This document shows positions 1-64,000 of a stretch of DNA of 64,000 bases, piece by piece. The notes under the pieces were generated by a model. That model had not been told where the DNA came from, did not search any database, and was given only the letters and a program-made list of their open reading frames with translations. Every line of letters starts with the position of its first letter. The stretch's first letter is position 1. A program made the translations under genes and the position numbers. Origin of the DNA: a candidate division FCPU426 bacterium (lineage in GTDB: Bacteria > Oederibacteriota > Muellerivitia > Muellerivitales > Muellerivitaceae); the NCBI GenBank assembly GCA_003152075.1, contig PLZG01000054.1:21067-85066 (forward strand). The letters run 5' to 3'.

Positions 1-122
1 GTTGAATTCCCTGTTAAACCCCCCTAAAATGCCGCCTTAATTGACCGGGCACCTTGGTGAATGGTCGATTCGTGCCGAAAGAACAGTGGTTTAACCGCTG
101 TTTTAATTCAAGGAGGGTTTTA

Positions 123-338
123 ATGAAGCGTATTATTGCTGCGTTGATGACCGTGTTGTTCTTGGGTATGACCGGTATGGTCTTGGCTGATGAAGCTGCT
201 GCTCCGGCCACCACTCCGGCTGCTGCTGCCCCGGTGAAGGCTAAGAAGGCCAAGAAAGCCAAGAAGGCGAAGAAGGCTAAGAAGGCCAAGGCTGCTGCCG
301 CTGCTGATGCTCCGGCTGCTGCTCCTGCCGCCAAGTAA
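123..338 (+). CDS. small secreted Ala/Pro/Lys-rich protein with (AKK)n repeat
   Basis: In frame with track ORF 54..338. ATG at 123 sits 7 nt after AGGAGG. Hydrophobic signal-like N-terminus followed by AKKAKKAKKAKK repeats. Confidence 0.5.
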   Translation: MKRIIAALMTVLFLGMTGMVLADEAAAPATTPAAAAPVKAKKAKKAKKAKKAKKAKAAAAADAPAAAPAAK

Positions 339-395
339 TTTAGCAAAAGTTTCTTAAAGTTTTAGGTTGGTAACAGCCTGAAACTTCCTAATAAT

Positions 396-428
396 CGGGC
401 GGGCCTAATGGCCCGTCCGATTTTTTTT
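396..428 (+). terminator. rho-independent terminator (GGGCGGGCC-taat-GGCCCGTCC + T8)
   Basis: Perfect 9-bp stem followed by TTTTTTTT, directly after the small ORF. Confidence 0.7.
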
Positions 429-436
429 GTCCTTAA

Positions 437-478
437 ACAAAAAAACCGCCTTTTTAAAGGGCGGCTTTTTTATTTTCG
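437..478. terminator. bidirectional terminator (A-run, CCGCC..GGCGG hairpin, T-run)
   Basis: aaaaaaccgcctttttaaagggcggctttttt lies between convergent genes (small ORF on + and ilvD on -). Confidence 0.6.
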
Positions 479-484
479 GCCTGG

Positions 485-2167
485 TTAAAACTCATCAGTA
501 ACCGCGCCTTGGCTGGCGGATGAAACCAAATGGGCGTACTTGCCCAAGACCCCTTTGGGATAGGGGTTCGCGATAGGTTTCCACTTGGCCTTGCGCTTTT
601 TCAACTCTCCTGCCGACACATGAAGTTCTAATTTCTTTTTCTTTGCGTCGATCGTTATCTTATCGCCGTCTTTTATCAAACTGATAGGCCCGCCCACTTG
701 GGCCTCAGGCGCGATATGGCCAACCACCAGGCCGTGGGTGCCTCCACTGAAGCGGCCATCGGTGATCAGGCCGACCTTCTCGCCCAATCCCTGGCCCACC
801 AGCGCTGCCGTAATAGCTAGCATTTCCCGCATACCCGGCCCGCCTTTCGGACCCTCATAGCGGATCACCACGATATCTCCAGCTTTGATTTTCCTCTTTT
901 GGATAGCTTCGTAAGCCGCTTCCTCGCCATTGAAAACTTTGGCGGGGCCGGTCTGAGTTATGACCTTTAACCCTGAGATTTTAGCCACCGCGCCCTCGGG
1001 CGCCAGGTTGCCCCGCAGGATGACCATGGGGCCCGTCGGGTGAAGTGGATTATCCATCGGCCTAATAATGGGCTGGTTTTTCGAGAGGGGGGCGGCCAGT
1101 TTCAGGTTTTCTTTTACCGTCCGGCCAGTGACCGTCAGGCAGTCGCCGTGCAGCAGCTTGGCGTCAAGGAGGAGCTTCATGACGGCCGGGATGCCGCCGA
1201 TGCGGTCCAGGTCCGCCGCCACGTATTTACCGCTGGGTTTCAAGTCCGCCAGGTGGGGAACCTTATTGCTCAGGCGATCAAAATCATCAATGGTAAGCTT
1301 CACGCCCACAGCCTTGGCCATGGCAATCATGTGCAAGACCAGGTTGGTGGATCCGCCCAGGGCCATGCCCACGGTGATGCCATTCTCGAAGGCCTTCTTG
1401 GTCATGATGTCCTTGGGCCGGATATCCTTTTTGATGAGCTCGACCACGGCCTGGCCGGCGCGGTCGCACAAAAGCCGCTTGGGTTCGCCCACGGCGGGCT
1501 GACAGGAATCGTGGGGAAGGGCCATGCCTATGGCTTCGATGGCGGAGGCCATGGTGTTGGCCGTGTACATACCGCCGCAGGAGCCGGGCCCGGGGATGGC
1601 GCACTTTTCGATCTCGGTGAGCTTTTCGTGGCTGATCTTGTGGGAGCTGTATTGCCCAACGGCCTCGAAGACCGAAACGATGTCGATATCCTTACCGTCG
1701 CACCTTCCCGGCAGGATCGTTCCGCCGTAAACGAAGATGGCGGGAATGTTCAAGCGCCCAATGGCCATCAGGCATCCGGGCAGGTTCTTATCGCAGCCGC
1801 CGATGGCGACCAACCCATCGAAACGCTCGGCGGAGGAAACTACCTCGATGGAGTCGGCGATGACCTCGCGGGAAACCAGGGAAAACTTCATCCCTTCGTG
1901 GCCCATGGCGATACCGTCGGAAACGGTGATGGTTCCGAAAATCTGGCCGAAGCCCTCGGCGGAAATGACCCCGCCTTTCACGCGGTCCGCCAGCTCGTTC
2001 AAGTGGATGTTACAGGGGGTGACTTCGCTCCAGGCCGAGGCCACGCCGATGATGGGCTTCTTGAAGTCCTCATCCTTGAATCCCACGGCGCGTAGCATGG
2101 CGCGGTTGGGAGCCCTCTTGTCCCCCTCGGTCATCATGGAGGAGCGGTGTTTCATGTTGCTTTTCAT
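485..2167 (-). CDS. ilvD: dihydroxy-acid dehydratase
   Basis: 560 aa with CDKNLPG and [11 protein letters not shown] motifs typical of the IlvD/EDD family. Confidence 0.95.
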
Positions 2168-2318
2168 GGTCGTGCCTTTCGGTTGATGTGTGACTTCTGT
2201 AGGGTCGGCCCCCCGTGGCCGCCCTGGGCAGGCGCGGGGGCCTACCCCTACATTTCGTGAATTACGTTTGAACGGTTACGAAAATAGATGGGCATTGTAA
2301 TGCGATTAGGAAGGGGAC

Positions 2319-4667
2319 TCAAGCAACCAAGCGGCGGAAAAGGCTGAAGGTAAAGACCCCGAAAAAGACGAAAAAGAGGAAAAAACCAAGGCGAAGGCTA
2401 ACTGGTTCAAAATTTAACTCAACTTGATTGTCTCCTTTTACTAAGGGAACGGACATTAAAACCTCAAAGTCGCGTTTAATTTCAACCTTTTTGTTGTTAA
2501 CAACTGCCTTCCACCCAGGAAGAAAGGTTTTTTGAAGAAATAAAATATCTGTTTCAATTTCACTAGTCGGGTTATCTCGATTAGCTACCAAAGAAAGATT
2601 CGTTTCATTCCATTTCAAAATACGCAATTTGGATTCAAGCGAGTTTAATTCCATCGTTTTTTCATGTGTGATGCCGACATTAGCCTTTGGTATTGTTTCA
2701 GTGAGTAGATAAACATAAGGATATTTGTTCTGCAAGGTCAGAAAGGGTTTAGGAAGTTTTAAAGGTATGTCGGAAACGATCTGGTCTACTCCCAACATTT
2801 GAAGGTCCTCAACGTGGCGGGTAAATCCAAGCGGGTCTCGGTCCTTATAGACCCAGGAGAACCACCCGAGGTCAGCCAGGATTTTGAAGTAGCGGGGCAA
2901 GTGGGGATTGGCCACGAAGGCGATATTGGGGCGGTTGGAAAGGAAGTTCATGTTGGGGAAAGCCATTTCCCCGTATTGAGGAGGCAGGGGCGAGACATTA
3001 CCCGAAAGAAGAACCAGGGAACGGTTTTGAGGAGCGGGATAAGACGGCTGGGGAATATCGGCTGGGTTGTAAAAAGAATTTCCGACCGGCATTCGAAAGG
3101 CCATGAGGTCGGCGAAGAGTAATAAAAGCAGAAAACCTTTTTGGAAATTCAGGTTCCACTTCTGGCGGTTGAAGACACAGGTTGTTAATAAGCCAAGAAA
3201 AAGAAGCGGGAGAAACACTCTTGGTTGTCTGGGATCAAGGTTATAGGCCAGAGCATCCAGTTTCTCCGAAATCCGACCCAAGTAAACTGAGATGGGTTGG
3301 GTATGGATTCCATCGCCAGATATGAAATGCCCGATGGCCCAGGAAGCCATTCCTTGAAGTAAGGGCTTGCCAGGATTCAAAAAGAACCATCCCAGCAATA
3401 AGACACCCAGAGTGAAAGCGATGAGGCCCCAGCAAAGTTTCTGTCCGGCGGACACTAGCTTTATGTCCTTAAACCATTCGTCCCAAGCATAAGCTGCCCC
3501 CAGGCCAATGGCCCAAGTAATCAAAAACCAGTAACGGGCTGGGTCGCGGAAGAGGGAGAAAAAGGGAAGTCTTTGGACCAGGCTATAAACGAAAAAGAAT
3601 TTCCCGAAGGCCATCAAGAGGCCTAATAACCCGGTGATCTCAATCCATCGGCGCTGGGAGTTTTTATTCATGAAAAACAAAAGGATGAAAAAAAGCCCAA
3701 TAAGTCCGAAAGATACCTGCATCTCTACGAACTGATATTGCCACCAATAGTCCGTACCCGCTCGGTCGAACTGTTCCTTGCCGAAGAACCAAGGAAAAAC
3801 CAAGGTCAGGAAGTTCAGGGGTGTCCAGGAATGGAAAAAGCGGTCTGCTTCCCCCCATTGATTGAAACTCTCGCCTCCCTGGCACTCTAGGGTGAAAAGA
3901 AGTTGGGCTGAGGAGGTCGCCAAGGCTCCCAGAAAAAGGCCGCCTGAAGCTTTGAGCTTGTTCAACAGAGGGGAAGGATTGGAGAGGAAAATCCAGGCTA
4001 AGAAGAAGAGACCCTCCAGAAAAGCGATTTGAGGATGTCCTGAAAGGACATTCAGGCCGAACAGGAACCCGGAGAAGATCAACCACAGGGTCTTACCCGA
4101 CTTGAGATATTCCACTAATCCCAGGAAAGCCCATGGGAAGAAGGCATGGGCCCAGACCACATTCAAGTGGTCTAACTGGGCCATCTGGTGGCCGTTGTAG
4201 GTCCAAAGGAAAGCTAGGAGAAGCGATGCGGAACGGGACAGTCCTAAATGAAGGCCCAGGAAATAACTCCCTGAAAGATAAAGGGCCAGGGGGCATAGGA
4301 AAAGCAGGTTGAAATCGAGGTTGAAGGAAGGAAAGAGGTGTAAGAGCCAAAGGACGGGGGAGAGGATTCCGATCATCTCTACGGCTGCCACAGGTGCGCC
4401 GTTGTAGGCCAGGTCCGAGATCAAGGGAAGTTTCCCTTCCGCCAGGTGCTCGTGAACCCACTGGTAAAGGGGGTAATAGGCGAAGGTCATGTCTAGAGAG
4501 AGGAAAACTTTCGAGGTTAGATGAGAGAACCAATCCCAAAAGCAGATAAGGAAGGAGGCGGTTAAAACAAGATAAGGACCAGCTTTTTTCCAAGGGAAAG
4601 CCAGTTGAGGTGAGGGGGGATTAATTTTCTTGGGCTTTTTCGTAAATCCCCCTGGATTGAAAAGCAT
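2319..4667 (-). CDS. YfhO-like polytopic membrane protein, putative GT-C glycosyltransferase, paralog 1
   Basis: 782 aa with many TM helices. N-terminal ...YPLYQWVHEHLAEGKLPL... motif is shared with the two paralogs at 6596 and 8859. Large C-terminal extracytoplasmic domain. Confidence 0.5.
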   Translation of the reverse strand: MLFNPGGFTKKPKKINPPSPQLAFPWKKAGPYLVLTASFLICFWDWFSHLTSKVFLSLDMTFAYYPLYQWVHEHLAEGKLPLISDLAYNGAPVAAVEMIGILSPVLWLLHLFPSFNLDFNLLFLCPLALYLSGSYFLGLHLGLSRSASLLLAFLWTYNGHQMAQLDHLNVVWAHAFFPWAFLGLVEYLKSGKTLWLIFSGFLFGLNVLSGHPQIAFLEGLFFLAWIFLSNPSPLLNKLKASGGLFLGALATSSAQLLFTLECQGGESFNQWGEADRFFHSWTPLNFLTLVFPWFFGKEQFDRAGTDYWWQYQFVEMQVSFGLIGLFFILLFFMNKNSQRRWIEITGLLGLLMAFGKFFFVYSLVQRLPFFSLFRDPARYWFLITWAIGLGAAYAWDEWFKDIKLVSAGQKLCWGLIAFTLGVLLLGWFFLNPGKPLLQGMASWAIGHFISGDGIHTQPISVYLGRISEKLDALAYNLDPRQPRVFLPLLFLGLLTTCVFNRQKWNLNFQKGFLLLLLFADLMAFRMPVGNSFYNPADIPQPSYPAPQNRSLVLLSGNVSPLPPQYGEMAFPNMNFLSNRPNIAFVANPHLPRYFKILADLGWFSWVYKDRDPLGFTRHVEDLQMLGVDQIVSDIPLKLPKPFLTLQNKYPYVYLLTETIPKANVGITHEKTMELNSLESKLRILKWNETNLSLVANRDNPTSEIETDILFLQKTFLPGWKAVVNNKKVEIKRDFEVLMSVPLVKGDNQVELNFEPVSLRLGFFLFFVFFGVFTFSLFRRLVA

Positions 4668-4732
4668 ATTTAAACTGGGGTTGCCACGTCGTAACCGTCC
4701 CGCTATTCGCGGGGCACTTCTCGCAATGACAG

Positions 4733-5626
4733 CTATTTAGTTTTTTTCTCGAGGTATTGCAGCAGTTCTCCGGTAACGGTTCCCACGCAGATTTCCTCCA
4801 CCGGGCCCCGCATGTTCAGCTCAAAATCCTTGCTGACCTTTAAGGACAGGTCCCCGCCGGGCATGTGGATAGTCAGGTCGCCGTCGGTCTTTCCGGTTTT
4901 CACGCAAACGGCCGCGACGGCGCAGGAGGAGGAGCCGGAAGCCAGGGTATAGCCCGCGCCACGCTCCCAAATGCGGATGCTGACTTCTTGGCGGTTGTTC
5001 ACCACCGCGAATTGGACGTTGGTGCGTTTCGGAAAGAGGGGGTGATTTTCGATGATGGGGCCGAACTCGCGGGCAAAGGCCTCCGCCTTTTCGATAGTAT
5101 CCACGAAAATCACGCAATGGGGGTTGCCCATGGAAACGCAGTTGATCTTGAATCCCTCGCCGCCGTTGTTCAGTGGGATCATTTTGTCCAAGACTTCCGA
5201 CTCGCTCCTGGGAACATTGACGGGGATTTCCCCGGCGGTGAACAACGCCTTGCCCATGTCCACGGTCACCGCCACGGCCTTGCCCACCACCAGGTGAAGC
5301 TGGGCTTGCACCATGCCCCCCGCCGTCTCGATCTCAAAGAAGGATTTGGTGGTATAGCCGTGCTCGAACAAGAATTTGCAGAAGATCCGCAGGCCATTAC
5401 CGCTCTTTTCGGCCTCGCTTCCGTCCGGGTTATAGATTCTCAGCCGGGCCTCGGAATTCTTGGCCTTTTCTAAGGCCAGGATGCCGTCGGAGCCCACACC
5501 AGTGTTGCGGTTGCAGATCCGCACGATGTTTTGGGGGGTTAATTCAAAGGAAAGAGAAGCTGGATCCATCACGATATAGTCGTTGCCCAAGCCGTGGGAC
5601 CGGACAAATTGGTTTTTAGATAACAT
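4733..5626 (-). CDS. dapF: diaminopimelate epimerase
   Basis: 297 aa with GLGNDYIV and KSGNGLRIF motifs, duplicated DapF fold. Confidence 0.9.
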   Translation of the reverse strand: MLSKNQFVRSHGLGNDYIVMDPASLSFELTPQNIVRICNRNTGVGSDGILALEKAKNSEARLRIYNPDGSEAEKSGNGLRIFCKFLFEHGYTTKSFFEIETAGGMVQAQLHLVVGKAVAVTVDMGKALFTAGEIPVNVPRSESEVLDKMIPLNNGGEGFKINCVSMGNPHCVIFVDTIEKAEAFAREFGPIIENHPLFPKRTNVQFAVVNNRQEVSIRIWERGAGYTLASGSSSCAVAAVCVKTGKTDGDLTIHMPGGDLSLKVSKDFELNMRGPVEEICVGTVTGELLQYLEKKTK

Positions 5627-5636
5627 CTAACACTCC

Positions 5637-5733
5637 ATTTTCACCACGAAGTACACGAAGGTAAATCTTCTTTTAAAGAATTAACAAAAATATATGTTTC
5701 ACTTCGTGTGGCGCGAAGCGCCTTCGTGGTTAA
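5637..5733. repeat. family-B inverted-repeat element (ttttcaccacgaag ... cttcgtgg arms, AT-rich centre)
   Basis: Terminal inverted repeats flank an AT-rich spacer of about 40 nt. The GGTGAAAA end abuts the dapF RBS/start on the minus strand. Confidence 0.6.
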
Positions 5734-6593
5734 TGTTCTTTCACGCAGTACAGGTTCGTGTATTCGTCGTTTTCAACGGTATAACGGCTTAATAATTGAA
5801 GGGGCCGGACCGGCTTGATCGTCTTGTTCTTTTCGGAAATCTCCGAAATTTTGAACCCCATTGACTGAAGGGTCTTTAAATATTTGGCGGGGTCGCTTCC
5901 AAAGCGTTTAAGCCCCCCCGGCCAGAACTCCGTCACTAGCTTCAGGAACCTATTCTTCCGGACCAAGCCTTTCATTCCCTCCAGAGCCGCCATTTCCGCG
6001 CCTTGAATGTCCATTTTAATGAATTGAACTGCCTTGTCTCTATTTAAAAAGAACTTGTCCAGGGCGACGGTTTGGACCGTGATGGATTTCCGGCCGTCCT
6101 TGGAATTGTAAAGACGATGGTCTCCCTTGTTGGTTTCGCTAAGGAATAGGCGAGCGGTGTGGGTTTTGTTCGAGACGGCATCATTCAAGGGAATCACGTT
6201 GGTGTAACCATTTGCCAACACGTTCTTCAGGAGCAGTTTGAAATTGGCAGGGTCCGGTTCGAAAGCGTAAACCTTGCCCCCGTTTCCAGCCAATCGGGCC
6301 GCGATCAAGGTGTAATAACCGAGATTGGCCCCAATATCCAAAACCACATCCCCGGCGTGAATTTCCTTGAGGAAGAGATTCGTTTCCATCGGCTCGTAAA
6401 TGGTGTGGGTTCCCAATTCCAGGGTATCCCGGTCATCCAGCCATATCCGGTGGCCCTGGGCCACGACCGATTTGGGCCTCAAGAGGGTGAAGAAAAATTC
6501 GTAAAGCCACCGCAGGGGTTTGATCCGGCCCAGACCGTGACCGCCGATGGAGTAATAGGTTTTTTGAAGGAGGGTAAAGAGGTGGTTGGCCAT
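5730..6593 (-). CDS. FkbM-family SAM-dependent methyltransferase
   Basis: VLDIGANLGYYTL and IKMDIQGAE motifs. Start refined to ATG at 6593 (GGAG 12 nt upstream), 3 nt after the upstream stop; the track ORF extends to 6689. Confidence 0.75.
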   Translation of the reverse strand: MANHLFTLLQKTYYSIGGHGLGRIKPLRWLYEFFFTLLRPKSVVAQGHRIWLDDRDTLELGTHTIYEPMETNLFLKEIHAGDVVLDIGANLGYYTLIAARLAGNGGKVYAFEPDPANFKLLLKNVLANGYTNVIPLNDAVSNKTHTARLFLSETNKGDHRLYNSKDGRKSITVQTVALDKFFLNRDKAVQFIKMDIQGAEMAALEGMKGLVRKNRFLKLVTEFWPGGLKRFGSDPAKYLKTLQSMGFKISEISEKNKTIKPVRPLQLLSRYTVENDEYTNLYCVKEH

Positions 6594-6595
6594 GG

Positions 6596-8881
6596 TTAAT
6601 TTCTCCACATGCGAATGGGACCCAGGAAAAAGAATCCGAAGGTGATGAGAAGCCATAGTACCAGACCGATTTGAATGGGGTGAAGCCAATCGGGCTCAAA
6701 CCGAAACTCCACTTGGTGCTTCCCAGCCTCCATAAAAACCGACCTTAATAAATGGTCCGCGGTGAAGATGGCGGTGGGTTGGCCGTCCACCCAGGCCTTC
6801 CAGCCGGGAAACATGGTTTCGGAAAAAACCACAAGGCTGAATTGATCTAGGTTGATCCCGAATTGCTGGTAATCGGCATCGTCCCGCTCAAACTGGTAAT
6901 CGAGATGAGGATCATGCGCTTTTGAGATTCTTGGAAAATACTCGAAGAGTATCTTTTCGGTAAGGATTGCGGATATATGGGGGTCGAAACCAGGTTCGGA
7001 TAGAGTTTTGATCCTTTTCTCGAGTTCTGGGGTTTCCAATATGTAAGCGGGAGCAAAAACGTAAGGAAGGGGTTTCGCGTATTCGTACAAAATAAAGGGC
7101 GGATAGGATTCTTTTTTAAAGTTTGGTATTTCACCCAGATCCTGTTGGGTCACGATGCCCTTGATGGTCCCGACACCGACCATGGATTCCATTCCTAGAG
7201 TTCCCGTTTCCATTTTGGCCTGAAGAATCAAGGGGTTATACCCGCCAATATTTTTTATTTTCAAAGCGCAAGCCGCGTTTTGGGGGTAATTCAAAAGATA
7301 TTTTTGTCCCAGGACCTCGATGGGATAAAACATATGGATATTATCGAATTTAAGCCGGAAAGGTTTGATCCTCTGCCCGATTTCCACGAGGGTTTTTGAG
7401 TTTTTTTCATAATCAAAATTTGAAGAGGGACCGGGAATAAAATCCGCCCAGCCCCCTAATAAAAGGGAAAGGCCCAGGGCGGTTTGCATGAGGAGTGGGG
7501 CCGATTTTTTCCCTTTGGAAAACGCGAAAAAGGAGGCCATGCCTAAGGTCATGGCCACGATTTCACGCCAGTTCGCGGCGGGTTTAAAAAGCGCGACCAA
7601 GTTTAAGGACAGCCCGTAAATCAAGGGATACTTCAGCCCATCGAGGAGTTTTCCCTTGGCCGGTTTTTTGGAAAACCATTCCTCAAAACCTAATGCCGCC
7701 AGCAGGACGAGGGGGATAATGAAGAGATAAATAAAGCGGTAGGGAACGCGGATGAGGGAAACTCCCGGCAATACCGCGCATAAAAGGCGGTGGAGGGGGG
7801 TGAGCTGGCCGAAACAAAGGACCAGGGCGGCCAAGGCAAAAACCGAAAGAAACTTCACTAGCCCCTTATCTTTTCGGCGAAAGGCCGCCAGCGCGAAAAA
7901 GGGCGCCCAGACCCCCAGGAAACCCCAATTGCCAGCCAAGGGCATTTGGTCATCATTGCTCCTGGATTGCAGGGCCTCCGACATGGACTCCTTACCAGTT
8001 TGGGTAAAACGGGGAAGAAACAATTGGTAAAGGGAAAGGGGATTAAGTGGAAGGCGGCTATTGGCCTGCTCATAGGTTTGGCCTGGAGCTCCCCGGTCCG
8101 TCCGATTCGAAAATTCCAATGTGGGGATCAACTGGCCCAGGAGGGGCAAGGCACCCCAAAGGAAGAAAAAGGTTAAAAGTAAAAAAGTGTAAAAGTTCAA
8201 AGGTGAAACTTTTGAGAGCTTTTGATACAGGCGGTATAGAAAATAAGCCAATCCCCCGTAAAAAGCTCCCACCGTCACTTGAAAACTCCCGCAAAGGAAA
8301 AGCATGGCGAAACACAAGCCGGCGTAAAAGGCGTTTCGCGGTTTTGGGTTGAGGGCCAGTAGTTCCAACCGCCCGAACAGCCAGGGAAGCCAAGCGAAGG
8401 CGGCCACGACTGGTGGATGGATGATCTCTAGCCAGAAAAAATTGGAGAGGGAAAACAAGAGGGCTCCTGCAAGGCAGGCATTCTCGGAAAGCTTGATTGA
8501 CCGAAGCCACAAGTGCATCCCGGCCGCGGCGATGAACATGTGCAGGAAAAAGAAGAGGCTCATTCCATAGGGCAGGGAAAAGGGGAGAGTCAGGTAATTG
8601 ACCGGGTAAAGCATCATGTTTTGGAGGTCGGCGAAGAAGGGCTGGCCGCCCATGGAATAGGGGTTCCAGAGGGGGAAATGTCCTTGGGCCAGTTGGTCCC
8701 TTAAAAAAGCGCGCCAGGGGCCGAACTGGGCCAGCAAGTCATTGTCAAAGTAGGCTTGTCCCAGGACCAGGCAGGGGAAAAAGGCGACGAAGGATAAAAA
8801 GGCGTAAAGAACAAATGGAAAAAGGGGATGGGTCCAGAAATCCGCGGGAGAGGTTTTATTAGTTCGTTTGCGCAGGGGCAA
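6596..8881 (-). CDS. YfhO-like polytopic membrane protein, paralog 2
   Basis: 761 aa. N-terminus FFPCLVLGQAYFDNDL...GHFPLWNPYSMGGQPFFADLQNMMLYPVNYL is nearly identical in pattern to paralog 3. At least 12 TM segments plus a C-terminal soluble domain. Confidence 0.6.
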   Translation of the reverse strand: MPLRKRTNKTSPADFWTHPLFPFVLYAFLSFVAFFPCLVLGQAYFDNDLLAQFGPWRAFLRDQLAQGHFPLWNPYSMGGQPFFADLQNMMLYPVNYLTLPFSLPYGMSLFFFLHMFIAAAGMHLWLRSIKLSENACLAGALLFSLSNFFWLEIIHPPVVAAFAWLPWLFGRLELLALNPKPRNAFYAGLCFAMLFLCGSFQVTVGAFYGGLAYFLYRLYQKLSKVSPLNFYTFLLLTFFFLWGALPLLGQLIPTLEFSNRTDRGAPGQTYEQANSRLPLNPLSLYQLFLPRFTQTGKESMSEALQSRSNDDQMPLAGNWGFLGVWAPFFALAAFRRKDKGLVKFLSVFALAALVLCFGQLTPLHRLLCAVLPGVSLIRVPYRFIYLFIIPLVLLAALGFEEWFSKKPAKGKLLDGLKYPLIYGLSLNLVALFKPAANWREIVAMTLGMASFFAFSKGKKSAPLLMQTALGLSLLLGGWADFIPGPSSNFDYEKNSKTLVEIGQRIKPFRLKFDNIHMFYPIEVLGQKYLLNYPQNAACALKIKNIGGYNPLILQAKMETGTLGMESMVGVGTIKGIVTQQDLGEIPNFKKESYPPFILYEYAKPLPYVFAPAYILETPELEKRIKTLSEPGFDPHISAILTEKILFEYFPRISKAHDPHLDYQFERDDADYQQFGINLDQFSLVVFSETMFPGWKAWVDGQPTAIFTADHLLRSVFMEAGKHQVEFRFEPDWLHPIQIGLVLWLLITFGFFFLGPIRMWRN

Positions 8882-11183
8882 GAGGGGCTGTCCTTCTACC
8901 TCTTAATTGAAAAACAACGTAAGCGACCACTGAAAGGCACCAGGCTATCATGCCCCAAAGGAGAGGGGTTAGCCAAGCGGGAACGTAGCGGAATTCCACT
9001 TGATGGTCGCCGGCGGGAACAAATAGAGTCCGGAAGACGTGGTTGCCCGTGAGGATTTCGGCGGGGTTCCCATCCACCCAGGCCTTCCAGCCGGGAAAGA
9101 CATTCTCGGAAACGGTCACCAGGCTATTGGCGTCCAGTTGAACCTTGAAAAGCTGGTCGTCCACCTCGTCCCTGGAAATCTCATACTTGAGTTGGGCTTG
9201 TTTCCCCGAAAGCTGGGAAGTGATATTTGCTGGAAGGGGTTCGTTGAAAACGATCTGTTGGGCCGGGTTGAATTCAGGTTTGGCCATGGCTTCCAAATCC
9301 TTGCCGGGGTCTGGAATGACCTGGACCTGGGAAGGGGCGTGGAGGTACTCGATGGGATCGAGGGGCTGGTAAAAATGCACCGAGCCGGATACCTGATGGG
9401 AAAACATCTTCGAAAGTTCGGGCGTTTTCTGAAGGGGCTGTTGGAAAAGGAAACCCCGAATGGCCATTAACTGCTGGTAATTCTTAAAGGGGACCTTTTT
9501 GATTTCCATGGCTTTTTTCAGGACGATGGGGTTGTAACCCTCGTTCATCCGGATGCCGAAAACCATGGGGGCGTCCGCCGGAAAGGCCCCCGCAAAAGTT
9601 GAGGAACCCATCTTGACCGGGTAACTCAGGTTTGAATCGAAGTAATAACGGGAGCCTTTTGTTTGCGTTTTTAAAGTGGAAAACATGGGGAAGTTGGATT
9701 CCAGGTCGAAATTGGAAGCGGGACCCAGGCTATAGCCGCTCCATCCCCTTAAGAGCAGGGGCAGGAGGAGGGCGACCTGGAAAAACAGTTTGCCCAAAGG
9801 TTTCCACGATTCCGTCAAACCCCATAAAGCCAAACCGGCCCCGCCTAGGAAGAGGGCCAGCATTTCCGGCCAGGTTTGTCCCGGGTTGGCCAGGCATACC
9901 ACAAACAAGAGGAGGGCGAAGCCGCAGCCGGTCAGGACCAGGCCGGAATGACGACCTTTTTCCTGGAAGAACCTTTCCAGGGTTTGGTACCCGTAGGCCG
10001 ACAAGACCGAGCCGAACAGCACGTAAGCCAGGACATAGCGGAAGGGAGCCCGGCTTAAGTTGATGCCCGGCAGGATCGCGCAAAAAATCCGGTGCAGGGG
10101 AAAATACCTTCCCCAAGCGGTCAAAATGGCTAAAACCCCGAACCCCAATAAAAAATAAAGAAACTTTTTATCCTTCCGCTTAAAGGCCAGGAAGAAAAGG
10201 AAAGGTATCCAAACCCCTAAGTAACCCTCGGCCCCTAGGAAATCATTGTCCATGTTTTTCTGGTCGGTAATGCTTTGGATAGCGGATTCCATGGTGCCTC
10301 CCGAGGGAATCCCCAGGGCGGGAAAAAGGAACTCATAGGTGGTAAAAGGAACCATGGAAAAGGTCCCGGTGAAATTCTCGTAGGTTTGGGCAGGATCCCG
10401 GCGGTTGGACAGCTGGGAAAACTCGTTGGCTGGAATCAGCTGGGTCAGTAGGGGAAGCCCGCCCCAAAGTCCAAAAAGCAAAACGATCAGGAGTTTTTTC
10501 CAGAGGAAACGGTTTATGGTTTGGACGGTGGATGTCGAAGTTTCTTCCTCCCTTGTCCATAGCCGGAAGAGAAAATAAACCAATGAAGTGTATAAAACGC
10601 AGAGCGTGGTTTGGAAAGAACCCCCGCAAAAGACTACCGCGAAGCAAAGGCCTGAGAGAAAGCCCCAGCCTGGCGTCAATTTCTTGGAAAGATTTTCCAG
10701 GCAAGCCATCATCCAGGGAAAGAAGGCGAAAACCGCCAGGATAGGCGGATGGATGGTTTCCCACCAGAAGACGCCGCAACAAGCGAAGGTGAGGGCGCCC
10801 AGGCGGGCGGAATTTTCCGAAAGCCTCAGGGATTTCAGCCAGAAATACATACCCATGGCGGCTAAGGCCATGTGCAGGAACATGAAAAAACCCAGGTTGT
10901 AGGGGGTGGGGAAAAGCAGGGTCAGATAGTTCAAGGGATAACACATCATGGCGTCGGGGTCGGCGAAGAAGGGTTCGCCCCCGAAAAAGTAGGGGTTCCA
11001 AAGGGGGAAGTGGCCCGCGAAGAGCTGATCCCGCAGGAAAGTCCTCCAATGTCCATGGGAACTCATAAGGTCATTGGCGAAATAGGATTGGTTCAGGGCC
11101 AAACAGGGAAAGAAAGCCACGAAGGAGAAGGCCAGGAACAGCAGGCAGGCGTAGAGGGGCTTGAAAGCTGGCTTTTCCTCCAT
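8859..11183 (-). CDS. YfhO-like polytopic membrane protein, paralog 3
   Basis: 774 aa. FFPCLALNQSYFANDL...GHFPLWNPYFFGGEPFFADPDAMMCYPLNYL. Overlaps paralog 2 by 23 nt. Confidence 0.6.
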   Translation of the reverse strand: MEEKPAFKPLYACLLFLAFSFVAFFPCLALNQSYFANDLMSSHGHWRTFLRDQLFAGHFPLWNPYFFGGEPFFADPDAMMCYPLNYLTLLFPTPYNLGFFMFLHMALAAMGMYFWLKSLRLSENSARLGALTFACCGVFWWETIHPPILAVFAFFPWMMACLENLSKKLTPGWGFLSGLCFAVVFCGGSFQTTLCVLYTSLVYFLFRLWTREEETSTSTVQTINRFLWKKLLIVLLFGLWGGLPLLTQLIPANEFSQLSNRRDPAQTYENFTGTFSMVPFTTYEFLFPALGIPSGGTMESAIQSITDQKNMDNDFLGAEGYLGVWIPFLFFLAFKRKDKKFLYFLLGFGVLAILTAWGRYFPLHRIFCAILPGINLSRAPFRYVLAYVLFGSVLSAYGYQTLERFFQEKGRHSGLVLTGCGFALLLFVVCLANPGQTWPEMLALFLGGAGLALWGLTESWKPLGKLFFQVALLLPLLLRGWSGYSLGPASNFDLESNFPMFSTLKTQTKGSRYYFDSNLSYPVKMGSSTFAGAFPADAPMVFGIRMNEGYNPIVLKKAMEIKKVPFKNYQQLMAIRGFLFQQPLQKTPELSKMFSHQVSGSVHFYQPLDPIEYLHAPSQVQVIPDPGKDLEAMAKPEFNPAQQIVFNEPLPANITSQLSGKQAQLKYEISRDEVDDQLFKVQLDANSLVTVSENVFPGWKAWVDGNPAEILTGNHVFRTLFVPAGDHQVEFRYVPAWLTPLLWGMIAWCLSVVAYVVFQLRGRRTAPLAPAQTN

Positions 11184-12215
11184 TTACTTTTTCCCCGCGC
11201 GGACCGAAATAAATTTAAATTTGTTCCCACCCTTTTGAACCTTGTAAACCTGGACTTCCAAGGGGGGCTGGGGGATGGAAGTGAAGAAACCGGCGCTGAG
11301 GCCCAAACCGTAAAGGGAATGCCGTAGGAAAATGAGGATCGGTACCTTGAAGGCGTCCATGAAACGGCGGTGGTAGGAGGCGGCAGAAATGCCCGTGCCG
11401 ACAGCTCCCAAAAGGAAAAGGGCCAGGGGTATCCAACCGAGGGATTTGAGAAGGGATAAAAAAGGTTGCCAAGCTGGTCCCACCGTGACCACCCAGGGCA
11501 GGGGCAGTGAGAGCAGGTAAAGCACGAAGAAGAGCGGGGCCAGGTGGATGATGTCGGAGAGGCAGGGGTAGACCTTCATTTGCCGGGCACGGCCACGGCC
11601 ATAGCGGAAGGCCTGCCAACAGAAGGCGCCCAGAGACTTGCGGCGTGAGCGGAAAACCGCGCCCCGGGGATCGTAAACCAGCCGGAAGCCCTTGTGGAGC
11701 AGGCGGTTCAAAAACTCATTTTCCTCGTTGGGGTAAAGGTCGGTCCGGAACCCCCCCTCACTCAGGAAAGTGTCCCGGCGTACCATCATGTTGCAGAGGA
11801 TCAGGTCCTTCTCGGTAGCTTCCTTTACTGAGCCGATAGAAGCGTAACGGAAGCGCACGCTGAAACTGCCCATCCAGGAGGCCAGCACGGCATTGACCGT
11901 CTTTTCGAAAGAGATGGCATCGGGCGGCACCAGGTTGGGCCCACCCGCCACTGCGGTACGGCGGTCCTCGAAATGGGAAAGCAGGTCGGTAACCGTGCCT
12001 TCGGCTACTTGGCTGTCATCGTCCAGGAAATAAACCAGGGGAGTGGAACAACTTTTCACTCCCGCGTTTCTCTGGTTGGAAGGGTTTTTACCCACGCAGA
12101 CGAAAATCTCCCGCGTGCGTTCGCCCGCTCCCATTTTTTGGAGGGCTGGCAGGGCGCCAATCGGCCGGTCCAACCGGTCGATGACGATGACGACGCTATA
12201 GCTTGGTTTTTTCAT
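11184..12215 (-). CDS. family-2 glycosyltransferase with C-terminal TM helices (polyprenyl-phosphate sugar synthase-like, GtrB/CsbB-type)
   Basis: MKKPSYSVVIVI.. then a DxD-containing GT-A domain, then 3-4 C-terminal TM helices. Its stop abuts the YfhO paralog 3 start. The alternative upstream start at 12266 is less likely. Confidence 0.75.
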   Translation of the reverse strand: MKKPSYSVVIVIDRLDRPIGALPALQKMGAGERTREIFVCVGKNPSNQRNAGVKSCSTPLVYFLDDDSQVAEGTVTDLLSHFEDRRTAVAGGPNLVPPDAISFEKTVNAVLASWMGSFSVRFRYASIGSVKEATEKDLILCNMMVRRDTFLSEGGFRTDLYPNEENEFLNRLLHKGFRLVYDPRGAVFRSRRKSLGAFCWQAFRYGRGRARQMKVYPCLSDIIHLAPLFFVLYLLSLPLPWVVTVGPAWQPFLSLLKSLGWIPLALFLLGAVGTGISAASYHRRFMDAFKVPILIFLRHSLYGLGLSAGFFTSIPQPPLEVQVYKVQKGGNKFKFISVRAGKK

Positions 12216-13176
12216 GGGGATGCTTGAAGACTGAGAGGAGTTGGGTGGCGGCCGGGATACCGGCAAGGGAAACGAAGAGGGGCCCGACGATGACGATCAA
12301 TAGGGAAAAGGCCATCAGGGATTCCTTCGGAAGTTGGTCGGATGTAAAAAGTAAGAACATGGCGGCTTCCCTCGTTCCAAAGCCCATAATCGAAATGGGA
12401 AGCAATTCTACCATGATCATCACCGGGGCGAGTAAGGCGAATTTGAAAAAGCCCAGGGGCAGCCCCAGGGCCATGGCGCAAAAGTAGGCCCTCAAGATGG
12501 CGGTTTCCCAGGCTAAAAAGGAAAGGACGAAGGGGCCGAATATCCGGAAAGAAGGGATCAGTAGGGTGTGGAGCTTGTCGTAAAATTCCTTTCCATGGTG
12601 GGAAAGCTGTTCCCCCAATTTTTTGGACAGGAGCCCCATCACCAGGGGTTTCAAGAGGTATTTCATCCAGCGTGGGTTAAGAAAGATAAGAACCAGGAAC
12701 ATGCCCGCAAGCATCCCCAGGATGGCGGCCAGGGCAGGTCCCTGTTGCTGGGACCCCACCAGGAAGGAAATGAAGCCGATGATGGCCAGAACCAGGACGG
12801 CCGCCAGGTCGTAAATGCGGTCTGCCGCGTGAACCGCGAGGGCGGTTGGCATGGGCAAGCGGCAGAGACGGTTTAACAGGATGATGCGGGTAACATCCCC
12901 CAGCTTACCGGGCGTGACGGCGGCCAGGGGCTGGCCGGAAAGGAAGGCCCAAGCCGCGTTTTTGAGGGAGATATAGGAAGAAGCCCGGGCCACGAAGGAT
13001 TTCAAGCGCTGGGATTTAAAGAAGATCTCGGGGGCGGCGAAAAGAAAGGCTGGAAGGAACCAGCGGAAGTCCACCATCCTCAGGGTTTCCCAGGAAGCCC
13101 GAAGGTTCAACCTGCTGAGGATGAGCAGGAGGAGGGCAGGGCCGAAAAGGAAAGAAAAGGATTTCAGGTAACGCAA
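12196..13176 (-). CDS. flippase-like / lysylphosphatidylglycerol-synthase-TM-domain family membrane protein
   Basis: 326 aa, about 8 TM helices. N-terminal LLLLILSRLNLRASWETL.. resembles the UPF0104/TIGR00374 family, which is often adjacent to GT2 genes. Confidence 0.5.
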   Translation of the reverse strand: MRYLKSFSFLFGPALLLLILSRLNLRASWETLRMVDFRWFLPAFLFAAPEIFFKSQRLKSFVARASSYISLKNAAWAFLSGQPLAAVTPGKLGDVTRIILLNRLCRLPMPTALAVHAADRIYDLAAVLVLAIIGFISFLVGSQQQGPALAAILGMLAGMFLVLIFLNPRWMKYLLKPLVMGLLSKKLGEQLSHHGKEFYDKLHTLLIPSFRIFGPFVLSFLAWETAILRAYFCAMALGLPLGFFKFALLAPVMIMVELLPISIMGFGTREAAMFLLFTSDQLPKESLMAFSLLIVIVGPLFVSLAGIPAATQLLSVFKHPHEKTKL

Positions 13177-14264
13177 AGCTGTCGCAGCCTTTCTTCCAGG
13201 TCTTGAATACAGCGGGTCCAGTCCAATGTTTTTACCAGCAAAGCCGCTTCCCGTGGGGATTTTCTGGCCTTGAGGGCCCGTAAAACCGCCTTTGAGAAGG
13301 CGGCGGGGTTGGGCGGCGAGGGGAAAAGAGCTTTTTTAAAGAGGATTGTTTCGCCCACGTCCGCCGCCACCACCCGGCATCCGCAGGCGATGGCTTCCCG
13401 CAGTTTCATGGAGGCTCGGTATTGGTTCACCGAGCTGTCCTTGTAATAAACCAGGGCTGCGTCGGATAGTTTGAGGCAGGCCGCCACCTGCCGGGGTGTG
13501 AGGTAACCGGTGAAGTGGACAGCAGGCGCGATTCCCATATCCAAGGCCAGGCGCTTGAAGCGTCCCTCGTCAGGACCACCTCCGGCCACCAAAAGCTGAA
13601 CACCGGGAAGGGAGCGTTGGATCAACTTGAAGGATTCCATCAGGGGTTCCAGGTCGCAGGCCACGCTCAAGTGGGCGGTGAAGGTCAGGATGGGTCCCTT
13701 GCCATTGCGGTTTTTAAGAGCTGCTCCCGCGCGGGGAAGATCGTCCATCTTTAAGGGGCCTGGGTGGAAAAGGCCTCCGTCCACGCCTTGGGGAAGACAA
13801 ACCAGTTTTTTTGCCGGAACCTTGAAGACCTTTTGCAGCGGTTCCCGTAGGTGGGGATTGTGGTAGGTCACCAAGTCTGCCCACTTAGGCCAGGGTTCTT
13901 GGAGCCACTTGTGGAGCGCCCGAAACCAGCCGTGGCTGTAATCGTAATCCAGGTCATCCACGTCAATGGTTACCTTCGCACCTTTGCACTTTTGCACAAA
14001 GAGGCCGGGAACAACCGTAGGGTATGGTTTTATAGCGATAGCGACATCTGATTTAACCCATAAGGAAATCCAAAAATAGTAAAAGGCCGATAATACCATG
14101 TCGAACCAGAGGGGAAGGCTGGGAATGGGTTTGATGAAGTGAACTTGGTGACCTCTTTTCTCGAAGGCCTCAGCGATATAACGGGCTCGCAGGGCGCAGC
14201 CCGTTCCTCCGCCTTTAGCGGAAAGAACAAGGATTATCAAGGATTTGGGGGTGGTTGGCTTCAT
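13164..14264 (-). CDS. GT4-family (GT-B) glycosyltransferase
   Basis: 366 aa with the C-terminal E-x7-E-like GT4 motif region (..KLREAIACGCRVVAADVGE..). Confidence 0.75.
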   Translation of the reverse strand: MKPTTPKSLIILVLSAKGGGTGCALRARYIAEAFEKRGHQVHFIKPIPSLPLWFDMVLSAFYYFWISLWVKSDVAIAIKPYPTVVPGLFVQKCKGAKVTIDVDDLDYDYSHGWFRALHKWLQEPWPKWADLVTYHNPHLREPLQKVFKVPAKKLVCLPQGVDGGLFHPGPLKMDDLPRAGAALKNRNGKGPILTFTAHLSVACDLEPLMESFKLIQRSLPGVQLLVAGGGPDEGRFKRLALDMGIAPAVHFTGYLTPRQVAACLKLSDAALVYYKDSSVNQYRASMKLREAIACGCRVVAADVGETILFKKALFPSPPNPAAFSKAVLRALKARKSPREAALLVKTLDWTRCIQDLEERLRQLCVT

Positions 14265-14499
14265 AAGTTCTGGAAGATTGTAAAGGCCCGGTGGGGGAGG
14301 AGCTACCTGAAAAACGGATTAAGTGATTGTCATTCTGAGGCGCTTTCCGCCGAAGAATCTATGTTTTCCAAACAAAACAAAGATCCTTCGCTTCGCTCAG
14401 GATTATGTATTAAGCGTTTAAGAACAAAAAAAGCCCGGGGCTTGGGGCCCCGGGCTTATCAATTTGGCTTAGCTTAACGGCGCGTAGGCGCCCTAAGAC

Positions 14500-15999
14500 T
14501 TAAGGACAGGTCGTGGCGATGAAATTATCCACGTGCAAGGTGTTGGTCGTCACGATGTTGTAACTGCGGATTCCCGCGCCCCCGGTAGCGTAGAGGGGGG
14601 TCGTGAGGGGGTCAGGCACGCTGCTGAAGATTTGCGTGGTCGCACCATCCATCAGGCCGTCCCCCGATTCGGTCGTCACCCAACCGTTGAAACTGTTGCC
14701 CGAAGCGGTGGCTTTCAAGTGCACCCAGGTACCCAGGGTGTAGGGATTGGAGCTGTTGGTGCCGGGGTAGTAGTAAGTCCCCACCCCAGTTTGTTTCTCG
14801 ATCTCCCAGCGGCTGTTCAAGCCGTTCCACTGGAAGATATAGGCGTAGTAGGAGGCCGGGGTCGAGCGTAAAACCACCCCGAAAACGCCCTGGGCGACGG
14901 TATCCAGCTTGAAGTCGCCTTCCACCCTATAGTCCCCTAAGCTTTGAGAGAAATTGGCGTTGTTGACGATGTCATAGGAATAGGTGATGCCGGGATTGTG
15001 CTGGAACTCACCTCCGGTTACGCTCCAGCCCAAAGCCGCGGCGGTCGTGGGTGTCCAGGCCCCGTCGTAGTAGTCGTAGTTGCCGACGGTGTTGGAACTA
15101 TAATTATCCGAGTAAGTGGTGCCGGAGCAAGTGGGCGTGGGGGAGGGCGTCGCGGTCACCGCGCAGTTATAAGCCGTGAAATTTTTCACGTGCAGGGTGT
15201 TGGTCGACACGATGTTGTAACTGCGGATTCCCGCAGCTCCCGTCGAATAGGGTGTCGTGGTCCCCGGGTCAGTCACGTTGGTGAAAATCTGCACCGTCGG
15301 CCCACCGGCGGGGGTAATCCAAGCGTTCATCAGATTTCCCGGGCCAGCTGTCACTTTCAAGTGTACCCAAGTTCCCAGCGTGTAAGGCGAACTGGAATTG
15401 TTGCCGGGGTAATAATAGGTTCCTACAGCATACTGTTTCTCGATCTCCCAACGGCTGTTCAAGCCGTTCCATTGGAAGATATAGGCGTCGGGTGACCCTT
15501 GGGTGGCCCGGAACACGAGGCCGAATACGCCTTGCGCAACGGTGTCGAGTTTGAAATCGCCTTCCACCGAGTAATCACCCAGGGATTGACTGAACAGGGA
15601 GTTGGTCACCAGCTCGTAGGAATAGGTGATACCGGGGTTTTGTTGAAACTCCCCTCCGGTAACACTCCAGCCAAGCGCCGCGGCTGAGGACGGAGACCAG
15701 GCACCGTCGTAATAAACGTAATTGGCGAGGCTTAAGGAACTTCCGTAGCTGTCCGTAAACGAAGCGCAACCCGGTGTGGAGGTGCTGGTGGCGGTAGCCG
15801 AACCCGTGGGGGTTGAGGTGGGCGGTGTTTGGGTCGGCGAATGCGTGGTCGTTCCACCGGGTACAACGGTTGAGGTGTTTGCTGGCGTGGGGGTAGAAAA
15901 AACAGGGGGAAGGGTGATGCCCGTTGTTCCACAAGCGAAGGGACCTACCATCAAGATCAAACAAAGACTGGCGAAAAGAAAGGCTGAATATCGATTCAT
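14500..15999 (-). CDS. secreted lipoprotein with Thr/Pro linker and two tandem ~230-aa concanavalin-A-like (LamG/DUF1080-type) domains
   Basis: Lipobox-like signal (..MVGPFACG), then a TPTP linker, then an internal duplication (WSVTGGEFQ.NPGITYSY....GDF.LDTVAQGVFG...IFQWNGLNSRWEIEKQ). Domain assignment is tentative. Confidence 0.6.
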   Translation of the reverse strand: MNRYSAFLFASLCLILMVGPFACGTTGITLPPVFSTPTPANTSTVVPGGTTTHSPTQTPPTSTPTGSATATSTSTPGCASFTDSYGSSLSLANYVYYDGAWSPSSAAALGWSVTGGEFQQNPGITYSYELVTNSLFSQSLGDYSVEGDFKLDTVAQGVFGLVFRATQGSPDAYIFQWNGLNSRWEIEKQYAVGTYYYPGNNSSSPYTLGTWVHLKVTAGPGNLMNAWITPAGGPTVQIFTNVTDPGTTTPYSTGAAGIRSYNIVSTNTLHVKNFTAYNCAVTATPSPTPTCSGTTYSDNYSSNTVGNYDYYDGAWTPTTAAALGWSVTGGEFQHNPGITYSYDIVNNANFSQSLGDYRVEGDFKLDTVAQGVFGVVLRSTPASYYAYIFQWNGLNSRWEIEKQTGVGTYYYPGTNSSNPYTLGTWVHLKATASGNSFNGWVTTESGDGLMDGATTQIFSSVPDPLTTPLYATGGAGIRSYNIVTTNTLHVDNFIATTCP

Positions 16000-16134
16000 A
16001 TTACTCTCCCGAAATTTAAATAAACAACCACAGGCTTTTCAAATTGACCTGTACTAAATAATGTTTCTCAGGAGGCTATTATTCCATGAAATTTGAAGAA
16101 AATGGGGGCGATAAAGCCCATAAAAACATGGGTT

Positions 16135-16929
16135 TTAGGGACAGCCCGGGGTCTTCACGGAGAAATTGTCCAGGTGCAGAATGTTGCCGCCCAGGATGTT
16201 ATAGGCTCGGATACCCGCGCCTCCTGCGGTATAGGGAGCCGTGGTTCCGGGATCGCTCACTCCGTTAAAGATGGTCACCGTCGCGCCCAACCCAACGCCG
16301 GGACTTGTTTCAGGGGTCTCATAGCAGTTGAAATTGTTCCCCGATATCACCGCCTTCAAATGCACCCAAGTCCCAAGCGTGTAGGGAGAACCAGAATTCG
16401 TGCCAGGATAATAATAAGTGCCAACCCCGATTTGTTTTTCGATCTCCCAACGATTATTAAGCCCGTTCCATTGGAAAATATAGGCATGAAAGGAGGCCGG
16501 TGTCGCGCGACTGATCACCCCGAACACCCCCTGGCCCACCGTGCCAAGGTTAAAGTCGCCCTCAACCGTGTAATCTCCCAACGATTGGTTGAAAGTGGAG
16601 TTGTTGACGATGGCGTAAGAATAGGTAATGGTGCTAGGCGACCCCACTTGGAATTCCCCGGAAGTAATCTGAATGGACAGGGCCGCGGGGGTGGCAGCGG
16701 TCCAGGACTGATCATAGGTGTCATAGTTGGCCAGGGTGTTACTGCCGTAAGAATCCGTGTAGATGTAACAGGTTGGCGTGGCCGTAGGCGCGTTGGAATT
16801 GGGTAGATTCACAGGGCAGTTTTTCAAGGTGCAGTCGAGGGAAAGAACGGTCAAAAACAGGGACAAGAGGGGAAGGCCCCAGGCTAAAGTTCGCTTCAAT
16901 TTCCTCTCCAGGACATACTTTTGTCTCAT
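16135..16929 (-). CDS. secreted protein with one copy of the same concanavalin-A-like domain
   Basis: Paralog of 14500..15999 with signal peptide and the same IFQWNGLNNRWEIEKQ core. Confidence 0.6.
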   Translation of the reverse strand: MRQKYVLERKLKRTLAWGLPLLSLFLTVLSLDCTLKNCPVNLPNSNAPTATPTCYIYTDSYGSNTLANYDTYDQSWTAATPAALSIQITSGEFQVGSPSTITYSYAIVNNSTFNQSLGDYTVEGDFNLGTVGQGVFGVISRATPASFHAYIFQWNGLNNRWEIEKQIGVGTYYYPGTNSGSPYTLGTWVHLKAVISGNNFNCYETPETSPGVGLGATVTIFNGVSDPGTTAPYTAGGAGIRAYNILGGNILHLDNFSVKTPGCP

Positions 16930-17076
16930 GTATATGATGTTTTTGAAAGACGTTTTATTCCGAAAAAACCTAATTAAACTATTGGCACGGTCGAATTAAG
17001 TCTTTACCGCCCACATCCTAGTATGTTTTAATCAAGCCGACAAATTTTTTTAAAGAAAAATATTGGACATCAAACT

Positions 17077-17433
17077 ATGAAAAAAGCCATCCTTTTCCTC
17101 TATTTACTGGCGGTGATCGCTCCTTTTGGGGCCAATGCCCTCGACATACCCGACTCGGGAACTTCCTATTCCTACCCACTCCCGGCCAAGGCCGGTGGCT
17201 TGGTCAATATTGTTTACACCATGGCTAGTTCGGGGACGGTCCAGGTCCTGGCTTACAACGAATCAAGTGACTTGGTGATGAATTTCACAGATCTCAAAAC
17301 CGCCGGATTACAATCCAGTCAAGTGGACCTCTGTTGCCTGGCCCCTGGAATATATCTTTATTTGGTGATGATCAACTACGATTCGGGCAGTAAGGAAAAA
17401 CTGAAGCCCGCCAAATTCGTGGTTGTCCGCTAG
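17077..17433 (+). CDS. stand-alone FlgD-Ig / T9SS-CTD-like domain protein with signal peptide
   Basis: 118 aa. Signal peptide, then YPLPAKAGGLVNIVYTM..GTVQVLAYNESSDLV...GIYLYLVMINYDSGSKEKLKPAKFVVVR, matching the C-terminal domains of the large secreted proteins in this window. Confidence 0.6.
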   Translation: MKKAILFLYLLAVIAPFGANALDIPDSGTSYSYPLPAKAGGLVNIVYTMASSGTVQVLAYNESSDLVMNFTDLKTAGLQSSQVDLCCLAPGIYLYLVMINYDSGSKEKLKPAKFVVVR

Positions 17434-17508
17434 CGGACAACCCATGTTTACCTTGAAAACAAAATCCACCTGGAAGGAGTTCACTAAAAGTTATTTTATG
17501 AACCCAAA

Positions 17509-17547
17509 ACCCTCGCCCCTTGCGGGAGAGGGTAGGGTGATGGGTGT
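17509..17547. repeat. family-A GC-rich hairpin repeat (AACCCTCGCCCCTTGCGGGAGAGGGTAGGGTGAGGGG)
   Basis: Near-identical copies at 27519, 30311 and 57611 (reverse), plus variants at 20766 and 43518. Lies in the 5' leader of the gene at 17630. Confidence 0.8.
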
Positions 17548-17629
17548 GGAAAAACCGATTGTTGCAACCCTCCCCCCAACACACTTCCCTCGAGGGAGAA
17601 ATTGTAAAGCTATTAAAAGCATTGACGAA

Positions 17630-18994
17630 ATGACCTTTAAAAAATTTTCCCAAAGTCTCGCCTTTTGCTCGCTACTTCTAGCGGCCCCTGCTGTCTTTGC
17701 CGCCACCGAATTAGTCCCCCCGAGCGCCCAACTGGCTTTTCCCCTTGAAAACCAGGGCGGCTCGGCACGGGCCAACGCCATGGGGTCGGCCTTCGTGGCC
17801 GTGGGTGGCGACGTGTCCGCGCTTTCGTGGAATCCGGCGGGCCTTGCCAGCCTCACTTCCGCCCAATTGGCCCTCCACCATAATTTTTACCTGCAGGATT
17901 TAACGCAGGACACGCTCCTTTTCGCGACTCCGCAGGGGGATTTTGGCAGTTGGGGCCTTTCGGCCAGTTACCTTGGTTACGGCAGCCTGCAGGGCCGGGA
18001 TTCCAACGGCGTGGTGACAGGCAGTTACAACGCGGGAAGATGGGGCGGTGAAATCGCCTGGGCTCATGTCCTATTCCAGGGTTTTGCTATTGGACTGGGG
18101 TTGAAGGGGAACCTGCTGGATTTATCGGGGGCGGATTACTCGAATATCGCGGGGGATGTGGGAGCCTTGTGGGACGTCACTTCCACCTTCCACGTAGGCG
18201 CTTCTTATGACAATTGGGGCACGGATATCAGCGGAAACATCGCCAATTCGGTCATCCGTTTTGGGGGAGCCTATGACTGGGCTGTTTCTTTCAACAACCA
18301 GGCCCTACTCGCCGGGAGCCTTTTCTTGGAGCCTTTCGGCGTCGCCCGATTGAACATAGGGGCGGAAGATGTGTTCAACTCTTTCCTGTCCCTGCGCGCG
18401 GGCTATGTGGCGGGCTTATCCTCAACACTTCTTCAGGGCTTGACCGGCTTGACGGCCGGGTTGGGTTTAAAGCTGCAGGATTTCAATTTGGATTACGCCT
18501 ACTCCCCCTTCGGCGACCTGGGAACTTCCCAAAGGGTGAGTCTCACTTACCATTTCGAGGGGGCGGCCCCCAAAACCACACCAGTTCCCGGTTCCTCCAC
18601 CAAAAGCACGCAGACAAAAGCCACACCGACTCCGGCCAAAGCCATCCCGGTCACCGTTTATGCCACCCCACCGCCCGGCCCCACGGCTACTCCCGCTCCC
18701 GCGGAGCCAAAGAAGGATGTGGAAAAATTGAGGCTTTTATTCAGTCTTCCGGAAAATCAAAATGATTCCGCTGGGACATCCGACCTGGATTGGGACCAGA
18801 AGGTCCAAGCCGACAAGGACGCCATCGATAAGGACGCGAAGAACCTTTCGGCCTGGTATGAATTGGCTATGCTTTATTACCAAAAGGGCAAAAAAGAAGA
18901 CGCCATCCAATGTTTTGAGCAGACCTTACGCTTGAAACCCGACAATGAAAAGTTGAGGAATTGGCTCAAAAAATATAAAGAACGGCAACAATAG
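17630..18994 (+). CDS. FadL/PorV-like outer-membrane beta-barrel with Pro/Thr linker and C-terminal TPR tail
   Basis: Start refined to MTFKKFSQSLAFCSLLLAAPAVFA, a signal peptide; the track ORF 17423.. runs through repeat A1. GGSARANAMGSAFVAVGGDVSALSWNPAGL hatch-like motif. Ends with a TPR-like WYELAMLYYQKGKKEDAIQCFEQTLRLKPDN. Confidence 0.65.
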   Translation: MTFKKFSQSLAFCSLLLAAPAVFAATELVPPSAQLAFPLENQGGSARANAMGSAFVAVGGDVSALSWNPAGLASLTSAQLALHHNFYLQDLTQDTLLFATPQGDFGSWGLSASYLGYGSLQGRDSNGVVTGSYNAGRWGGEIAWAHVLFQGFAIGLGLKGNLLDLSGADYSNIAGDVGALWDVTSTFHVGASYDNWGTDISGNIANSVIRFGGAYDWAVSFNNQALLAGSLFLEPFGVARLNIGAEDVFNSFLSLRAGYVAGLSSTLLQGLTGLTAGLGLKLQDFNLDYAYSPFGDLGTSQRVSLTYHFEGAAPKTTPVPGSSTKSTQTKATPTPAKAIPVTVYATPPPGPTATPAPAEPKKDVEKLRLLFSLPENQNDSAGTSDLDWDQKVQADKDAIDKDAKNLSAWYELAMLYYQKGKKEDAIQCFEQTLRLKPDNEKLRNWLKKYKERQQ

Positions 18995-19057
18995 TGCAAT
19001 TATTTCATAAAGTTTGGAATAACTGGGCGGTCCAAATCATTATTTAAGTGAGGGGCC

Positions 19058-19624
19058 TTGAGCGAAACGGAGCTGATCCAACAAGTTTTAGCGGGGGATG
19101 AGGGGGCGAAGACCCGTCTCTATGAGGAACACACCCATCGGTTGAAGCCGATTTGCGTACATTTCTTGGGCTACCAGGATTCGGACATCGATGACATCGT
19201 CCAACAAACTTTCCTGATCGCCTTCCAAAAGCTTCCTGAATTTGAACCTCGAAGCACCCTCTACACCTGGCTTGCCCATATTTGCGTGAACCTTTGTTAC
19301 GAAAGGATCCGTCGGCGGAAAAAATTCCTGGTGAGCCTTCAGGAGGATTTGGAACAAATGACGGCGTCCCTGGTGCACTCGCGGGAACATGACAAAGGCG
19401 TGAAGGACGAAGATGGCAGGAAAATGCAGCTTCTGGAGAAGTTGATCCAGACGATGAGCGAGAAATGCCGGAAAATCATCGAGCTCAGGGACAAGTCGGG
19501 CGAGAGTTACGCCGACATTGGTAAGGTAATGAAGATTCCCATTGGAACAGTGATGTCCCAATTGGCCCGGTGCCGGGAAACGTTGAAACAGATGGTGCAG
19601 AGCAGCCTGAAGGAAGGTTTGTAA
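19058..19624 (+). CDS. ECF-family RNA polymerase sigma factor (sigma-70 regions 2 and 4)
   Basis: TTG start. YQDSDIDDIVQQTFLIAFQKLPEF (region 2) and SYADIGKVMKIPIGTVMSQLARCRE (region 4). Its TAATG overlaps the next gene. Confidence 0.85.
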   Translation: MSETELIQQVLAGDEGAKTRLYEEHTHRLKPICVHFLGYQDSDIDDIVQQTFLIAFQKLPEFEPRSTLYTWLAHICVNLCYERIRRRKKFLVSLQEDLEQMTASLVHSREHDKGVKDEDGRKMQLLEKLIQTMSEKCRKIIELRDKSGESYADIGKVMKIPIGTVMSQLARCRETLKQMVQSSLKEGL

Positions 19625-20382
19625 TGGCCGATTTATTGTTGGAATTTTTTAAGCGGGACTTAACCGAGGCCGAGGAACAACAGCTGGCGAACCTGATCGC
19701 GGGAGCGCCCCAGCAATCCTTGCGTTTCGCGGAACTGGCCCATGCCGCTTACCTTCAAACGGGCCTGCCCGATACGGGTGGGGGTAACGGAGGCAATGGC
19801 TCGGGCGGTTTTGGCGGCGGAGGAATGACCCATCTGATCGGCCCCATTCTCCTGAAAAGCGTGGTGCTATTGACGCTCACGGGCCTCACTGCTTATGGAA
19901 TATTCCGCTTGCTTCATGCGGCCCCGATTCCTTCCGTTTCCTTGCCTCCCGCGGTCATTCAAAATATTGCTCCCGCAAAACCACAACCTGTTATTCCCAA
20001 GGTGATTTCCGTTACGAAGCCGGCAAAGCCCGCGCCCCAGGCGCCCCTCCAAACCCTTCCCTTGAAGGCCTTGGCCAAGCCGGGCATGGTTAATCCGGTG
20101 GCCTATGATTCCGCTAAGAAATACGAGGGCCTGGACATTATGGTGGAACAGAAAACCTCCGGTTTGTTGACCGTGCGGGCCCTGGACAGCGGCAAAAACG
20201 AGGTGCGGTTGCTCTTCGCCGGCATGTTGAAGCCCGGCAAATGGGATTTCGTATGGGATGGAAAGACGGAAAATGGGGAACCGGCCCAGCCTGGAACCTA
20301 CCGGGTGGAAGTGCAGTCGGGCAAGGAAGTTTTGACCAAGGCAGTTGTGATCCGCGGTGAAGCCGTCGCCAGCCAGAAGTAA
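19624..20382 (+). CDS. anti-sigma-factor-like single-pass membrane protein with periplasmic FlgD-Ig/CTD-like domain
   Basis: Start MADLLLEFFKRDLTEAEEQQL, conserved with 48563 paralog. One TM segment, a Pro/Ala-rich linker, then C-terminal LLTVRALDSGKNEVRLLFAGMLKPGKWDFVWDG...GTYRVEVQSGKEVLTKAVVIRGE. Confidence 0.7.
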   Translation: MADLLLEFFKRDLTEAEEQQLANLIAGAPQQSLRFAELAHAAYLQTGLPDTGGGNGGNGSGGFGGGGMTHLIGPILLKSVVLLTLTGLTAYGIFRLLHAAPIPSVSLPPAVIQNIAPAKPQPVIPKVISVTKPAKPAPQAPLQTLPLKALAKPGMVNPVAYDSAKKYEGLDIMVEQKTSGLLTVRALDSGKNEVRLLFAGMLKPGKWDFVWDGKTENGEPAQPGTYRVEVQSGKEVLTKAVVIRGEAVASQK

Positions 20383-20412
20383 ATTCTTCTAAAAATCCTT
20401 CAAAAAAGACAA

Positions 20413-20513
20413 TTTGAACCACCAAGAAACCCGAACGGAAAGAATTTTGATTTATCTGGAAAAGATTGTGATTTTTCTTTCCTTGGTGACCTTGGTGTCT
20501 TGGTGGTGAAATG
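20413..20513. repeat. family-B inverted-repeat element
   Basis: tgaaccaccaagaaacc ... ccttggtgaccttggtgtcttggtggtgaaa arms around an AT-rich spacer. Confidence 0.6.
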
Positions 20514-20765
20514 GGGTTTTCTTGGGGTAAAAATATAAAGGCCCGGGGATTTGCCCCCGGGCCGCTATATGGTGCTTCTTAGATAACGCGCTGAATAAAG
20601 GTCTTTATACCGCCGGGAGTCTCTAGCGCATCCCGCGCTCATGTTTTCCCCGCTGACTAATAATGTTTTTCGGCGAAGGTTTATTCCAAAAATAATTTAA
20701 TTTTCGGGGAAATTTTAGGGTGGTTTTGAGCTCAAAATAAGGCAAGAACCGTAAATCAAAATAAT

Positions 20766-20800
20766 CCTCTCCCCTTGCGGGAGGGAGTAGGGTGAGGGGT
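20766..20800. repeat. family-A repeat variant
   Basis: cctctccccttgcgggagggagtagggtgaggggt. Confidence 0.6.
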
Positions 20801-20817
20801 AATTTGACCTTTCGGAG

Positions 20818-20837
20818 GGGCAAGGCATGCCTTGCCC
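20818..20837. promoter_or_regulatory. perfect 20-bp palindrome GGGCAAGGCATGCCTTGCCC upstream of 20866
   Basis: Self-complementary, about 28 nt before the ATG at 20866. Either an operator site or an RNA hairpin. Confidence 0.4.
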
Positions 20838-20865
20838 TTACAACCGCAGAGAGTAGAATCTAATT

Positions 20866-21369
20866 ATGCCCGAAACCATCCCCAAAACCTGCCCCCGATG
20901 CGACCAGCCCCTGACGGGTACGGAAAGAGTCTGCCCTTCCTGCCGGAAGCCGCTGGTTAAGACGGAGGGGTTAGCCTCTGTCGGGGCCAAGGGGCCTGTC
21001 TGCCCCATCTGCAAGATTCCCGTTTATCCCGCCACCCTGGACAGCCATGAGGTTATTCACTGCGCCGAATGTGAGGGGTTGGGAGTCAGCCGGGAAGTCA
21101 TGATGAAGCTACAGCCCCAGGGGAAGAAAGAAGTGCAGATCGGCCCCGAAGAGCGGGAACATAAGACTCCCGCTTTCTTTGAGCCCCGCAAGAAGCCGTC
21201 CTTTCTCATTTGCCCCTTTTGCGGAAAGCGGATGGAACCCGTGAAGCTGGGGAAGACGGAATTGGACGTTTGTGAAAAGTGCGCTGGCCTTTGGCTGGAA
21301 GGCCCCAAGTTAGAAATGTTTCAGGATATTATCGGGCCCTATAAGTGGAAGGTGATTAAGCAGAAGTAA
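20866..21369 (+). CDS. tandem zinc-ribbon protein (2x zf-TFIIB-like Cx2C-x17-Cx2C...GxWxDxxEL)
   Basis: CPICKIP..CAECEGLGVSREV and CPFCGKRM..CEKCAGLWLEGPKLE. Paralogous to the C-terminal tail of the M48 peptidase at 41614. Confidence 0.6.
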   Translation: MPETIPKTCPRCDQPLTGTERVCPSCRKPLVKTEGLASVGAKGPVCPICKIPVYPATLDSHEVIHCAECEGLGVSREVMMKLQPQGKKEVQIGPEEREHKTPAFFEPRKKPSFLICPFCGKRMEPVKLGKTELDVCEKCAGLWLEGPKLEMFQDIIGPYKWKVIKQK

Positions 21370-21527
21370 GGTTGTAATCTCTGAAAAATATTTTTGTAGG
21401 GGCGCGATTTATCGCGCCCGAGACGGAAACAATTGAAAACAAAGGCCGGGCGGGATGAATCCCGCCCCTACAACGGCAAAAACAGCGCCGATAGATGAGC
21501 TTTTCAGTGGTTACAGGTTTACTCCCC

Positions 21528-22679
21528 TCAATAACGAACCGAAAGCCCCAGTCCCGCGTCCCCTCCGGTGTAATCGATCGTGGCCCAGCGCAGGCCATTG
21601 GTTCCGATATAGGTGGTGGAGGCCGTTCCAATGTAATTGTTCTTATCCATGGCCAGACCCTCCTGTTGGATGTTACCGTTGGTATCCACGAATTGGCCCT
21701 GGATATTGGTGGTCGAGGCGACACGCCCTTCCGCGAACAGGCTCAGCATGAAGTCCCGGGTCAAGTAAATCTCAAAGCTCAGGTTCAGGCTGCCCCCAAA
21801 CCCAAACCCGGTCATGGGGCCTGTTATGACAACGTTGTTGTTGACGGCCTGCTCGACTTGCAGGTTGGTGACATAAAGCCCTGGGCCGGCCCCCACCCTC
21901 AAACGGTTTGGCCCGAAGGCGAAGAAGCGGGAGTATTTGACTTCCACGGCGCCCATGACGGGAGAAAAAGAATCGAGGCCGCTGTAGAAGCCTTGGGAGT
22001 ATTGATCTTTATAACCGTCAAATAACCCAATGTCGGCCGATAAGCTGATGGCGTTGTGGCTGTCAAAGGAATAGCCAGCCTCCACGCCCAACAGAACCCC
22101 CAGGTTGCCGTTGGTGGCGGTGCCTAAGTTAACGGCTTGGTTTTTTTTGACCGTATCCGCCCCGGTTTGAAGATCCCCTAGTGTGGCAAAAACGGGGGCC
22201 AAGTGAAAATTAACCCATTTTCCCTCCCCGAAGACGGTGATGGTTTCCTTGGCGGTTTTCACCGTGGGCGAGGAGGTGTTTTCGGAGCCAGGCGGAGGGG
22301 CGGTGGCCGAGGTTACGGGGGGCGGCATGGCAAGGGACGCGCGGATTTGGTCGGCGAAGTTTTTGAGGGGAAGGTTGTCGGGGTGGAGTAGGAGGCTTTG
22401 GTCAAAGGCCGCCAGCGCGGTTTGGCGGTCGTTGGTTTTGTAATAGGCGTAGCCCAAAATCTGGTAGGCCTGCCAATTGGAAGGGTCCACTTGCGTGGCG
22501 GCCTTGAGGTATTGGACGGCCCGGTTGTAATCTCCCGTTTGATAAAGGGATAGGCCGGCTCGGTAGTATTCCGCTGAGGTGGCGGCGAAAGAAGGGGCGG
22601 TGAGCCCACAAGCGAATAAAAGAGCAAGGAAGACCCAAAGCGAAGAAATACGAAGTTTCATATTAAGAACTTCTAACAA
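21528..22679 (-). CDS. outer-membrane beta-barrel protein with N-terminal TPR module
   Basis: Signal peptide, TPR-like YYRAGLSLYQTGDYNRAVQYL..., Pro/Thr linker, then alternating-hydrophobic beta-strands ending ..LGLSVRY. Confidence 0.5.
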   Translation of the reverse strand: MLEVLNMKLRISSLWVFLALLFACGLTAPSFAATSAEYYRAGLSLYQTGDYNRAVQYLKAATQVDPSNWQAYQILGYAYYKTNDRQTALAAFDQSLLLHPDNLPLKNFADQIRASLAMPPPVTSATAPPPGSENTSSPTVKTAKETITVFGEGKWVNFHLAPVFATLGDLQTGADTVKKNQAVNLGTATNGNLGVLLGVEAGYSFDSHNAISLSADIGLFDGYKDQYSQGFYSGLDSFSPVMGAVEVKYSRFFAFGPNRLRVGAGPGLYVTNLQVEQAVNNNVVITGPMTGFGFGGSLNLSFEIYLTRDFMLSLFAEGRVASTTNIQGQFVDTNGNIQQEGLAMDKNNYIGTASTTYIGTNGLRWATIDYTGGDAGLGLSVRY

Positions 22680-22971
22680 AATTCAAAGGCATTGAAACAG
22701 GGATGGACGCGGATAAACGCAGATTCAGAAGAAATAAGGTGTTTGAAGCTTTTTTATCAGCGTTCATCAGCGTTTATCACTGTTCCAAAGATTTTGTTAG
22801 AGCCTCTAAGAATCTTTTAATAGGTTCTGGATTTCGTTGGAGGGATTCTAACAAACCTTAAATGGGGACGCTATAACTAGGGCAATCCGGTTACGGAAAC
22901 GTAACTCCTTGCCTCTTTCCCCCGGAAGCCGTAATGATAGGGATGAATAAGGACAGTTAAGGAGAGTTCCC

Positions 22972-24006
22972 ATGAAAGCCAAATCAGCCGAAAGCACTAG
23001 TGTTGTGAAGCGGGTAATGAACCTGGGGTTCCCCTGGGAAACGGCCGATCCCTTTCTCTTTTGCGTCCACCATGATGACGCCTACCCAGCGGGCAACGAC
23101 CAACTGGGGCCCCAGGCTTCCCTCACGGACCGCAAAATGGGCAACGATTTCGCGGGCAAGGATGGCTGGCGAATGTACCACGGGGAAGTGGTCCCGGGTT
23201 TTCCCCAGCACCCGCACCGGGGCTTTGAGACCGTGACCATCGCTCGCCAGGGCTATATTGACCATTCGGATTCCCTGGGCGCCACCGCCCGGTTCGGCCA
23301 AGGCGACGCCCAATGGCTTACCGCCGGCAAGGGCATCAACCATTCGGAAATGTTCCCGTTGCTGGACCCCAAGAAACCCAACCCGCTCGAGCTTTTCCAA
23401 ATCTGGCTGAACCTGCCCAAGGCGGGGAAGATGGTCGCGCCTTATTTTTCAATGCAATGGGCGAATAAAATTCCGAAGGTGACTGCCACCGACGAGGCGG
23501 GAAGAAAGACGGAAGTGACTCTCATTGCAGGGCAATTGGGGGATGTGAAGGCCCTGGCCCCACCGCCAGATTCCTGGGCTTCCCGGCCTGAAAGCGACCT
23601 GGCCATTTGGACTTTGAAGATGGCTCCGAAGGCCCAATGGACTTTACCCAAGGCGAAGAAGGGAACGAACCGCACCCTTTATTTGTTCCGGGGGAACTCC
23701 ATCACCATCGGGGGCGAGGTGGTGAAAATTCGCCAAGGGGTCGAGTTGGAGCCCGATCAGGATGTGTTATTGGAGAACGGTGACCAGGAAGGCCAATTGC
23801 TTCTTCTGCAGGGCCGCCCCATCGGGGAGCCGGTGGCCCAGTACGGGCCTTTCGTCATGAACACCCCGGGGGAGATCGAACAGGCTTTCGAGGATTATCG
23901 CCGGACCCAATTCGGGGGTTGGCCCTGGAAGGCCGATGACCCGGTTCATCCCCGCGGGGAGACCCGCTTTGCCAAGCACGCCGACGGACGCGTCGAACGG
24001 CCTTGA
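22972..24006 (+). CDS. pirin-family cupin protein
   Basis: HPHRGFETVTI motif and bicupin length (344 aa). Confidence 0.85.
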   Translation: MKAKSAESTSVVKRVMNLGFPWETADPFLFCVHHDDAYPAGNDQLGPQASLTDRKMGNDFAGKDGWRMYHGEVVPGFPQHPHRGFETVTIARQGYIDHSDSLGATARFGQGDAQWLTAGKGINHSEMFPLLDPKKPNPLELFQIWLNLPKAGKMVAPYFSMQWANKIPKVTATDEAGRKTEVTLIAGQLGDVKALAPPPDSWASRPESDLAIWTLKMAPKAQWTLPKAKKGTNRTLYLFRGNSITIGGEVVKIRQGVELEPDQDVLLENGDQEGQLLLLQGRPIGEPVAQYGPFVMNTPGEIEQAFEDYRRTQFGGWPWKADDPVHPRGETRFAKHADGRVERP

Positions 24007-24409
24007 TCAAGTTGTCCAAGTGTCTGTAACTTTACTCCAACCCGCCGGGTAAAATGGATCAAGCCGAAAAGTCGGTAGTGCTCAGTTAAGTTTTGGATTT
24101 GGACTGTCATTGCGAGGAATGCACGCCGAATAGGCGGGCGGTCATGACGAAGCAACCCCAGTTTAAATATGCCGTTGAGGTGGATCCGGAACCAAGACTA
24201 GAACCACCTATGAACTTGAAGCCTGGTTGTAGTTGGCCTTCGGCCAACCACGGTCATCCGAAGTAAGGATGACCGCTTCAAGCCACCTCAAAATTCGAGG
24301 TTCGCAATGACATCTAAAAACGGCTAAACAATTAAAAAATTGGAAATGAAAACGGCGCTGGAAGTTAAGATTCCAGCGCCGCTCGTGCGAAGTCAGCTGC
24401 TTCGAAAAT

Positions 24410-24832
24410 CTATCTGTCGTTTTCCTTGTTGTCCCTATTATCCTTAGCTTTTCCGTTGTTCTCGTCCCCGTTGTCCCTTTGTTTCTTTTCCCGATTATCC
24501 ATCTTGGGCCCAGGGTGGTATTTCGTCATGAACTTTTCGTGGTTCGCGTAGGGCTTATCCGAATCTTCGTCCACAGTTTCATAGGGGGAATCGCCGGAGT
24601 ACATCGCGGGGAGCTGTTCGGACTGTTGCCAGCCGCCGTTTTCTGGGTAGAAATAAACCTTTCGCTCGTAATCGTAATAGACTTGGGTCTTGGGATAGTA
24701 CCAGTAGTGATACCTGACCGTCGTATCGTCATCAGAGGTGGTGATGATCCACGATCCCCTACGGAGCATGCAGGAAGACAGCAGGAAAGTAAAAGAAAAC
24801 GCTACCACCGCGAAAAGTAGAATTCGTTTCAT
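24410..24832 (-). CDS. hypothetical lipoprotein (Tyr-rich, charged C-terminus)
   Basis: Signal peptide with LSSC lipobox; no recognisable domain. Confidence 0.4.
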   Translation of the reverse strand: MKRILLFAVVAFSFTFLLSSCMLRRGSWIITTSDDDTTVRYHYWYYPKTQVYYDYERKVYFYPENGGWQQSEQLPAMYSGDSPYETVDEDSDKPYANHEKFMTKYHPGPKMDNREKKQRDNGDENNGKAKDNRDNKENDR

Positions 24833-25033
24833 GTTTGGTTCCTTTCAAATTAAAAAGTACGATTGGTTTTGCGTACAAAAAAGATGATAGACGCGGGTTT
24901 TTTTTGATTCAATGGCAAGGGCGACGTTAAGGAAGATTTATTTTTTTATCAAAATGATAGTTGGAACTATGTGTTTCCTTTAGTCTTGATGATATAAACA
25001 GTAAAGCTAAAATTAAAAAAATGGAGGCGCACT

Positions 25034-25771
25034 ATGGCGAAGATCAAGACTGTCAAAGGCGTGAAGGATCATAAAGTCGTGAGGTCCGAGGCGTGGTTGA
25101 AGGCCCGCAAGGCACTGCTTTTGAAAGAGAAAAAATTCACGAAGTTGCGCGACCAGTTGAACCAGCAAAGGCAGAACCTGCCCTGGGAAAAGGTGGAAAA
25201 GGACTATGGCTTTGACGGGTCCCAAGGCCGGGAAAGCCTGGCTGACCTGTTCGGGAACAAGAGCCAGCTCATCATTTGGCATTTTATGTTCGGGCCGGAC
25301 TGGAAAGAGGGCTGTTCCCATTGCTCCTTCTGGGCGGACAGTTTCAATGGCAACATCGTCCACATGGCGGCCCGGGATACCACCATGTTGGCCGTCTCCC
25401 GCGCCCCCTTGAAAAAGATCGAGCCTTTCCAAAAGCGCATGGGTTTGGACTTCAAGTGGGTCTCGTCCTTCAACACCGATTTCAACTACGACTACCAGGC
25501 TTCCTTCAGCCCGATGGACTTCAAACGGGGCAAAGCGGTCTATAACTACAAGGTCATCGAGCCTTTTTCCGACGAACTGCATGGGGTCAGCGTCTTTTAC
25601 AAGGATCCTCAGGGGGATATTTACCACACCTATTCCACCTACGGCCGGGGCGTGGACATGCTCAACAACGCCTACCAATATATCGACCTCACCGCGAAAG
25701 GCCGTGACGAGGACTTGTCGACCGACCATCCCTCGGGCTGGGTCCGCCACCACGACAAATACGCCAGGTGA
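25034..25771 (+). CDS. DUF899 thioredoxin-like family protein
   Basis: LIIWHFMFGPDWKEGCSHCSFWADSFNG..ARDTTMLAVSRAPLKKIEPFQKRMG matches the conserved DUF899 core. Confidence 0.8.
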   Translation: MAKIKTVKGVKDHKVVRSEAWLKARKALLLKEKKFTKLRDQLNQQRQNLPWEKVEKDYGFDGSQGRESLADLFGNKSQLIIWHFMFGPDWKEGCSHCSFWADSFNGNIVHMAARDTTMLAVSRAPLKKIEPFQKRMGLDFKWVSSFNTDFNYDYQASFSPMDFKRGKAVYNYKVIEPFSDELHGVSVFYKDPQGDIYHTYSTYGRGVDMLNNAYQYIDLTAKGRDEDLSTDHPSGWVRHHDKYAR

Positions 25772-26628
25772 TACGGCGTCTCAGCTGTTGCCCGCCGCCC
25801 GGCGGATCCTTCGGATCGTTGAGATTCCACCTCGTTACCGGCCTGGTGGTGGCCGTCAGCCTGGCCGCCACCTTTCATTATTGCCTCTCCATGGCCGGGG
25901 GAATGGACATGCCCGGGGATTGGCGGATGTCCATGATGTGGATGCCCATGCCGGGTCAAAGTCGCCTGGACTCGGCACTGATGTTCCTTTCTATTTGGAT
26001 TGCCATGATGGTGGCCATGATGCTTCCCTCGTTGGCCGCCAAACTTCTACTCTTCTATCGCTCCCTCGTCTGGAAAAGGGCTCACCACCCGGGCCCATCC
26101 ACGGCAATGGTGGCAGGAGGCTATTTCATGGTTTGGACCGCCGTCGGCGCGGGGGTATATGCCTTGGGGTTTCCCTGGGCAATGGCGACCATGACCTGGC
26201 CGGGCTTAAGCCGGATGGTTCCTTTCCTCACCGGACTCGCGCTGGTCCTGGCGGGTGCCTACCAATTCGGGAAATGGAAAAGGGAAAAGTTGGGCCGTTG
26301 CCGCAACCTGCTGGTCTATGGCATGGCTCCCAAACACCCGCAGAAGTTCAATAAGAAGGGGGAATTACTCCCTGAAATCATCGAGGACGCGGGCTTGTGG
26401 GCCTCCTTAGTGGTGGGGCTCCAGCAGGGTTTGTCCTGTGTCGTTTGCTGCGCGGGTTCCATGGTGGTGCTGGTGGCCCTGGGGGCGATGAACCTGTACG
26501 TCATGCTGGCGGTGGCGATGGTGATCGCCTTGGAAAAGCTTTTGCCCAACCCAAAACCCGTGCTTTACATGACCGGTTCCTTCGCGATTGGCCTTGGGAC
26601 AGTCATGGTGATCAGGTCGTTATTTTAG
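25768..26628 (+). CDS. DUF2182-like integral membrane protein (Met-rich, putative metal-binding)
   Basis: MSMMWMPMPGQ... followed by 6 TM helices; GTGA overlap with the DUF899 gene. Confidence 0.45.
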   Translation: MIRRLSCCPPPGGSFGSLRFHLVTGLVVAVSLAATFHYCLSMAGGMDMPGDWRMSMMWMPMPGQSRLDSALMFLSIWIAMMVAMMLPSLAAKLLLFYRSLVWKRAHHPGPSTAMVAGGYFMVWTAVGAGVYALGFPWAMATMTWPGLSRMVPFLTGLALVLAGAYQFGKWKREKLGRCRNLLVYGMAPKHPQKFNKKGELLPEIIEDAGLWASLVVGLQQGLSCVVCCAGSMVVLVALGAMNLYVMLAVAMVIALEKLLPNPKPVLYMTGSFAIGLGTVMVIRSLF

Positions 26629-26644
26629 TTGGGGGGAGCCCCTA

Positions 26645-27394
26645 TTAGTTTTTTTTGGACAAGCAGAACATTATTTTTCCCACGTAATCCTGAAGCTTCG
26701 GATCGATGCCAAGTTTTTTTAAAGCTTTTGGTTCTTTTTTATACATTTCCATAAAACTAAGGCTCAAGTCAATGTCGCCCTTCGTAATGGCGTTGGCCAG
26801 CTTCTTCCATTGTCTGGCGAGCCTTAGAGCCTTGGGGTTATTGGGATGGGTCCCCCGAATCATTTCAGCCCGCACGGCCTTGATCAGTTTTGGCCACTTG
26901 GCCTGAATGGCCTTTAATTTCTTTTCTCCCAAAGCTTTTCTTCTTTCGGAAAGCTTCTCGAGTTGTTTCTTCGTGAAATATTTTTTATACATGTTTTCGT
27001 ACATGGTAATTGCCTCCATCGTTTTAATCACTTCATCCATCGAAAGTTTCTTCTTTGCCGCCAAGGCTTTCTCAAGTCTTGAAAGAAGTCCATACAATTG
27101 ATCGACTTTAACTTTTTCCTCCTCAATCCGTTTCTTGTGCGCTTGGATAATTTGGATGGGAAATATCTTTTTTTCGTCAAGGCAAAGCTTGATGTTTTCC
27201 AATGGAAGGCCCAATTGCTTCAGCGAGAGGATTTGTTGAAGCCTTAGTAAATCTTTTTCGCCGTAGATTCGATGTCCTGATTCCGTGCGGGCGGAAGGGG
27301 CCAGTAGGCTGATTTCTTCATAAAAGTGCAGGGTCCGGATGCTCAGACCCGTTGACTTCGCCAGTTCCCCGACTTTCCAGGCTTTTGTATCCAT
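26645..27394 (-). CDS. MerR-family transcriptional regulator with C-terminal effector domain
   Basis: N-terminal HTH WKVGELAKSTGLSIRTLHFYEEISLL. Confidence 0.8.
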   Translation of the reverse strand: MDTKAWKVGELAKSTGLSIRTLHFYEEISLLAPSARTESGHRIYGEKDLLRLQQILSLKQLGLPLENIKLCLDEKKIFPIQIIQAHKKRIEEEKVKVDQLYGLLSRLEKALAAKKKLSMDEVIKTMEAITMYENMYKKYFTKKQLEKLSERRKALGEKKLKAIQAKWPKLIKAVRAEMIRGTHPNNPKALRLARQWKKLANAITKGDIDLSLSFMEMYKKEPKALKKLGIDPKLQDYVGKIMFCLSKKN

Positions 27395-27518
27395 GGGGTT
27401 GAGTATAGAACCTCACTTAACGTGAGGTTCAAGCGTTAATTTGGGAAAAAGAAAGATTATTTAGAAAGGGCTGTAACCTTGCCAAAGCCTGCCGGGTAGG
27501 ATGAGGCGATAAGTCTAA

Positions 27519-27558
27519 AACCCTCGCCCCTTGCGGGAGAGGGTAGGGTGAGGGGTGA
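27519..27558. repeat. family-A repeat copy
   Basis: aaccctcgccccttgcgggagagggtagggtgaggggtga. Confidence 0.8.
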
Positions 27559-27595
27559 TTTCTCAAATTGAAGACTACCCAATTTCGAGAAGGCG

Positions 27596-28072
27596 TTATT
27601 TCCCGTTCTTTGCGGCCTGTTTGAGTGTCTTGATGTCCAGTTTCTTCATAGGCATGAGAGCCTTCAGGACCCGGGCGGACCTTGCTTTGTCCTTGCCTTC
27701 CACAATCTTGCCCAGGAACGAGGGGACGATCTGCCAGCAAAGGCCGTATTTGTCCGTGAGCCAGCCGCATTGAATTTCCTTCCCGCCATCGGTGAGTTTT
27801 TCCCAGAGGGTGTCGATTTCTTTTTGGGCCTTGCAGGGCACCATGATAGAGACGGACATGTTGAATTGGTTTTGGGGGCCGGCGTTTAGGGCCAGGAATT
27901 CCTGCCCGTTGATTCGGAACCGCACGGTCAGCACTGACCCCGCGGGCTTGGGCATCCCCGGTCCGTAGTAGGCGATGTCCAGGATCTTGGACTTCTTGAA
28001 GACACCGCAATAAAAGCGCGCGGCGTCTTCCGCTTCGGTATCGAACCACAGGCAGGTCGTCATTTTCGGCAT
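27596..28072 (-). CDS. VOC/glyoxalase-fold protein, PhnB-like (3-demethylubiquinone-9 3-methyltransferase domain family)
   Basis: MPKMTTCLWFDTEAEDAARFY N-terminal signature; 158 aa. Confidence 0.75.
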   Translation of the reverse strand: MPKMTTCLWFDTEAEDAARFYCGVFKKSKILDIAYYGPGMPKPAGSVLTVRFRINGQEFLALNAGPQNQFNMSVSIMVPCKAQKEIDTLWEKLTDGGKEIQCGWLTDKYGLCWQIVPSFLGKIVEGKDKARSARVLKALMPMKKLDIKTLKQAAKNGK

Positions 28073-28093
28073 GGGGAACTCCTTTAATTAAAT

Positions 28094-28214
28094 TTTTCAC
28101 CACGGTGGTGCTTCGCGCCACACAGAGACACGGTTACGGCAGTAAAGAATTAAATTGATTAAAAATATCTTCTTTAACTGTGTCCTTGTGGTTCCGAAGG
28201 AACCTGTGGTGGAA
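28094..28214. repeat. family-B inverted-repeat element
   Basis: tttttcaccacggtggtgcttcgcgccacacag ... ccttgtggttccgaaggaacctgtggtgg arms with an AT-rich centre, about 20 nt upstream of the VOC gene start. Confidence 0.55.
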
Positions 28215-28361
28215 TTGGGTCTTAGTCTAAAAAGCATTCAAGCATGGGGAAAGTCACGGATGCAATAGCCGGAATAAAAGAACAAGGTTAAATCCGCGAT
28301 GGAAAGGAGAAAAGGTTTCGTAGGGGGCGGGCCTTAGCCCGCCCTGGTTCCCTTTATTTCT

Positions 28362-28787
28362 CTATTTAGTGAATTGTTTCTCGAGGTTTCCCATTAACCA
28401 GTTCCAGCCCTTCTCATGGCTCTTACCAAAGCTGTCATCGGGAAGGTTCGCGTGATGGACAGTCACCAGCGTATCCTTGCCCTGTTTCTGAAAGGTAACG
28501 GTCACCTTTGATTCGATGCCCCTGGTGTAGCGGGACATCCAGGTTTGCTGGATTCTTTTGCCGGGGGATAGGCTTAGGAATTGGCCATAGTGGGCGGTTT
28601 CCATACCTTCTTTTCTTGTCTTAAAGTAAAAGAGGCCTCCGAGTTTGGGCTTGTAAACATGGCTAATGGAAATGCTACAGGGATTGCAGGGGCTCTTGGG
28701 GTCCAGCCAAGCCTTATAGACCTGGGCGGGGGAGGCAGGGATGGTCCGCTTGAGGGTAACCCCCATGGTTTTCATGTGTTCTTTCAT
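28362..28787 (-). CDS. SRPBCC (AHSA1/Aha1-domain) family protein
   Basis: 141 aa; tandem paralog of the next gene. Confidence 0.7.
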   Translation of the reverse strand: MKEHMKTMGVTLKRTIPASPAQVYKAWLDPKSPCNPCSISISHVYKPKLGGLFYFKTRKEGMETAHYGQFLSLSPGKRIQQTWMSRYTRGIESKVTVTFQKQGKDTLVTVHHANLPDDSFGKSHEKGWNWLMGNLEKQFTK

Positions 28788-28799
28788 GATGGCTTCCCC

Positions 28800-29234
28800 C
28801 TATTTTCGCTTTTTGGTGAATTGTTTTAAGAGATTATCCAAATACCAGTTCCAGCCCCAATCGTGCATCCGGCCGAAGCTGTCATCGGGGAGGTTCGAGT
28901 GATGGACGGTTACCAGCGTATCCTTACCCTGTTTCTTGAAGGTCGTTGTCACCTTCGACTCGATGCCCCTGGTGTAGCGGCCAATCCAGGTTTGCTGGAT
29001 CATTTTGCCGGGGGACAGAGTAAGGAATTGGCCATAGTGGGGAATTTCCATTCCATCGTTCCTGGCCACAAAGTAAAAGAGGCCTTTGAGCTTGGGCTTG
29101 TAAACCATCCGAAGGGAGCCATTAGCGGGATTGCAGGGGCTTTTGGGATCCAACCATTCCTTATAGACCTGGGCGGGGGACGCTGGAATGGTTCGCTTCA
29201 AGGTTAAAGCCATGGTTTTCATGTGCTCTTTCAT
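28800..29234 (-). CDS. SRPBCC (AHSA1/Aha1-domain) family protein
   Basis: 144 aa, about 75% identical to 28362..28787. Confidence 0.7.
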   Translation of the reverse strand: MKEHMKTMALTLKRTIPASPAQVYKEWLDPKSPCNPANGSLRMVYKPKLKGLFYFVARNDGMEIPHYGQFLTLSPGKMIQQTWIGRYTRGIESKVTTTFKKQGKDTLVTVHHSNLPDDSFGRMHDWGWNWYLDNLLKQFTKKRK

Positions 29235-29602
29235 AATTTCTTCCTCCCTTTTTTCTTATTTTTAAAGTGTTTTTCCACTTTATCCAAATGCTCGCTCCAG
29301 AACTTCTCGTACTCGTGCAGCCAGGTCTTGACCAAACGCAGGGGCTCGGGCCTGACGGCGATGAGATGCTCCCGGCCCTGTTTTTCCCGGTGGACCAGCC
29401 CAGCCACCTCCAAAACCTTCAAATGCTTGGAAACGGCGTTCAGGGACATGTCAAAGGGCTCGGCGATTTCGGTGACCCTGGCGGGCCCCTCCACCAGCCT
29501 GAGGATAATTTCCCTCCGGGAGGGATCGGCAATCGCGGCTAGAACAGCGTTGAGGTTATCCATGGATTCATTCAACCATATGGTTGAATGAATTGCAAGC
29601 AC
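29231..29602 (-). CDS. ArsR/SmtB-family transcriptional regulator
   Basis: winged HTH LAAIADPSRREIILRLVEGPARVTEIAE...LKVLEVAGLV; an ArsR-SRPBCC operon. Confidence 0.85.
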   Translation of the reverse strand: MLAIHSTIWLNESMDNLNAVLAAIADPSRREIILRLVEGPARVTEIAEPFDMSLNAVSKHLKVLEVAGLVHREKQGREHLIAVRPEPLRLVKTWLHEYEKFWSEHLDKVEKHFKNKKKGRKKL

Positions 29603-29674
29603 TATTTTGTAATAAGTTTTGAGATGGGCAGGAAAAAATCCCTCGTGGGCTGATTGAGGGTCCTTGATTAGGGC

Positions 29675-30256
29675 CTAAGTTTTGCGGGTGCAGAGCACCA
29701 ACCCGGTCGACCAATTCATTTTACAAACATGAAAATCTTTTAACCCTTCTAATTTTCCGAGCAGTTCGTCGACCGATTGCTGATGCCCTTCCGGCCAATT
29801 GGGCTGGGGAAGCATATCATCCAAGATATAAAACCCGCCGGGAGCGACGAGGCGGAGTGTTTCCTCTAAGGTGTTATATTTTCCAGGCCATGAGTCGGCA
29901 AAAATGAAATCAAAGGTTTGGCCCGCCAATGACTTAATTAATTCAATGCCATCGGCAAATTGAAGGGTCAGCCTGGTGTCAGAACTTAGAAATTTCTTCG
30001 CTACGGAAACAAATTCAGGGTTGTTATCCACCGACAACAAAGTGGATTGGGAATCCATCCCGTTCAAGATCCATGCAGCCGATAATCCCGTACCCGTTCC
30101 GATCTCCAAAAACCTTCCCTTGGGTTTGGTGGCCGCCAAGGTTTGCAACAAATTACCCGTTAAGACGTCCGAAGCCATATTGAAATTCATGGACTTGGAC
30201 ACTTTCAACAGGTCAAAGTATTTGGCGGGATATCTAATCGTTGCTTCATTATTCAA
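29675..30256 (-). CDS. class I SAM-dependent O-methyltransferase
   Basis: FLEIGTGTGLSAAWIL motif I. Confidence 0.7.
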   Translation of the reverse strand: MNNEATIRYPAKYFDLLKVSKSMNFNMASDVLTGNLLQTLAATKPKGRFLEIGTGTGLSAAWILNGMDSQSTLLSVDNNPEFVSVAKKFLSSDTRLTLQFADGIELIKSLAGQTFDFIFADSWPGKYNTLEETLRLVAPGGFYILDDMLPQPNWPEGHQQSVDELLGKLEGLKDFHVCKMNWSTGLVLCTRKT

Positions 30257-30310
30257 AACAAAACTCCTTTTGTGATTCTATCTACTGTCCGCGATAGGCC
30301 ATTTTCTAGA

Positions 30311-30349
30311 AACCCTCGCCCCTTGCGGGAGAGGGTAGGGTGAGGGGGG
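30311..30349. repeat. family-A repeat copy
   Basis: aaccctcgccccttgcgggagagggtagggtgagggggg. Confidence 0.8.
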
Positions 30350-30358
30350 ATTCTTTCC

Positions 30359-30832
30359 TTATCGAATCTCAATCCATCCGATTTTATCCAACTTGCGATG
30401 TTTTCCATTCAAATCCATTCCATAGCCAAAGAGCCAGTAATCTTTAATCCCCTTTTGGGCCAACTTCTTATGATTGAGGCCCAATTCAATCCCGCAAAAG
30501 TCCACTGGCCCGCCATGGGACTTATATTTCTTTATGAAGACAGCAGTTTTTACCTCGGGAGCGCCTAAGCGGATTATTTCCTTTTTTAGGGTTTGGAGGG
30601 TTAATCCCGAATCCACCAGGTCGTCCACGATCAAAACAGGGAATTGACGGATTGTTTTTGGGTCCAGCTTGCCCATCTGCCACTTGCGGTTCTTTAAAAG
30701 TTTTGTTCCCTTTGTTCCAATGACTCGGATTTCATGTATTTTTATCTTAACTTCCGGCATCAACTTTTTGAGGCTTTGGACAAGGTCCCGAGTAAATTGA
30801 CGGGCGCCTTCCAGAACGGAAACAAAATTCAA
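30359..30832 (-). CDS. purine phosphoribosyltransferase (HPRT-like)
   Basis: VLIVDDLVDSGLTLQTL PRPP-binding motif; TTG start; lower GC than its neighbours. Confidence 0.65.
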   Translation of the reverse strand: MNFVSVLEGARQFTRDLVQSLKKLMPEVKIKIHEIRVIGTKGTKLLKNRKWQMGKLDPKTIRQFPVLIVDDLVDSGLTLQTLKKEIIRLGAPEVKTAVFIKKYKSHGGPVDFCGIELGLNHKKLAQKGIKDYWLFGYGMDLNGKHRKLDKIGWIEIR

Positions 30833-31025
30833 AGATTTTTTGTTGTAGTTTCGAAACCAAAGGGAGATTTGCTGGGCGATTCCTTTTACTTATGTTTGAA
30901 TCGCATCTTTATTGAAAATGATTTTTGGGGCTGGTGATGACATGGCGAAGATTTTAGCACAGGTGAGAAAATCGAGGTTGGGCCGATAAAGCTCTTCCAA
31001 TAAAAAGAAAAACGGCTCGAGTGCC

Positions 31026-31364
31026 CTAATATTTTTTTTGTCCTCTGCTTTTCCGTTCTTCTTGTTTTTCAAAAAAGTCCTTAAAAGCTCCTTTTGCACC
31101 TTCGAAATAACCAGTTTTTTCAAATTGAACTGTTGGGACGTTTACAGTGCCGTCTTTTTTGATTCGAATACCGAACAATTCTTCGGGGGTGCTTTGACCT
31201 TCCCCTTTTTCTTTAAATACATCGAAAGAAAAACCGCAACCATAAAAACTGATCATTTTAAAATTATGTGTGTAGTTGGTATTGTTATAAGGAAAAATTA
31301 GTAAGTCACTATATTCGCTTTTTAAAAATATTTTAAACCAGATTGGAAATGTTGAATCGTCCAA
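31026..31364 (-). CDS. hypothetical protein (AT-rich islet)
   Basis: ORF only; no motif recognised. Confidence 0.3.
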   Translation of the reverse strand: MDDSTFPIWFKIFLKSEYSDLLIFPYNNTNYTHNFKMISFYGCGFSFDVFKEKGEGQSTPEELFGIRIKKDGTVNVPTVQFEKTGYFEGAKGAFKDFFEKQEERKSRGQKKY

Positions 31365-31537
31365 CTTGGTGTCGTCTAAATAAATTTCCTTAAATTCGTT
31401 GTATTGTTTAGCGGTTAGAATAGCGTCAAGTTCTTTTGGGCGAGCTAAATGAGTTCTTATAATAATTCCAAAAACAAATTTTTGAATCTTCCGAAAATTC
31501 AGGCCTGACCAATTTAAAAATTCAAAGTGTTCATTTC

Positions 31538-31843
31538 TTATTGGAAGAAATATTTTTTTTTAGTGATGAATTTTCTTTCTTTGGAGTTCGGAGCGTCGTC
31601 GGTTAAAACTTTACTGGCGTAATTATCGTCGTCTGAAAAACCATCTTCGCAATTTTCACAAATAAAATCTTTTTTATAACCCTTTTGATGAATTCGTATC
31701 GTGCCTTCTTTCATGTTCATGAGATGTAATCTGCGTTTTCCGTTCATTTGTTTATAAAAGGGTTTATACATCCACTCAGGCACTACATGACTGTTTGTTT
31801 TGAGCTTGTTTACGGTTTTTTCACAAAATGCACAAACCGGCAT
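31538..31843 (-). CDS. small Cys4 protein, possible HNH-like nuclease
   Basis: CAFCEK..SHVVPEW...N..H...CENCEDG spacing is reminiscent of the HNH Cx2C..H..P..N..H..Cx2C pattern. Confidence 0.35.
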   Translation of the reverse strand: MPVCAFCEKTVNKLKTNSHVVPEWMYKPFYKQMNGKRRLHLMNMKEGTIRIHQKGYKKDFICENCEDGFSDDDNYASKVLTDDAPNSKERKFITKKKYFFQ

Positions 31844-31920
31844 AGTTTCCTCCTAGATGAAATGTCTTTGAGGTTTGAAAAGTTGGCAGTTGTTCGTTGT
31901 GAGGATAAAAATAGAATTTT

Positions 31921-32340
31921 TTATCTCGATAGAACGAATGTTGATTGTTCGACCCAACCCACTAATTTAAATGCGTAATAAACTCTTATCGAGTTATCAT
32001 TCTCTTTTTTGAAAATGAGTCTTTGGTAGGGCCTGAGATTGATGTTGATTTTATTTTCTGAAACAAACTTTTGTAATTCGTCTTTGTCATTGGGCCATCT
32101 GGAATATTTTTTCTGAAAAGACAGAATGAGCTCGTATAACGCAAGTCTGCCAACCGGCCCAGTATAGTTATCGTGATCGCCTAATAAGAGCTTTGAAGAA
32201 ATGTATCCGAGGAAAGCCAAAACTACGATAAGAAAAAGAATTGCTAGTATTGCTGAAATTCTTTCCTTCAAACTCATATTTAGAATATCAAGGATAAACT
32301 CACTGTGATTTTTTGGAGGTTTTTGCTTAGCGAACGTCAT
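31921..32340 (-). CDS. hypothetical membrane-anchored protein (AT-rich islet)
   Basis: Single TM helix; no motif recognised. Confidence 0.3.
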   Translation of the reverse strand: MTFAKQKPPKNHSEFILDILNMSLKERISAILAILFLIVVLAFLGYISSKLLLGDHDNYTGPVGRLALYELILSFQKKYSRWPNDKDELQKFVSENKININLRPYQRLIFKKENDNSIRVYYAFKLVGWVEQSTFVLSR

Positions 32341-33802
32341 GTCCCGTTAGGACAGCAGCGCCGCGTTTGGCGAGTTCCCAGCCGCCTTTTAGATTCCAAA
32401 GGGGGTCGGTGAGGCGGATTTTGGAGAGCAAATACTTGGGACGGAACAGTAGTTCCCGGTAGGCTTCCTTACGCATCTTGATAAGGTCTTCGCCCGTCAG
32501 GGCCTCGGTGCGCACCACCGGCTCGGGGGCTAGCGGGGAATAACGCGACCAGTCCTTGTGCAGTAAATAACCCTTCTCGTCATACCAGGGGTACATTTCC
32601 GTGTTCGGCCAGGGTGTGGAGAAGCAGATTTGTGTATAGAAGGGGTCGATATCCTTGATGAAATCAACGGTCTGGCGCCAGGTTTCGCGCGTTTCCCCGG
32701 GCAGGCCCAGGATGGTCATTCCATAAAAGAGGATGTCCGCTTCCTTGCAGGCCATGGCGCATTTGCGGATATCGTCCTTGGTTACGCCCTTGTTGATGTT
32801 TTCTAGGATGACTTCCGAGCCGCTCTCGATACCCACCGCCAGCTCACGGCAGCCCGAGTCGCGCATCAATTTCAGCGAGGCCACATCGGTCAGGTTGGCC
32901 CGGGTACAGCAGACCCATTCCATGTTCACTTCGTCCTTGATGAGCTCGGTGGCTAGTTCGGCGGTTTGATTGGAGTTCAAGGCCAGCAGGTCGTCGAAGA
33001 AAAGCACGTTCTTGGCGCCGAAGGACTTTTTCAACCACTTGAGTTCCTCAGCCACATGGGCATGGGGACGAGGACGGTATTTTTCCAAGGCGTAAGCGCA
33101 AAAGGTACAGCCAAAGGGACAGCCCCTGGAAGTTTGGATCATCACGAAGTGGTCATGGAAGACGCCGGTGTGGTAAGGGGCGATGGAAGGAAGCATGTCG
33201 TAAGCCGGGAAGGGCGCCAAGGAAACATCCATCAAGGCGAAGGGCGGTGTTTTCTGGAAGCCTTCTTTTTCATTGTAGTAGGTCAAGCCGGGGACACCGG
33301 AAAACCAGCCGGTGGACTTGGGGGGCAGTTTGCCCTCGGGGGTTAATTCGGATTCCAACCTCTTGGCCAGGGTGGGCAGGAGGGCGTCCAGCTCGCCCAT
33401 CAGGTAAAGGTCCACTTCGGGGCGGCGGGTGATGGTTTCCACGAACCAGGGCACTTCGGAGATCATCTTATTGCGGATGACGGTGACGCAATCGGGGTTG
33501 GTGGCCTTGGCCAACTGAAGAACTTTTAAATCCTCTTCCTGGCAGTCGAAGGCCATGCGGGCCACGACCATGTGGGGTTCCCAGGAGCTCATCGTGCGGG
33601 CGATATCTTCCAGTTTCAGGTCGAATCCGTTGGCGTCGATAACTTTTACGTCGAAACCGGCTTGGCGCAATGAAGCGGCGCCTTGGAGGATGGAAAGGGG
33701 AGGATAGACCGAGCCCACGTCGCGGTGCTCGTAACGTTCCTCACGCACGACCGGCAGGCCCTTAACCCGGGGAGGATTGACCAGCAAAATTCTTAGCTTC
33801 AT
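32327..33802 (-). CDS. class-B (B12-binding) radical SAM enzyme
   Basis: N-terminal B12-binding Rossmann-like region, then QTSRGCPFGCTFCAY (CxxxCxxC). Confidence 0.8.
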   Translation of the reverse strand: MKLRILLVNPPRVKGLPVVREERYEHRDVGSVYPPLSILQGAASLRQAGFDVKVIDANGFDLKLEDIARTMSSWEPHMVVARMAFDCQEEDLKVLQLAKATNPDCVTVIRNKMISEVPWFVETITRRPEVDLYLMGELDALLPTLAKRLESELTPEGKLPPKSTGWFSGVPGLTYYNEKEGFQKTPPFALMDVSLAPFPAYDMLPSIAPYHTGVFHDHFVMIQTSRGCPFGCTFCAYALEKYRPRPHAHVAEELKWLKKSFGAKNVLFFDDLLALNSNQTAELATELIKDEVNMEWVCCTRANLTDVASLKLMRDSGCRELAVGIESGSEVILENINKGVTKDDIRKCAMACKEADILFYGMTILGLPGETRETWRQTVDFIKDIDPFYTQICFSTPWPNTEMYPWYDEKGYLLHKDWSRYSPLAPEPVVRTEALTGEDLIKMRKEAYRELLFRPKYLLSKIRLTDPLWNLKGGWELAKRGAAVLTGHDVR

Positions 33803-33968
33803 TGTTCTCGATACTCCTGATGGGTAATTATACCAGTGCTCTTAAAAAGTTTTGCCATAGTTTTGAGTTCTAAGTTTTGAGTGTTGAGTTATGGTCATTT
33901 TTCATCGGTTTTTGATGAAAAATCTCATTAACTTAAAACTAAGAACTTAGAACTCAAAACTGTAGGGG

Positions 33969-34769
33969 TTAGTTGTTGGCGTCGAGGCGGTATTTGGCGA
34001 AGGCAGCCTGGGCATCCATATTGGTGGCGTCCCTCAAGTCCTGCCACCTTTGAAGCTTGCCCGAGTAGTTCAAGTCCCGCAGGGTCATTTCGGTCACGTT
34101 GTCGTTGAAATGCCATTCCTTCAAGTCAACATCGGCCCCCAGGGATTCGGCGCCTGTGGTGGTAGGGCGCTTCCATCGACGGAAATTATTGACCCAGTCC
34201 GTGAAAGAAAGCTTCTGCGCGTCGGCTCCATCCCAGGTGGTGGAAATGAAATAAAGCTTCTTATTCGGGATGAAAAAGAGCAGGTCCATGGAGCTGGCCC
34301 CCGACAGGCCGTTTAATACGGAAAGGGTGGTGATGCCGAATTGCGGGTCCCCATTGAAAGGGCGGAGGGTTGTCTTCATCTCTGGCAGTTTCTTCTTCAT
34401 GGCGGGATGCTTCTTAAGAATCTCCTCCAGGGTCTTACCGGGGTTATCCTTGAGCAATTCGCCCAGGTTCAGGAGGGGGTATTTTTCCATCACCTCATCC
34501 AGGGTCATTCCCAGCGAAAGGTTCACCACGTCGCGGGGAAGGGGGATCTTGGGGCCGGCGAACAGGCTTTGAAAGGCCCCGCCGCTCCAAAGGGCGAACA
34601 GGATCAGGACGCCGAAAATAAAGGCCAGTACTTTCCACTTCCATCCCGGGGTGGCGGGGGCGGAAGAGGAGGCTGGTTTTTCGCTGGGCGATTTAATGTG
34701 TTGTTGCGGCTTGGGGCGTGGCATTGCTTGTCGCGCTTTCTGGGAGTGGATCGCCGTAGTCTTGCACAT
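33969..34769 (-). CDS. hypothetical membrane-anchored periplasmic protein
   Basis: One TM helix (WKVLAFIFGVLILFALW). Confidence 0.4.
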   Translation of the reverse strand: MCKTTAIHSQKARQAMPRPKPQQHIKSPSEKPASSSAPATPGWKWKVLAFIFGVLILFALWSGGAFQSLFAGPKIPLPRDVVNLSLGMTLDEVMEKYPLLNLGELLKDNPGKTLEEILKKHPAMKKKLPEMKTTLRPFNGDPQFGITTLSVLNGLSGASSMDLLFFIPNKKLYFISTTWDGADAQKLSFTDWVNNFRRWKRPTTTGAESLGADVDLKEWHFNDNVTEMTLRDLNYSGKLQRWQDLRDATNMDAQAAFAKYRLDANN

Positions 34770-36228
34770 GACCTAAAAGAGACTTCAACCCGCGCCAGAG
34801 AAGGTTCACTTCCCTGAAAGAACGAACCGTGACCAACTGCCGAAACACAAAACTAGGGGTGTACATCAGGTTCCAAGTCTTGGTCGCCCACTCGCTGGCG
34901 TTGATGGGTGTCTTCAAGATGGGGTGGGACATGTCGTATCTCTCGTAATCTTTTTCGCCTACCAGGAGCCAACCCTTGTTGACCGACTCACGCCACAGGG
35001 GGGAACCGGGATAAGCCACGACTACCGAGGCCTGCATGCAATCCCCGGCGCGGACTTTATAGTTCAACAGTTCTTTCGTGACCGCGTAAGTCTTAGCCAC
35101 GTCTTCCTCGGTCTCCCAAGGATAGCCCATCATGGTGGTCAACAGAACGACCAGGCCCTTGTCCTTGGCCATTTTGACACCATTCGAAATCAAGTCCACG
35201 GTTTCGCATTTGGCCAGGTGCTTGATGCTGTAGTCCGACCCGGATTCCAGGCCGATCTTAAGTAACCGCCAGCCGCACTTCACCAGCAGGTCCACCACTT
35301 CCTCATTCAGGGTGTCGGCACGGCAGTTGGAGGAGAACTGGAAGCGGCCCAGAAGTTTGCGGGAGACGAGTTCCTTATAGAACTCCTTGAGCCAGTCGAT
35401 GTTATAGATGGGGCCGGATTCGTTGTCGTCGAAAAATTCCCAGATGTGGTGCTTCTCGATGCAGATTTGCATTTCTTCCGCTACGTTCTTGGGGGAACGG
35501 AGGCGCGCGGTTTTGCCCCAGAGGGCGTGCTGCCAGATACAGAAGGTGCAAACGCCTACACTGTTGGGGGAAGCGTCGGATGCGCCGCAGCCACGGCCCG
35601 TGAGGATGTAAGCGGTCGGGCGGAGCAAGTATGCTTCGCCGTAATCTTGCACACGGGTGAGGACCCGGTCAATAAAGGGAAGTGAATCAAGGGCTTCGGT
35701 TAGCTTGTGTGGGCCGGTGGACATGGTCTTTCCGGAAGGGTCGCGGTACCAGAGGCCGGGGCCCATGGGTTCTTTGCCAGCCAGGAACTGAACCAGGTTG
35801 CGGCCAACGATGTCGTAGTCCCCGCCGGTCATGACGTAATCGACCTTGGAGTTCAGGATGGATTCCTCAGGGAAGTAGCTGACGTGGTCGCCCATCAAGG
35901 CGATGATCATCTTCGGGAAACGGGCCTTCAGTTCCTCGATGTATTTCCAATGGCGCTTCACGACGGGGGCTTTGGTTTCCAGGAAAATCACTTCGGGAGC
36001 GAAGTCGGTGAGGTACTTATCGAATTCCTCGTCGCTCATGCGGCGGTTGATGCCGTCCAGCCAGAGGACCTCGTGACCCAGGGTTTTCAAGTTGGTGGCC
36101 AGGTGGCCGGGAACCAGGGGGAAAATGCGCACTTCGAGCGTCTTGGAGAATTTCAAATGGCGGTTCTGGGTTAAAAGGGGAAGCTCGCCATCTTTACGGA
36201 AAGGGGGATAAAGTACCGCTGTTTTCAT
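34693..36228 (-). CDS. class-B (B12-binding) radical SAM enzyme, paralog with non-canonical Cx12CxxC
   Basis: Start refined to MKTAVLYPP. B12-binding-like N-terminus, then GRGCGASDASPNSVGVCTFC. Confidence 0.7.
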   Translation of the reverse strand: MKTAVLYPPFRKDGELPLLTQNRHLKFSKTLEVRIFPLVPGHLATNLKTLGHEVLWLDGINRRMSDEEFDKYLTDFAPEVIFLETKAPVVKRHWKYIEELKARFPKMIIALMGDHVSYFPEESILNSKVDYVMTGGDYDIVGRNLVQFLAGKEPMGPGLWYRDPSGKTMSTGPHKLTEALDSLPFIDRVLTRVQDYGEAYLLRPTAYILTGRGCGASDASPNSVGVCTFCIWQHALWGKTARLRSPKNVAEEMQICIEKHHIWEFFDDNESGPIYNIDWLKEFYKELVSRKLLGRFQFSSNCRADTLNEEVVDLLVKCGWRLLKIGLESGSDYSIKHLAKCETVDLISNGVKMAKDKGLVVLLTTMMGYPWETEEDVAKTYAVTKELLNYKVRAGDCMQASVVVAYPGSPLWRESVNKGWLLVGEKDYERYDMSHPILKTPINASEWATKTWNLMYTPSFVFRQLVTVRSFREVNLLWRGLKSLLGHVQDYGDPLPESATSNATPQAATTH

Positions 36229-36298
36229 AGTTCCTCGTGTTAATAAATACGATGTGTTTCCGGGTGCTTCAAGGCTAAAAAGATACCTCAACCCGCAT

Positions 36299-37258
36299 CT
36301 ATATTCTACTGCGATACCAATTAATCGTCTGGTCCAGCCCCTCTTTTAAGGGGATTTCGGGGGACCAGCCGAGGTGTTTTTTAGCCTTGGAAATATCAGG
36401 CTTGCGCTTGATGGGGTCGTCCTGGGGAAGGGGTTTTTTTATGATTTTGGCTCCCGGCTTGCCGCAAAGCTCTTTGACCAGCTTGGCGAACTGAAGAATA
36501 GACGTCTCATGGGGGTTGCCAAGGTTAAATATCTCGCCCGCTGTGCGGGGAAGGGAGACGGCCTTCCACAAGCCCCTCACCAGGTCGCTCACATAACAAA
36601 AACTGCGGGTTTGGGAACCGTTGCCGTAAACAGTCAAGGCTTGGCCTTTCAAGGCCTGAGTGATCAGGTTGGAAACCACCCGGCCGTCGGCCTCGTTCAA
36701 GCGGGGGCCGTAAGTATTGAAGAGGCGGACGATCCTGGCGTTTACCTTGAACTTGTGGATGAATTCATAAACGAAGGTTTCGCCAAGGCGCTTGCTTTCA
36801 TCGTAGCAGGAGCGGGGTCCGAAGGGATTCACGTTGCCCCAGTAGGTTTCTTTCTGCGGGTGCTCAAGGGGTGTTCCGTAGACTTCGGAAGTGGAGGTAT
36901 ATAGGAAACGGGACCCGGTTTTTTGGCAGTACTCCAACAGGAGGCGGGTTCCAACCGTGTTTGCCTCGATGGTCTTGAGGGAGTGGGCCATGTAACCCTT
37001 GGAAGAATCCGCCGCGGGGGAAGCCGGGGAAGCCAGGTGGAAAACAAAATGGGCCTTGCCCAGGCTGGAAGGCAGGGGCTTGGCCACGTCCCGGTTGAGG
37101 AAACGGAAGTTCGGGTTCTTAGCCAGGTGGGCAATGTTTTCTTTGTGACCGGTAATCAGGTTGTCCAGGCAGGCGACCTGGTGGCCCTGGGCAATGAGGA
37201 AATCACAGAGGTGGGAGCCCAGGAAGCCGGCCCCGCCGGTGACGATGGAACGAGTCAT
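36299..37258 (-). CDS. uxs: UDP-glucuronate decarboxylase (UDP-xylose synthase)
   Basis: VTGGAGFLGSHLCD Rossmann motif and overall similarity to the UXS/ArnA-decarboxylase family. Confidence 0.8.
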   Translation of the reverse strand: MTRSIVTGGAGFLGSHLCDFLIAQGHQVACLDNLITGHKENIAHLAKNPNFRFLNRDVAKPLPSSLGKAHFVFHLASPASPAADSSKGYMAHSLKTIEANTVGTRLLLEYCQKTGSRFLYTSTSEVYGTPLEHPQKETYWGNVNPFGPRSCYDESKRLGETFVYEFIHKFKVNARIVRLFNTYGPRLNEADGRVVSNLITQALKGQALTVYGNGSQTRSFCYVSDLVRGLWKAVSLPRTAGEIFNLGNPHETSILQFAKLVKELCGKPGAKIIKKPLPQDDPIKRKPDISKAKKHLGWSPEIPLKEGLDQTINWYRSRI

Positions 37259-37353
37259 GCAAAACCCTTCAAAATTTTTTCTTTCGGAGGAGGGAGTTTA
37301 ACACAGCCTGGAGTGAGACGCCAAGAAGACTTCGGGAAACGGGATGGATCCGG

Positions 37354-38106
37354 TCAACGGGCATAAAGCGAGGCTTCGATGTTGCCGATTTGAACGCCCT
37401 CAAAGATTCCCGCGGCGGTTCCCACTTGGAGGCGCAGAAAGGCCTCCGGGCGGCCCGTAGGCAGGTCGAATTGGTAATGGCCGTTGTTGCTGGAGTCGTC
37501 GCCCACCGCAGTGAATTGGACACCATCGGAAGAAACGGATTTCATCAAATGACCGCCATCGCCCCCGAAGGCGATGACGTCAAAGGCCGCGGTGGAACCG
37601 GACTTGATCGTGGAGCCGTGAGGGGTCTTGAAGCGGAAAGTCACGTAAGTTCCCCGGCCATCGGTGAAATCCATGACCACTTTATTTTGAGGAACGATTT
37701 CACCGCCTATCCCGCCCTGGACGGTGATATCACGGTCCCTCAAGGTCAGGTGCCCGGAAGCGGTCGGCCGTTTCTCGTTGATGCTGGAGAAGGGGGAACT
37801 GAGGGTGGGGTCCGCCAATGTGGGAATATTCCTTCCCGCGTTGTAGTCGTCCTGAAAGTCGTTTTTTAACACGAAATCGGGCAAACCTTCAGGCCGGACA
37901 CTGTCCGCGTCCGGTTTGGAGGCGGGAGTAACGGGAGGATTGGGAGTTGGGACAGACACAGCCGGGGCGGGAACAGTGTAATCCTGGTAGTGATCCTTTT
38001 TAAGGATCACTACCAGGATTACAACCTGAAGGCCCAGGATCGCGAAGAGAAGCACTGTTGATAACCGGACGAAGGGTTGGGGCAGCTTGGTTTCGGGATA
38101 TTCCAT
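37354..38106 (-). CDS. hypothetical single-TM periplasmic protein
   Basis: TM helix, then a Pro-rich segment; no motif recognised. Confidence 0.35.
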   Translation of the reverse strand: MEYPETKLPQPFVRLSTVLLFAILGLQVVILVVILKKDHYQDYTVPAPAVSVPTPNPPVTPASKPDADSVRPEGLPDFVLKNDFQDDYNAGRNIPTLADPTLSSPFSSINEKRPTASGHLTLRDRDITVQGGIGGEIVPQNKVVMDFTDGRGTYVTFRFKTPHGSTIKSGSTAAFDVIAFGGDGGHLMKSVSSDGVQFTAVGDDSSNNGHYQFDLPTGRPEAFLRLQVGTAAGIFEGVQIGNIEASLYAR

Positions 38107-38139
38107 GGATGACTCCTTCAGATTCCTGAGTGAAGTGCC

Positions 38140-38808
38140 TTAAGGTTTGGGGGAACAGACATAAAGCCGGGCCGTGGCGAAGCGGTTGCCCCAGGGCAGG
38201 GTGGCCAGCTGGATATTGCCCCTCACTTCCTTCTCGACGGTAAAGCTTTTTTCCAGGAGCGCCCGGAACTGTCCCTCGGTCCAGCAATAGATGTGGGTGG
38301 GGTCCAACAAAAGGGTGCCGGGTTTTTTCAGGGCCGCCACGATTTGCAGGGGATGGTACATGTCGTCATAAACGAAAAAGATTTTACCCTTGGGCTTGAG
38401 CAGGAGGGGAAGGGTCTTGAACAGGAGTTTCCGGTCCCCATCGAAAAGGTGCTCGGCCACGTTCACGCAGGTGACGGCGTCGAACTTCCCGAACTTTTTC
38501 AAATCCGGGATGGCCTTGAAAAGGTGGAATTTCCGCTTGGGGTAAAGCTTGCGGGCCTGGGTGATGGCGCCCTTTTCCACGTCCGCTCCCTCGGCCTGGA
38601 GGAAATCCGTGATGTAACCCACGCCGCAGCCGAAATCCAATATCCTTTTCCGGGGGGAAGGCAGGTTGTCCTGGAGGGCCTTATAAATGCTCAGGACAGA
38701 CAGGTCCTTTTGCTCGATGAAGTGCTTGTAGTGCCAGTAGTAGCCTTTTTGCCGGAGGACGTAGGAAAAAATTTTTTTCCGGAAAGGGTAGAGAAGGCCG
38801 TGGTTCAT
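38140..38808 (-). CDS. class I SAM-dependent methyltransferase
   Basis: ILDFGCGVGYITDFL motif I. Start refined to MNHGLLYPF, directly after the stop of the upstream gene. Confidence 0.7.
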   Translation of the reverse strand: MNHGLLYPFRKKIFSYVLRQKGYYWHYKHFIEQKDLSVLSIYKALQDNLPSPRKRILDFGCGVGYITDFLQAEGADVEKGAITQARKLYPKRKFHLFKAIPDLKKFGKFDAVTCVNVAEHLFDGDRKLLFKTLPLLLKPKGKIFFVYDDMYHPLQIVAALKKPGTLLLDPTHIYCWTEGQFRALLEKSFTVEKEVRGNIQLATLPWGNRFATARLYVCSPKP

Positions 38809-39950
38809 CGGATGGGGAAGCCGTTTCCACCGTAAGGATTGTTGTCCAGTGGCGTAGGGGTCATGGTGGGCGGGGCGGGAGGTTCGGGGGCCTTCATGGG
38901 CTTGATGCGCACGATCTGGCTGTTTTGCAGGTCCGTCAGGTAAAGGCGGTTCTCGGCGTCGCAGGCGATGCCCCGGAAATGCGGGTTGTAGTTGGGGGTC
39001 ACTATGTCGTCCTTGGCGGACCATTGGCCGATGAATTCAAAGCGGTTGTTGAAAAACACGACTCGGCCCGTCGTGCCATCGGTCACGGCGATCATGCCGG
39101 ACTTGGCGATGACGATTCCACCCGGTTCCTTGAATTGGAAGGGGCCCTCGCCATACCACCCTTCCAGGGTGACGGGCACCCCTCCGCTATTTAAAACCTG
39201 AAAATGGAAATTGCCCGTGTCGGCGATCAGGGCCTGGTCGATATAGTTCAAGGTGAACCCCAGGGGCTGGTTCATAAAGGCGTTATTGGAGTTGGAAGTG
39301 GGATCCCCAAAGGCGCCCCAGCCGGAGAGGTACTCGCCCAAGCCGCTGAAAATTTGAATCCTCGAATTGCCCGAGTCTAGAACCCAAATTTTGTTGTAAT
39401 GGTCTTTCGCCACGGCCCGGGGAAGATTGAATTGACCCGGGCTGTTTCCTTGGGCGCCCCAGGTGGAAAGGACCAGGCCCTTCTCATCCAACACGACGAT
39501 CCGGTGGTTCTGGGTATCGGCCACGTAGGTTTTCTTGGAGGGAGCTACGAATACTCCGGCGGGGTGATTGAACTGGGGAGCGTCGCGCCAGTCGGCGCGG
39601 GTTCCGAAGGAACCCAGCACCGTGACGGGTTTGCCTTCGCTATCCCATACCACAATGCGGCTATTACCCGTGTCGGCGATCACCATTTTTCCGCTGGGGG
39701 CAATATCGATGCCTTCCGGCGCGTTGAGCTGGTCATTCCCAATGCCCTTGGAACCCCACATGGCGTCGAAGCTGTAAATCTTGGGGCCGGTATAGGGGAT
39801 GGGCGTGAAGGTGGCCGTGGCGGTGGGGGTATCGGTAAAGGTTTCAGTTGGGGTGGCCGTGGGGGTATGGTGTTTTTTCGCCCACAGGTTAGAGGGCAGG
39901 GAAGCTAAAAATAGAAAAAGAAGGATAAAGGTGATTCGGTGCGGGTTCAT
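38805..39950 (-). CDS. secreted NHL-repeat beta-propeller protein
   Basis: Signal peptide MNPHRITFILLFLFLASLPSNLWA, a TPT linker, and repeated ..IADTGNSRIVVWD.. NHL-like blades. Confidence 0.7.
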   Translation of the reverse strand: MNPHRITFILLFLFLASLPSNLWAKKHHTPTATPTETFTDTPTATATFTPIPYTGPKIYSFDAMWGSKGIGNDQLNAPEGIDIAPSGKMVIADTGNSRIVVWDSEGKPVTVLGSFGTRADWRDAPQFNHPAGVFVAPSKKTYVADTQNHRIVVLDEKGLVLSTWGAQGNSPGQFNLPRAVAKDHYNKIWVLDSGNSRIQIFSGLGEYLSGWGAFGDPTSNSNNAFMNQPLGFTLNYIDQALIADTGNFHFQVLNSGGVPVTLEGWYGEGPFQFKEPGGIVIAKSGMIAVTDGTTGRVVFFNNRFEFIGQWSAKDDIVTPNYNPHFRGIACDAENRLYLTDLQNSQIVRIKPMKAPEPPAPPTMTPTPLDNNPYGGNGFPIR

Positions 39951-40136
39951 TGAATAAATGCTATCACAAAAGCAATTATGAATTATGAATTTTAAATTTT
40001 GAATTGTGGTTATTTTCACCTTCGGTGAAAATTTCATTCATTCAAAATTCAACATTTTAAATTAAAAATTGGTGTTTTAAGCGCCCTTTTTCTCTTTTGA
40101 GAAAAAGGATTTCTTCGCCTTTTGAGGATGTGCGGC

Positions 40137-40640
40137 TCAGGCCCCTTCGGCTTTGCTTTGGCAGTTGATGCAGCGGGTCGCCCAGGGGATGGCTTTCAAG
40201 CGGGTCATGGGGATTCCCTTCCCGCAGACTTCGCATTTGCCATAGATGCCTTCCTCAATACTACGGATCGCCTTCTCGATTCTTTCCAACTCGATGCGGT
40301 CGTTTTCCATCAGGGTGACGGAAAGGTGCTGGCTCAGCTCGCCCGAACCGTGGTCCGCCATGTCGCCCGGAACGTTTTGGTTATCGGCGATCTCTTCCCG
40401 AAGGTCTTGCTCCAAATGATTGACCTGACCGGTGATTTCGTTACGGCGGGTTTGCAATTTCGCGAGAAGGGGTTGGAAGGCCGGATCGATGCGGACTTTT
40501 TTCTTGGGAGCCTTAGCGATCATGATGGCTTTTGACGCGGACTTGGCCATGGCTTTGGCGGTAATTTTTTTGACGGCGGTAAGCTTGATTTTTTTGTGAA
40601 CTTTTTTCGGGGGTGACTTTTTCTTGCTTTTGGGAGCCAT
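40137..40640 (-). CDS. DksA/TraR-family C4 zinc-finger protein with Lys-rich N-terminal tail
   Basis: CEVCGKGIPMTRLKAIPWATRCINCQ; the N-terminal 55 aa is KKKSPPKKVHKK..AKAMAKSASK. Confidence 0.7.
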   Translation of the reverse strand: MAPKSKKKSPPKKVHKKIKLTAVKKITAKAMAKSASKAIMIAKAPKKKVRIDPAFQPLLAKLQTRRNEITGQVNHLEQDLREEIADNQNVPGDMADHGSGELSQHLSVTLMENDRIELERIEKAIRSIEEGIYGKCEVCGKGIPMTRLKAIPWATRCINCQSKAEGA

Positions 40641-40767
40641 GGCTTCCTCCGGTTATGATTTTAAATGTCAGAGTTGTTCGTTAGGGCGTTGAAAAGGATG
40701 CAAGGTTAACGAAGGTGCCAAAAACTGTCAAGAATAAAGGTAATGAAGCCCACTAACCGAAACCTGA

Positions 40768-40902
40768 TTTACCGCCACGAGCGCCACGTTCGCTACGAGA
40801 GGCAAAACCAAAAACATATTGTTTTTTAAAATCTTGAAAAACCCTGGCATTTTCCGCCTTTCGTCTTTCTTGGCGAACTTGGCGTCTTGGCGGTGAAAAG
40901 TC
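40768..40902. repeat. family-B inverted-repeat element
   Basis: accgccacgagcgccacg ... cttggcgaacttggcgtcttggcggtgaaaag. Confidence 0.6.
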
Positions 40903-40981
40903 TTGGGTTTTGCCCCATTGAAGGCCCTGAAATTCATCCTAATACTATCACTGGTTTCATCAACGTCTAACGAGGTGCGGT

Positions 40982-41551
40982 ATGGCCATGGGAATCACTT
41001 TGATCGCGTTCCTGTTCATCTTGGGAATTCTCCTTTTGATCGCGATTTACTTCATCTCCGTTTACAACTCGCTGGTGCGATACCGGGTGGAAGTGGACAA
41101 TTCCTGGAGCCAGATCGACGTTCAATTAAAGCGCCGCCATGACCTGATTCCCAACCTGGTGGAAACGGTTAAGGGCGTCATGGATTTCGAGAAAGGCACG
41201 CTGACCCAAGTGATGCAGGCCCGTTCCGCGGCCATGGGGGCCACCAACCAGGCCGACCGGGTGAAGGCGGAAAATGACATCACTACCGGGCTTGGCCGTT
41301 TGCTGGCGGTCTGGGAAAATTATCCAACCTTGAAGTCCAACGAGAACGCCTCCCAATTACAAGAGGAACTGACCTCAACCGAAAACAAGATTGCCTACGT
41401 GCGAGGCCACTATAACGACGTGGTGGCCAACTTTAACGCGCTCACCCAGCAGTTTCCCTCGAACCTGGTCGCCGGGCCCTTTGGTTTCCAATCCAAGGAA
41501 TTCATGAAAGCCGCCGACTCGGACAAGGAAGTCCCGCAAGTTAAGTTGTAA
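40982..41551 (+). CDS. lemA: LemA-family protein
   Basis: N-terminal TM segment plus the LemA core NSLVRYRVEVDNSWSQIDVQLKRRHDLIPNLVE. Confidence 0.85.
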   Translation: MAMGITLIAFLFILGILLLIAIYFISVYNSLVRYRVEVDNSWSQIDVQLKRRHDLIPNLVETVKGVMDFEKGTLTQVMQARSAAMGATNQADRVKAENDITTGLGRLLAVWENYPTLKSNENASQLQEELTSTENKIAYVRGHYNDVVANFNALTQQFPSNLVAGPFGFQSKEFMKAADSDKEVPQVKL

Positions 41552-41580
41552 TCCATTGAGGAACGCCCAACAAAAACTTC

Positions 41581-41675
41581 TGACACGAAGACTCCAAGAC
41601 ACCAAGAGAGGCTTTGATTTTCCTTCAAAGGAAATCGTCCTTCTTCGTGCCTTTGTGTCTTAGTGTTGGCTTCGG
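41581..41675. repeat. family-B inverted-repeat element (degenerate copy)
   Basis: gacacgaagactccaagacaccaag ... cctttgtgtcttagtgttgg. Confidence 0.45.
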
Positions 41676-43365
41676 ATTTTTAATGTTTTACTCACTTCCG
41701 GCCGAAACGGTTTTTGAGGCTAAGGAACGTACCAAGCGGGCCACTTTTTACCTCTTCATTCTCCTTGTTGGGCTCTACATTATTTTTTTCAATTTGCTCC
41801 TGGTCTCGGGCGCCTTCATGCTCCGGGGCTTGACCCACAGCCCGGGTCCCATTGAGATTCCGCTTCTCATCGTGGTGGCTACCTTCTTTTCGACTGTCCT
41901 GGCTGTCTTTCATTTCCTCTACGCGCGAAGCAGATCCCTGGACGACCTTCTGGAACAAATCGGCACCCGACCGGCGGACCCAAAGGATTCCAACCACAAA
42001 CCCTTCATCGACATCGTTCAGGAAGCGGAGATGGCCACGGGTATTCATGACATTCGGGTTGTGGTATTGCCGAGCAACGGGTGTAACGCATTTTCCCTGC
42101 AGGATGGAAAGGGCCAGTCGGCTATTGGGGTCACGGAGGGGCTCCTAGGCAAACTCAACCGCCAGGAACTTTCCGCCGTGGTGGCCCATGAGGCCGCCCA
42201 CCTGGTGCACGAGGATTCAAGGCTGGTGACCACCGCTTGTTTTCTTTTTGGGGTCTTCGGCCAAATCAACGCCGTACTTGGGGGGATGATGCGCACCACC
42301 AACAATACTTACAGTTACTATGAACGCCGGTCCAGCGCGCGGAGCAGTAATTTAACCGGGGTCATCGTGGTTCTATGGATTATCTCGGGCGTGGGTTACC
42401 TCATTACCCGGCTGATCTCCATGGCCATCTCCCGGGAAAGGGAATACCTGGCCGACGCGGACGGGGTGGCCATGTGCAAGGATCCGCTTTCGCTGGCGGA
42501 AAGCCTCTATAAGATTTCCCGCCGTTACCGTGGGGACACCCCGCCCACCTATTCTTCCCTCTTTATCATGAATCCCTCTGACTCGGGATTGGACGAGCAG
42601 GAAAGTTTCTTCTCCAACCTTTTGAGTGATCACCCGCCTGTTTCCCAAAGGCTCAATAAGCTCCTGGTTTGGGCCAAGAGCGACCTGTCATCTCTCCAAG
42701 CGATTGATCAAAAAGAGGAAAAGGAGGAAGGCTCAAAAACCCCCGTTAAGACCGCGCTGCCCCCTACCGAGGGCCAAGGCTTTATGGCTTACCAGGGGGA
42801 TAAATGGGTGGGGCCCTATACACCTCCCCAGCTTTTGGCCATGGGTTTCATGACTCCCACCACCTGGGTTTGTCCCGCGGGCAGCCAGCAGGTGGGAAGG
42901 GCCACGGACATACCCGATCTTCTTCCTCTTTTCCAAAGCCAAGTCCAGGGAGCGGTTTCCAAAGGCTTTTGCCCGCGCTGTAAGGTGCCCCTACTCAGCC
43001 AACAGTACGAGGGGACCGAAGTGGAGCAATGTAGTTTTTGTAAGGGTTATTTGTTGCGGGCCGGGGTTTTGGAGAGGCTTATCAGCCGTGAGAAGTTTGA
43101 CTATACGGCCGAGGAAATCAAGAAGGCGAAGATCTGGCGGGATAGCCAAAGGGGGCCCTTGAAAGATCGGAACCATTTTCCGGAAATAAAATGCCCCTTT
43201 TGTCAAAGCCCCATGGATAAGGGAATCCATTCCATGCTGACCCAAGTGGTGATCGACCATTGCATCAACGACAAGTGCGGCGCCATTTGGTGCGACGGCG
43301 GGGAATTGGAAACCATTCTGATGATCATTGAGGACGCGCATAGGGTTCCGGTGGGTTCAAAATAA
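41614..43365 (+). CDS. M48-family (HtpX-like) zinc metallopeptidase with C-terminal GYF-like domain and two zf-TFIIB-like zinc ribbons
   Basis: HEAAHLVHED (HExxH) between TM helices. C-terminal CPRCKVP..CSFCKGYLL and CPFCQSP..CGAIWCDGGELE. The true start may be MFYSL at ~41683. Confidence 0.8.
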   Translation: MIFLQRKSSFFVPLCLSVGFGFLMFYSLPAETVFEAKERTKRATFYLFILLVGLYIIFFNLLLVSGAFMLRGLTHSPGPIEIPLLIVVATFFSTVLAVFHFLYARSRSLDDLLEQIGTRPADPKDSNHKPFIDIVQEAEMATGIHDIRVVVLPSNGCNAFSLQDGKGQSAIGVTEGLLGKLNRQELSAVVAHEAAHLVHEDSRLVTTACFLFGVFGQINAVLGGMMRTTNNTYSYYERRSSARSSNLTGVIVVLWIISGVGYLITRLISMAISREREYLADADGVAMCKDPLSLAESLYKISRRYRGDTPPTYSSLFIMNPSDSGLDEQESFFSNLLSDHPPVSQRLNKLLVWAKSDLSSLQAIDQKEEKEEGSKTPVKTALPPTEGQGFMAYQGDKWVGPYTPPQLLAMGFMTPTTWVCPAGSQQVGRATDIPDLLPLFQSQVQGAVSKGFCPRCKVPLLSQQYEGTEVEQCSFCKGYLLRAGVLERLISREKFDYTAEEIKKAKIWRDSQRGPLKDRNHFPEIKCPFCQSPMDKGIHSMLTQVVIDHCINDKCGAIWCDGGELETILMIIEDAHRVPVGSK

Positions 43366-43517
43366 AATCACAACCCAAGAACTAAAATTCACCCCTCGCC
43401 CTGGCCCATCTCCCTGAAAGAACTCATAGGGGAAAACCCCTATGTACCCATAAAACCGCAAAGCCCACAAAACCCAGGCCAAGGGGTGAGGGAAACTGGA
43501 TTTTATGCGATTCTTTC

Positions 43518-43544
43518 CTCCTCTCCCTTGAGGGGAGAGGGTGT
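43518..43544. repeat. family-A repeat variant (CCTCTCCC-ttgag-GGGAGAGG hairpin)
   Basis: Palindromic core shared with the 57552 variant. Confidence 0.5.
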
Positions 43545-43951
43545 ACCGACCATTTATAAATCTTATTATGTGGTCGGTATTATGCCTGTATCATTTTGGA
43601 TGAAAATCCAAAATTGGCATACGGTGAGGGTGAAAAGTAAATTTTTAAAGGTTCAAAAAAGAATCCACCCCATAACTACATATAGTGCCTAACCGATTGC
43701 CGTGACACTAGATGCATTGATTTACCTCATATTGATAGTCCCGAAGTGGTGCAAGTAAGCCGACAAGGTATAATTGACCTGCATTTGCTGCCCAGTTCTC
43801 TTTGTAAGCTTTTTTCAATGAAACTGGGCAAGTGCAAATTTCCATAGTTCAGGTAACTGGAAATTTTAGGTCATTTGCTGGGGGTTATTAAAAAGTAGTT
43901 AATCCCCGTTATTCAACAACACCTTTTCAACGCTTTTGGGGAAGCCGTAAC

Positions 43952-46900
43952 GTGAACAGCCGTATCTATCAAAATCCTATTGGTTTTTTATTCCGCCTCA
44001 TCCTCGTTTCCGGTTTGGGCTTTGTAATTACCGCCACGACCGCATCGGGCCAAATCACACTAACCAAATCGGTTAACGTGTCAAGCGCCTCACCCGGTGA
44101 CGCGGTCACTTACACCCTTTCCTATACCAACGCGAATGCCAACAGCACCTGCCCGGACAATTTCGAAGGTGACACGCTGGGGAATTTTCCCACGGGCTGG
44201 ACCCAATCCCAGGGGACTTGGTCGGTCGTCTCGGACAATGGGCCCACCTCGGCGGGAACCCAGGCCCTCCAGGGCGTGGCGGCGGCGAATAATTATCCCT
44301 ATCTCCTCAACAATTGCTCCACCCAGGTGGGGGACGGTTATATCCAAACCGACATGAAGATCGGCGCTGGCGGAACCCAAAACGGCGTTCTTCTTTTCCG
44401 TTTCAACGGCACAGGCACGGTGAACGGCTCGAATTACCAGGCCTTGATCGGGGTGGGCAACACCAACAACGTGTCGGAGGACTATTGGAACAACACCGCG
44501 GCCACTTTCAATACGGTCACCACGGGTAGCGCGGTGATCGCCGCGAACACCTGGTTCACCGCCAAATTCGAGGTTACGGGCTCGGGCCCGGTTACCCTAA
44601 AATTGTGGATCAACGGTACCCTGGCAGCCACAGGCACCACGGCTTTCGCCATTGGAACGGGGCAGGGTGGCCTGCAATCCAATAACAGCAGCACGGTCAG
44701 GTTCGACAACGTTTCCATCGTCAAGTATCCGCCCGCTTACAACGTGACCGTGACCGATACTCTGCCGGCGGGGTTGGCCTATTCCTCCTCCAGCGGTTCC
44801 CCAGCCGTGGCGGGGCAAAAGGTGGTTTGGACCTTGGGAAACCTTGTCGGCGGGGCCGCCGGAGCCCTGACCCTGGTGGGTACGATCAATAATTGCGGCG
44901 TCAACCTGATCAACACGGCTGAGGCGGATAGCGGGACACCCCAATTGGGCGTGAATTCCAACCCGGTAACAACCACCGTGATTGGCTGCACCCCGACGTC
45001 GACGAATAGTCCCACCTTCACCCTTACTCCCACCAAGACCGCCACGCCGACCCCGACCCCGACCCTGACGTCGACAAATTCCCCGACGTTAACCCCCACA
45101 AATACACCCTCAAACAGCCCGACGAGCACACCGACCAACAGTTACACGAACACTCCGACCGTTACCCCGACGAATTCGGCTACCAATACGTCATCCCCTA
45201 CGGGGACGAACACTCCTACCGGCACTCCAACGAAAACACCCACCAATACACCTAGCAACACTCCAACCAATACTTCCTCAAATTCGCCGACCAACAGTCC
45301 AACCACGACGCCGACCAATAGCCCAACGACAACGCCGAGCAATACACCGACCAATAGTCCTACGACCACGCCGTCCAACACCCCCACGAATAGCCCAACG
45401 ACCACACCTACCCAATCGCCCACGACGAGCCCCACCAATAGTCCAACCGCGACACCCTCTAATTCTCCGACCAATAGCCCCACCATTACCTCCACCAACT
45501 CCCCCACGGCCAGCCCCACCAATTCCCCCACCGTGACCCCTTCAAACACCCCGACCAATACGCCAACTTTGACGCCGACTAATACGTCAACGGCTTCACC
45601 GTCCAATACTCCTACGGGCACTCCGACTTTCACGCCGACGAATACGCCTTCTTATACCCCTACCAACAGCCCGACGGTGACGCCGACCACAACGCCCAGC
45701 AATACGCCGACCAATAGCCCCACGGCCACCCCTTCAAGCACACCCACGAATAGCACAACCACCACGCCTACCCATTCGCCAACGCCCAGCCCCACCAATA
45801 CCCCGACGTCGACACCCTCGAACACGCCGACCGAAAGCCCGACCATCACACCAACGTCTACCCCAACCAATAGCCCAACATTAACCCCGCCCAACACACC
45901 CACGCCAACCCCCACTATTACTCCTAGCTACTCACCTACTAATAGCCCGACGATCACTCCTTCCAACACCCCCACGAATAGCGCAACAACGACGCCTACC
46001 AATTCGCCCACGGCCAGCCCCACCCATACCCTGACCATGACTCCTTCGAACACGCCGACGGAAAGTCCGACAACTTCACCTACGTCTACCCCAACTAATA
46101 CTCCGACCTTGACGCCTCCTAATACGTCGTCCCCTACGGGGACGAGTACTCCTTCGGGCACACCCACCCCAACATCCACGAACAGCCCAAGCAATACGCC
46201 TACGAACACCCTCACCCATTCACCTACCCAAACCCCGACGCTTTCGCCGACCAATACTCCTTCCAATTCTCCGACCATAACTCCGACCGACACGCCCACC
46301 ACCACGACAAGTAATACTCATACTAATACCCCAACGAATACCCCCATTTCCACACCGACTAATAGCCCCACGACCACACCACCAAGCACTCCCACGAATA
46401 GCTCGACGACCACACCTACCAATTCGCCTACGGCTACCTCCACGAATAGTCAGACCGGGACACCCTCTAATACTCCCACCCATAGTCCGACGACTACTCC
46501 CACGAATTCACCTACCCAAACTTCGACAATTACGGCAACCAATACTCCCACCCATTCCCCAACCACTACGACGAGCAATACCCATACGAATACCCCGACG
46601 AATAGCCCCACTTCCACGCCGACTAACAGTCCCATCAACACGCCACCCTTGACCCCTACCCATACGTCGACGGCTTCGCCATCGAGTACTCCTACGGCCA
46701 GTCTGACCAGTTCGCCTACCTCAACGTCGACAAACTCGCCTACACTTTCACCTTCCAGCAGCCCAACGAATACCTCGGGCACCAGCACTTTCACTTACAC
46801 CAATACATCCTCTTACACCAACACTCCTCCTTTCACCCCCACGCCAACCTACACCGATACCCCGACCTATAGTTTTACTGCCACTCCCAGCCCGACCAAC

Positions 46901-47821
46901 ACATTACCGCCAGGAACCAATACCTATACGCCGGGGGGCACCAGCACCTTTACCTATAGTTACACTCCGACTTTCAGTTACACGCCGACTTATACCTACA
47001 CCCCCACTCTGACGCCGACCCTCACCCCGACTTATACCAACACCCTGCCTCCGGGGACCAATACCTACACCCCTGTTAATACGAACACCATTACTCCCTC
47101 CTACACTTCAACGCCGACCTACACTCGCACCATGACTTATACCCAGACCATTACCTTTAGCCCCACGCCCTCGGTAACGATAACTCCCGCCGTCACCGTT
47201 ATCGCCTCACCGGCCTGCGACCAGGAAGCCGTGAAAATTTTCGACGAGCGAGGGGAACTGGTCAAAACCCTTTGCGGTACCATGACCGCCCCCCAATCCG
47301 TGACCTTCACCTTCACGATGTCCCATTTCACGCCCAGTTCAACGGGGCAGGGCGGGACCCTCACCTTCTATGTAAACGGCCAGGCCATCGCCACTTGGGA
47401 CGCCACGGACAAGAATGGAAATAGGGTGCCAAACAGTTTCTACCACGTTGTTCTTGAACAAAGGGTTTTGGATGGGTCCCTGGCCCGACGGGAAAGGGAC
47501 ATCTTCATTTCAACCACCACCCAAACATCCGCCGTCCAACTTTTGGCTTATCCGAATATCGCCCACACCGGCGGTTCCATCAGCCTATCCGCTGCATTCG
47601 CGGGGAATCCGGCGGATAGCCGGAGCAACATTAAGATTTACGCAGTCAGCGGGGAACTGGTGAAAACAATGGAGTTGAACAGCGGCCAGGCTTCCTGGGA
47701 TTTGACCAACAGCCAGGGCTCGCTTGTTTCTTCCGGCGTGTACCTTATATTCCTGGATGGGGTGGACGTGAATACCGGTAATTCCGCCTCGAAGGTCATC
47801 AAAGTGGTTGTTCTGCGGTAA
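43952..47821 (+). CDS. giant secreted mucin-like protein: DUF11-like domains split by a LamG-like insert, ~730-aa Thr/Pro/Ser/Asn repeat region, two C-terminal FlgD-Ig/CTD-like domains
   Basis: 1289 aa. N-terminus [26 protein letters not shown] (DUF11-like). TPTNSPT-type repeats span about 45000..47200. C-terminal ...[28 protein letters not shown]. Confidence 0.8.
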
Positions 47822-47919
47822 AAAGGCAGGCAATCCGTAACCATAATTTTCATTGTGTTTCCTTATTTCCGTCAAACCTCCTAAATTCCCCTTGTAATAC
47901 AATGGTTTTAAAGTCTCAT

Positions 47920-47948
47920 GGAATAAAATCCCGGGTTCTCCCACTAAC
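47920..47948 (+). promoter_or_regulatory. putative ECF-type promoter GGAATAAAA-N8-TCTCCCACTAAC upstream of the sigma/anti-sigma operon
   Basis: The same motif with identical spacing is found at 54902..54930. It lies about 30 nt before the ATG at 47980. Confidence 0.45.
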
Positions 47949-47979
47949 AGTTGGAGCTAAATGATAGCCGGGTAAACCG

Positions 47980-48570
47980 ATGGGTCATGGAGGGCCTTTG
48001 GAAGACCGGCAACTGGTTGAAAAACTGTTGGCTGGGGACGCGGAAGCGGAGCGCGTTTTTTTCCATGCCCACCGGGACCGCCTTTACAAGGCCTGCGTCT
48101 ATCTCCTGGGTTACCAGGATCCGGACGCCGAGGATGTGACACAAGAAGCTTTTATCGTGGCCTTACGAAAACTCCCGGAATTTGAGTTCCGTTCCAGCCT
48201 TTTCACATGGCTTTACCGCATTTGCGTCAATCTTTGTTACGAACGAATAGATAAGCGTTGGAGGCTTGTGTCCCATTTGCAAGAGGAACTGGAGGACTTG
48301 GCAGGCCCCCTTTCGGGAGACCGACAGGAAAGGGAAGAAGAAAACGCCCTTAGGAATAAAAAATTGGAATTGTTGGATGGCCAAAAGAAATTGCTGGGTG
48401 CCCCCTGCCGGGACCTGTTGGATTTGAGGGATGTCCAAGGGAAAAGTTACGCCGAGGTTTCAAAATTATTAAAGGTTCCGATGGGAACGGTGATGTCCCG
48501 TTTAGCCCGATGTCGGGAATCCTTGAAGCAACTGGTTATGCAGGCTTTGGAAGGCAAAAAGAATGGCTGA
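47980..48570 (+). CDS. ECF-family sigma factor (paralog of 19058)
   Basis: YQDPDAEDVTQEAFIVALRKLPEF and SYAEVSKLLKVPMGTVMSRLARCRE. Confidence 0.85.
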   Translation: MGHGGPLEDRQLVEKLLAGDAEAERVFFHAHRDRLYKACVYLLGYQDPDAEDVTQEAFIVALRKLPEFEFRSSLFTWLYRICVNLCYERIDKRWRLVSHLQEELEDLAGPLSGDRQEREEENALRNKKLELLDGQKKLLGAPCRDLLDLRDVQGKSYAEVSKLLKVPMGTVMSRLARCRESLKQLVMQALEGKKNG

Positions 48571-49360
48571 TTTAATCGAAAAATTCTTCGAGAAAGACCT
48601 CGCCGAGGCCGAAAGGCAAGCTCTGCGTGAGGAGCTATTATCCAAAGATGGGGCCGCCGAAAAATTCGTGGAAAAAGCCGAGGCTTCCTATAAGGAATTC
48701 GGGTTGCCCGAACCGCGTTGGACAGGGCCGGATGTTTTCAGGCAATCCGCCGAACCGGGGCTTACACAATGGCTTTGGCTCTTTGTGCTCCTCGCTGGTG
48801 CCATTGGGGTTTCAATGTGGTGGTATTTCGCTAAAGGTAATCCAACCAACGAAAACTCGTTATCTTCCTTTGGCTCGGAACAAGCCGCGCCAATTGTTTC
48901 CCTTTCCCCCAAGCCCGTGAAAAAGAAACATGTCCCGGTTGCGAGTCAGCCTATAACTGTGGCTCAAATGCTTCCGGTGACAAAACTCAAAGCAAACGTT
49001 GAAGCGCCTCTAACGATCCAGCCTAGTTTGCCTGTCCAGGTTCAAACCACCTCCACTTTACCTTTGCTCGTCAGTCCCAAGTTTACACCGGTTAACGTGG
49101 ATCAAAATCCCAACAAGCCTTTTTCGAGCTTATCGGTGGTATTGCATCGGTCCACGCCGGGTTTCCTGAACGTACGATTGTTGGATTCGGCGGGGAGGGA
49201 GTTGGTGCCGCTTTATCGGGGTAATCTGCCTCCGGGCACCTGGGCTTTCGAGTGGAACGGTTTGTTAAAAGATGGCCGCTTAGCCCCGCCCGGCAAGTAC
49301 GGGATTGAAGTAAGGGCCGGCTCTTGGGCGCAGGTTAAAGAGGTTTTGATTCCAAAATAA
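48563..49360 (+). CDS. anti-sigma-like membrane protein with C-terminal FlgD-Ig/CTD-like domain (paralog of 19624)
   Basis: MADLIEKFFEKDLAEAERQAL.., TM segment, linker, then NVRLLDSAGRELVPLYRGNLPPGTWAFEWNG..GKYGIEVRAG. ATGgcTGA overlap with the sigma gene. Confidence 0.7.
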   Translation: MADLIEKFFEKDLAEAERQALREELLSKDGAAEKFVEKAEASYKEFGLPEPRWTGPDVFRQSAEPGLTQWLWLFVLLAGAIGVSMWWYFAKGNPTNENSLSSFGSEQAAPIVSLSPKPVKKKHVPVASQPITVAQMLPVTKLKANVEAPLTIQPSLPVQVQTTSTLPLLVSPKFTPVNVDQNPNKPFSSLSVVLHRSTPGFLNVRLLDSAGRELVPLYRGNLPPGTWAFEWNGLLKDGRLAPPGKYGIEVRAGSWAQVKEVLIPK

Positions 49361-49412
49361 TTATTGGAGTGTATTGGGCATTTAACCATTTATATGGCGG
49401 AGGAGAATAGGT

Positions 49413-50696
49413 ATGAAAAAGAAAAATATTTTTATCCGGTTCGCTGGTTGCCTTCTGTTCGCGATATTTTTCCAGGCCTGCAGTAAAAATTTTAGTTTGT
49501 CACCCAACGCCCCATTGGGTGCGCCGGCGGATACTTTTACGCCAACCGGCACCGTGGGAACAATGTTCCTTACTTCCACTGTTCCCACGGCCACCAATAG
49601 TCAAACGCCTGTAATATCGCTCACTTGCACTTTAACGCCGAGCAGCCCGGTTTATTCCCCTACCCCGCAAATCACCTCCACTTCAACAGCCACTTTTACC
49701 ACTACCTCAACACTGACATTTACACCAGTTTCGACTCCCACCTTTACGCCCACTTACGGGCATTACAGCTGGGCCAAGGCGGCCGCTTCTTCCCCTATGG
49801 GAGCCAGGATGTTCGCGGGGAACCTGGTTTATAACGGAAAAATGTGGATTGTTGCCGGCGGAAGCCCTTGTGTAGTGGAAGGTTGGTTTAAGTCCGATGT
49901 CTGGTCCTCAACGGAGGGAGCTTCCTGGACCCGAGCCACTGGCACGGCCGCCTTCGGCGTCCGGGAAGCCGCAGGTTGCGTTGTGTTCAACAACAAAATG
50001 TGGCTTATTGGCGGTGACAATGGATACAGCTGTTTTAATGACGTTTGGTCCTCAACGGACGGCGCCAATTGGACCTCCGTTTTAAGCAACGCGCCCTTTT
50101 CGGCCAGGAGCAGTTTCGGTTGCGTGGTTTTCAACAATAAAATTTGGGTCATCGGCGGGGATCAAGTCGATGGACAAAATCCACAGGCTGATATTTGGTG
50201 TTCCTCGGACGGGGTCAATTGGAACTTGGCGGGGAACCTTCCCGATTCCCGGGGGGAATTTGGCTGTGTGGTTTACAACGGTTCTATTTGGATCATCGCG
50301 GGGCATGACTACGGTTATCTTCTCAACGACGTTTGGTCTTCCGCTGACGGCATCAATTGGAACGAGATCACCGCTGGGGCGCCCTTTGGAGACAGGACCT
50401 GGGCGGCAACGACGGTTTTCAACGGATCCATTTGGGTGGTCGGCGGGGCGAACAGCAACGCCTGGAACTATATCTCCAGCACCTACACCGATGCCTGGTC
50501 CTCTTACGACGGGGTCAACTGGACCCAACCTCCCACCTCGACGCCCTTTTATCCCCGCTTCGGCGCGGAAAGCCTGGTGTATAACAACGAACTTTGGATG
50601 ATCGGGGGGGCGTGGTTCGCCAACCCAAGCCAGGTTTGGAACGGTGTGGGCGTGTCGGGGGCCCTTTACTTGAAAGACATCTGGCATACACAATAA
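49413..50696 (+). CDS. lipoprotein with Thr/Pro linker and 6 Kelch-like beta-propeller repeats
   Basis: Lipobox ..FFQACS. Repeats of DVWSS.DG.NWT......F..R...GCVVFNNK.W.IGGD. Confidence 0.6.
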   Translation: MKKKNIFIRFAGCLLFAIFFQACSKNFSLSPNAPLGAPADTFTPTGTVGTMFLTSTVPTATNSQTPVISLTCTLTPSSPVYSPTPQITSTSTATFTTTSTLTFTPVSTPTFTPTYGHYSWAKAAASSPMGARMFAGNLVYNGKMWIVAGGSPCVVEGWFKSDVWSSTEGASWTRATGTAAFGVREAAGCVVFNNKMWLIGGDNGYSCFNDVWSSTDGANWTSVLSNAPFSARSSFGCVVFNNKIWVIGGDQVDGQNPQADIWCSSDGVNWNLAGNLPDSRGEFGCVVYNGSIWIIAGHDYGYLLNDVWSSADGINWNEITAGAPFGDRTWAATTVFNGSIWVVGGANSNAWNYISSTYTDAWSSYDGVNWTQPPTSTPFYPRFGAESLVYNNELWMIGGAWFANPSQVWNGVGVSGALYLKDIWHTQ

Positions 50697-50746
50697 ATCA
50701 GCCCGGGAATTATTTTGAAGAGCAATGAATTTCAACCAATCTCATC

Positions 50747-53461
50747 GTGGACAAAGGTTTTGACATGAAAAAAATTGAAACTTTTTTCCTCAAAACCCCA
50801 GTTATTGGAACCATTACTCTTATGGGTTTAATTTTTTTGCAGTTGCTTGGTATAGAAATTTTCAAAAATTGGTTTAAGCCCTATCCTATTTTAAAGACGC
50901 AGTTGATTTCTCCCAATTCTGTGGCTGCCATGAAACGGGAATCATCCTACGGCCAACTTCCGCTTTGTTTTGAGCCCAACCAAGGTCAAACCGATCCACA
51001 AGTCAAATTTATTGCCCGAGGCAGTGGCTATAACCTTTTCTTAACTTCCGAAGAGACGGTTCTGGTTTTAAACCAACCGAATAAGGTTTCTTCGGACAAG
51101 TTGAAATTGTTTTGGCATTCCAAGGCCCATTCCATCCAGATGCAACCCCAAAACTCTACTGTTTTGAGAATGAAACTAGTCGGTTCTAATTCCCGCCCGA
51201 CTATGGAAGGTTTGGAAAAACTATCAGGTATCAGCAACTACTTCATCGGAAACGACTCGGCAAAGTGGCGTACTAATGTTCCCCAATACAAGAAGGTGGC
51301 GATGAAGAATGTTTATCCGGGAATCGATATGGTTTATTACGGCAACCAAAGGCATTTGGAATATGACTTCGTGGTAGCCCCGGGGGTAGACACGAAGGTG
51401 ATAAGACTGGCTTGGAATGGGCCTAAAGGGGCCAAAGTTGACACTAAAGGCAATTTGGTTTTTAAAACCAAAAATGGCCAAATTGTGTTCAAGGAACCGA
51501 TAATTTATCAAGTAAAAGACGGGGAACGAAAGATAATCCAGGGTCGATACGCCATGGCAGGGAATCATCAAGTTGGTTTCGAAGTGCGGGATTACGATTC
51601 CTCCCAACCTTTGGTTATTGATCCTCAATTGGACTATTCCACCTATTTGGGCGGGAGCGGAGAAAACTATGGTTTTAAAATTGCAGTGGACACAAATGGT
51701 GATGCGTATGTGACGGGATACACAAACTCCACTAACTTCCCCACGACGACAGGAACCTATCAGAATATTTTTGGTGGAACCTATGATGTCTTTGTGACCA
51801 AGTTGAATTCAATGGGTACGAGTTTAGTGTATTCCACATATTTGGGAGGAAGTAGTGAGGACTATGGCGAGGGTATCGCAGTAGACACAAGTGGTAATGT
51901 TTATATTACCGGGTGGGGCAATTCTACAAATTTTCCAACGACCTCCGGGGCTTATCAAACTACCTATGGTGGGGGGCCTTATACCACATTAATCACGAAA
52001 TTGAATTCAACCGGCACAGGTCTGGTTTATTCCACCTATCTAGGTGGAAGTGGCGAAAACGAAGGACACGATATTACTGTTGATTTATCTGGAAACGCCT
52101 ACATCACGGGCATTGCCTCTACTAATTTTTTAACAACGGTTGGAGCTTATCAAACCACTTATGGGGGCGGACTTTGGGATGCTTTTGTCGTGAAATTAAA
52201 TTCGTCAGGAACTGGCTTGTTTTATTCCACTTATCTGGGTGGAAATAGCGAAGACGAGGCATTTGGAATCGCCGTTGATGTATCTGGATACGCCTATGTG
52301 ACCGGAACTTGCGCCGCCACTTTCCCAACAACAGCTGGGGCTTATCAAACTGTGATAGGTGGATCTTATAACGCGTTTGTTGTGAAATTAAATTTGACAG
52401 GAACTGGCTTGGTTTTTTCCACTTATTTGGGAGGAATTAATCAAGACAATGGTTATGGAATTGCGGTGGACGCCAGTGGAAACGCTTTTGTAACTGGATA
52501 CACCTTTTCCCCGAACTTTCCCACCACCGCAGGTGCCTATCAGACGGTTTTTAGTGGTGTCGAAGATGCCTTTGTGGCCAAGCTGAACTCGACAGGGACC
52601 GGTTTAATCTATTCCACGTTTTTGGGAGGTAGCAGCCCAGGCAATGGTTATGGTATCGCGCTGGACACCAGTGGAAACGCCTATGTGACAGGGCAGACCA
52701 GCTCTACGAATTTTCCGATTACAAGTGGAGCTTATCAAACTACTAATAATGGGGGCATTAAGGCTTTTTTAACTAAATTAAATACAACGGGTTCAGCTTT
52801 GATTTATTCAACCTTCTTTGGTGGGAACGTGACTGATTATGGTAATGGAATCGCGGTTGATTCAACTGGATCCGCTTACATCACTGGATATACTGATTCC
52901 TCCAATTTTCCTACAACAGCTGGCGCTTATCAGACTAATTTGAATGGTTCATATGATGCTTTTGTAGCAAAGTTCGACGCTTCCGACTTTTACACGCCGA
53001 CCACTACTCCAACCAACACTTTAACCCATACCCCGACCAATACTCTAACGCCAACCATTACAAATACATCAACTCCTACAAGTACTTTGACCAATACTCC
53101 AACAATAACTTTCACCCCAACAATAACCCTGACTCCCACTTCTACACCCACCCCCAGCTATTTAGGCCCAAACCCACCAACACCCGGAACCTCCTTTGTT
53201 TATCCCTCGCCGGCCACGGGTGGGACGGTCAACATCGCTTATGACATGCAGGAAAGCGGTACGGTTCAAATTTTAGTTTGGAACGAGAGTGCGGAACTGG
53301 TGGCGGATATGAGTCGAAACCAATGGATCGGGACCCAAAAGATGAGCATTAACATCCAAGGTTGGGCAAGGGGTGTGTATTTTTACAAGGTCGTTTTTCA
53401 CTATGCCTCCGGCAAGGTCGAAAGACTCACCCCCGGTAAATTCCTGATTGGCTGGTGGTAG
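50747..53461 (+). CDS. secreted SBBP (beta-propeller repeat) protein with Thr/Pro linker and C-terminal FlgD-Ig/CTD-like domain
   Basis: At least 10 repeats of YSTYLGGS..D.G.GIAVD.SGNAYVTG.T.S.NFPTT.GAYQ. C-terminal YPSPATGGTVNIAYDM..GTVQILVWNESAELV...GVYFYKVVF...KFLIGWW. Confidence 0.75.
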   Translation: MDKGFDMKKIETFFLKTPVIGTITLMGLIFLQLLGIEIFKNWFKPYPILKTQLISPNSVAAMKRESSYGQLPLCFEPNQGQTDPQVKFIARGSGYNLFLTSEETVLVLNQPNKVSSDKLKLFWHSKAHSIQMQPQNSTVLRMKLVGSNSRPTMEGLEKLSGISNYFIGNDSAKWRTNVPQYKKVAMKNVYPGIDMVYYGNQRHLEYDFVVAPGVDTKVIRLAWNGPKGAKVDTKGNLVFKTKNGQIVFKEPIIYQVKDGERKIIQGRYAMAGNHQVGFEVRDYDSSQPLVIDPQLDYSTYLGGSGENYGFKIAVDTNGDAYVTGYTNSTNFPTTTGTYQNIFGGTYDVFVTKLNSMGTSLVYSTYLGGSSEDYGEGIAVDTSGNVYITGWGNSTNFPTTSGAYQTTYGGGPYTTLITKLNSTGTGLVYSTYLGGSGENEGHDITVDLSGNAYITGIASTNFLTTVGAYQTTYGGGLWDAFVVKLNSSGTGLFYSTYLGGNSEDEAFGIAVDVSGYAYVTGTCAATFPTTAGAYQTVIGGSYNAFVVKLNLTGTGLVFSTYLGGINQDNGYGIAVDASGNAFVTGYTFSPNFPTTAGAYQTVFSGVEDAFVAKLNSTGTGLIYSTFLGGSSPGNGYGIALDTSGNAYVTGQTSSTNFPITSGAYQTTNNGGIKAFLTKLNTTGSALIYSTFFGGNVTDYGNGIAVDSTGSAYITGYTDSSNFPTTAGAYQTNLNGSYDAFVAKFDASDFYTPTTTPTNTLTHTPTNTLTPTITNTSTPTSTLTNTPTITFTPTITLTPTSTPTPSYLGPNPPTPGTSFVYPSPATGGTVNIAYDMQESGTVQILVWNESAELVADMSRNQWIGTQKMSINIQGWARGVYFYKVVFHYASGKVERLTPGKFLIGWW

Positions 53462-53530
53462 GAATAACATCAATTTTAAATTTTGAGTTTTGAATTAACG
53501 GATTAAACCGAGAGGCAAAAGCAAAGAACA

Positions 53531-54835
53531 ATGATGAATCGAAATTCGTCTGAATTTATGGCAATCACAAATTTGTTGGTTCTGACGACGGTTGGCTTGC
53601 TTCACGCCCAACCCTCGTCTTTGTTACAGCCGTTGGATGACACGGGCGGGTCGGCCAGGGCCGCCGCGATGGGGTCCGCTTTTGTGGCGGTGGCGGATGA
53701 TTCCTCGGCATTGTTATGGAATCCGGCGGGATTGGGAAAACTTCAAACGGGCCAACTGGCTCTTCATCACAATTCCTGGTTGGTGGATACCCTTCAAGAA
53801 TCCTTTACCGTTGGTATACCCATGGGAGATGCCGGTGGCATTGGAGTCATGGCGACTTTCCTGGATTACGGTACTTTCCAGGGACGGGATCCCAATGGAG
53901 CGATTACTCCCAATTACAACGCCAACAAATGGGGTTTCATGCTGGGGTGGGGCAAGGAATGGGCCCCTGGGTTTTCCGCTGGTTTGGCATTGCGAGGGGG
54001 TTTTCAATCGGCCTTGGGCAACTCCTACAGTTTGTGGAGCGGCGATGTGGGCTTTTTGTATAGCCCAGACCCCCAATTGCGGTTTGGCGCGGCCCTCGTT
54101 AACTTTGGGGGGAACCAATCCGGGGGATGGGTGGCTTCCGCCATTCGGGCGGGAGTTTCCTATAAACCAGAATGGAAAGGCCCCCATGGTCTTTTGTTTT
54201 CGTTGGATGGCACAGTGGAACCCCAAGGGGTAAATCGCGTGGGGTTGGGAGTCGAATACTCGTTCCAATCTAAATATTTCCTTCGGGCGGGGTACCAGGT
54301 TTACGAACAGAACAACGAAATCCAAGGGCTTCAAGGACTAACTGCCGGGGCTGGTATCCAATGGAATGGTTTTGAGTTGGACTATGCCTTCCTACCTTAC
54401 GGGGATTTGGGAACTTCTCATCGTGTTAGTTTGAGTTATATGTTTCCCTCTTCAAAAGCTAATTCCCAACCTGCCGTGGGTTCTTCAACAGCTTCCCCCA
54501 GCCTGAGTGGCCCTCCGATTACTTTTAAGCCGGAGCCGGGGTCGGGGACTAACAAGAATACTTTGACCCTCCAATTTGACATACCGCCCGATTTTGTCGC
54601 CCAAGGCCAAACCTTAGAAGCCCAGGGGCACCGGGTGGAAGCCATGCGGCTTTATCAAGAAGCCATTATTAAGGACTCTCAAGACTTGATGGCATGGGAG
54701 GCTTTGGGAATGAGCTATTACCAATTGGGACAGAAAGTTTACGCAATTCAGTGTTTTGAGCAGGTTTTGAAACTTCGGCCTGAGGATAAAGCCTTTTCCA
54801 GTTGGTTTGAGAAATATAAGGCATCCACCCCCTGA
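53531..54835 (+). CDS. FadL/PorV-like outer-membrane beta-barrel with C-terminal TPR tail (paralog of 17630)
   Basis: GGSARAAAMGSAFVAVADDSSALLWNPAGL, and C-terminal YYQLGQKVYAIQCFEQVLKLRPED. Confidence 0.65.
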   Translation: MMNRNSSEFMAITNLLVLTTVGLLHAQPSSLLQPLDDTGGSARAAAMGSAFVAVADDSSALLWNPAGLGKLQTGQLALHHNSWLVDTLQESFTVGIPMGDAGGIGVMATFLDYGTFQGRDPNGAITPNYNANKWGFMLGWGKEWAPGFSAGLALRGGFQSALGNSYSLWSGDVGFLYSPDPQLRFGAALVNFGGNQSGGWVASAIRAGVSYKPEWKGPHGLLFSLDGTVEPQGVNRVGLGVEYSFQSKYFLRAGYQVYEQNNEIQGLQGLTAGAGIQWNGFELDYAFLPYGDLGTSHRVSLSYMFPSSKANSQPAVGSSTASPSLSGPPITFKPEPGSGTNKNTLTLQFDIPPDFVAQGQTLEAQGHRVEAMRLYQEAIIKDSQDLMAWEALGMSYYQLGQKVYAIQCFEQVLKLRPEDKAFSSWFEKYKASTP

Positions 54836-54901
54836 GAAAAGTCGGCCTTCTGATCCATTCGCTAACCCCTTAAAACCTTATTTTTAGCCCTCATTTTCAA
54901 G

Positions 54902-54930
54902 GGAATAAAACCGAGCTTTCTCCCACTAAC
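54902..54930 (+). promoter_or_regulatory. putative ECF-type promoter GGAATAAAA-N8-TCTCCCACTAAC upstream of the NHL lipoprotein gene
   Basis: 21 of 29 positions identical to 47920..47948 with identical spacing; about 40 nt before the ATG at 54971. Confidence 0.45.
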
Positions 54931-54970
54931 TCATGAGACTAAAAAACTTTTAAAAATTTAGGGGTCCATT

Positions 54971-56236
54971 ATGAAATTTCGGGGTTTTTCAAGATTCTTT
55001 TTGACGATGACTTTTGCGGGCATGATCATTAATGCTTGTAGTACAGGTTTCACTTTGCCCCCTTTGGCCCCTACGCCCACCGCGACCCCTATTTCATCAA
55101 CACCTTCTTCCACCCCAACGGTTACGGGATTAAGCGCGGCCACGAACACCCCGACTAAAAATCTAACCCTTACACCAACCATAACCCTTACTTTCGCGCC
55201 AACAAATACCGTGACGGCTACCTCCACCAGCACCCCGACTTCAACTTCCTCATGCAACAACGGCGGATTGGTGACGACCTGGGCAGGGTCGGGGGCAACT
55301 GGGTCCGCCAATGGAACTGGAACCGCCGCGTCGTTCAATTTGGTCTATGGAGTCGCGGTCGATGCCTCCGGAAACGTTTATGTCGCGGAAGCGGGTAACG
55401 AGGATATCCGCAAAATTAATCCCGGGGCAGTAGTGACGACGCTGGCCGGGTCAGCTGGGGTTACGGGGTCCGCCAATGGAACCGGAACAGCCGCGTCGTT
55501 TAATGGCCCGTCCGCCGTCGCGGTCGATGCCTTTGGGAACGTTTACGTCGCGGATGTATGGAACGAACTCATCCGCAAAATCACACCGGGGGGATTGGTG
55601 TCGACGCTGGCGGGGTCGGGGGCCATCGGGTCCGCCAATGGAACCGGAAACGCCGCGTCGTTCTATTATCCCCTCGGAGTCGCGGTCGATGCCTCCGGGA
55701 ACGTTTACGTGGGGGATGCCGCCAACAACTTGGTCCGTAAAATTACCCCCGGGGGAGTGGTGACGACCCTGGCGGGGTCAGGGGCGATTGGGTCGGCGAA
55801 CGGTAACGGCACTTCCGCGTCCTTCTACGGACCCGCAGGAGTCGCGGTCGACTCATCGGGAAATGTTTATGTCGCGGACCGCAACAACAACATGATCCGT
55901 AAAATTACTCCCGGCGGGGTAGTCACCACCTTCGCGGGGTCAACCTCCTCAGGGTCGTCCGACGGGACGGGAACCGCCGCGTCGTTCAGTAATCCTCATG
56001 ATGTTGCTGTCGATTCATCGGGGAATGTTTACGTCGCGGATACTTACAACAACCTGATTCGTAAAATTACCCCTGGGGGAGTGGTGACGACCTTGGCGGG
56101 AGGAGGGGTTTGTTGTTACACCGACGGAACCGGAACTGCCGCGTCGTTCAGTTTGCCCTATTCGGTCGCGGTTGATTCCTTCTGTAGTGTCTACGTTGCG
56201 GATACGGGTAACCACGTTATTCGGAAAATTCAATGA
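54971..56236 (+). CDS. lipoprotein with Thr/Pro linker and 6 NHL repeats
   Basis: Lipobox ..IINACS. Repeats of GSANGTGTAASF..P.GVAVD.SGNVYVAD..NN.IRKITPGGVVTTLAG. Confidence 0.7.
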   Translation: MKFRGFSRFFLTMTFAGMIINACSTGFTLPPLAPTPTATPISSTPSSTPTVTGLSAATNTPTKNLTLTPTITLTFAPTNTVTATSTSTPTSTSSCNNGGLVTTWAGSGATGSANGTGTAASFNLVYGVAVDASGNVYVAEAGNEDIRKINPGAVVTTLAGSAGVTGSANGTGTAASFNGPSAVAVDAFGNVYVADVWNELIRKITPGGLVSTLAGSGAIGSANGTGNAASFYYPLGVAVDASGNVYVGDAANNLVRKITPGGVVTTLAGSGAIGSANGNGTSASFYGPAGVAVDSSGNVYVADRNNNMIRKITPGGVVTTFAGSTSSGSSDGTGTAASFSNPHDVAVDSSGNVYVADTYNNLIRKITPGGVVTTLAGGGVCCYTDGTGTAASFSLPYSVAVDSFCSVYVADTGNHVIRKIQ

Positions 56237-56445
56237 TAGGGTGAATCATACATTGTTTCGAGCAGCTCAAAAAACCTCAATCTGATGATAAAAGTCTTTG
56301 AGGATTAGCTGAAAAGTAAAGGGCCACAAAATAGTTGGGCCCAACCCAAAGATTATCAAAATGATTGTTCGGCGATAATCTTTGGGCTTTTGGCAACAAA
56401 TAAGCCTTTCTTCCTCTTCTTGCTTTCCATTACCATGCTCTCGCT

Positions 56446-57489
56446 ATGGAAATACTCCTCCTTCGGCTCGACCGCATCGGCGATTTTATGCTCGGTGTTC
56501 CCGCTTTCCGGGCTTTGCGGAAAGCCTATCCCGACGACCGTATCACGGTCGTGGTTCCCTCCGACGTGGCCGAACTGGCCAAGGCCTGCCCCTACTTTGA
56601 CGAAGTTTACCTTTACGACGCCATGTGGCTTTTACCGGGCCACTCGCCCCTGGACCGGTGGAAATCGGCTTGGAAGCTCATCAAATTTCTTCGCTCCAAG
56701 AAAGCGGACATGGTTCTCGACTTCCGCTACCAGAGCCGGTTGGATCCCCTCGTGACCGGTCTTTCCGGCGGCTCCAAGCGGGTGGGGTTCGACCTAGGCT
56801 GGGTGAGCCAATGCCTAACTCAAAAAGTTTCCAAGCCCGCCCCGGAACTTCACCAAGTGGACCGCAACCTGCATCTTTTGCAGGCGATCGGGATCACCGC
56901 ATCCAGCCGCCAATTGGAAATGTGGTTCGACGAACACGATAGGAAAACCGCTGAGAACCACTTGCCCACCCAGGAACTTTTGCCAGGTATGCCCCGTTTG
57001 GCCGTTCATATCGGTGCCGCGACGCCTTCCAAAAGGTGGCGGGGAGAAAGTTTCGAGGTGCTCATCCATGAGCTTCATGCCTTAACCCAAGCCGACATTC
57101 TGGTCCTGGGCGGGGAAAAGGATTTGGATTTCGCCCATGAGGTGTTGGACGGCCTGGAATGCCCGGTGATCAACCTAGTGGGGAAGCTGAGCCTGCGACA
57201 AATGGCAGCAGTATTGAAGCATTGCCAGGTCTTTATCGGTTGTGATTCGGGGGCCACCCACGTGGCGGCGGCGGTTGGTGTGCCGGTGGTGAGCCTTTTT
57301 TCGGCGGCCAATGAGGTGGAGGTTTGGAAACCCTGGGCCCAGAAGGTGAAGGTTCTCACGAAACATCCGGCTTGTTCCCCTTGCCATAGTTTTGAATGCA
57401 CCCGCACCGACGGTTATTTCTGCATGGCGGAAATCAAAGTGGAAGATGTAGTGGCGGAGGTGAAGACTTTTTTGGAAGAGCACCACTGA
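56446..57489 (+). CDS. GT9-family glycosyltransferase (LPS heptosyltransferase-like)
   Basis: ILLLRLDRIGDFMLGVPAFRALRKAYP N-terminal signature of the heptosyltransferase family. Confidence 0.75.
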   Translation: MEILLLRLDRIGDFMLGVPAFRALRKAYPDDRITVVVPSDVAELAKACPYFDEVYLYDAMWLLPGHSPLDRWKSAWKLIKFLRSKKADMVLDFRYQSRLDPLVTGLSGGSKRVGFDLGWVSQCLTQKVSKPAPELHQVDRNLHLLQAIGITASSRQLEMWFDEHDRKTAENHLPTQELLPGMPRLAVHIGAATPSKRWRGESFEVLIHELHALTQADILVLGGEKDLDFAHEVLDGLECPVINLVGKLSLRQMAAVLKHCQVFIGCDSGATHVAAAVGVPVVSLFSAANEVEVWKPWAQKVKVLTKHPACSPCHSFECTRTDGYFCMAEIKVEDVVAEVKTFLEEHH

Positions 57490-57551
57490 AAGAAATGGAA
57501 ATTATTTACTTTGCAAAGCATTCAAATAGTTAAGTCTGGTTTTCGATATTT

Positions 57552-57648
57552 CCCCCTCTCCCTAGAAGGGAGAGGGCCGGGGTGAGGGTGGTAACCACTG
57601 GCTGACAACACCCCTCACCCTACCCTCTCCCGCAAGGGGCGAGGGTTT
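57552..57648. repeat. pair of family-A repeats in inverted orientation (long hairpin) between convergent genes
   Basis: The forward variant at 57552..57590 and the reverse canonical copy at 57611..57648 can pair. They sit between the GT9 stop and the pseudouridine synthase stop, so probably act as a bidirectional terminator. Confidence 0.7.
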
Positions 57649-57686
57649 TTCGGTGTGCTTTGCCAAACGCGTAGTCTCGAAAGAAA

Positions 57687-58259
57687 TTAAACCAGTAGCA
57701 ACTCGTCATCGGGCGTGAGGAAGCGCCACTTACCCGATTCCACATCCAGGTTCAACCCACCGATCCGAATCCGTTTCAATTCCAGAACCTTCAAGGCTGT
57801 TTTGAATTTTGTGTCCTTGAGGCTGCCAAATAATCGGCGGATATGGCGGTTCTTGCCTTCGGCCAATACCACTTCCAGCTTGGTTTTGTGCCCGGCCCCG
57901 CCGGTGATGCTGACCTGAAAAGCTTTCAACACTTCTCCCGAGTTTTCCACGCCCTTCAAAGCTTGTTTAATGTGGGCGTCGGTGACCAGGCCCCTCACCC
58001 AAACCTCGTAGGTCTTTCGGCATCCTCCTGGTTTGTTGATCTGGTCGGCCAGCTTGCCATTGCGGGTGAAGAGAAGAAGGCCCTTGGAATCCAGGTCCAA
58101 GCGACCCACGGGCTTCCAATTGTCCTGATAGGCCCATTCGGGCAGAAGGGCGTAAACGGTCTTGCGGTCCTTCTCGTCGGAGCGGGTGACCACATAGCCC
58201 TTGGGTTTGTTCAGCATGAGGAATTTCGCGTTGGTGTTTGGGGTTTTTTCAGTTGTCAT
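57687..58259 (-). CDS. pseudouridine synthase, RsuA/RluE family (no S4 domain)
   Basis: GRLDLDSKGLLLFTRNG catalytic motif; 190 aa. Confidence 0.8.
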   Translation of the reverse strand: MTTEKTPNTNAKFLMLNKPKGYVVTRSDEKDRKTVYALLPEWAYQDNWKPVGRLDLDSKGLLLFTRNGKLADQINKPGGCRKTYEVWVRGLVTDAHIKQALKGVENSGEVLKAFQVSITGGAGHKTKLEVVLAEGKNRHIRRLFGSLKDTKFKTALKVLELKRIRIGGLNLDVESGKWRFLTPDDELLLV

Positions 58260-59665
58260 TGGATTCCTTGAAATATTTTTTCGGCGGCGGCCTGCCCCGC
58301 CGCGATGCAGTCGGGAATTCCAACACCCTTAAGCCCGTTGCCTGCCAGGTAAAGGCCCTTGGTTTCGGTGGCCTTTTGTTCGATCCGGGAAACCTGGCTC
58401 AAGTGGCCGGGCCTGAAGTATGACATGGAAGCATTATAGGTAGCCAGGTGGTGAACGACCGGCCTGTCGCGCAAATTCAAGATTGGTTTTAACTCCTCCA
58501 ACACTTTCTCTAATACGGCCGATTCCCCTTGGGCCTTGACCTGTTCCACCGCCTCTTGCCCGAGGAATGCTCTTAACAGAACGTAGCCCTCGGGCGCGCG
58601 GCCCTCGAACTTTTGGCTGGCGAAGGTACAGCCCACGACCAGCTTCTTCTCACGCGAAGGCACCACGAATCCAAAGCCGTCCAGGGGATGGTTCACGTCC
58701 TGGCGGCGGAATCCCAGGTTCAGGGTGGCGGAGTCATGGGCGGGAATGCCTGACAAGAGCTTGTCCCATTCCTTGTCCAGGGCACCGATCAAGGGCCTAA
58801 TCTTGGCGGGTTGGATGGCCAAGATAACCGCATCCACTTCCTGGGACCGACTGTTGGCTGAAACTTCCCAGGTCCCATGGTCGGTGGGCTTCAAGGAATC
58901 CACGGGACTTTGGAGCCACATGGATTCGGAGGGGATTTGAGAAACCAGGGCATTGGCGAAACTTTCCATTCCTTTTTTGAAACTCACGAAGAGGGAATAG
59001 CGGGCGCCCGAAACCTGGGCCTGTTTTTTGATGCGGTTGGCCGCCATTGCTTTAAGCAGGGAGCCAAACTTTTTTTCCATTTCCTTGAAACGGGGCATGC
59101 AGGCGGAAAGGCTCAGGTCATCGGGGTCGGCGTTATAGACGCCGCCGATCAAGGGTTGGGCCAGGTTATCCAACACCTCACGGCCCAAGCGACGCCTGAC
59201 GAATTGGCCCACGCTTTCGTCCTGGGGGTCCTTGCGGACCTTAATAAAGGGTTCCATCGCCGCGCGCAACTTGCCCAAGGGGGAAAGAAGGGGGGTGGTC
59301 ATGAGTGGCCAAAGGCGGGAAGGGGCCAAAAGGTAGAAACCCTCGGGGATAGGGAATAAACGGTGACCCTTTAATATGAAGGACTGCTTGAGGGTCTGGT
59401 TCGTTTTGATGAGCTGGTCTTCCAGACCCAGTTTCTTGCAAAGTTCCAGGCCCGCGGGCTTTTCGGTGATGAAGCAGTCCGGGCCTTCTTCCATGAGAAA
59501 GCCGTTGTTCTCAATGGTGCTCAGGGTGCCGCCCGCTTTGTTGCCGGCGTCCAGGATGTTCAACTCAAGGGGAATTTGCTTTTCCTTGGAGAGCTCCAAA
59601 AGGCGGTGGGCGGCGGCGAGGCCGCTGATTCCCGCCCCAATGACCGTAACACGTAAGGGGTTCAT
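58256..59665 (-). CDS. hemY: protoporphyrinogen/coproporphyrinogen III oxidase, HemY (CgoX)-type
   Basis: VTVIGAGISGLAAA FAD motif; ..IPLELNILDAG.., ..LLRAFLGQE.., ..GVGIPDCIAAGQAA.. resemble Bacillus HemY. Confidence 0.85.
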   Translation of the reverse strand: MNPLRVTVIGAGISGLAAAHRLLELSKEKQIPLELNILDAGNKAGGTLSTIENNGFLMEEGPDCFITEKPAGLELCKKLGLEDQLIKTNQTLKQSFILKGHRLFPIPEGFYLLAPSRLWPLMTTPLLSPLGKLRAAMEPFIKVRKDPQDESVGQFVRRRLGREVLDNLAQPLIGGVYNADPDDLSLSACMPRFKEMEKKFGSLLKAMAANRIKKQAQVSGARYSLFVSFKKGMESFANALVSQIPSESMWLQSPVDSLKPTDHGTWEVSANSRSQEVDAVILAIQPAKIRPLIGALDKEWDKLLSGIPAHDSATLNLGFRRQDVNHPLDGFGFVVPSREKKLVVGCTFASQKFEGRAPEGYVLLRAFLGQEAVEQVKAQGESAVLEKVLEELKPILNLRDRPVVHHLATYNASMSYFRPGHLSQVSRIEQKATETKGLYLAGNGLKGVGIPDCIAAGQAAAEKIFQGIQ

Positions 59666-59750
59666 TTAAAGTCCAATTTTGAATGACTGAAAATTCTCGA
59701 TGGTTTAGCCATCGAGAATTTACCACAATTCATAATTATAAATTCATAAT

Positions 59751-60734
59751 TCATAATTGCTGGCCTCCCTGGTCGATGCCTTCCTCGACAAGGGAGGCCA
59801 GCATGGCGATAAAAGAAGGGTGGGTGCCCACGGTTTTAGCCCGCACCATATGCAGCCCCTTCCACTTGGCCTTGTCGGCGGCTAGCACATCGATGTCGTA
59901 AAGCACTTCCACGTGGTCCACCAGGAAACCAATGGGTGCCACCACGCAAGCGGCCAAGGTCTCGTAAGTGCGCCGGTCGAGGAATCCGGTGAGGTCGGGT
60001 TCCAGCCAAACCTCCTCAGGCCGGCCGCTGCGGCTGGTGAAGGCGGTCTGGTAATAGGGCATCCCCACCTTTTGGGTCACCAGCTGGCAGGTTTCCTCGA
60101 ACTGGTGGGAATAGGGGGACTTATGGGCCATGGCCTTTGGAATACTGTGGGCCACCAGGATTAACTCGGCCCGGTGACGGGACTTTTCTTCCTCGCTTAA
60201 CTGGGCGTAGGCCTCTTGGACATGCTGGGCGATGGCATTGATGAAGCCCGGGCGGTTATGCCATTCGGGGGTATAGGTGATTTCGGGCACAGGTAACCCC
60301 TGGCCCTTGATTGACTCAAGTGCTTCGTCCACCCTTGTGACATATTTATCGTAAGACGCCGGACTGCGGTGGGGAGCCATGACGATGGCGAATATTTTGG
60401 TTTTGCCCTGCTTGGCCAGCTCGGTCAGGGTGTCAGCGATACGGGGAGCGTAATGGGCAAAGCCTACCTGAACCGGGATTTCGAGGCCCCGTGAAGACAA
60501 AAGTTTCTCCAGGGCCTGGGCTTGTTCCTTGGTGAGACGGTTATAGGGGGAAACACCGCCGATTTTTTCGTATTGCTTGGCCACCAGCTTCAGGCGCTCG
60601 GGAGGAATATCCTTGCCCCGGGTGACGTCCTCTAGGAAGGGAATGACATCCTCGGGCTTTTCAGGTCCACCATAACCGATGAGTAGGACAGCGTCGTAAT
60701 TCAAAACAAACCTTTCACAGAGTTTTACCGCCAA
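59751..60734 (-). CDS. hemH: ferrochelatase, Bacillus/CpfC-like
   Basis: LLIGYGGPE, ILVAHSIPK, PIGFLVDHVEVLYDID. The real start is probably the TTG at ~60704, preceded by GAAAGG. Confidence 0.85.
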   Translation of the reverse strand: MAVKLCERFVLNYDAVLLIGYGGPEKPEDVIPFLEDVTRGKDIPPERLKLVAKQYEKIGGVSPYNRLTKEQAQALEKLLSSRGLEIPVQVGFAHYAPRIADTLTELAKQGKTKIFAIVMAPHRSPASYDKYVTRVDEALESIKGQGLPVPEITYTPEWHNRPGFINAIAQHVQEAYAQLSEEEKSRHRAELILVAHSIPKAMAHKSPYSHQFEETCQLVTQKVGMPYYQTAFTSRSGRPEEVWLEPDLTGFLDRRTYETLAACVVAPIGFLVDHVEVLYDIDVLAADKAKWKGLHMVRAKTVGTHPSFIAMLASLVEEGIDQGGQQL

Positions 60735-60865
60735 GACGCCAAGTTCGCCAAGAAAGGCGAAATAATAAATATGTTTTCTCGCACATTGATGTTAACAAAA
60801 CATTTAATATTTTGTGTTTTTCCGGTTATTACTTGGCGATCTTGGCGTCTTGGCGGTGAAAAGCC
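60727..60865. repeat. family-B inverted-repeat element between hemDE stop and hemH start
   Basis: accgccaagacgccaagttcgccaag ... cttggcgatcttggcgtcttggcggtgaaaag, a nearly perfect IR around an AT-rich spacer. Confidence 0.65.
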
Positions 60866-62794
60866 TTAGGGTTTCCATGCCTTTACCGTTTCGATCAACG
60901 AGTGCACGTTATCTACCGGGGTTTGGGGCAGGATGCCGTGGCCCAGGTTAAAGATATGGCCAGGCTTGCCGCCCGCCATCCGCAGGATTTTCTCGGCTTC
61001 CACCTTAATCTTATCCGGATTGGTCAAAAGCACGGTGGGGTCCAGGTTGCCTTGGATAGCTACATTGCCCAGCTGTTTCCAGGCCTTGTCCAGGTCCACG
61101 TGCCAATCCACGCCGATGACCGTCGCGCCCGTATCCTTCAACCAGGGGAAGAAAGGCTCGGTTTGGGTGCCGAAGTAAATAATGGGAACACCAGGTTTCA
61201 AACCTTTAATAAGGGCTTTCAAATAGGGCAGCACCAGTCTTTGGAACTCGTCGGGCGCGAGGATGCCCACCCAGGAATCAAATAACTGGATGGCCTGGGC
61301 TCCGGCGGTTATCTGGGCATTCAGGTAGGAAATCGTGGAAGCCACCAGCCGCTTCATCAACTCGTCCCAAAGGACAATATCGCCCAGGACAGCCCTTGTA
61401 TGGAAGTAATCCTTGGAGCCGCCCCCTTCTATGACATAAGAGGCCAAGGTGAAAGGCGCGCCCGCGAAACCGATGAGGGGAATGTCCGGCTTCAAGCGCG
61501 CCCGGATTTGATGGATCGCTTCCATCACATAACCAAGTTCTTCCTCGGCGTCAAAATCCCTCATTCGTTTCATGTCGGAGGCCACTCGGAAGGGATTGCG
61601 GATGACGGGTCCCCCGCTTTCCACGAATTCCAATTGAAAGCCCATCGGTTCAGTAATTAGGAGAATGTCGGCGAAGAGAATGGCGGCATCCACACCCAAC
61701 TCTTGTTGGGCATGCACGGTTACCTCGGCGGCCAGGTCGGGGTTTTTGCAGAGGTCCAGGAAAGAAACCATGGCGCGGATTTGACGGTACTGGGGCATGT
61801 AACGGCCCGCCTGGCGCATAATCCAAATCGGCGTGCGGGGTACGGCCTCACGTCGGCAAGCCTTTAAGAACAAGCTGTCCTGAAGAAGGGTAACGGGGTT
61901 TTTGAGGGTGGGGGTGGAAACGCGAATGGGGGTGGAATCTTTCTTTTTTAAAAGATCCTGGCTCTTCTCGGCGGCTTCCCTGACCAAGAAACCCATTTTG
62001 GGATGCTCTGGTTCGAAGTCCGGGGTGACTCCCTCGCTTTTGAGCGCCTCGGTCGTCACGGGACCAATGGAGCCGATCACCATTTTCGAGAAGGCTTCCC
62101 TTAATTCCGTCTCCCGGTGTAATTCCTGGGCCACTTGGATTACGTTGTGGATCTGTTGGCCGCTGGTGAAAAGGGCCACTTGAACATCGCCCCGCATGAT
62201 GTTTTGAATGAGGCTCATGAGGGGTTTGGTATCTTCCGGCAGGGCCCAGCGGTAAACGGGAACGCTGGTGACATCCTTCGCCCCACGGTCCTTGAGGGCC
62301 TGGATCAACTCGGGATTGGGAACGCCGTATTCCTGGACGGCGACTTTGAGTTTCTTAATGGACTTGTAATCATCCAGGGTTGTCAGGACTTCACGCCAGG
62401 TATTGGGCTCGGGAACGATGACCGAGGCTTTTAATCCGTAATCGCTCAGGGCCTTCACCGTTTTGGGGCCGCGGGCGACCATGGTTAATAACTTAAAGGC
62501 CTTGTTGATGTGACTCTTGGGATACTTGGACTCAATGGCCTGGAATAGGGTGGTGGTGCCGACACCGGTCATGAAAATGACTACGTCCAGATACCCTTGC
62601 TGAAGGTTTTCAAAAAAATCGAAGGCGGCTTTGTTTTGGTAGAGGGGAATTTCCCTCATGGAAGGGGCCACCTGGGGTTTGCCCCCATGGCGGGTAATCA
62701 GGTCTTCCATTTCCTTGGTCTTGCGGCTCTCGAAGGCTGCGACAGTTAGGCCTTCCAGGCCGTGGCTTTCGATTTCATTAAGGGTGGGGGGCAT
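60866..62794 (-). CDS. hemDE: fused uroporphyrinogen-III synthase / uroporphyrinogen decarboxylase
   Basis: 642 aa. The first ~300 aa have the HemD-like repeated flavodoxin-like halves. The C-terminal ~340 aa have PIWIMRQAGRYMPQY and the HemE (URO-D) fold. Confidence 0.8.
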   Translation of the reverse strand: MPPTLNEIESHGLEGLTVAAFESRKTKEMEDLITRHGGKPQVAPSMREIPLYQNKAAFDFFENLQQGYLDVVIFMTGVGTTTLFQAIESKYPKSHINKAFKLLTMVARGPKTVKALSDYGLKASVIVPEPNTWREVLTTLDDYKSIKKLKVAVQEYGVPNPELIQALKDRGAKDVTSVPVYRWALPEDTKPLMSLIQNIMRGDVQVALFTSGQQIHNVIQVAQELHRETELREAFSKMVIGSIGPVTTEALKSEGVTPDFEPEHPKMGFLVREAAEKSQDLLKKKDSTPIRVSTPTLKNPVTLLQDSLFLKACRREAVPRTPIWIMRQAGRYMPQYRQIRAMVSFLDLCKNPDLAAEVTVHAQQELGVDAAILFADILLITEPMGFQLEFVESGGPVIRNPFRVASDMKRMRDFDAEEELGYVMEAIHQIRARLKPDIPLIGFAGAPFTLASYVIEGGGSKDYFHTRAVLGDIVLWDELMKRLVASTISYLNAQITAGAQAIQLFDSWVGILAPDEFQRLVLPYLKALIKGLKPGVPIIYFGTQTEPFFPWLKDTGATVIGVDWHVDLDKAWKQLGNVAIQGNLDPTVLLTNPDKIKVEAEKILRMAGGKPGHIFNLGHGILPQTPVDNVHSLIETVKAWKP

Positions 62795-62861
62795 TCCACT
62801 TTACCTTTGAACTGGGATGGGGTATGAGAGGTTAAGTATAAAAGCTCTCGAGGGTTTTTAA

Positions 62862-63437
62862 TTGAAAAAATTCATCGGATTATTCGTCCAAGGAATTGGG
62901 CTCGGATTGGGCCTCGGTCTTTGCCTTGCCGGGCTGGTGGCCTTGATATACAGGGCGGCCCACAGCGGGGAAGTGAACCTTCATTTTGAGCACACCGCCA
63001 TTTACTTCCTGGTGGTAGGCGGCTTGATGGGTGTAATCGGGGGATGGTGCCTGTCCCTTCAGATGATCCTGGGGGGCCTGCTATCCACGTTATTCCTCAA
63101 AATAGCCGAGCTGGTTCCCATGCCCGCCCAAGTGGTGGGAGAGGAATGGGCGAAAAAAATGGAAACCTTCTTCCGCGAAATCATCCAACCTTTTCCCGGC
63201 TTCTTCCGGAAATTCATCGAGTGGATTTTCATCCTGCGTTTTGAGGATTTCGGGCGAATCAACCGAGCCTTGGACAAGGCGAAGAGAAAAGGGGACACGG
63301 AAAGGGCCAACACCCAGTGGATGTCGATGGTAGTTCTGCATTACCTCTTGGAGCCTTTGTGGCTCTTCTTTTACGCGGCCTATGTTATTCTTTTACTGAT
63401 CAGTTGTGTTTTCTGGAGTTTTCCGTTTTTCGGATAA
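62862..63437 (+). CDS. hypothetical integral membrane protein
   Basis: 4-5 TM helices; no motif recognised. Confidence 0.4.
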   Translation: MKKFIGLFVQGIGLGLGLGLCLAGLVALIYRAAHSGEVNLHFEHTAIYFLVVGGLMGVIGGWCLSLQMILGGLLSTLFLKIAELVPMPAQVVGEEWAKKMETFFREIIQPFPGFFRKFIEWIFILRFEDFGRINRALDKAKRKGDTERANTQWMSMVVLHYLLEPLWLFFYAAYVILLLISCVFWSFPFFG

Positions 63438-63451
63438 AGACAAAGGAAGTT

Positions 63452-63560
63452 TGAACCACCAAGGCACCAAGGGCACCAAGAACTGCGAAAGTAAAAATCT
63501 TTATGGTTTTCAGAAAAAAATCCTTCCTTGGTGCCCTTGGTGCCTTGGTGGTGAAAAAGG
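63452..63560. repeat. family-B inverted-repeat element
   Basis: tgaaccaccaaggcaccaagggcaccaag ... ccttggtgcccttggtgccttggtggtgaaaaagg; ends 7 nt before the ATG at 63567. Confidence 0.65.
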
Positions 63561-63566
63561 TTTTGA

Positions 63567-64000
63567 ATGTCTGATCTTTACCAAAAATGGAAGTCCCTGC
63601 AGTCCCATTGGGATGACGACGAGTTTCTCAAATCCCTCACGTCTTTAATGAAACTTCGCTATCGCAGGCTGGACGAGAAGGCGGCGGGAATATTTGAAGA
63701 TGCCTTTAAGAGCTTAGAAAAACCATTCTTAGTAGATGTGGGTTGTGGCCGGGCGGAGTTCGCGGCCTTCTTGCGGGAACGTTGGAGGGATGTTGCGAGT
63801 AACCAAAGTGACATTTGGAACTATCTGGGCATTGAGCCATCGGCGGAACAATTAAAGCAAAGGGATATTCCTAATATGGGGCTAGGCGTTGTCCAGGCCA
63901 CGGCGGAAGCCCTTCCTCTACCCGATATGATGGCCCATGGTGTCTTAATAAAAGAAGCCATCGACCACTGTTACGATCCGGCCAAGGTTTTTCAGGAAGC
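63567..64000 (+). CDS. class I SAM-dependent methyltransferase (5' part, runs off the window)
   Basis: ATG at 63567 and an open frame to the window end; LVDVGCGRAEFAAFL motif I. Confidence 0.6.
   Translation, partial: MSDLYQKWKSLQSHWDDDEFLKSLTSLMKLRYRRLDEKAAGIFEDAFKSLEKPFLVDVGCGRAEFAAFLRERWRDVASNQSDIWNYLGIEPSAEQLKQRDIPNMGLGVVQATAEALPLPDMMAHGVLIKEAIDHCYDPAKVFQE

Follow-up and report, generated by a model that had tools for sequence, protein, structure and literature searches.

Predicted promoters shared by an ECF sigma-factor operon and a beta-propeller lipoprotein gene in an uncultured bacterial lineage

The Bacillus subtilis sigma factors sigma-W, sigma-X and sigma-M read overlapping promoters, and it is the -10 region that decides which of these paralogues reads a given promoter. 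E. coli sigma-E also drives small RNAs. In its promoters GGAACTT is followed by TCAAA, with a strong preference for a spacer of 16 nt, and then by a discriminator of 5/6 nt (PMC1312014). ECF sigma factors are usually autoregulated, and are encoded beside their regulators and targets (PMC7826278). A connection with protein sorting exists in P. gingivalis, where PorA binds PorV through its sorting domain and influences SigP levels (PMC7712824). The locus that is the subject of this analysis lies in a 64,000-nucleotide stretch of DNA (the window), in which two copies of a bipartite motif very probably are promoters read by RNA polymerase carrying an ECF sigma factor, sigma-2, that is encoded directly behind the first of them. 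The mechanism that this reading implies is textbook ECF autoregulation combined with a small regulon of nearby genes; control circuits of this sort are commonplace in bacteria. The host is uncultured and known from metagenome contigs only; the sites described here were searched for within 64 kb of its genome.

Two motif copies and the genes behind them

The pattern GGAATAAAA-N8-TCTCCCACTAAC has two exact plus-strand matches in the window, at 47920-47948 (copy 1, GGAATAAAATCCCGGGTTCTCCCACTAAC) and 54902-54930 (copy 2, GGAATAAAACCGAGCTTTCTCCCACTAAC), and none elsewhere; both blocks and the 8-nt length of the gap are identical between the copies, precisely as an earlier note on this DNA had claimed. 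Permitting up to three mismatches on both strands of the window still yields only these two matches, and 100 dinucleotide-preserving shuffles yield none, for a chance expectation of 0. Each copy lies between genes and is oriented towards the gene that follows (the first of the sigma operon for copy 1, the NHL lipoprotein gene for copy 2), and the flanks of the two copies do not align with each other. Neither a search for GGAATAA-N17-CTAA with one mismatch nor inspection of all CACTA[AG]Y and all GGAATAA in the window adds a further copy. The combination AGAATAAA...CACTAAC at ~40730-40757 was rejected as a further site, its spacer being 2 nt short. The earlier note had held that copies scattered inside coding regions would speak against a promoter; no match of the relaxed searches with the right geometry lies inside a coding region of the window, and that objection therefore falls away. 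The GGAATAAC at 53461, which had been offered as a weak variant, is probably not a promoter: it shares letters with the stop codon of the gene before it, and nothing like a -10 element stands at the proper distance from it.

Sigma-2 (47980..48570, plus strand) has 196 amino acids if read from the ATG at 47980, 31 nt past the end of copy 1. The likelier start is the TTG at 47998, giving 190 amino acids, because GGAGGG is found at 47989-47994 and most orthologues are ~190 amino acids long. The end of copy 1 is 49 nt from this likelier start. The end of copy 2 is 40 nt from the ATG of the NHL gene at 54971. Sigma-2 consists of Sigma70_r2 (49.5 bits) and Sigma70_r4_2 (31.9 bits), with no region 3 or 1.1, and its 82.6 bits against TIGR02937 (ECF superfamily; cut-off 42.9) place it among the ECF (group IV) sigma factors; its 80.7 bits against the RpoE equivalog TIGR02939 are far below that model's cut-off of 236.15. 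Full-length structure matches include SigW, sigma-E, SigH and CnrH, the closest solved structures being 8z6g and 6in7 (both ~1e-19), SigW (1e-17) and E. coli sigma-E (1or7, 7e-17; 6jbq, 1e-16).

The start of the next gene (48563..49360, plus strand) overlaps the sigma-2 stop by 8 nt. Its 265-aa product begins with helices (~55 residues), has a single membrane helix at ~65-90 and, after a long linker, ends in a FlgD_ig match (26.2 bits, just below the 27-bit cut-off). Its AlphaFold model, made from a two-sequence alignment, has a mean pLDDT of 42, and only the secondary structure was used; profile and structure searches matched it to no anti-sigma domain family and to no PDB entry. Of the 11 orthologous loci fetched, 10 have this gene next after the sigma gene (the short locus L003 lies outside this check), and synteny, gene overlap and topology suggest that this partner is presumably an anti-sigma factor.

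Three more plus-strand genes follow. The first encodes a Kelch beta-propeller lipoprotein with a Thr/Pro linker (49413..50696) and is probably co-transcribed, the preceding 52-nt gap containing no motif. The second (50747..53461) encodes a DUF7948 and SBBP beta-propeller protein with a Por_Secre_tail C-terminal sorting domain (32.2 bits, cut-off 27). The third (53531..54835), the last of the presumed operon, encodes a PorV/PorQ-family outer-membrane protein fused to C-terminal TPR repeats; its PorV_fam score is 135.6 bits. A PorV/PorQ-family gene is present in each of the two sigma loci of the window, the other scoring 113.9 bits (cut-off 90), and these PorV-like proteins fall short of the PorV, PorQ and PorV2 equivalog cut-offs. 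Behind copy 2 lies the gene for an NHL-repeat beta-propeller lipoprotein (54971..56236, plus strand) with a signal peptide, Cys23 and a Thr/Pro linker. The name "cargo" given to this protein is loose because the product is a predicted lipoprotein with no C-terminal sorting domain. A homologue search with the NHL protein is dominated by generic double-propeller NHL proteins of many phyla, among which no orthologues are distinguishable.

Conservation and drift of the motif at orthologous loci

Phylogenetic footprinting draws on nine orthologous sigma loci, whose proteins are 72% (L083), 68% (L086), 65% (L120), 64% (L087), 63% (L092), 61% (L121), 59% (L089), 58% (L090) and 50% (L003) identical to sigma-2. 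All nine have, a few to ~60 nt before the called start of the sigma gene, the motif GGAATAA(A/T)-N14/15-CAC(T/A)nn, with GACTAA as the second block in L003. The sequence surrounding the motif is unalignable among these loci, and the leader downstream of it shows no conservation. Eight of the nine also have one or two additional copies before neighbouring genes; behind them are genes for NHL, PQQ propeller, SBBP, 140-aa plus DUF7948/SBBP, PorV-like/TPR and giant (1,266 to 2,446-aa) proteins. The sites before the NHL gene of L083 (at 9753, minus strand) and before a giant NHL/SBBP gene of L089 (at 11601) have the same motif as window copy 2. In L083 and L121, orthologues of the SBBP protein are encoded downstream of the same promoter type, and the PorV-like/TPR equivalent directly abuts the preceding cargo gene. 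The tabulation comprises 22 sites in ~0.2 Mb, those in other loci that do not precede a sigma gene having been found by pattern, which makes the invariance of their GGAATAA and CAC partly a matter of construction; a negative control of ~0.4 Mb of unrelated ECF loci (L004-L082) contains 0 sites. These observations lend substance to the original proposals of an autoregulated ECF promoter and of a small regulon that includes the NHL gene.

Other collections contribute less. The sigma-alignment search of metagenome contigs returned at least 80 loci; among the matches listed, 79 of 80 are generic ECF sigma factors at 28-39% identity and only L003 is useful as an orthologue. Contigs with an identical sigma factor (L001, L002 and L122) are 100% identical to the window and provide no population variation. 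A scan of the genome-contig collection for GGAATAAA-N8-TTC-N3-CACTAAY gave 23 single matches in unrelated taxa, approximately the number expected by chance, and these are implausible as promoters of the sigma-2 family; neither the window's own genome nor any relative with exactly this -10 element is part of that collection. No relevant literature connecting GGAATAAA with ECF sigma factors was found.

The comparison suggests that the functional blocks are a -35 element, GGAATAAA, and a -10 element, CACTAAC, and that the intervening TCTCCC is a weakly conserved spacer, its counterpart in orthologues varying (TCCGCC, TCCGAC, CGTCCC, CAAAAG) with only a T/C-rich tendency. Of the earlier description, a GGAAT -35-like box with a conserved downstream block, the box and CACTAAC are retained and TCTCCC is not. 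The -10 element itself drifts: it is CACTAAC in the window and L086, CACTAAC/CACTAAT in L083, CACTAGT twice in L121, CACAGGT twice in L120, CACTAG/CACTGG in L090 and CACTTAT/CACTCTT in L089 and L092. A variant is often common to the sites of one genome and different between genomes, as co-evolution with a cognate sigma factor predicts.

The cross-species consensus does not account for the identical TCTCCC of the window copies, which have TTCTCC in common beyond what that consensus requires. An operator for a repressor or activator acting near these genes, in place of a sigma recognition site, would give such an identity a meaning, and 6-bp palindromes in some of the spacers (CCCGGG in window site 1 and in L087, ACCGGT and ACGCGT in L083, ACGCGT in L003) might be read the same way. 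The palindromes are, however, missing from most sites, window site 2 among them, and the two conserved blocks are asymmetric. The -35 block fits the ECF consensus GGAAC/T at a spacing that stays within 15-16 nt. Each orthologous locus has the motif next to its sigma gene, and the sigma factor and its partner are the sole regulators conserved in the vicinity; an operator is decidedly improbable. Still harder to credit is that the pair arose by chance, is left over from a duplication, or belongs to the leader of a transcribed RNA and does not act as a promoter. It is true that the window has only two copies and that their identical 12-mer could come from a recent local intergenic duplication, but the zero expectation, the unalignable flanks, and the preservation of the motif's position across loci with sigma factors 50-72% identical, next to leaders that are not conserved, all weigh against it. 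For an RNA leader in particular, the window has no Rfam match and the block-gap-block pattern is unlike an RNA helix. Recognition by an ECF sigma factor is the reading that these data favor.

A paralogous sigma factor and its predicted promoter class

A second motif class, GGAATAA-N15-CAT(T/C)AT, has four matches in the window against 0.01 expected. The plus-strand member, GGAATAA-N15-CATTAT at 19016..19043, precedes sigma-1 (19058-19624) and its anti-sigma-like partner (to 20382). Three predicted promoters of this class are on the minus strand: one at 16934..16961, before the gene for a 264-aa LamG-like lipoprotein (16929-16135); one at 16058..16085, before the gene for a 499-aa Thr/Pro-linker lipoprotein (15999-14500); and one at 20660..20687, before a ~120-nt unit closed by an intrinsic terminator (a candidate small RNA or 25-aa peptide). 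Sigma-1 is 44% identical to sigma-2, is followed by a paralogue of the sigma-2 partner, and is preceded by a 118-aa protein that has a signal peptide and sorting domain only. The class is conserved in L116, whose sigma factor is a 69% identical orthologue of sigma-1. The weak variant noted earlier before the first sigma gene is real, although its GGAAT starts at 19016, not at ~19039; the site is a member of the predicted four-member promoter class of the paralogous sigma-1 and not a weak sigma-2 copy.

With two such sigma factors in one window, the sigma-2 motifs might be read mainly or also by sigma-1, or by another ECF sigma factor, in a cascade or a shared regulon. The two classes have the same -35 GGAATAA, the region-4 recognition helices of the two proteins are near-identical (GTVMSRLARCRE versus GTVMSQLARCRE), the -10 elements differ at only two positions (CACTAA versus CATTAT) apart from spacer composition, and a more distant sigma-1 orthologue (L118, 57%) has the intermediate form CACTAT. 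The sites are segregated nonetheless: those of the CACTAA type cluster only around sigma-2 and its orthologues, those of the CATTAT type only around sigma-1 and its 69% identical orthologue, and the spacer just upstream of the -10 element differs systematically, C-rich in the sigma-2 class and A-rich in the sigma-1 class. Reading by sigma-1 or a third sigma factor is thus unlikely, and sigma-2 is taken as the cognate factor in what follows.

The predicted circuit and its counterparts

In the circuit that we envisage, domain 4 of sigma-2 would recognize the -35 GGAATAAA and domain 2 the -10 CACTAAC, 16 nt past GGAATAA (counting to ACTAA), with transcription starting ~5-6 nt further on. For the sigma-2 operon, the predicted promoter (47920..47948, plus strand), exact, unique to this place and copy 2 within the window and matched by a site in the same position at each of nine orthologous loci, would have its -35 element at 47920-47927, its -10 element at 47942-47948 and its start near 47953. 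For the NHL lipoprotein gene, the exact second copy (54902..54930, plus strand) would have these elements at 54902-54909 and 54924-54930, and its start near 54935. Copy 1 would make sigma-2 autoregulated and probably drives five genes (sigma, the membrane anti-sigma-like protein, the Kelch lipoprotein, the SBBP sorting-domain protein and PorV-like/TPR), and copy 2 would place the NHL propeller lipoprotein in the same regulon. The membrane partner, its FlgD_ig domain predicted to be periplasmic, presumably keeps sigma-2 inactive until an envelope signal frees it; release would then generate a positive-feedback burst of these envelope proteins.

What emerges is a concrete promoter code for an uncharacterized ECF family of an uncultured lineage, a -35 GGAATAAA with a -10 element that drifts between lineages, and a first, predicted regulon for the sigma-2 family made up of beta-propeller lipoproteins, sorting-domain proteins and PorV-like/TPR proteins. 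Two side-by-side paralogous systems that differ in the -10 element offer a natural pair for studies of promoter insulation or for orthogonal switches. What intrigues most is the association with PorV-like and sorting-domain genes, which would tie ECF signalling to such genes outside the well-studied Bacteroidota. One might go further and see in the conserved module (small sorting-domain-only protein or sorting-domain cargo, PorV-like-TPR, ECF sigma, FlgD_ig partner) an undescribed trans-envelope signalling device, in which the Ig domain of the partner is a decoy sorting signal that the PorV-like shuttle engages, type-IX-like sorting frees the sigma factor depending on its load or state, and the sigma factor adjusts shuttle and cargo through GGAATAAA-N14-CACTAAC promoters; this is speculative and, for the present, doubtful.

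Each of the known systems matches part of this picture. As with B. subtilis sigma-W, sigma-X and sigma-M, two paralogous ECF sigma factors share a -35 element (here GGAATAA) and differ in the -10 (CACTAAC versus CATTATT), but lineage and regulons differ, and specificity is assigned here from site locations only. The P. gingivalis SigP/PorV system likewise links an ECF sigma factor to PorV-family and C-terminal sorting-domain proteins; in contrast with it, these loci have no PorX/PorY two-component system, the sigma factor has a membrane partner of its own, and the PorV-like protein, a fusion with TPR repeats, scores below the PorV and PorQ equivalog cut-offs. With E. coli rpoE-rseABC the likeness extends to autoregulation, a (predicted) co-transcribed membrane anti-sigma factor and envelope-protein targets, and the small RNAs of sigma-E have a possible counterpart in the candidate small RNA of the sigma-1 class. 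The promoters are also alike in a GGAAC/T-type -35 element followed by A/T, a 16-nt spacer, a (T/A)C(A/T)AA -10 element and a short discriminator (PMC1312014). Sigma-2 is nevertheless not an RpoE orthologue (80.7 versus 236 bits, TIGR02939), its elements are GGAATAAA, not GGAACTT, and CACTAAC, and its partner has a C-terminal FlgD_ig domain and no RseA-like domain. Finally, whereas E. coli sigma-E targets the machinery of outer-membrane-protein folding, the genes behind the predicted promoters of this lineage encode beta-propeller lipoproteins and PorV-like/TPR proteins.

The motif pair and its gene neighborhood

Two copies of a bipartite motif, a GGAATAA-type -35 block followed by a CACTAAC-type -10 block, lie on the plus strand of the window: GGAATAAAATCCCGGGTTCTCCCACTAAC at 47920-47948, upstream of the ECF sigma gene designated sigma-2 (47980-48570), and GGAATAAAACCGAGCTTTCTCCCACTAAC at 54902-54930, upstream of a gene (54971-56236) whose product, an NHL-repeat lipoprotein, carries a Thr/Pro linker and lacks a sorting domain. 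Each copy sits in an intergenic gap and points toward the gene after it. The existence of this pair, as claimed in the earlier note, is confirmed: a search of both strands of the window allowing up to 3 mismatches retrieves these matches only, and 100 dinucleotide-preserving shuffles yield none. Inspection of GGAATAA-N17-CTAA with one mismatch, of every CACTA[AG]Y site and of every GGAATAA site discloses no additional credible sigma-2-class copy in the 64-kb window. The second copy ends 40 nt before the NHL gene's ATG, and the first 49 nt before the likely sigma-2 start. That start is probably TTG 47998 rather than ATG 47980, because GGAGGG lies at 47989-47994, orthologues have a GGAG-TTG arrangement and most homologues are ~190 aa long.

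The start of the gene for a 265-aa partner (48563-49360; N-terminal helices, one membrane helix, a long linker and a C-terminal FlgD_ig domain) overlaps the sigma-2 stop. Next come a Kelch lipoprotein with a Thr/Pro linker (49413-50696), a DUF7948 and SBBP propeller protein with a Por_Secre_tail domain (50747-53461) and a PorV/PorQ-family protein fused to TPR repeats (53531-54835; PorV_fam 135.6 bits, cut-off 90). These three genes probably belong to the sigma-2 operon, since the gaps are 50-70 nt and contain neither the motif nor a convincing terminator. A family-9 glycosyltransferase gene (56446-57489) follows the NHL gene.

Upstream of sigma-2 lies a gene (43952-47821) whose 1,289-aa product ends in a FlgD_ig domain; over this gene (44000-48000) GC skew is strongly negative (-0.30 to -0.35). 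Long ORFs are numerous on its other strand, and other assemblies of this DNA (L001, L122) annotate them as genes; they are probably artefacts of biased composition. G+C drops locally to 0.39 at 30000-32000, the rest of the window being at ~0.52. A second NHL-repeat protein gene (38805-40037, minus strand) has no sigma-2 motif nearby in window-wide scans. At about 40730-40757 (+), ~225 nt upstream of a LemA gene, AGAATAAA...CACTAAC has a spacer 2 nt too short and is probably not functional. GC-rich hairpin repeats, CTCTCCC-(4 nt)-GGGGAGAGG, give 9 matches (both strands counted) versus 0.11 expected, at 17511, 20766, 27522, 30314, 43520, 57555 and 57625; a similar hairpin is found in the sigma-2 orthologue locus L092. 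One hairpin lies inside the TTG-called N-terminal extension of a PorV/TPR gene (17423-18994), which therefore probably starts further downstream.

Conservation in orthologous sigma-2 loci

Metagenomes and genomes contain hundreds of sigma-2 homologues at 53-74% identity. The DNA around nine independent orthologues was compared (L083, 72% identical to sigma-2; L086, 68%; L120, 65%; L087, 64%; L092, 63%; L121, 61%; L089, 59%; L090, 58%; L003, 50%). All nine have, just upstream of sigma, GGAATAA(A/T), 14-15 variable bases and CAC(T/A)nn (GACTAA in L003), in flanks that cannot be aligned, which supports the proposed reading of the pair as autoregulated ECF promoters. In the eight loci inspected for it (all but the short L003), the membrane partner gene follows sigma, and genes for propeller or giant secreted proteins, together with one for a PorV-like/TPR protein, usually lie beyond. 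Extra copies of the same geometry precede neighboring genes, again in every locus except L003: a divergent NHL gene and, ahead of a DUF7948/SBBP gene, a 140-aa gene (L083), a PQQ propeller gene (L086), an SBBP gene (L121), the PorV-like/TPR gene (L087 and L090), and giant or unknown proteins (L120, L092, L089 and L090).

The table holds 22 sites from ~0.2 Mb; all but one lie between genes and run in the direction of the gene that follows, the exception falling just within a gene start that was probably mis-called. Of two pattern matches outside the table, L087 14414 is intergenic and co-directional as well; L083 15234, antisense inside a gene, looks like noise. The pattern is absent from ~0.4 Mb around unrelated ECF sigma genes (L004-L082), and a scan of the genome collection returned chance-level matches in unrelated taxa only. 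A protein search of metagenome contigs gave, among the matches listed, mostly generic ECF loci, and a homologue search with the NHL protein brought up generic double-propeller NHL proteins of many phyla, among which no orthologue stood out. Three contigs carrying the same sigma as the window match it at 100% identity.

For practical purposes, the match statistics against shuffled sequence, the dissimilar flanks, the cross-species pattern of conservation and an empty Rfam scan exclude that the pair arose by chance, is what remains of a duplication or belongs to an RNA leader. That the motif is instead an operator for another regulator is unlikely: its blocks are asymmetric, and in all orthologous loci it accompanies the sigma gene.

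Within the site table GGAATAA is invariant and the next A nearly so; on the -10 side CAC is nearly invariant and a T frequently follows. The two positions after CACT differ between genomes and are often alike within one: CACTAAC in both window sites and both L086 sites, CACTAAC twice and CACTAAT in L083, CACTAGT twice in L121, CACAGGT twice in L120, CACTAG/CACTGG in L090, and CACTTAT/CACTCTT, with a spacer one base longer, in L089 and L092. Such agreement is what co-evolution of sigma and promoter predicts. The TCTCCC once singled out as a key block is not kept in orthologues (TCCGCC, TCCGAC, CGTCCC, CAAAAG), where what remains is a C-rich tendency and a T some six bases ahead of CAC; the two window copies may have TCTCCC in common through a preference of this lineage for bases upstream of the -10, or through shared origin. 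Five of the 22 spacers carry a 6-bp palindrome (CCCGGG, ACCGGT or ACGCGT) at the same position (window 47930-47935; L087 9913; L083 11417 and 9753; L003 1463), which may have arisen by chance, the spacers being GC-rich, or may mark a second binding site.

The paralogous sigma-1 and its predicted promoter class

Sigma-1 (19058-19624) is 44% identical to sigma-2, and its FlgD_ig partner 32% identical to the sigma-2 partner. Upstream lie another PorV-family/TPR gene and a gene (17077-17433, +) whose 118-aa product is nothing but a signal peptide and a C-terminal sorting-type domain. This domain matches the tail of the SBBP protein at 45% identity (E = 2e-26); sigma-1 orthologue loci L116 and L118 have equivalent 120- to 128-aa genes before the PorV-like/TPR gene and sigma.

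GGAATAA-N15-CAT(T/C)AT occurs four times in the window (0.01 expected), always intergenic and around sigma-1: at 19016-19043 (+; GGAATAAC, then CATTAT at the canonical distance) before sigma-1, and on the minus strand at 16058-16085 before a 499-aa Thr/Pro-linker lipoprotein gene, at 16934-16961 before a 264-aa LamG-like lipoprotein gene and at 20660-20687 before a ~120-nt unit. The weak variant formerly placed at ~19039 is thus a real GGAAT site, starting at 19016, of a separate class. Its counterpart at 53461 is probably not a promoter: this GGAATAAC overlaps the SBBP stop codon, nothing resembling either -10 stands at the right distance from it, and the corresponding PorV-like gene of L083 and L121 abuts the cargo gene.

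In L116 (69% orthologue) sigma is preceded by CAAATCATTAT and a divergent gene by a second CATTAT site; L118 (57%) has two sites, with GGAATAT and CACTAT. Because of these patterns and the sigma-1-class sites, the window appears to hold two parallel ECF circuits with a common -35 and different -10s. The sigmas' nearly identical region 4 recognition helices and differing loops before the region 2 TWL motif would fit this arrangement.

The ~120-nt unit (with its promoter-like site at about 20530-20687, -) has a 25-codon ORF (ATG 20641) and ends at a strong, perfect intrinsic terminator, GGCCCGGGG-gcaaat-CCCCGGGCC plus a T run, convergent to the 3' end of the sigma-1 partner gene. It has no Rfam match and a fold z-score of -2.35, and is a candidate ECF-dependent small RNA or micropeptide.

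Proposed regulation and known promoters

Free sigma-2 would direct polymerase to both sigma-2-class sites, the first serving sigma-2, its membrane partner and probably the three genes beyond, the second the NHL lipoprotein. The partner is presumed, from synteny, gene overlap and topology, to be an anti-sigma; no anti-sigma domain was detected in it. The main rival to sole control by sigma-2 is that sigma-1 cross-recognizes these predicted promoters, whose -10s differ from its own class at two positions only.

A further speculation, on which little weight should be placed, has a type-IX-like sorting pathway coupled to sigma through the FlgD_ig partner and the PorV-like/TPR protein, which would echo the P. 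gingivalis PorA-PorV-SigP connection (PMC7712824). The predicted promoters can be set beside those of E. coli sigma-E, whose published motifs are GGAACTTTT and (T/C)GGTCAAAA, with a strong preference for 16 nt between GGAACTT and TCAAA and a discriminator of 5/6 nt (PMC1312014); counted the same way, the window motif is GGAATAA, 16 nt, ACTAA. ECF sigmas are usually autoregulated, and their genes adjoin their own regulators and targets (PMC7826278). Given these likenesses, and SigW and E. coli sigma-E among the solved structures nearest in sequence, the predicted motif would work like a sigma-E-type promoter; sigma-2 itself, which passes the general ECF model only and fails the RpoE equivalog, is no RpoE orthologue.
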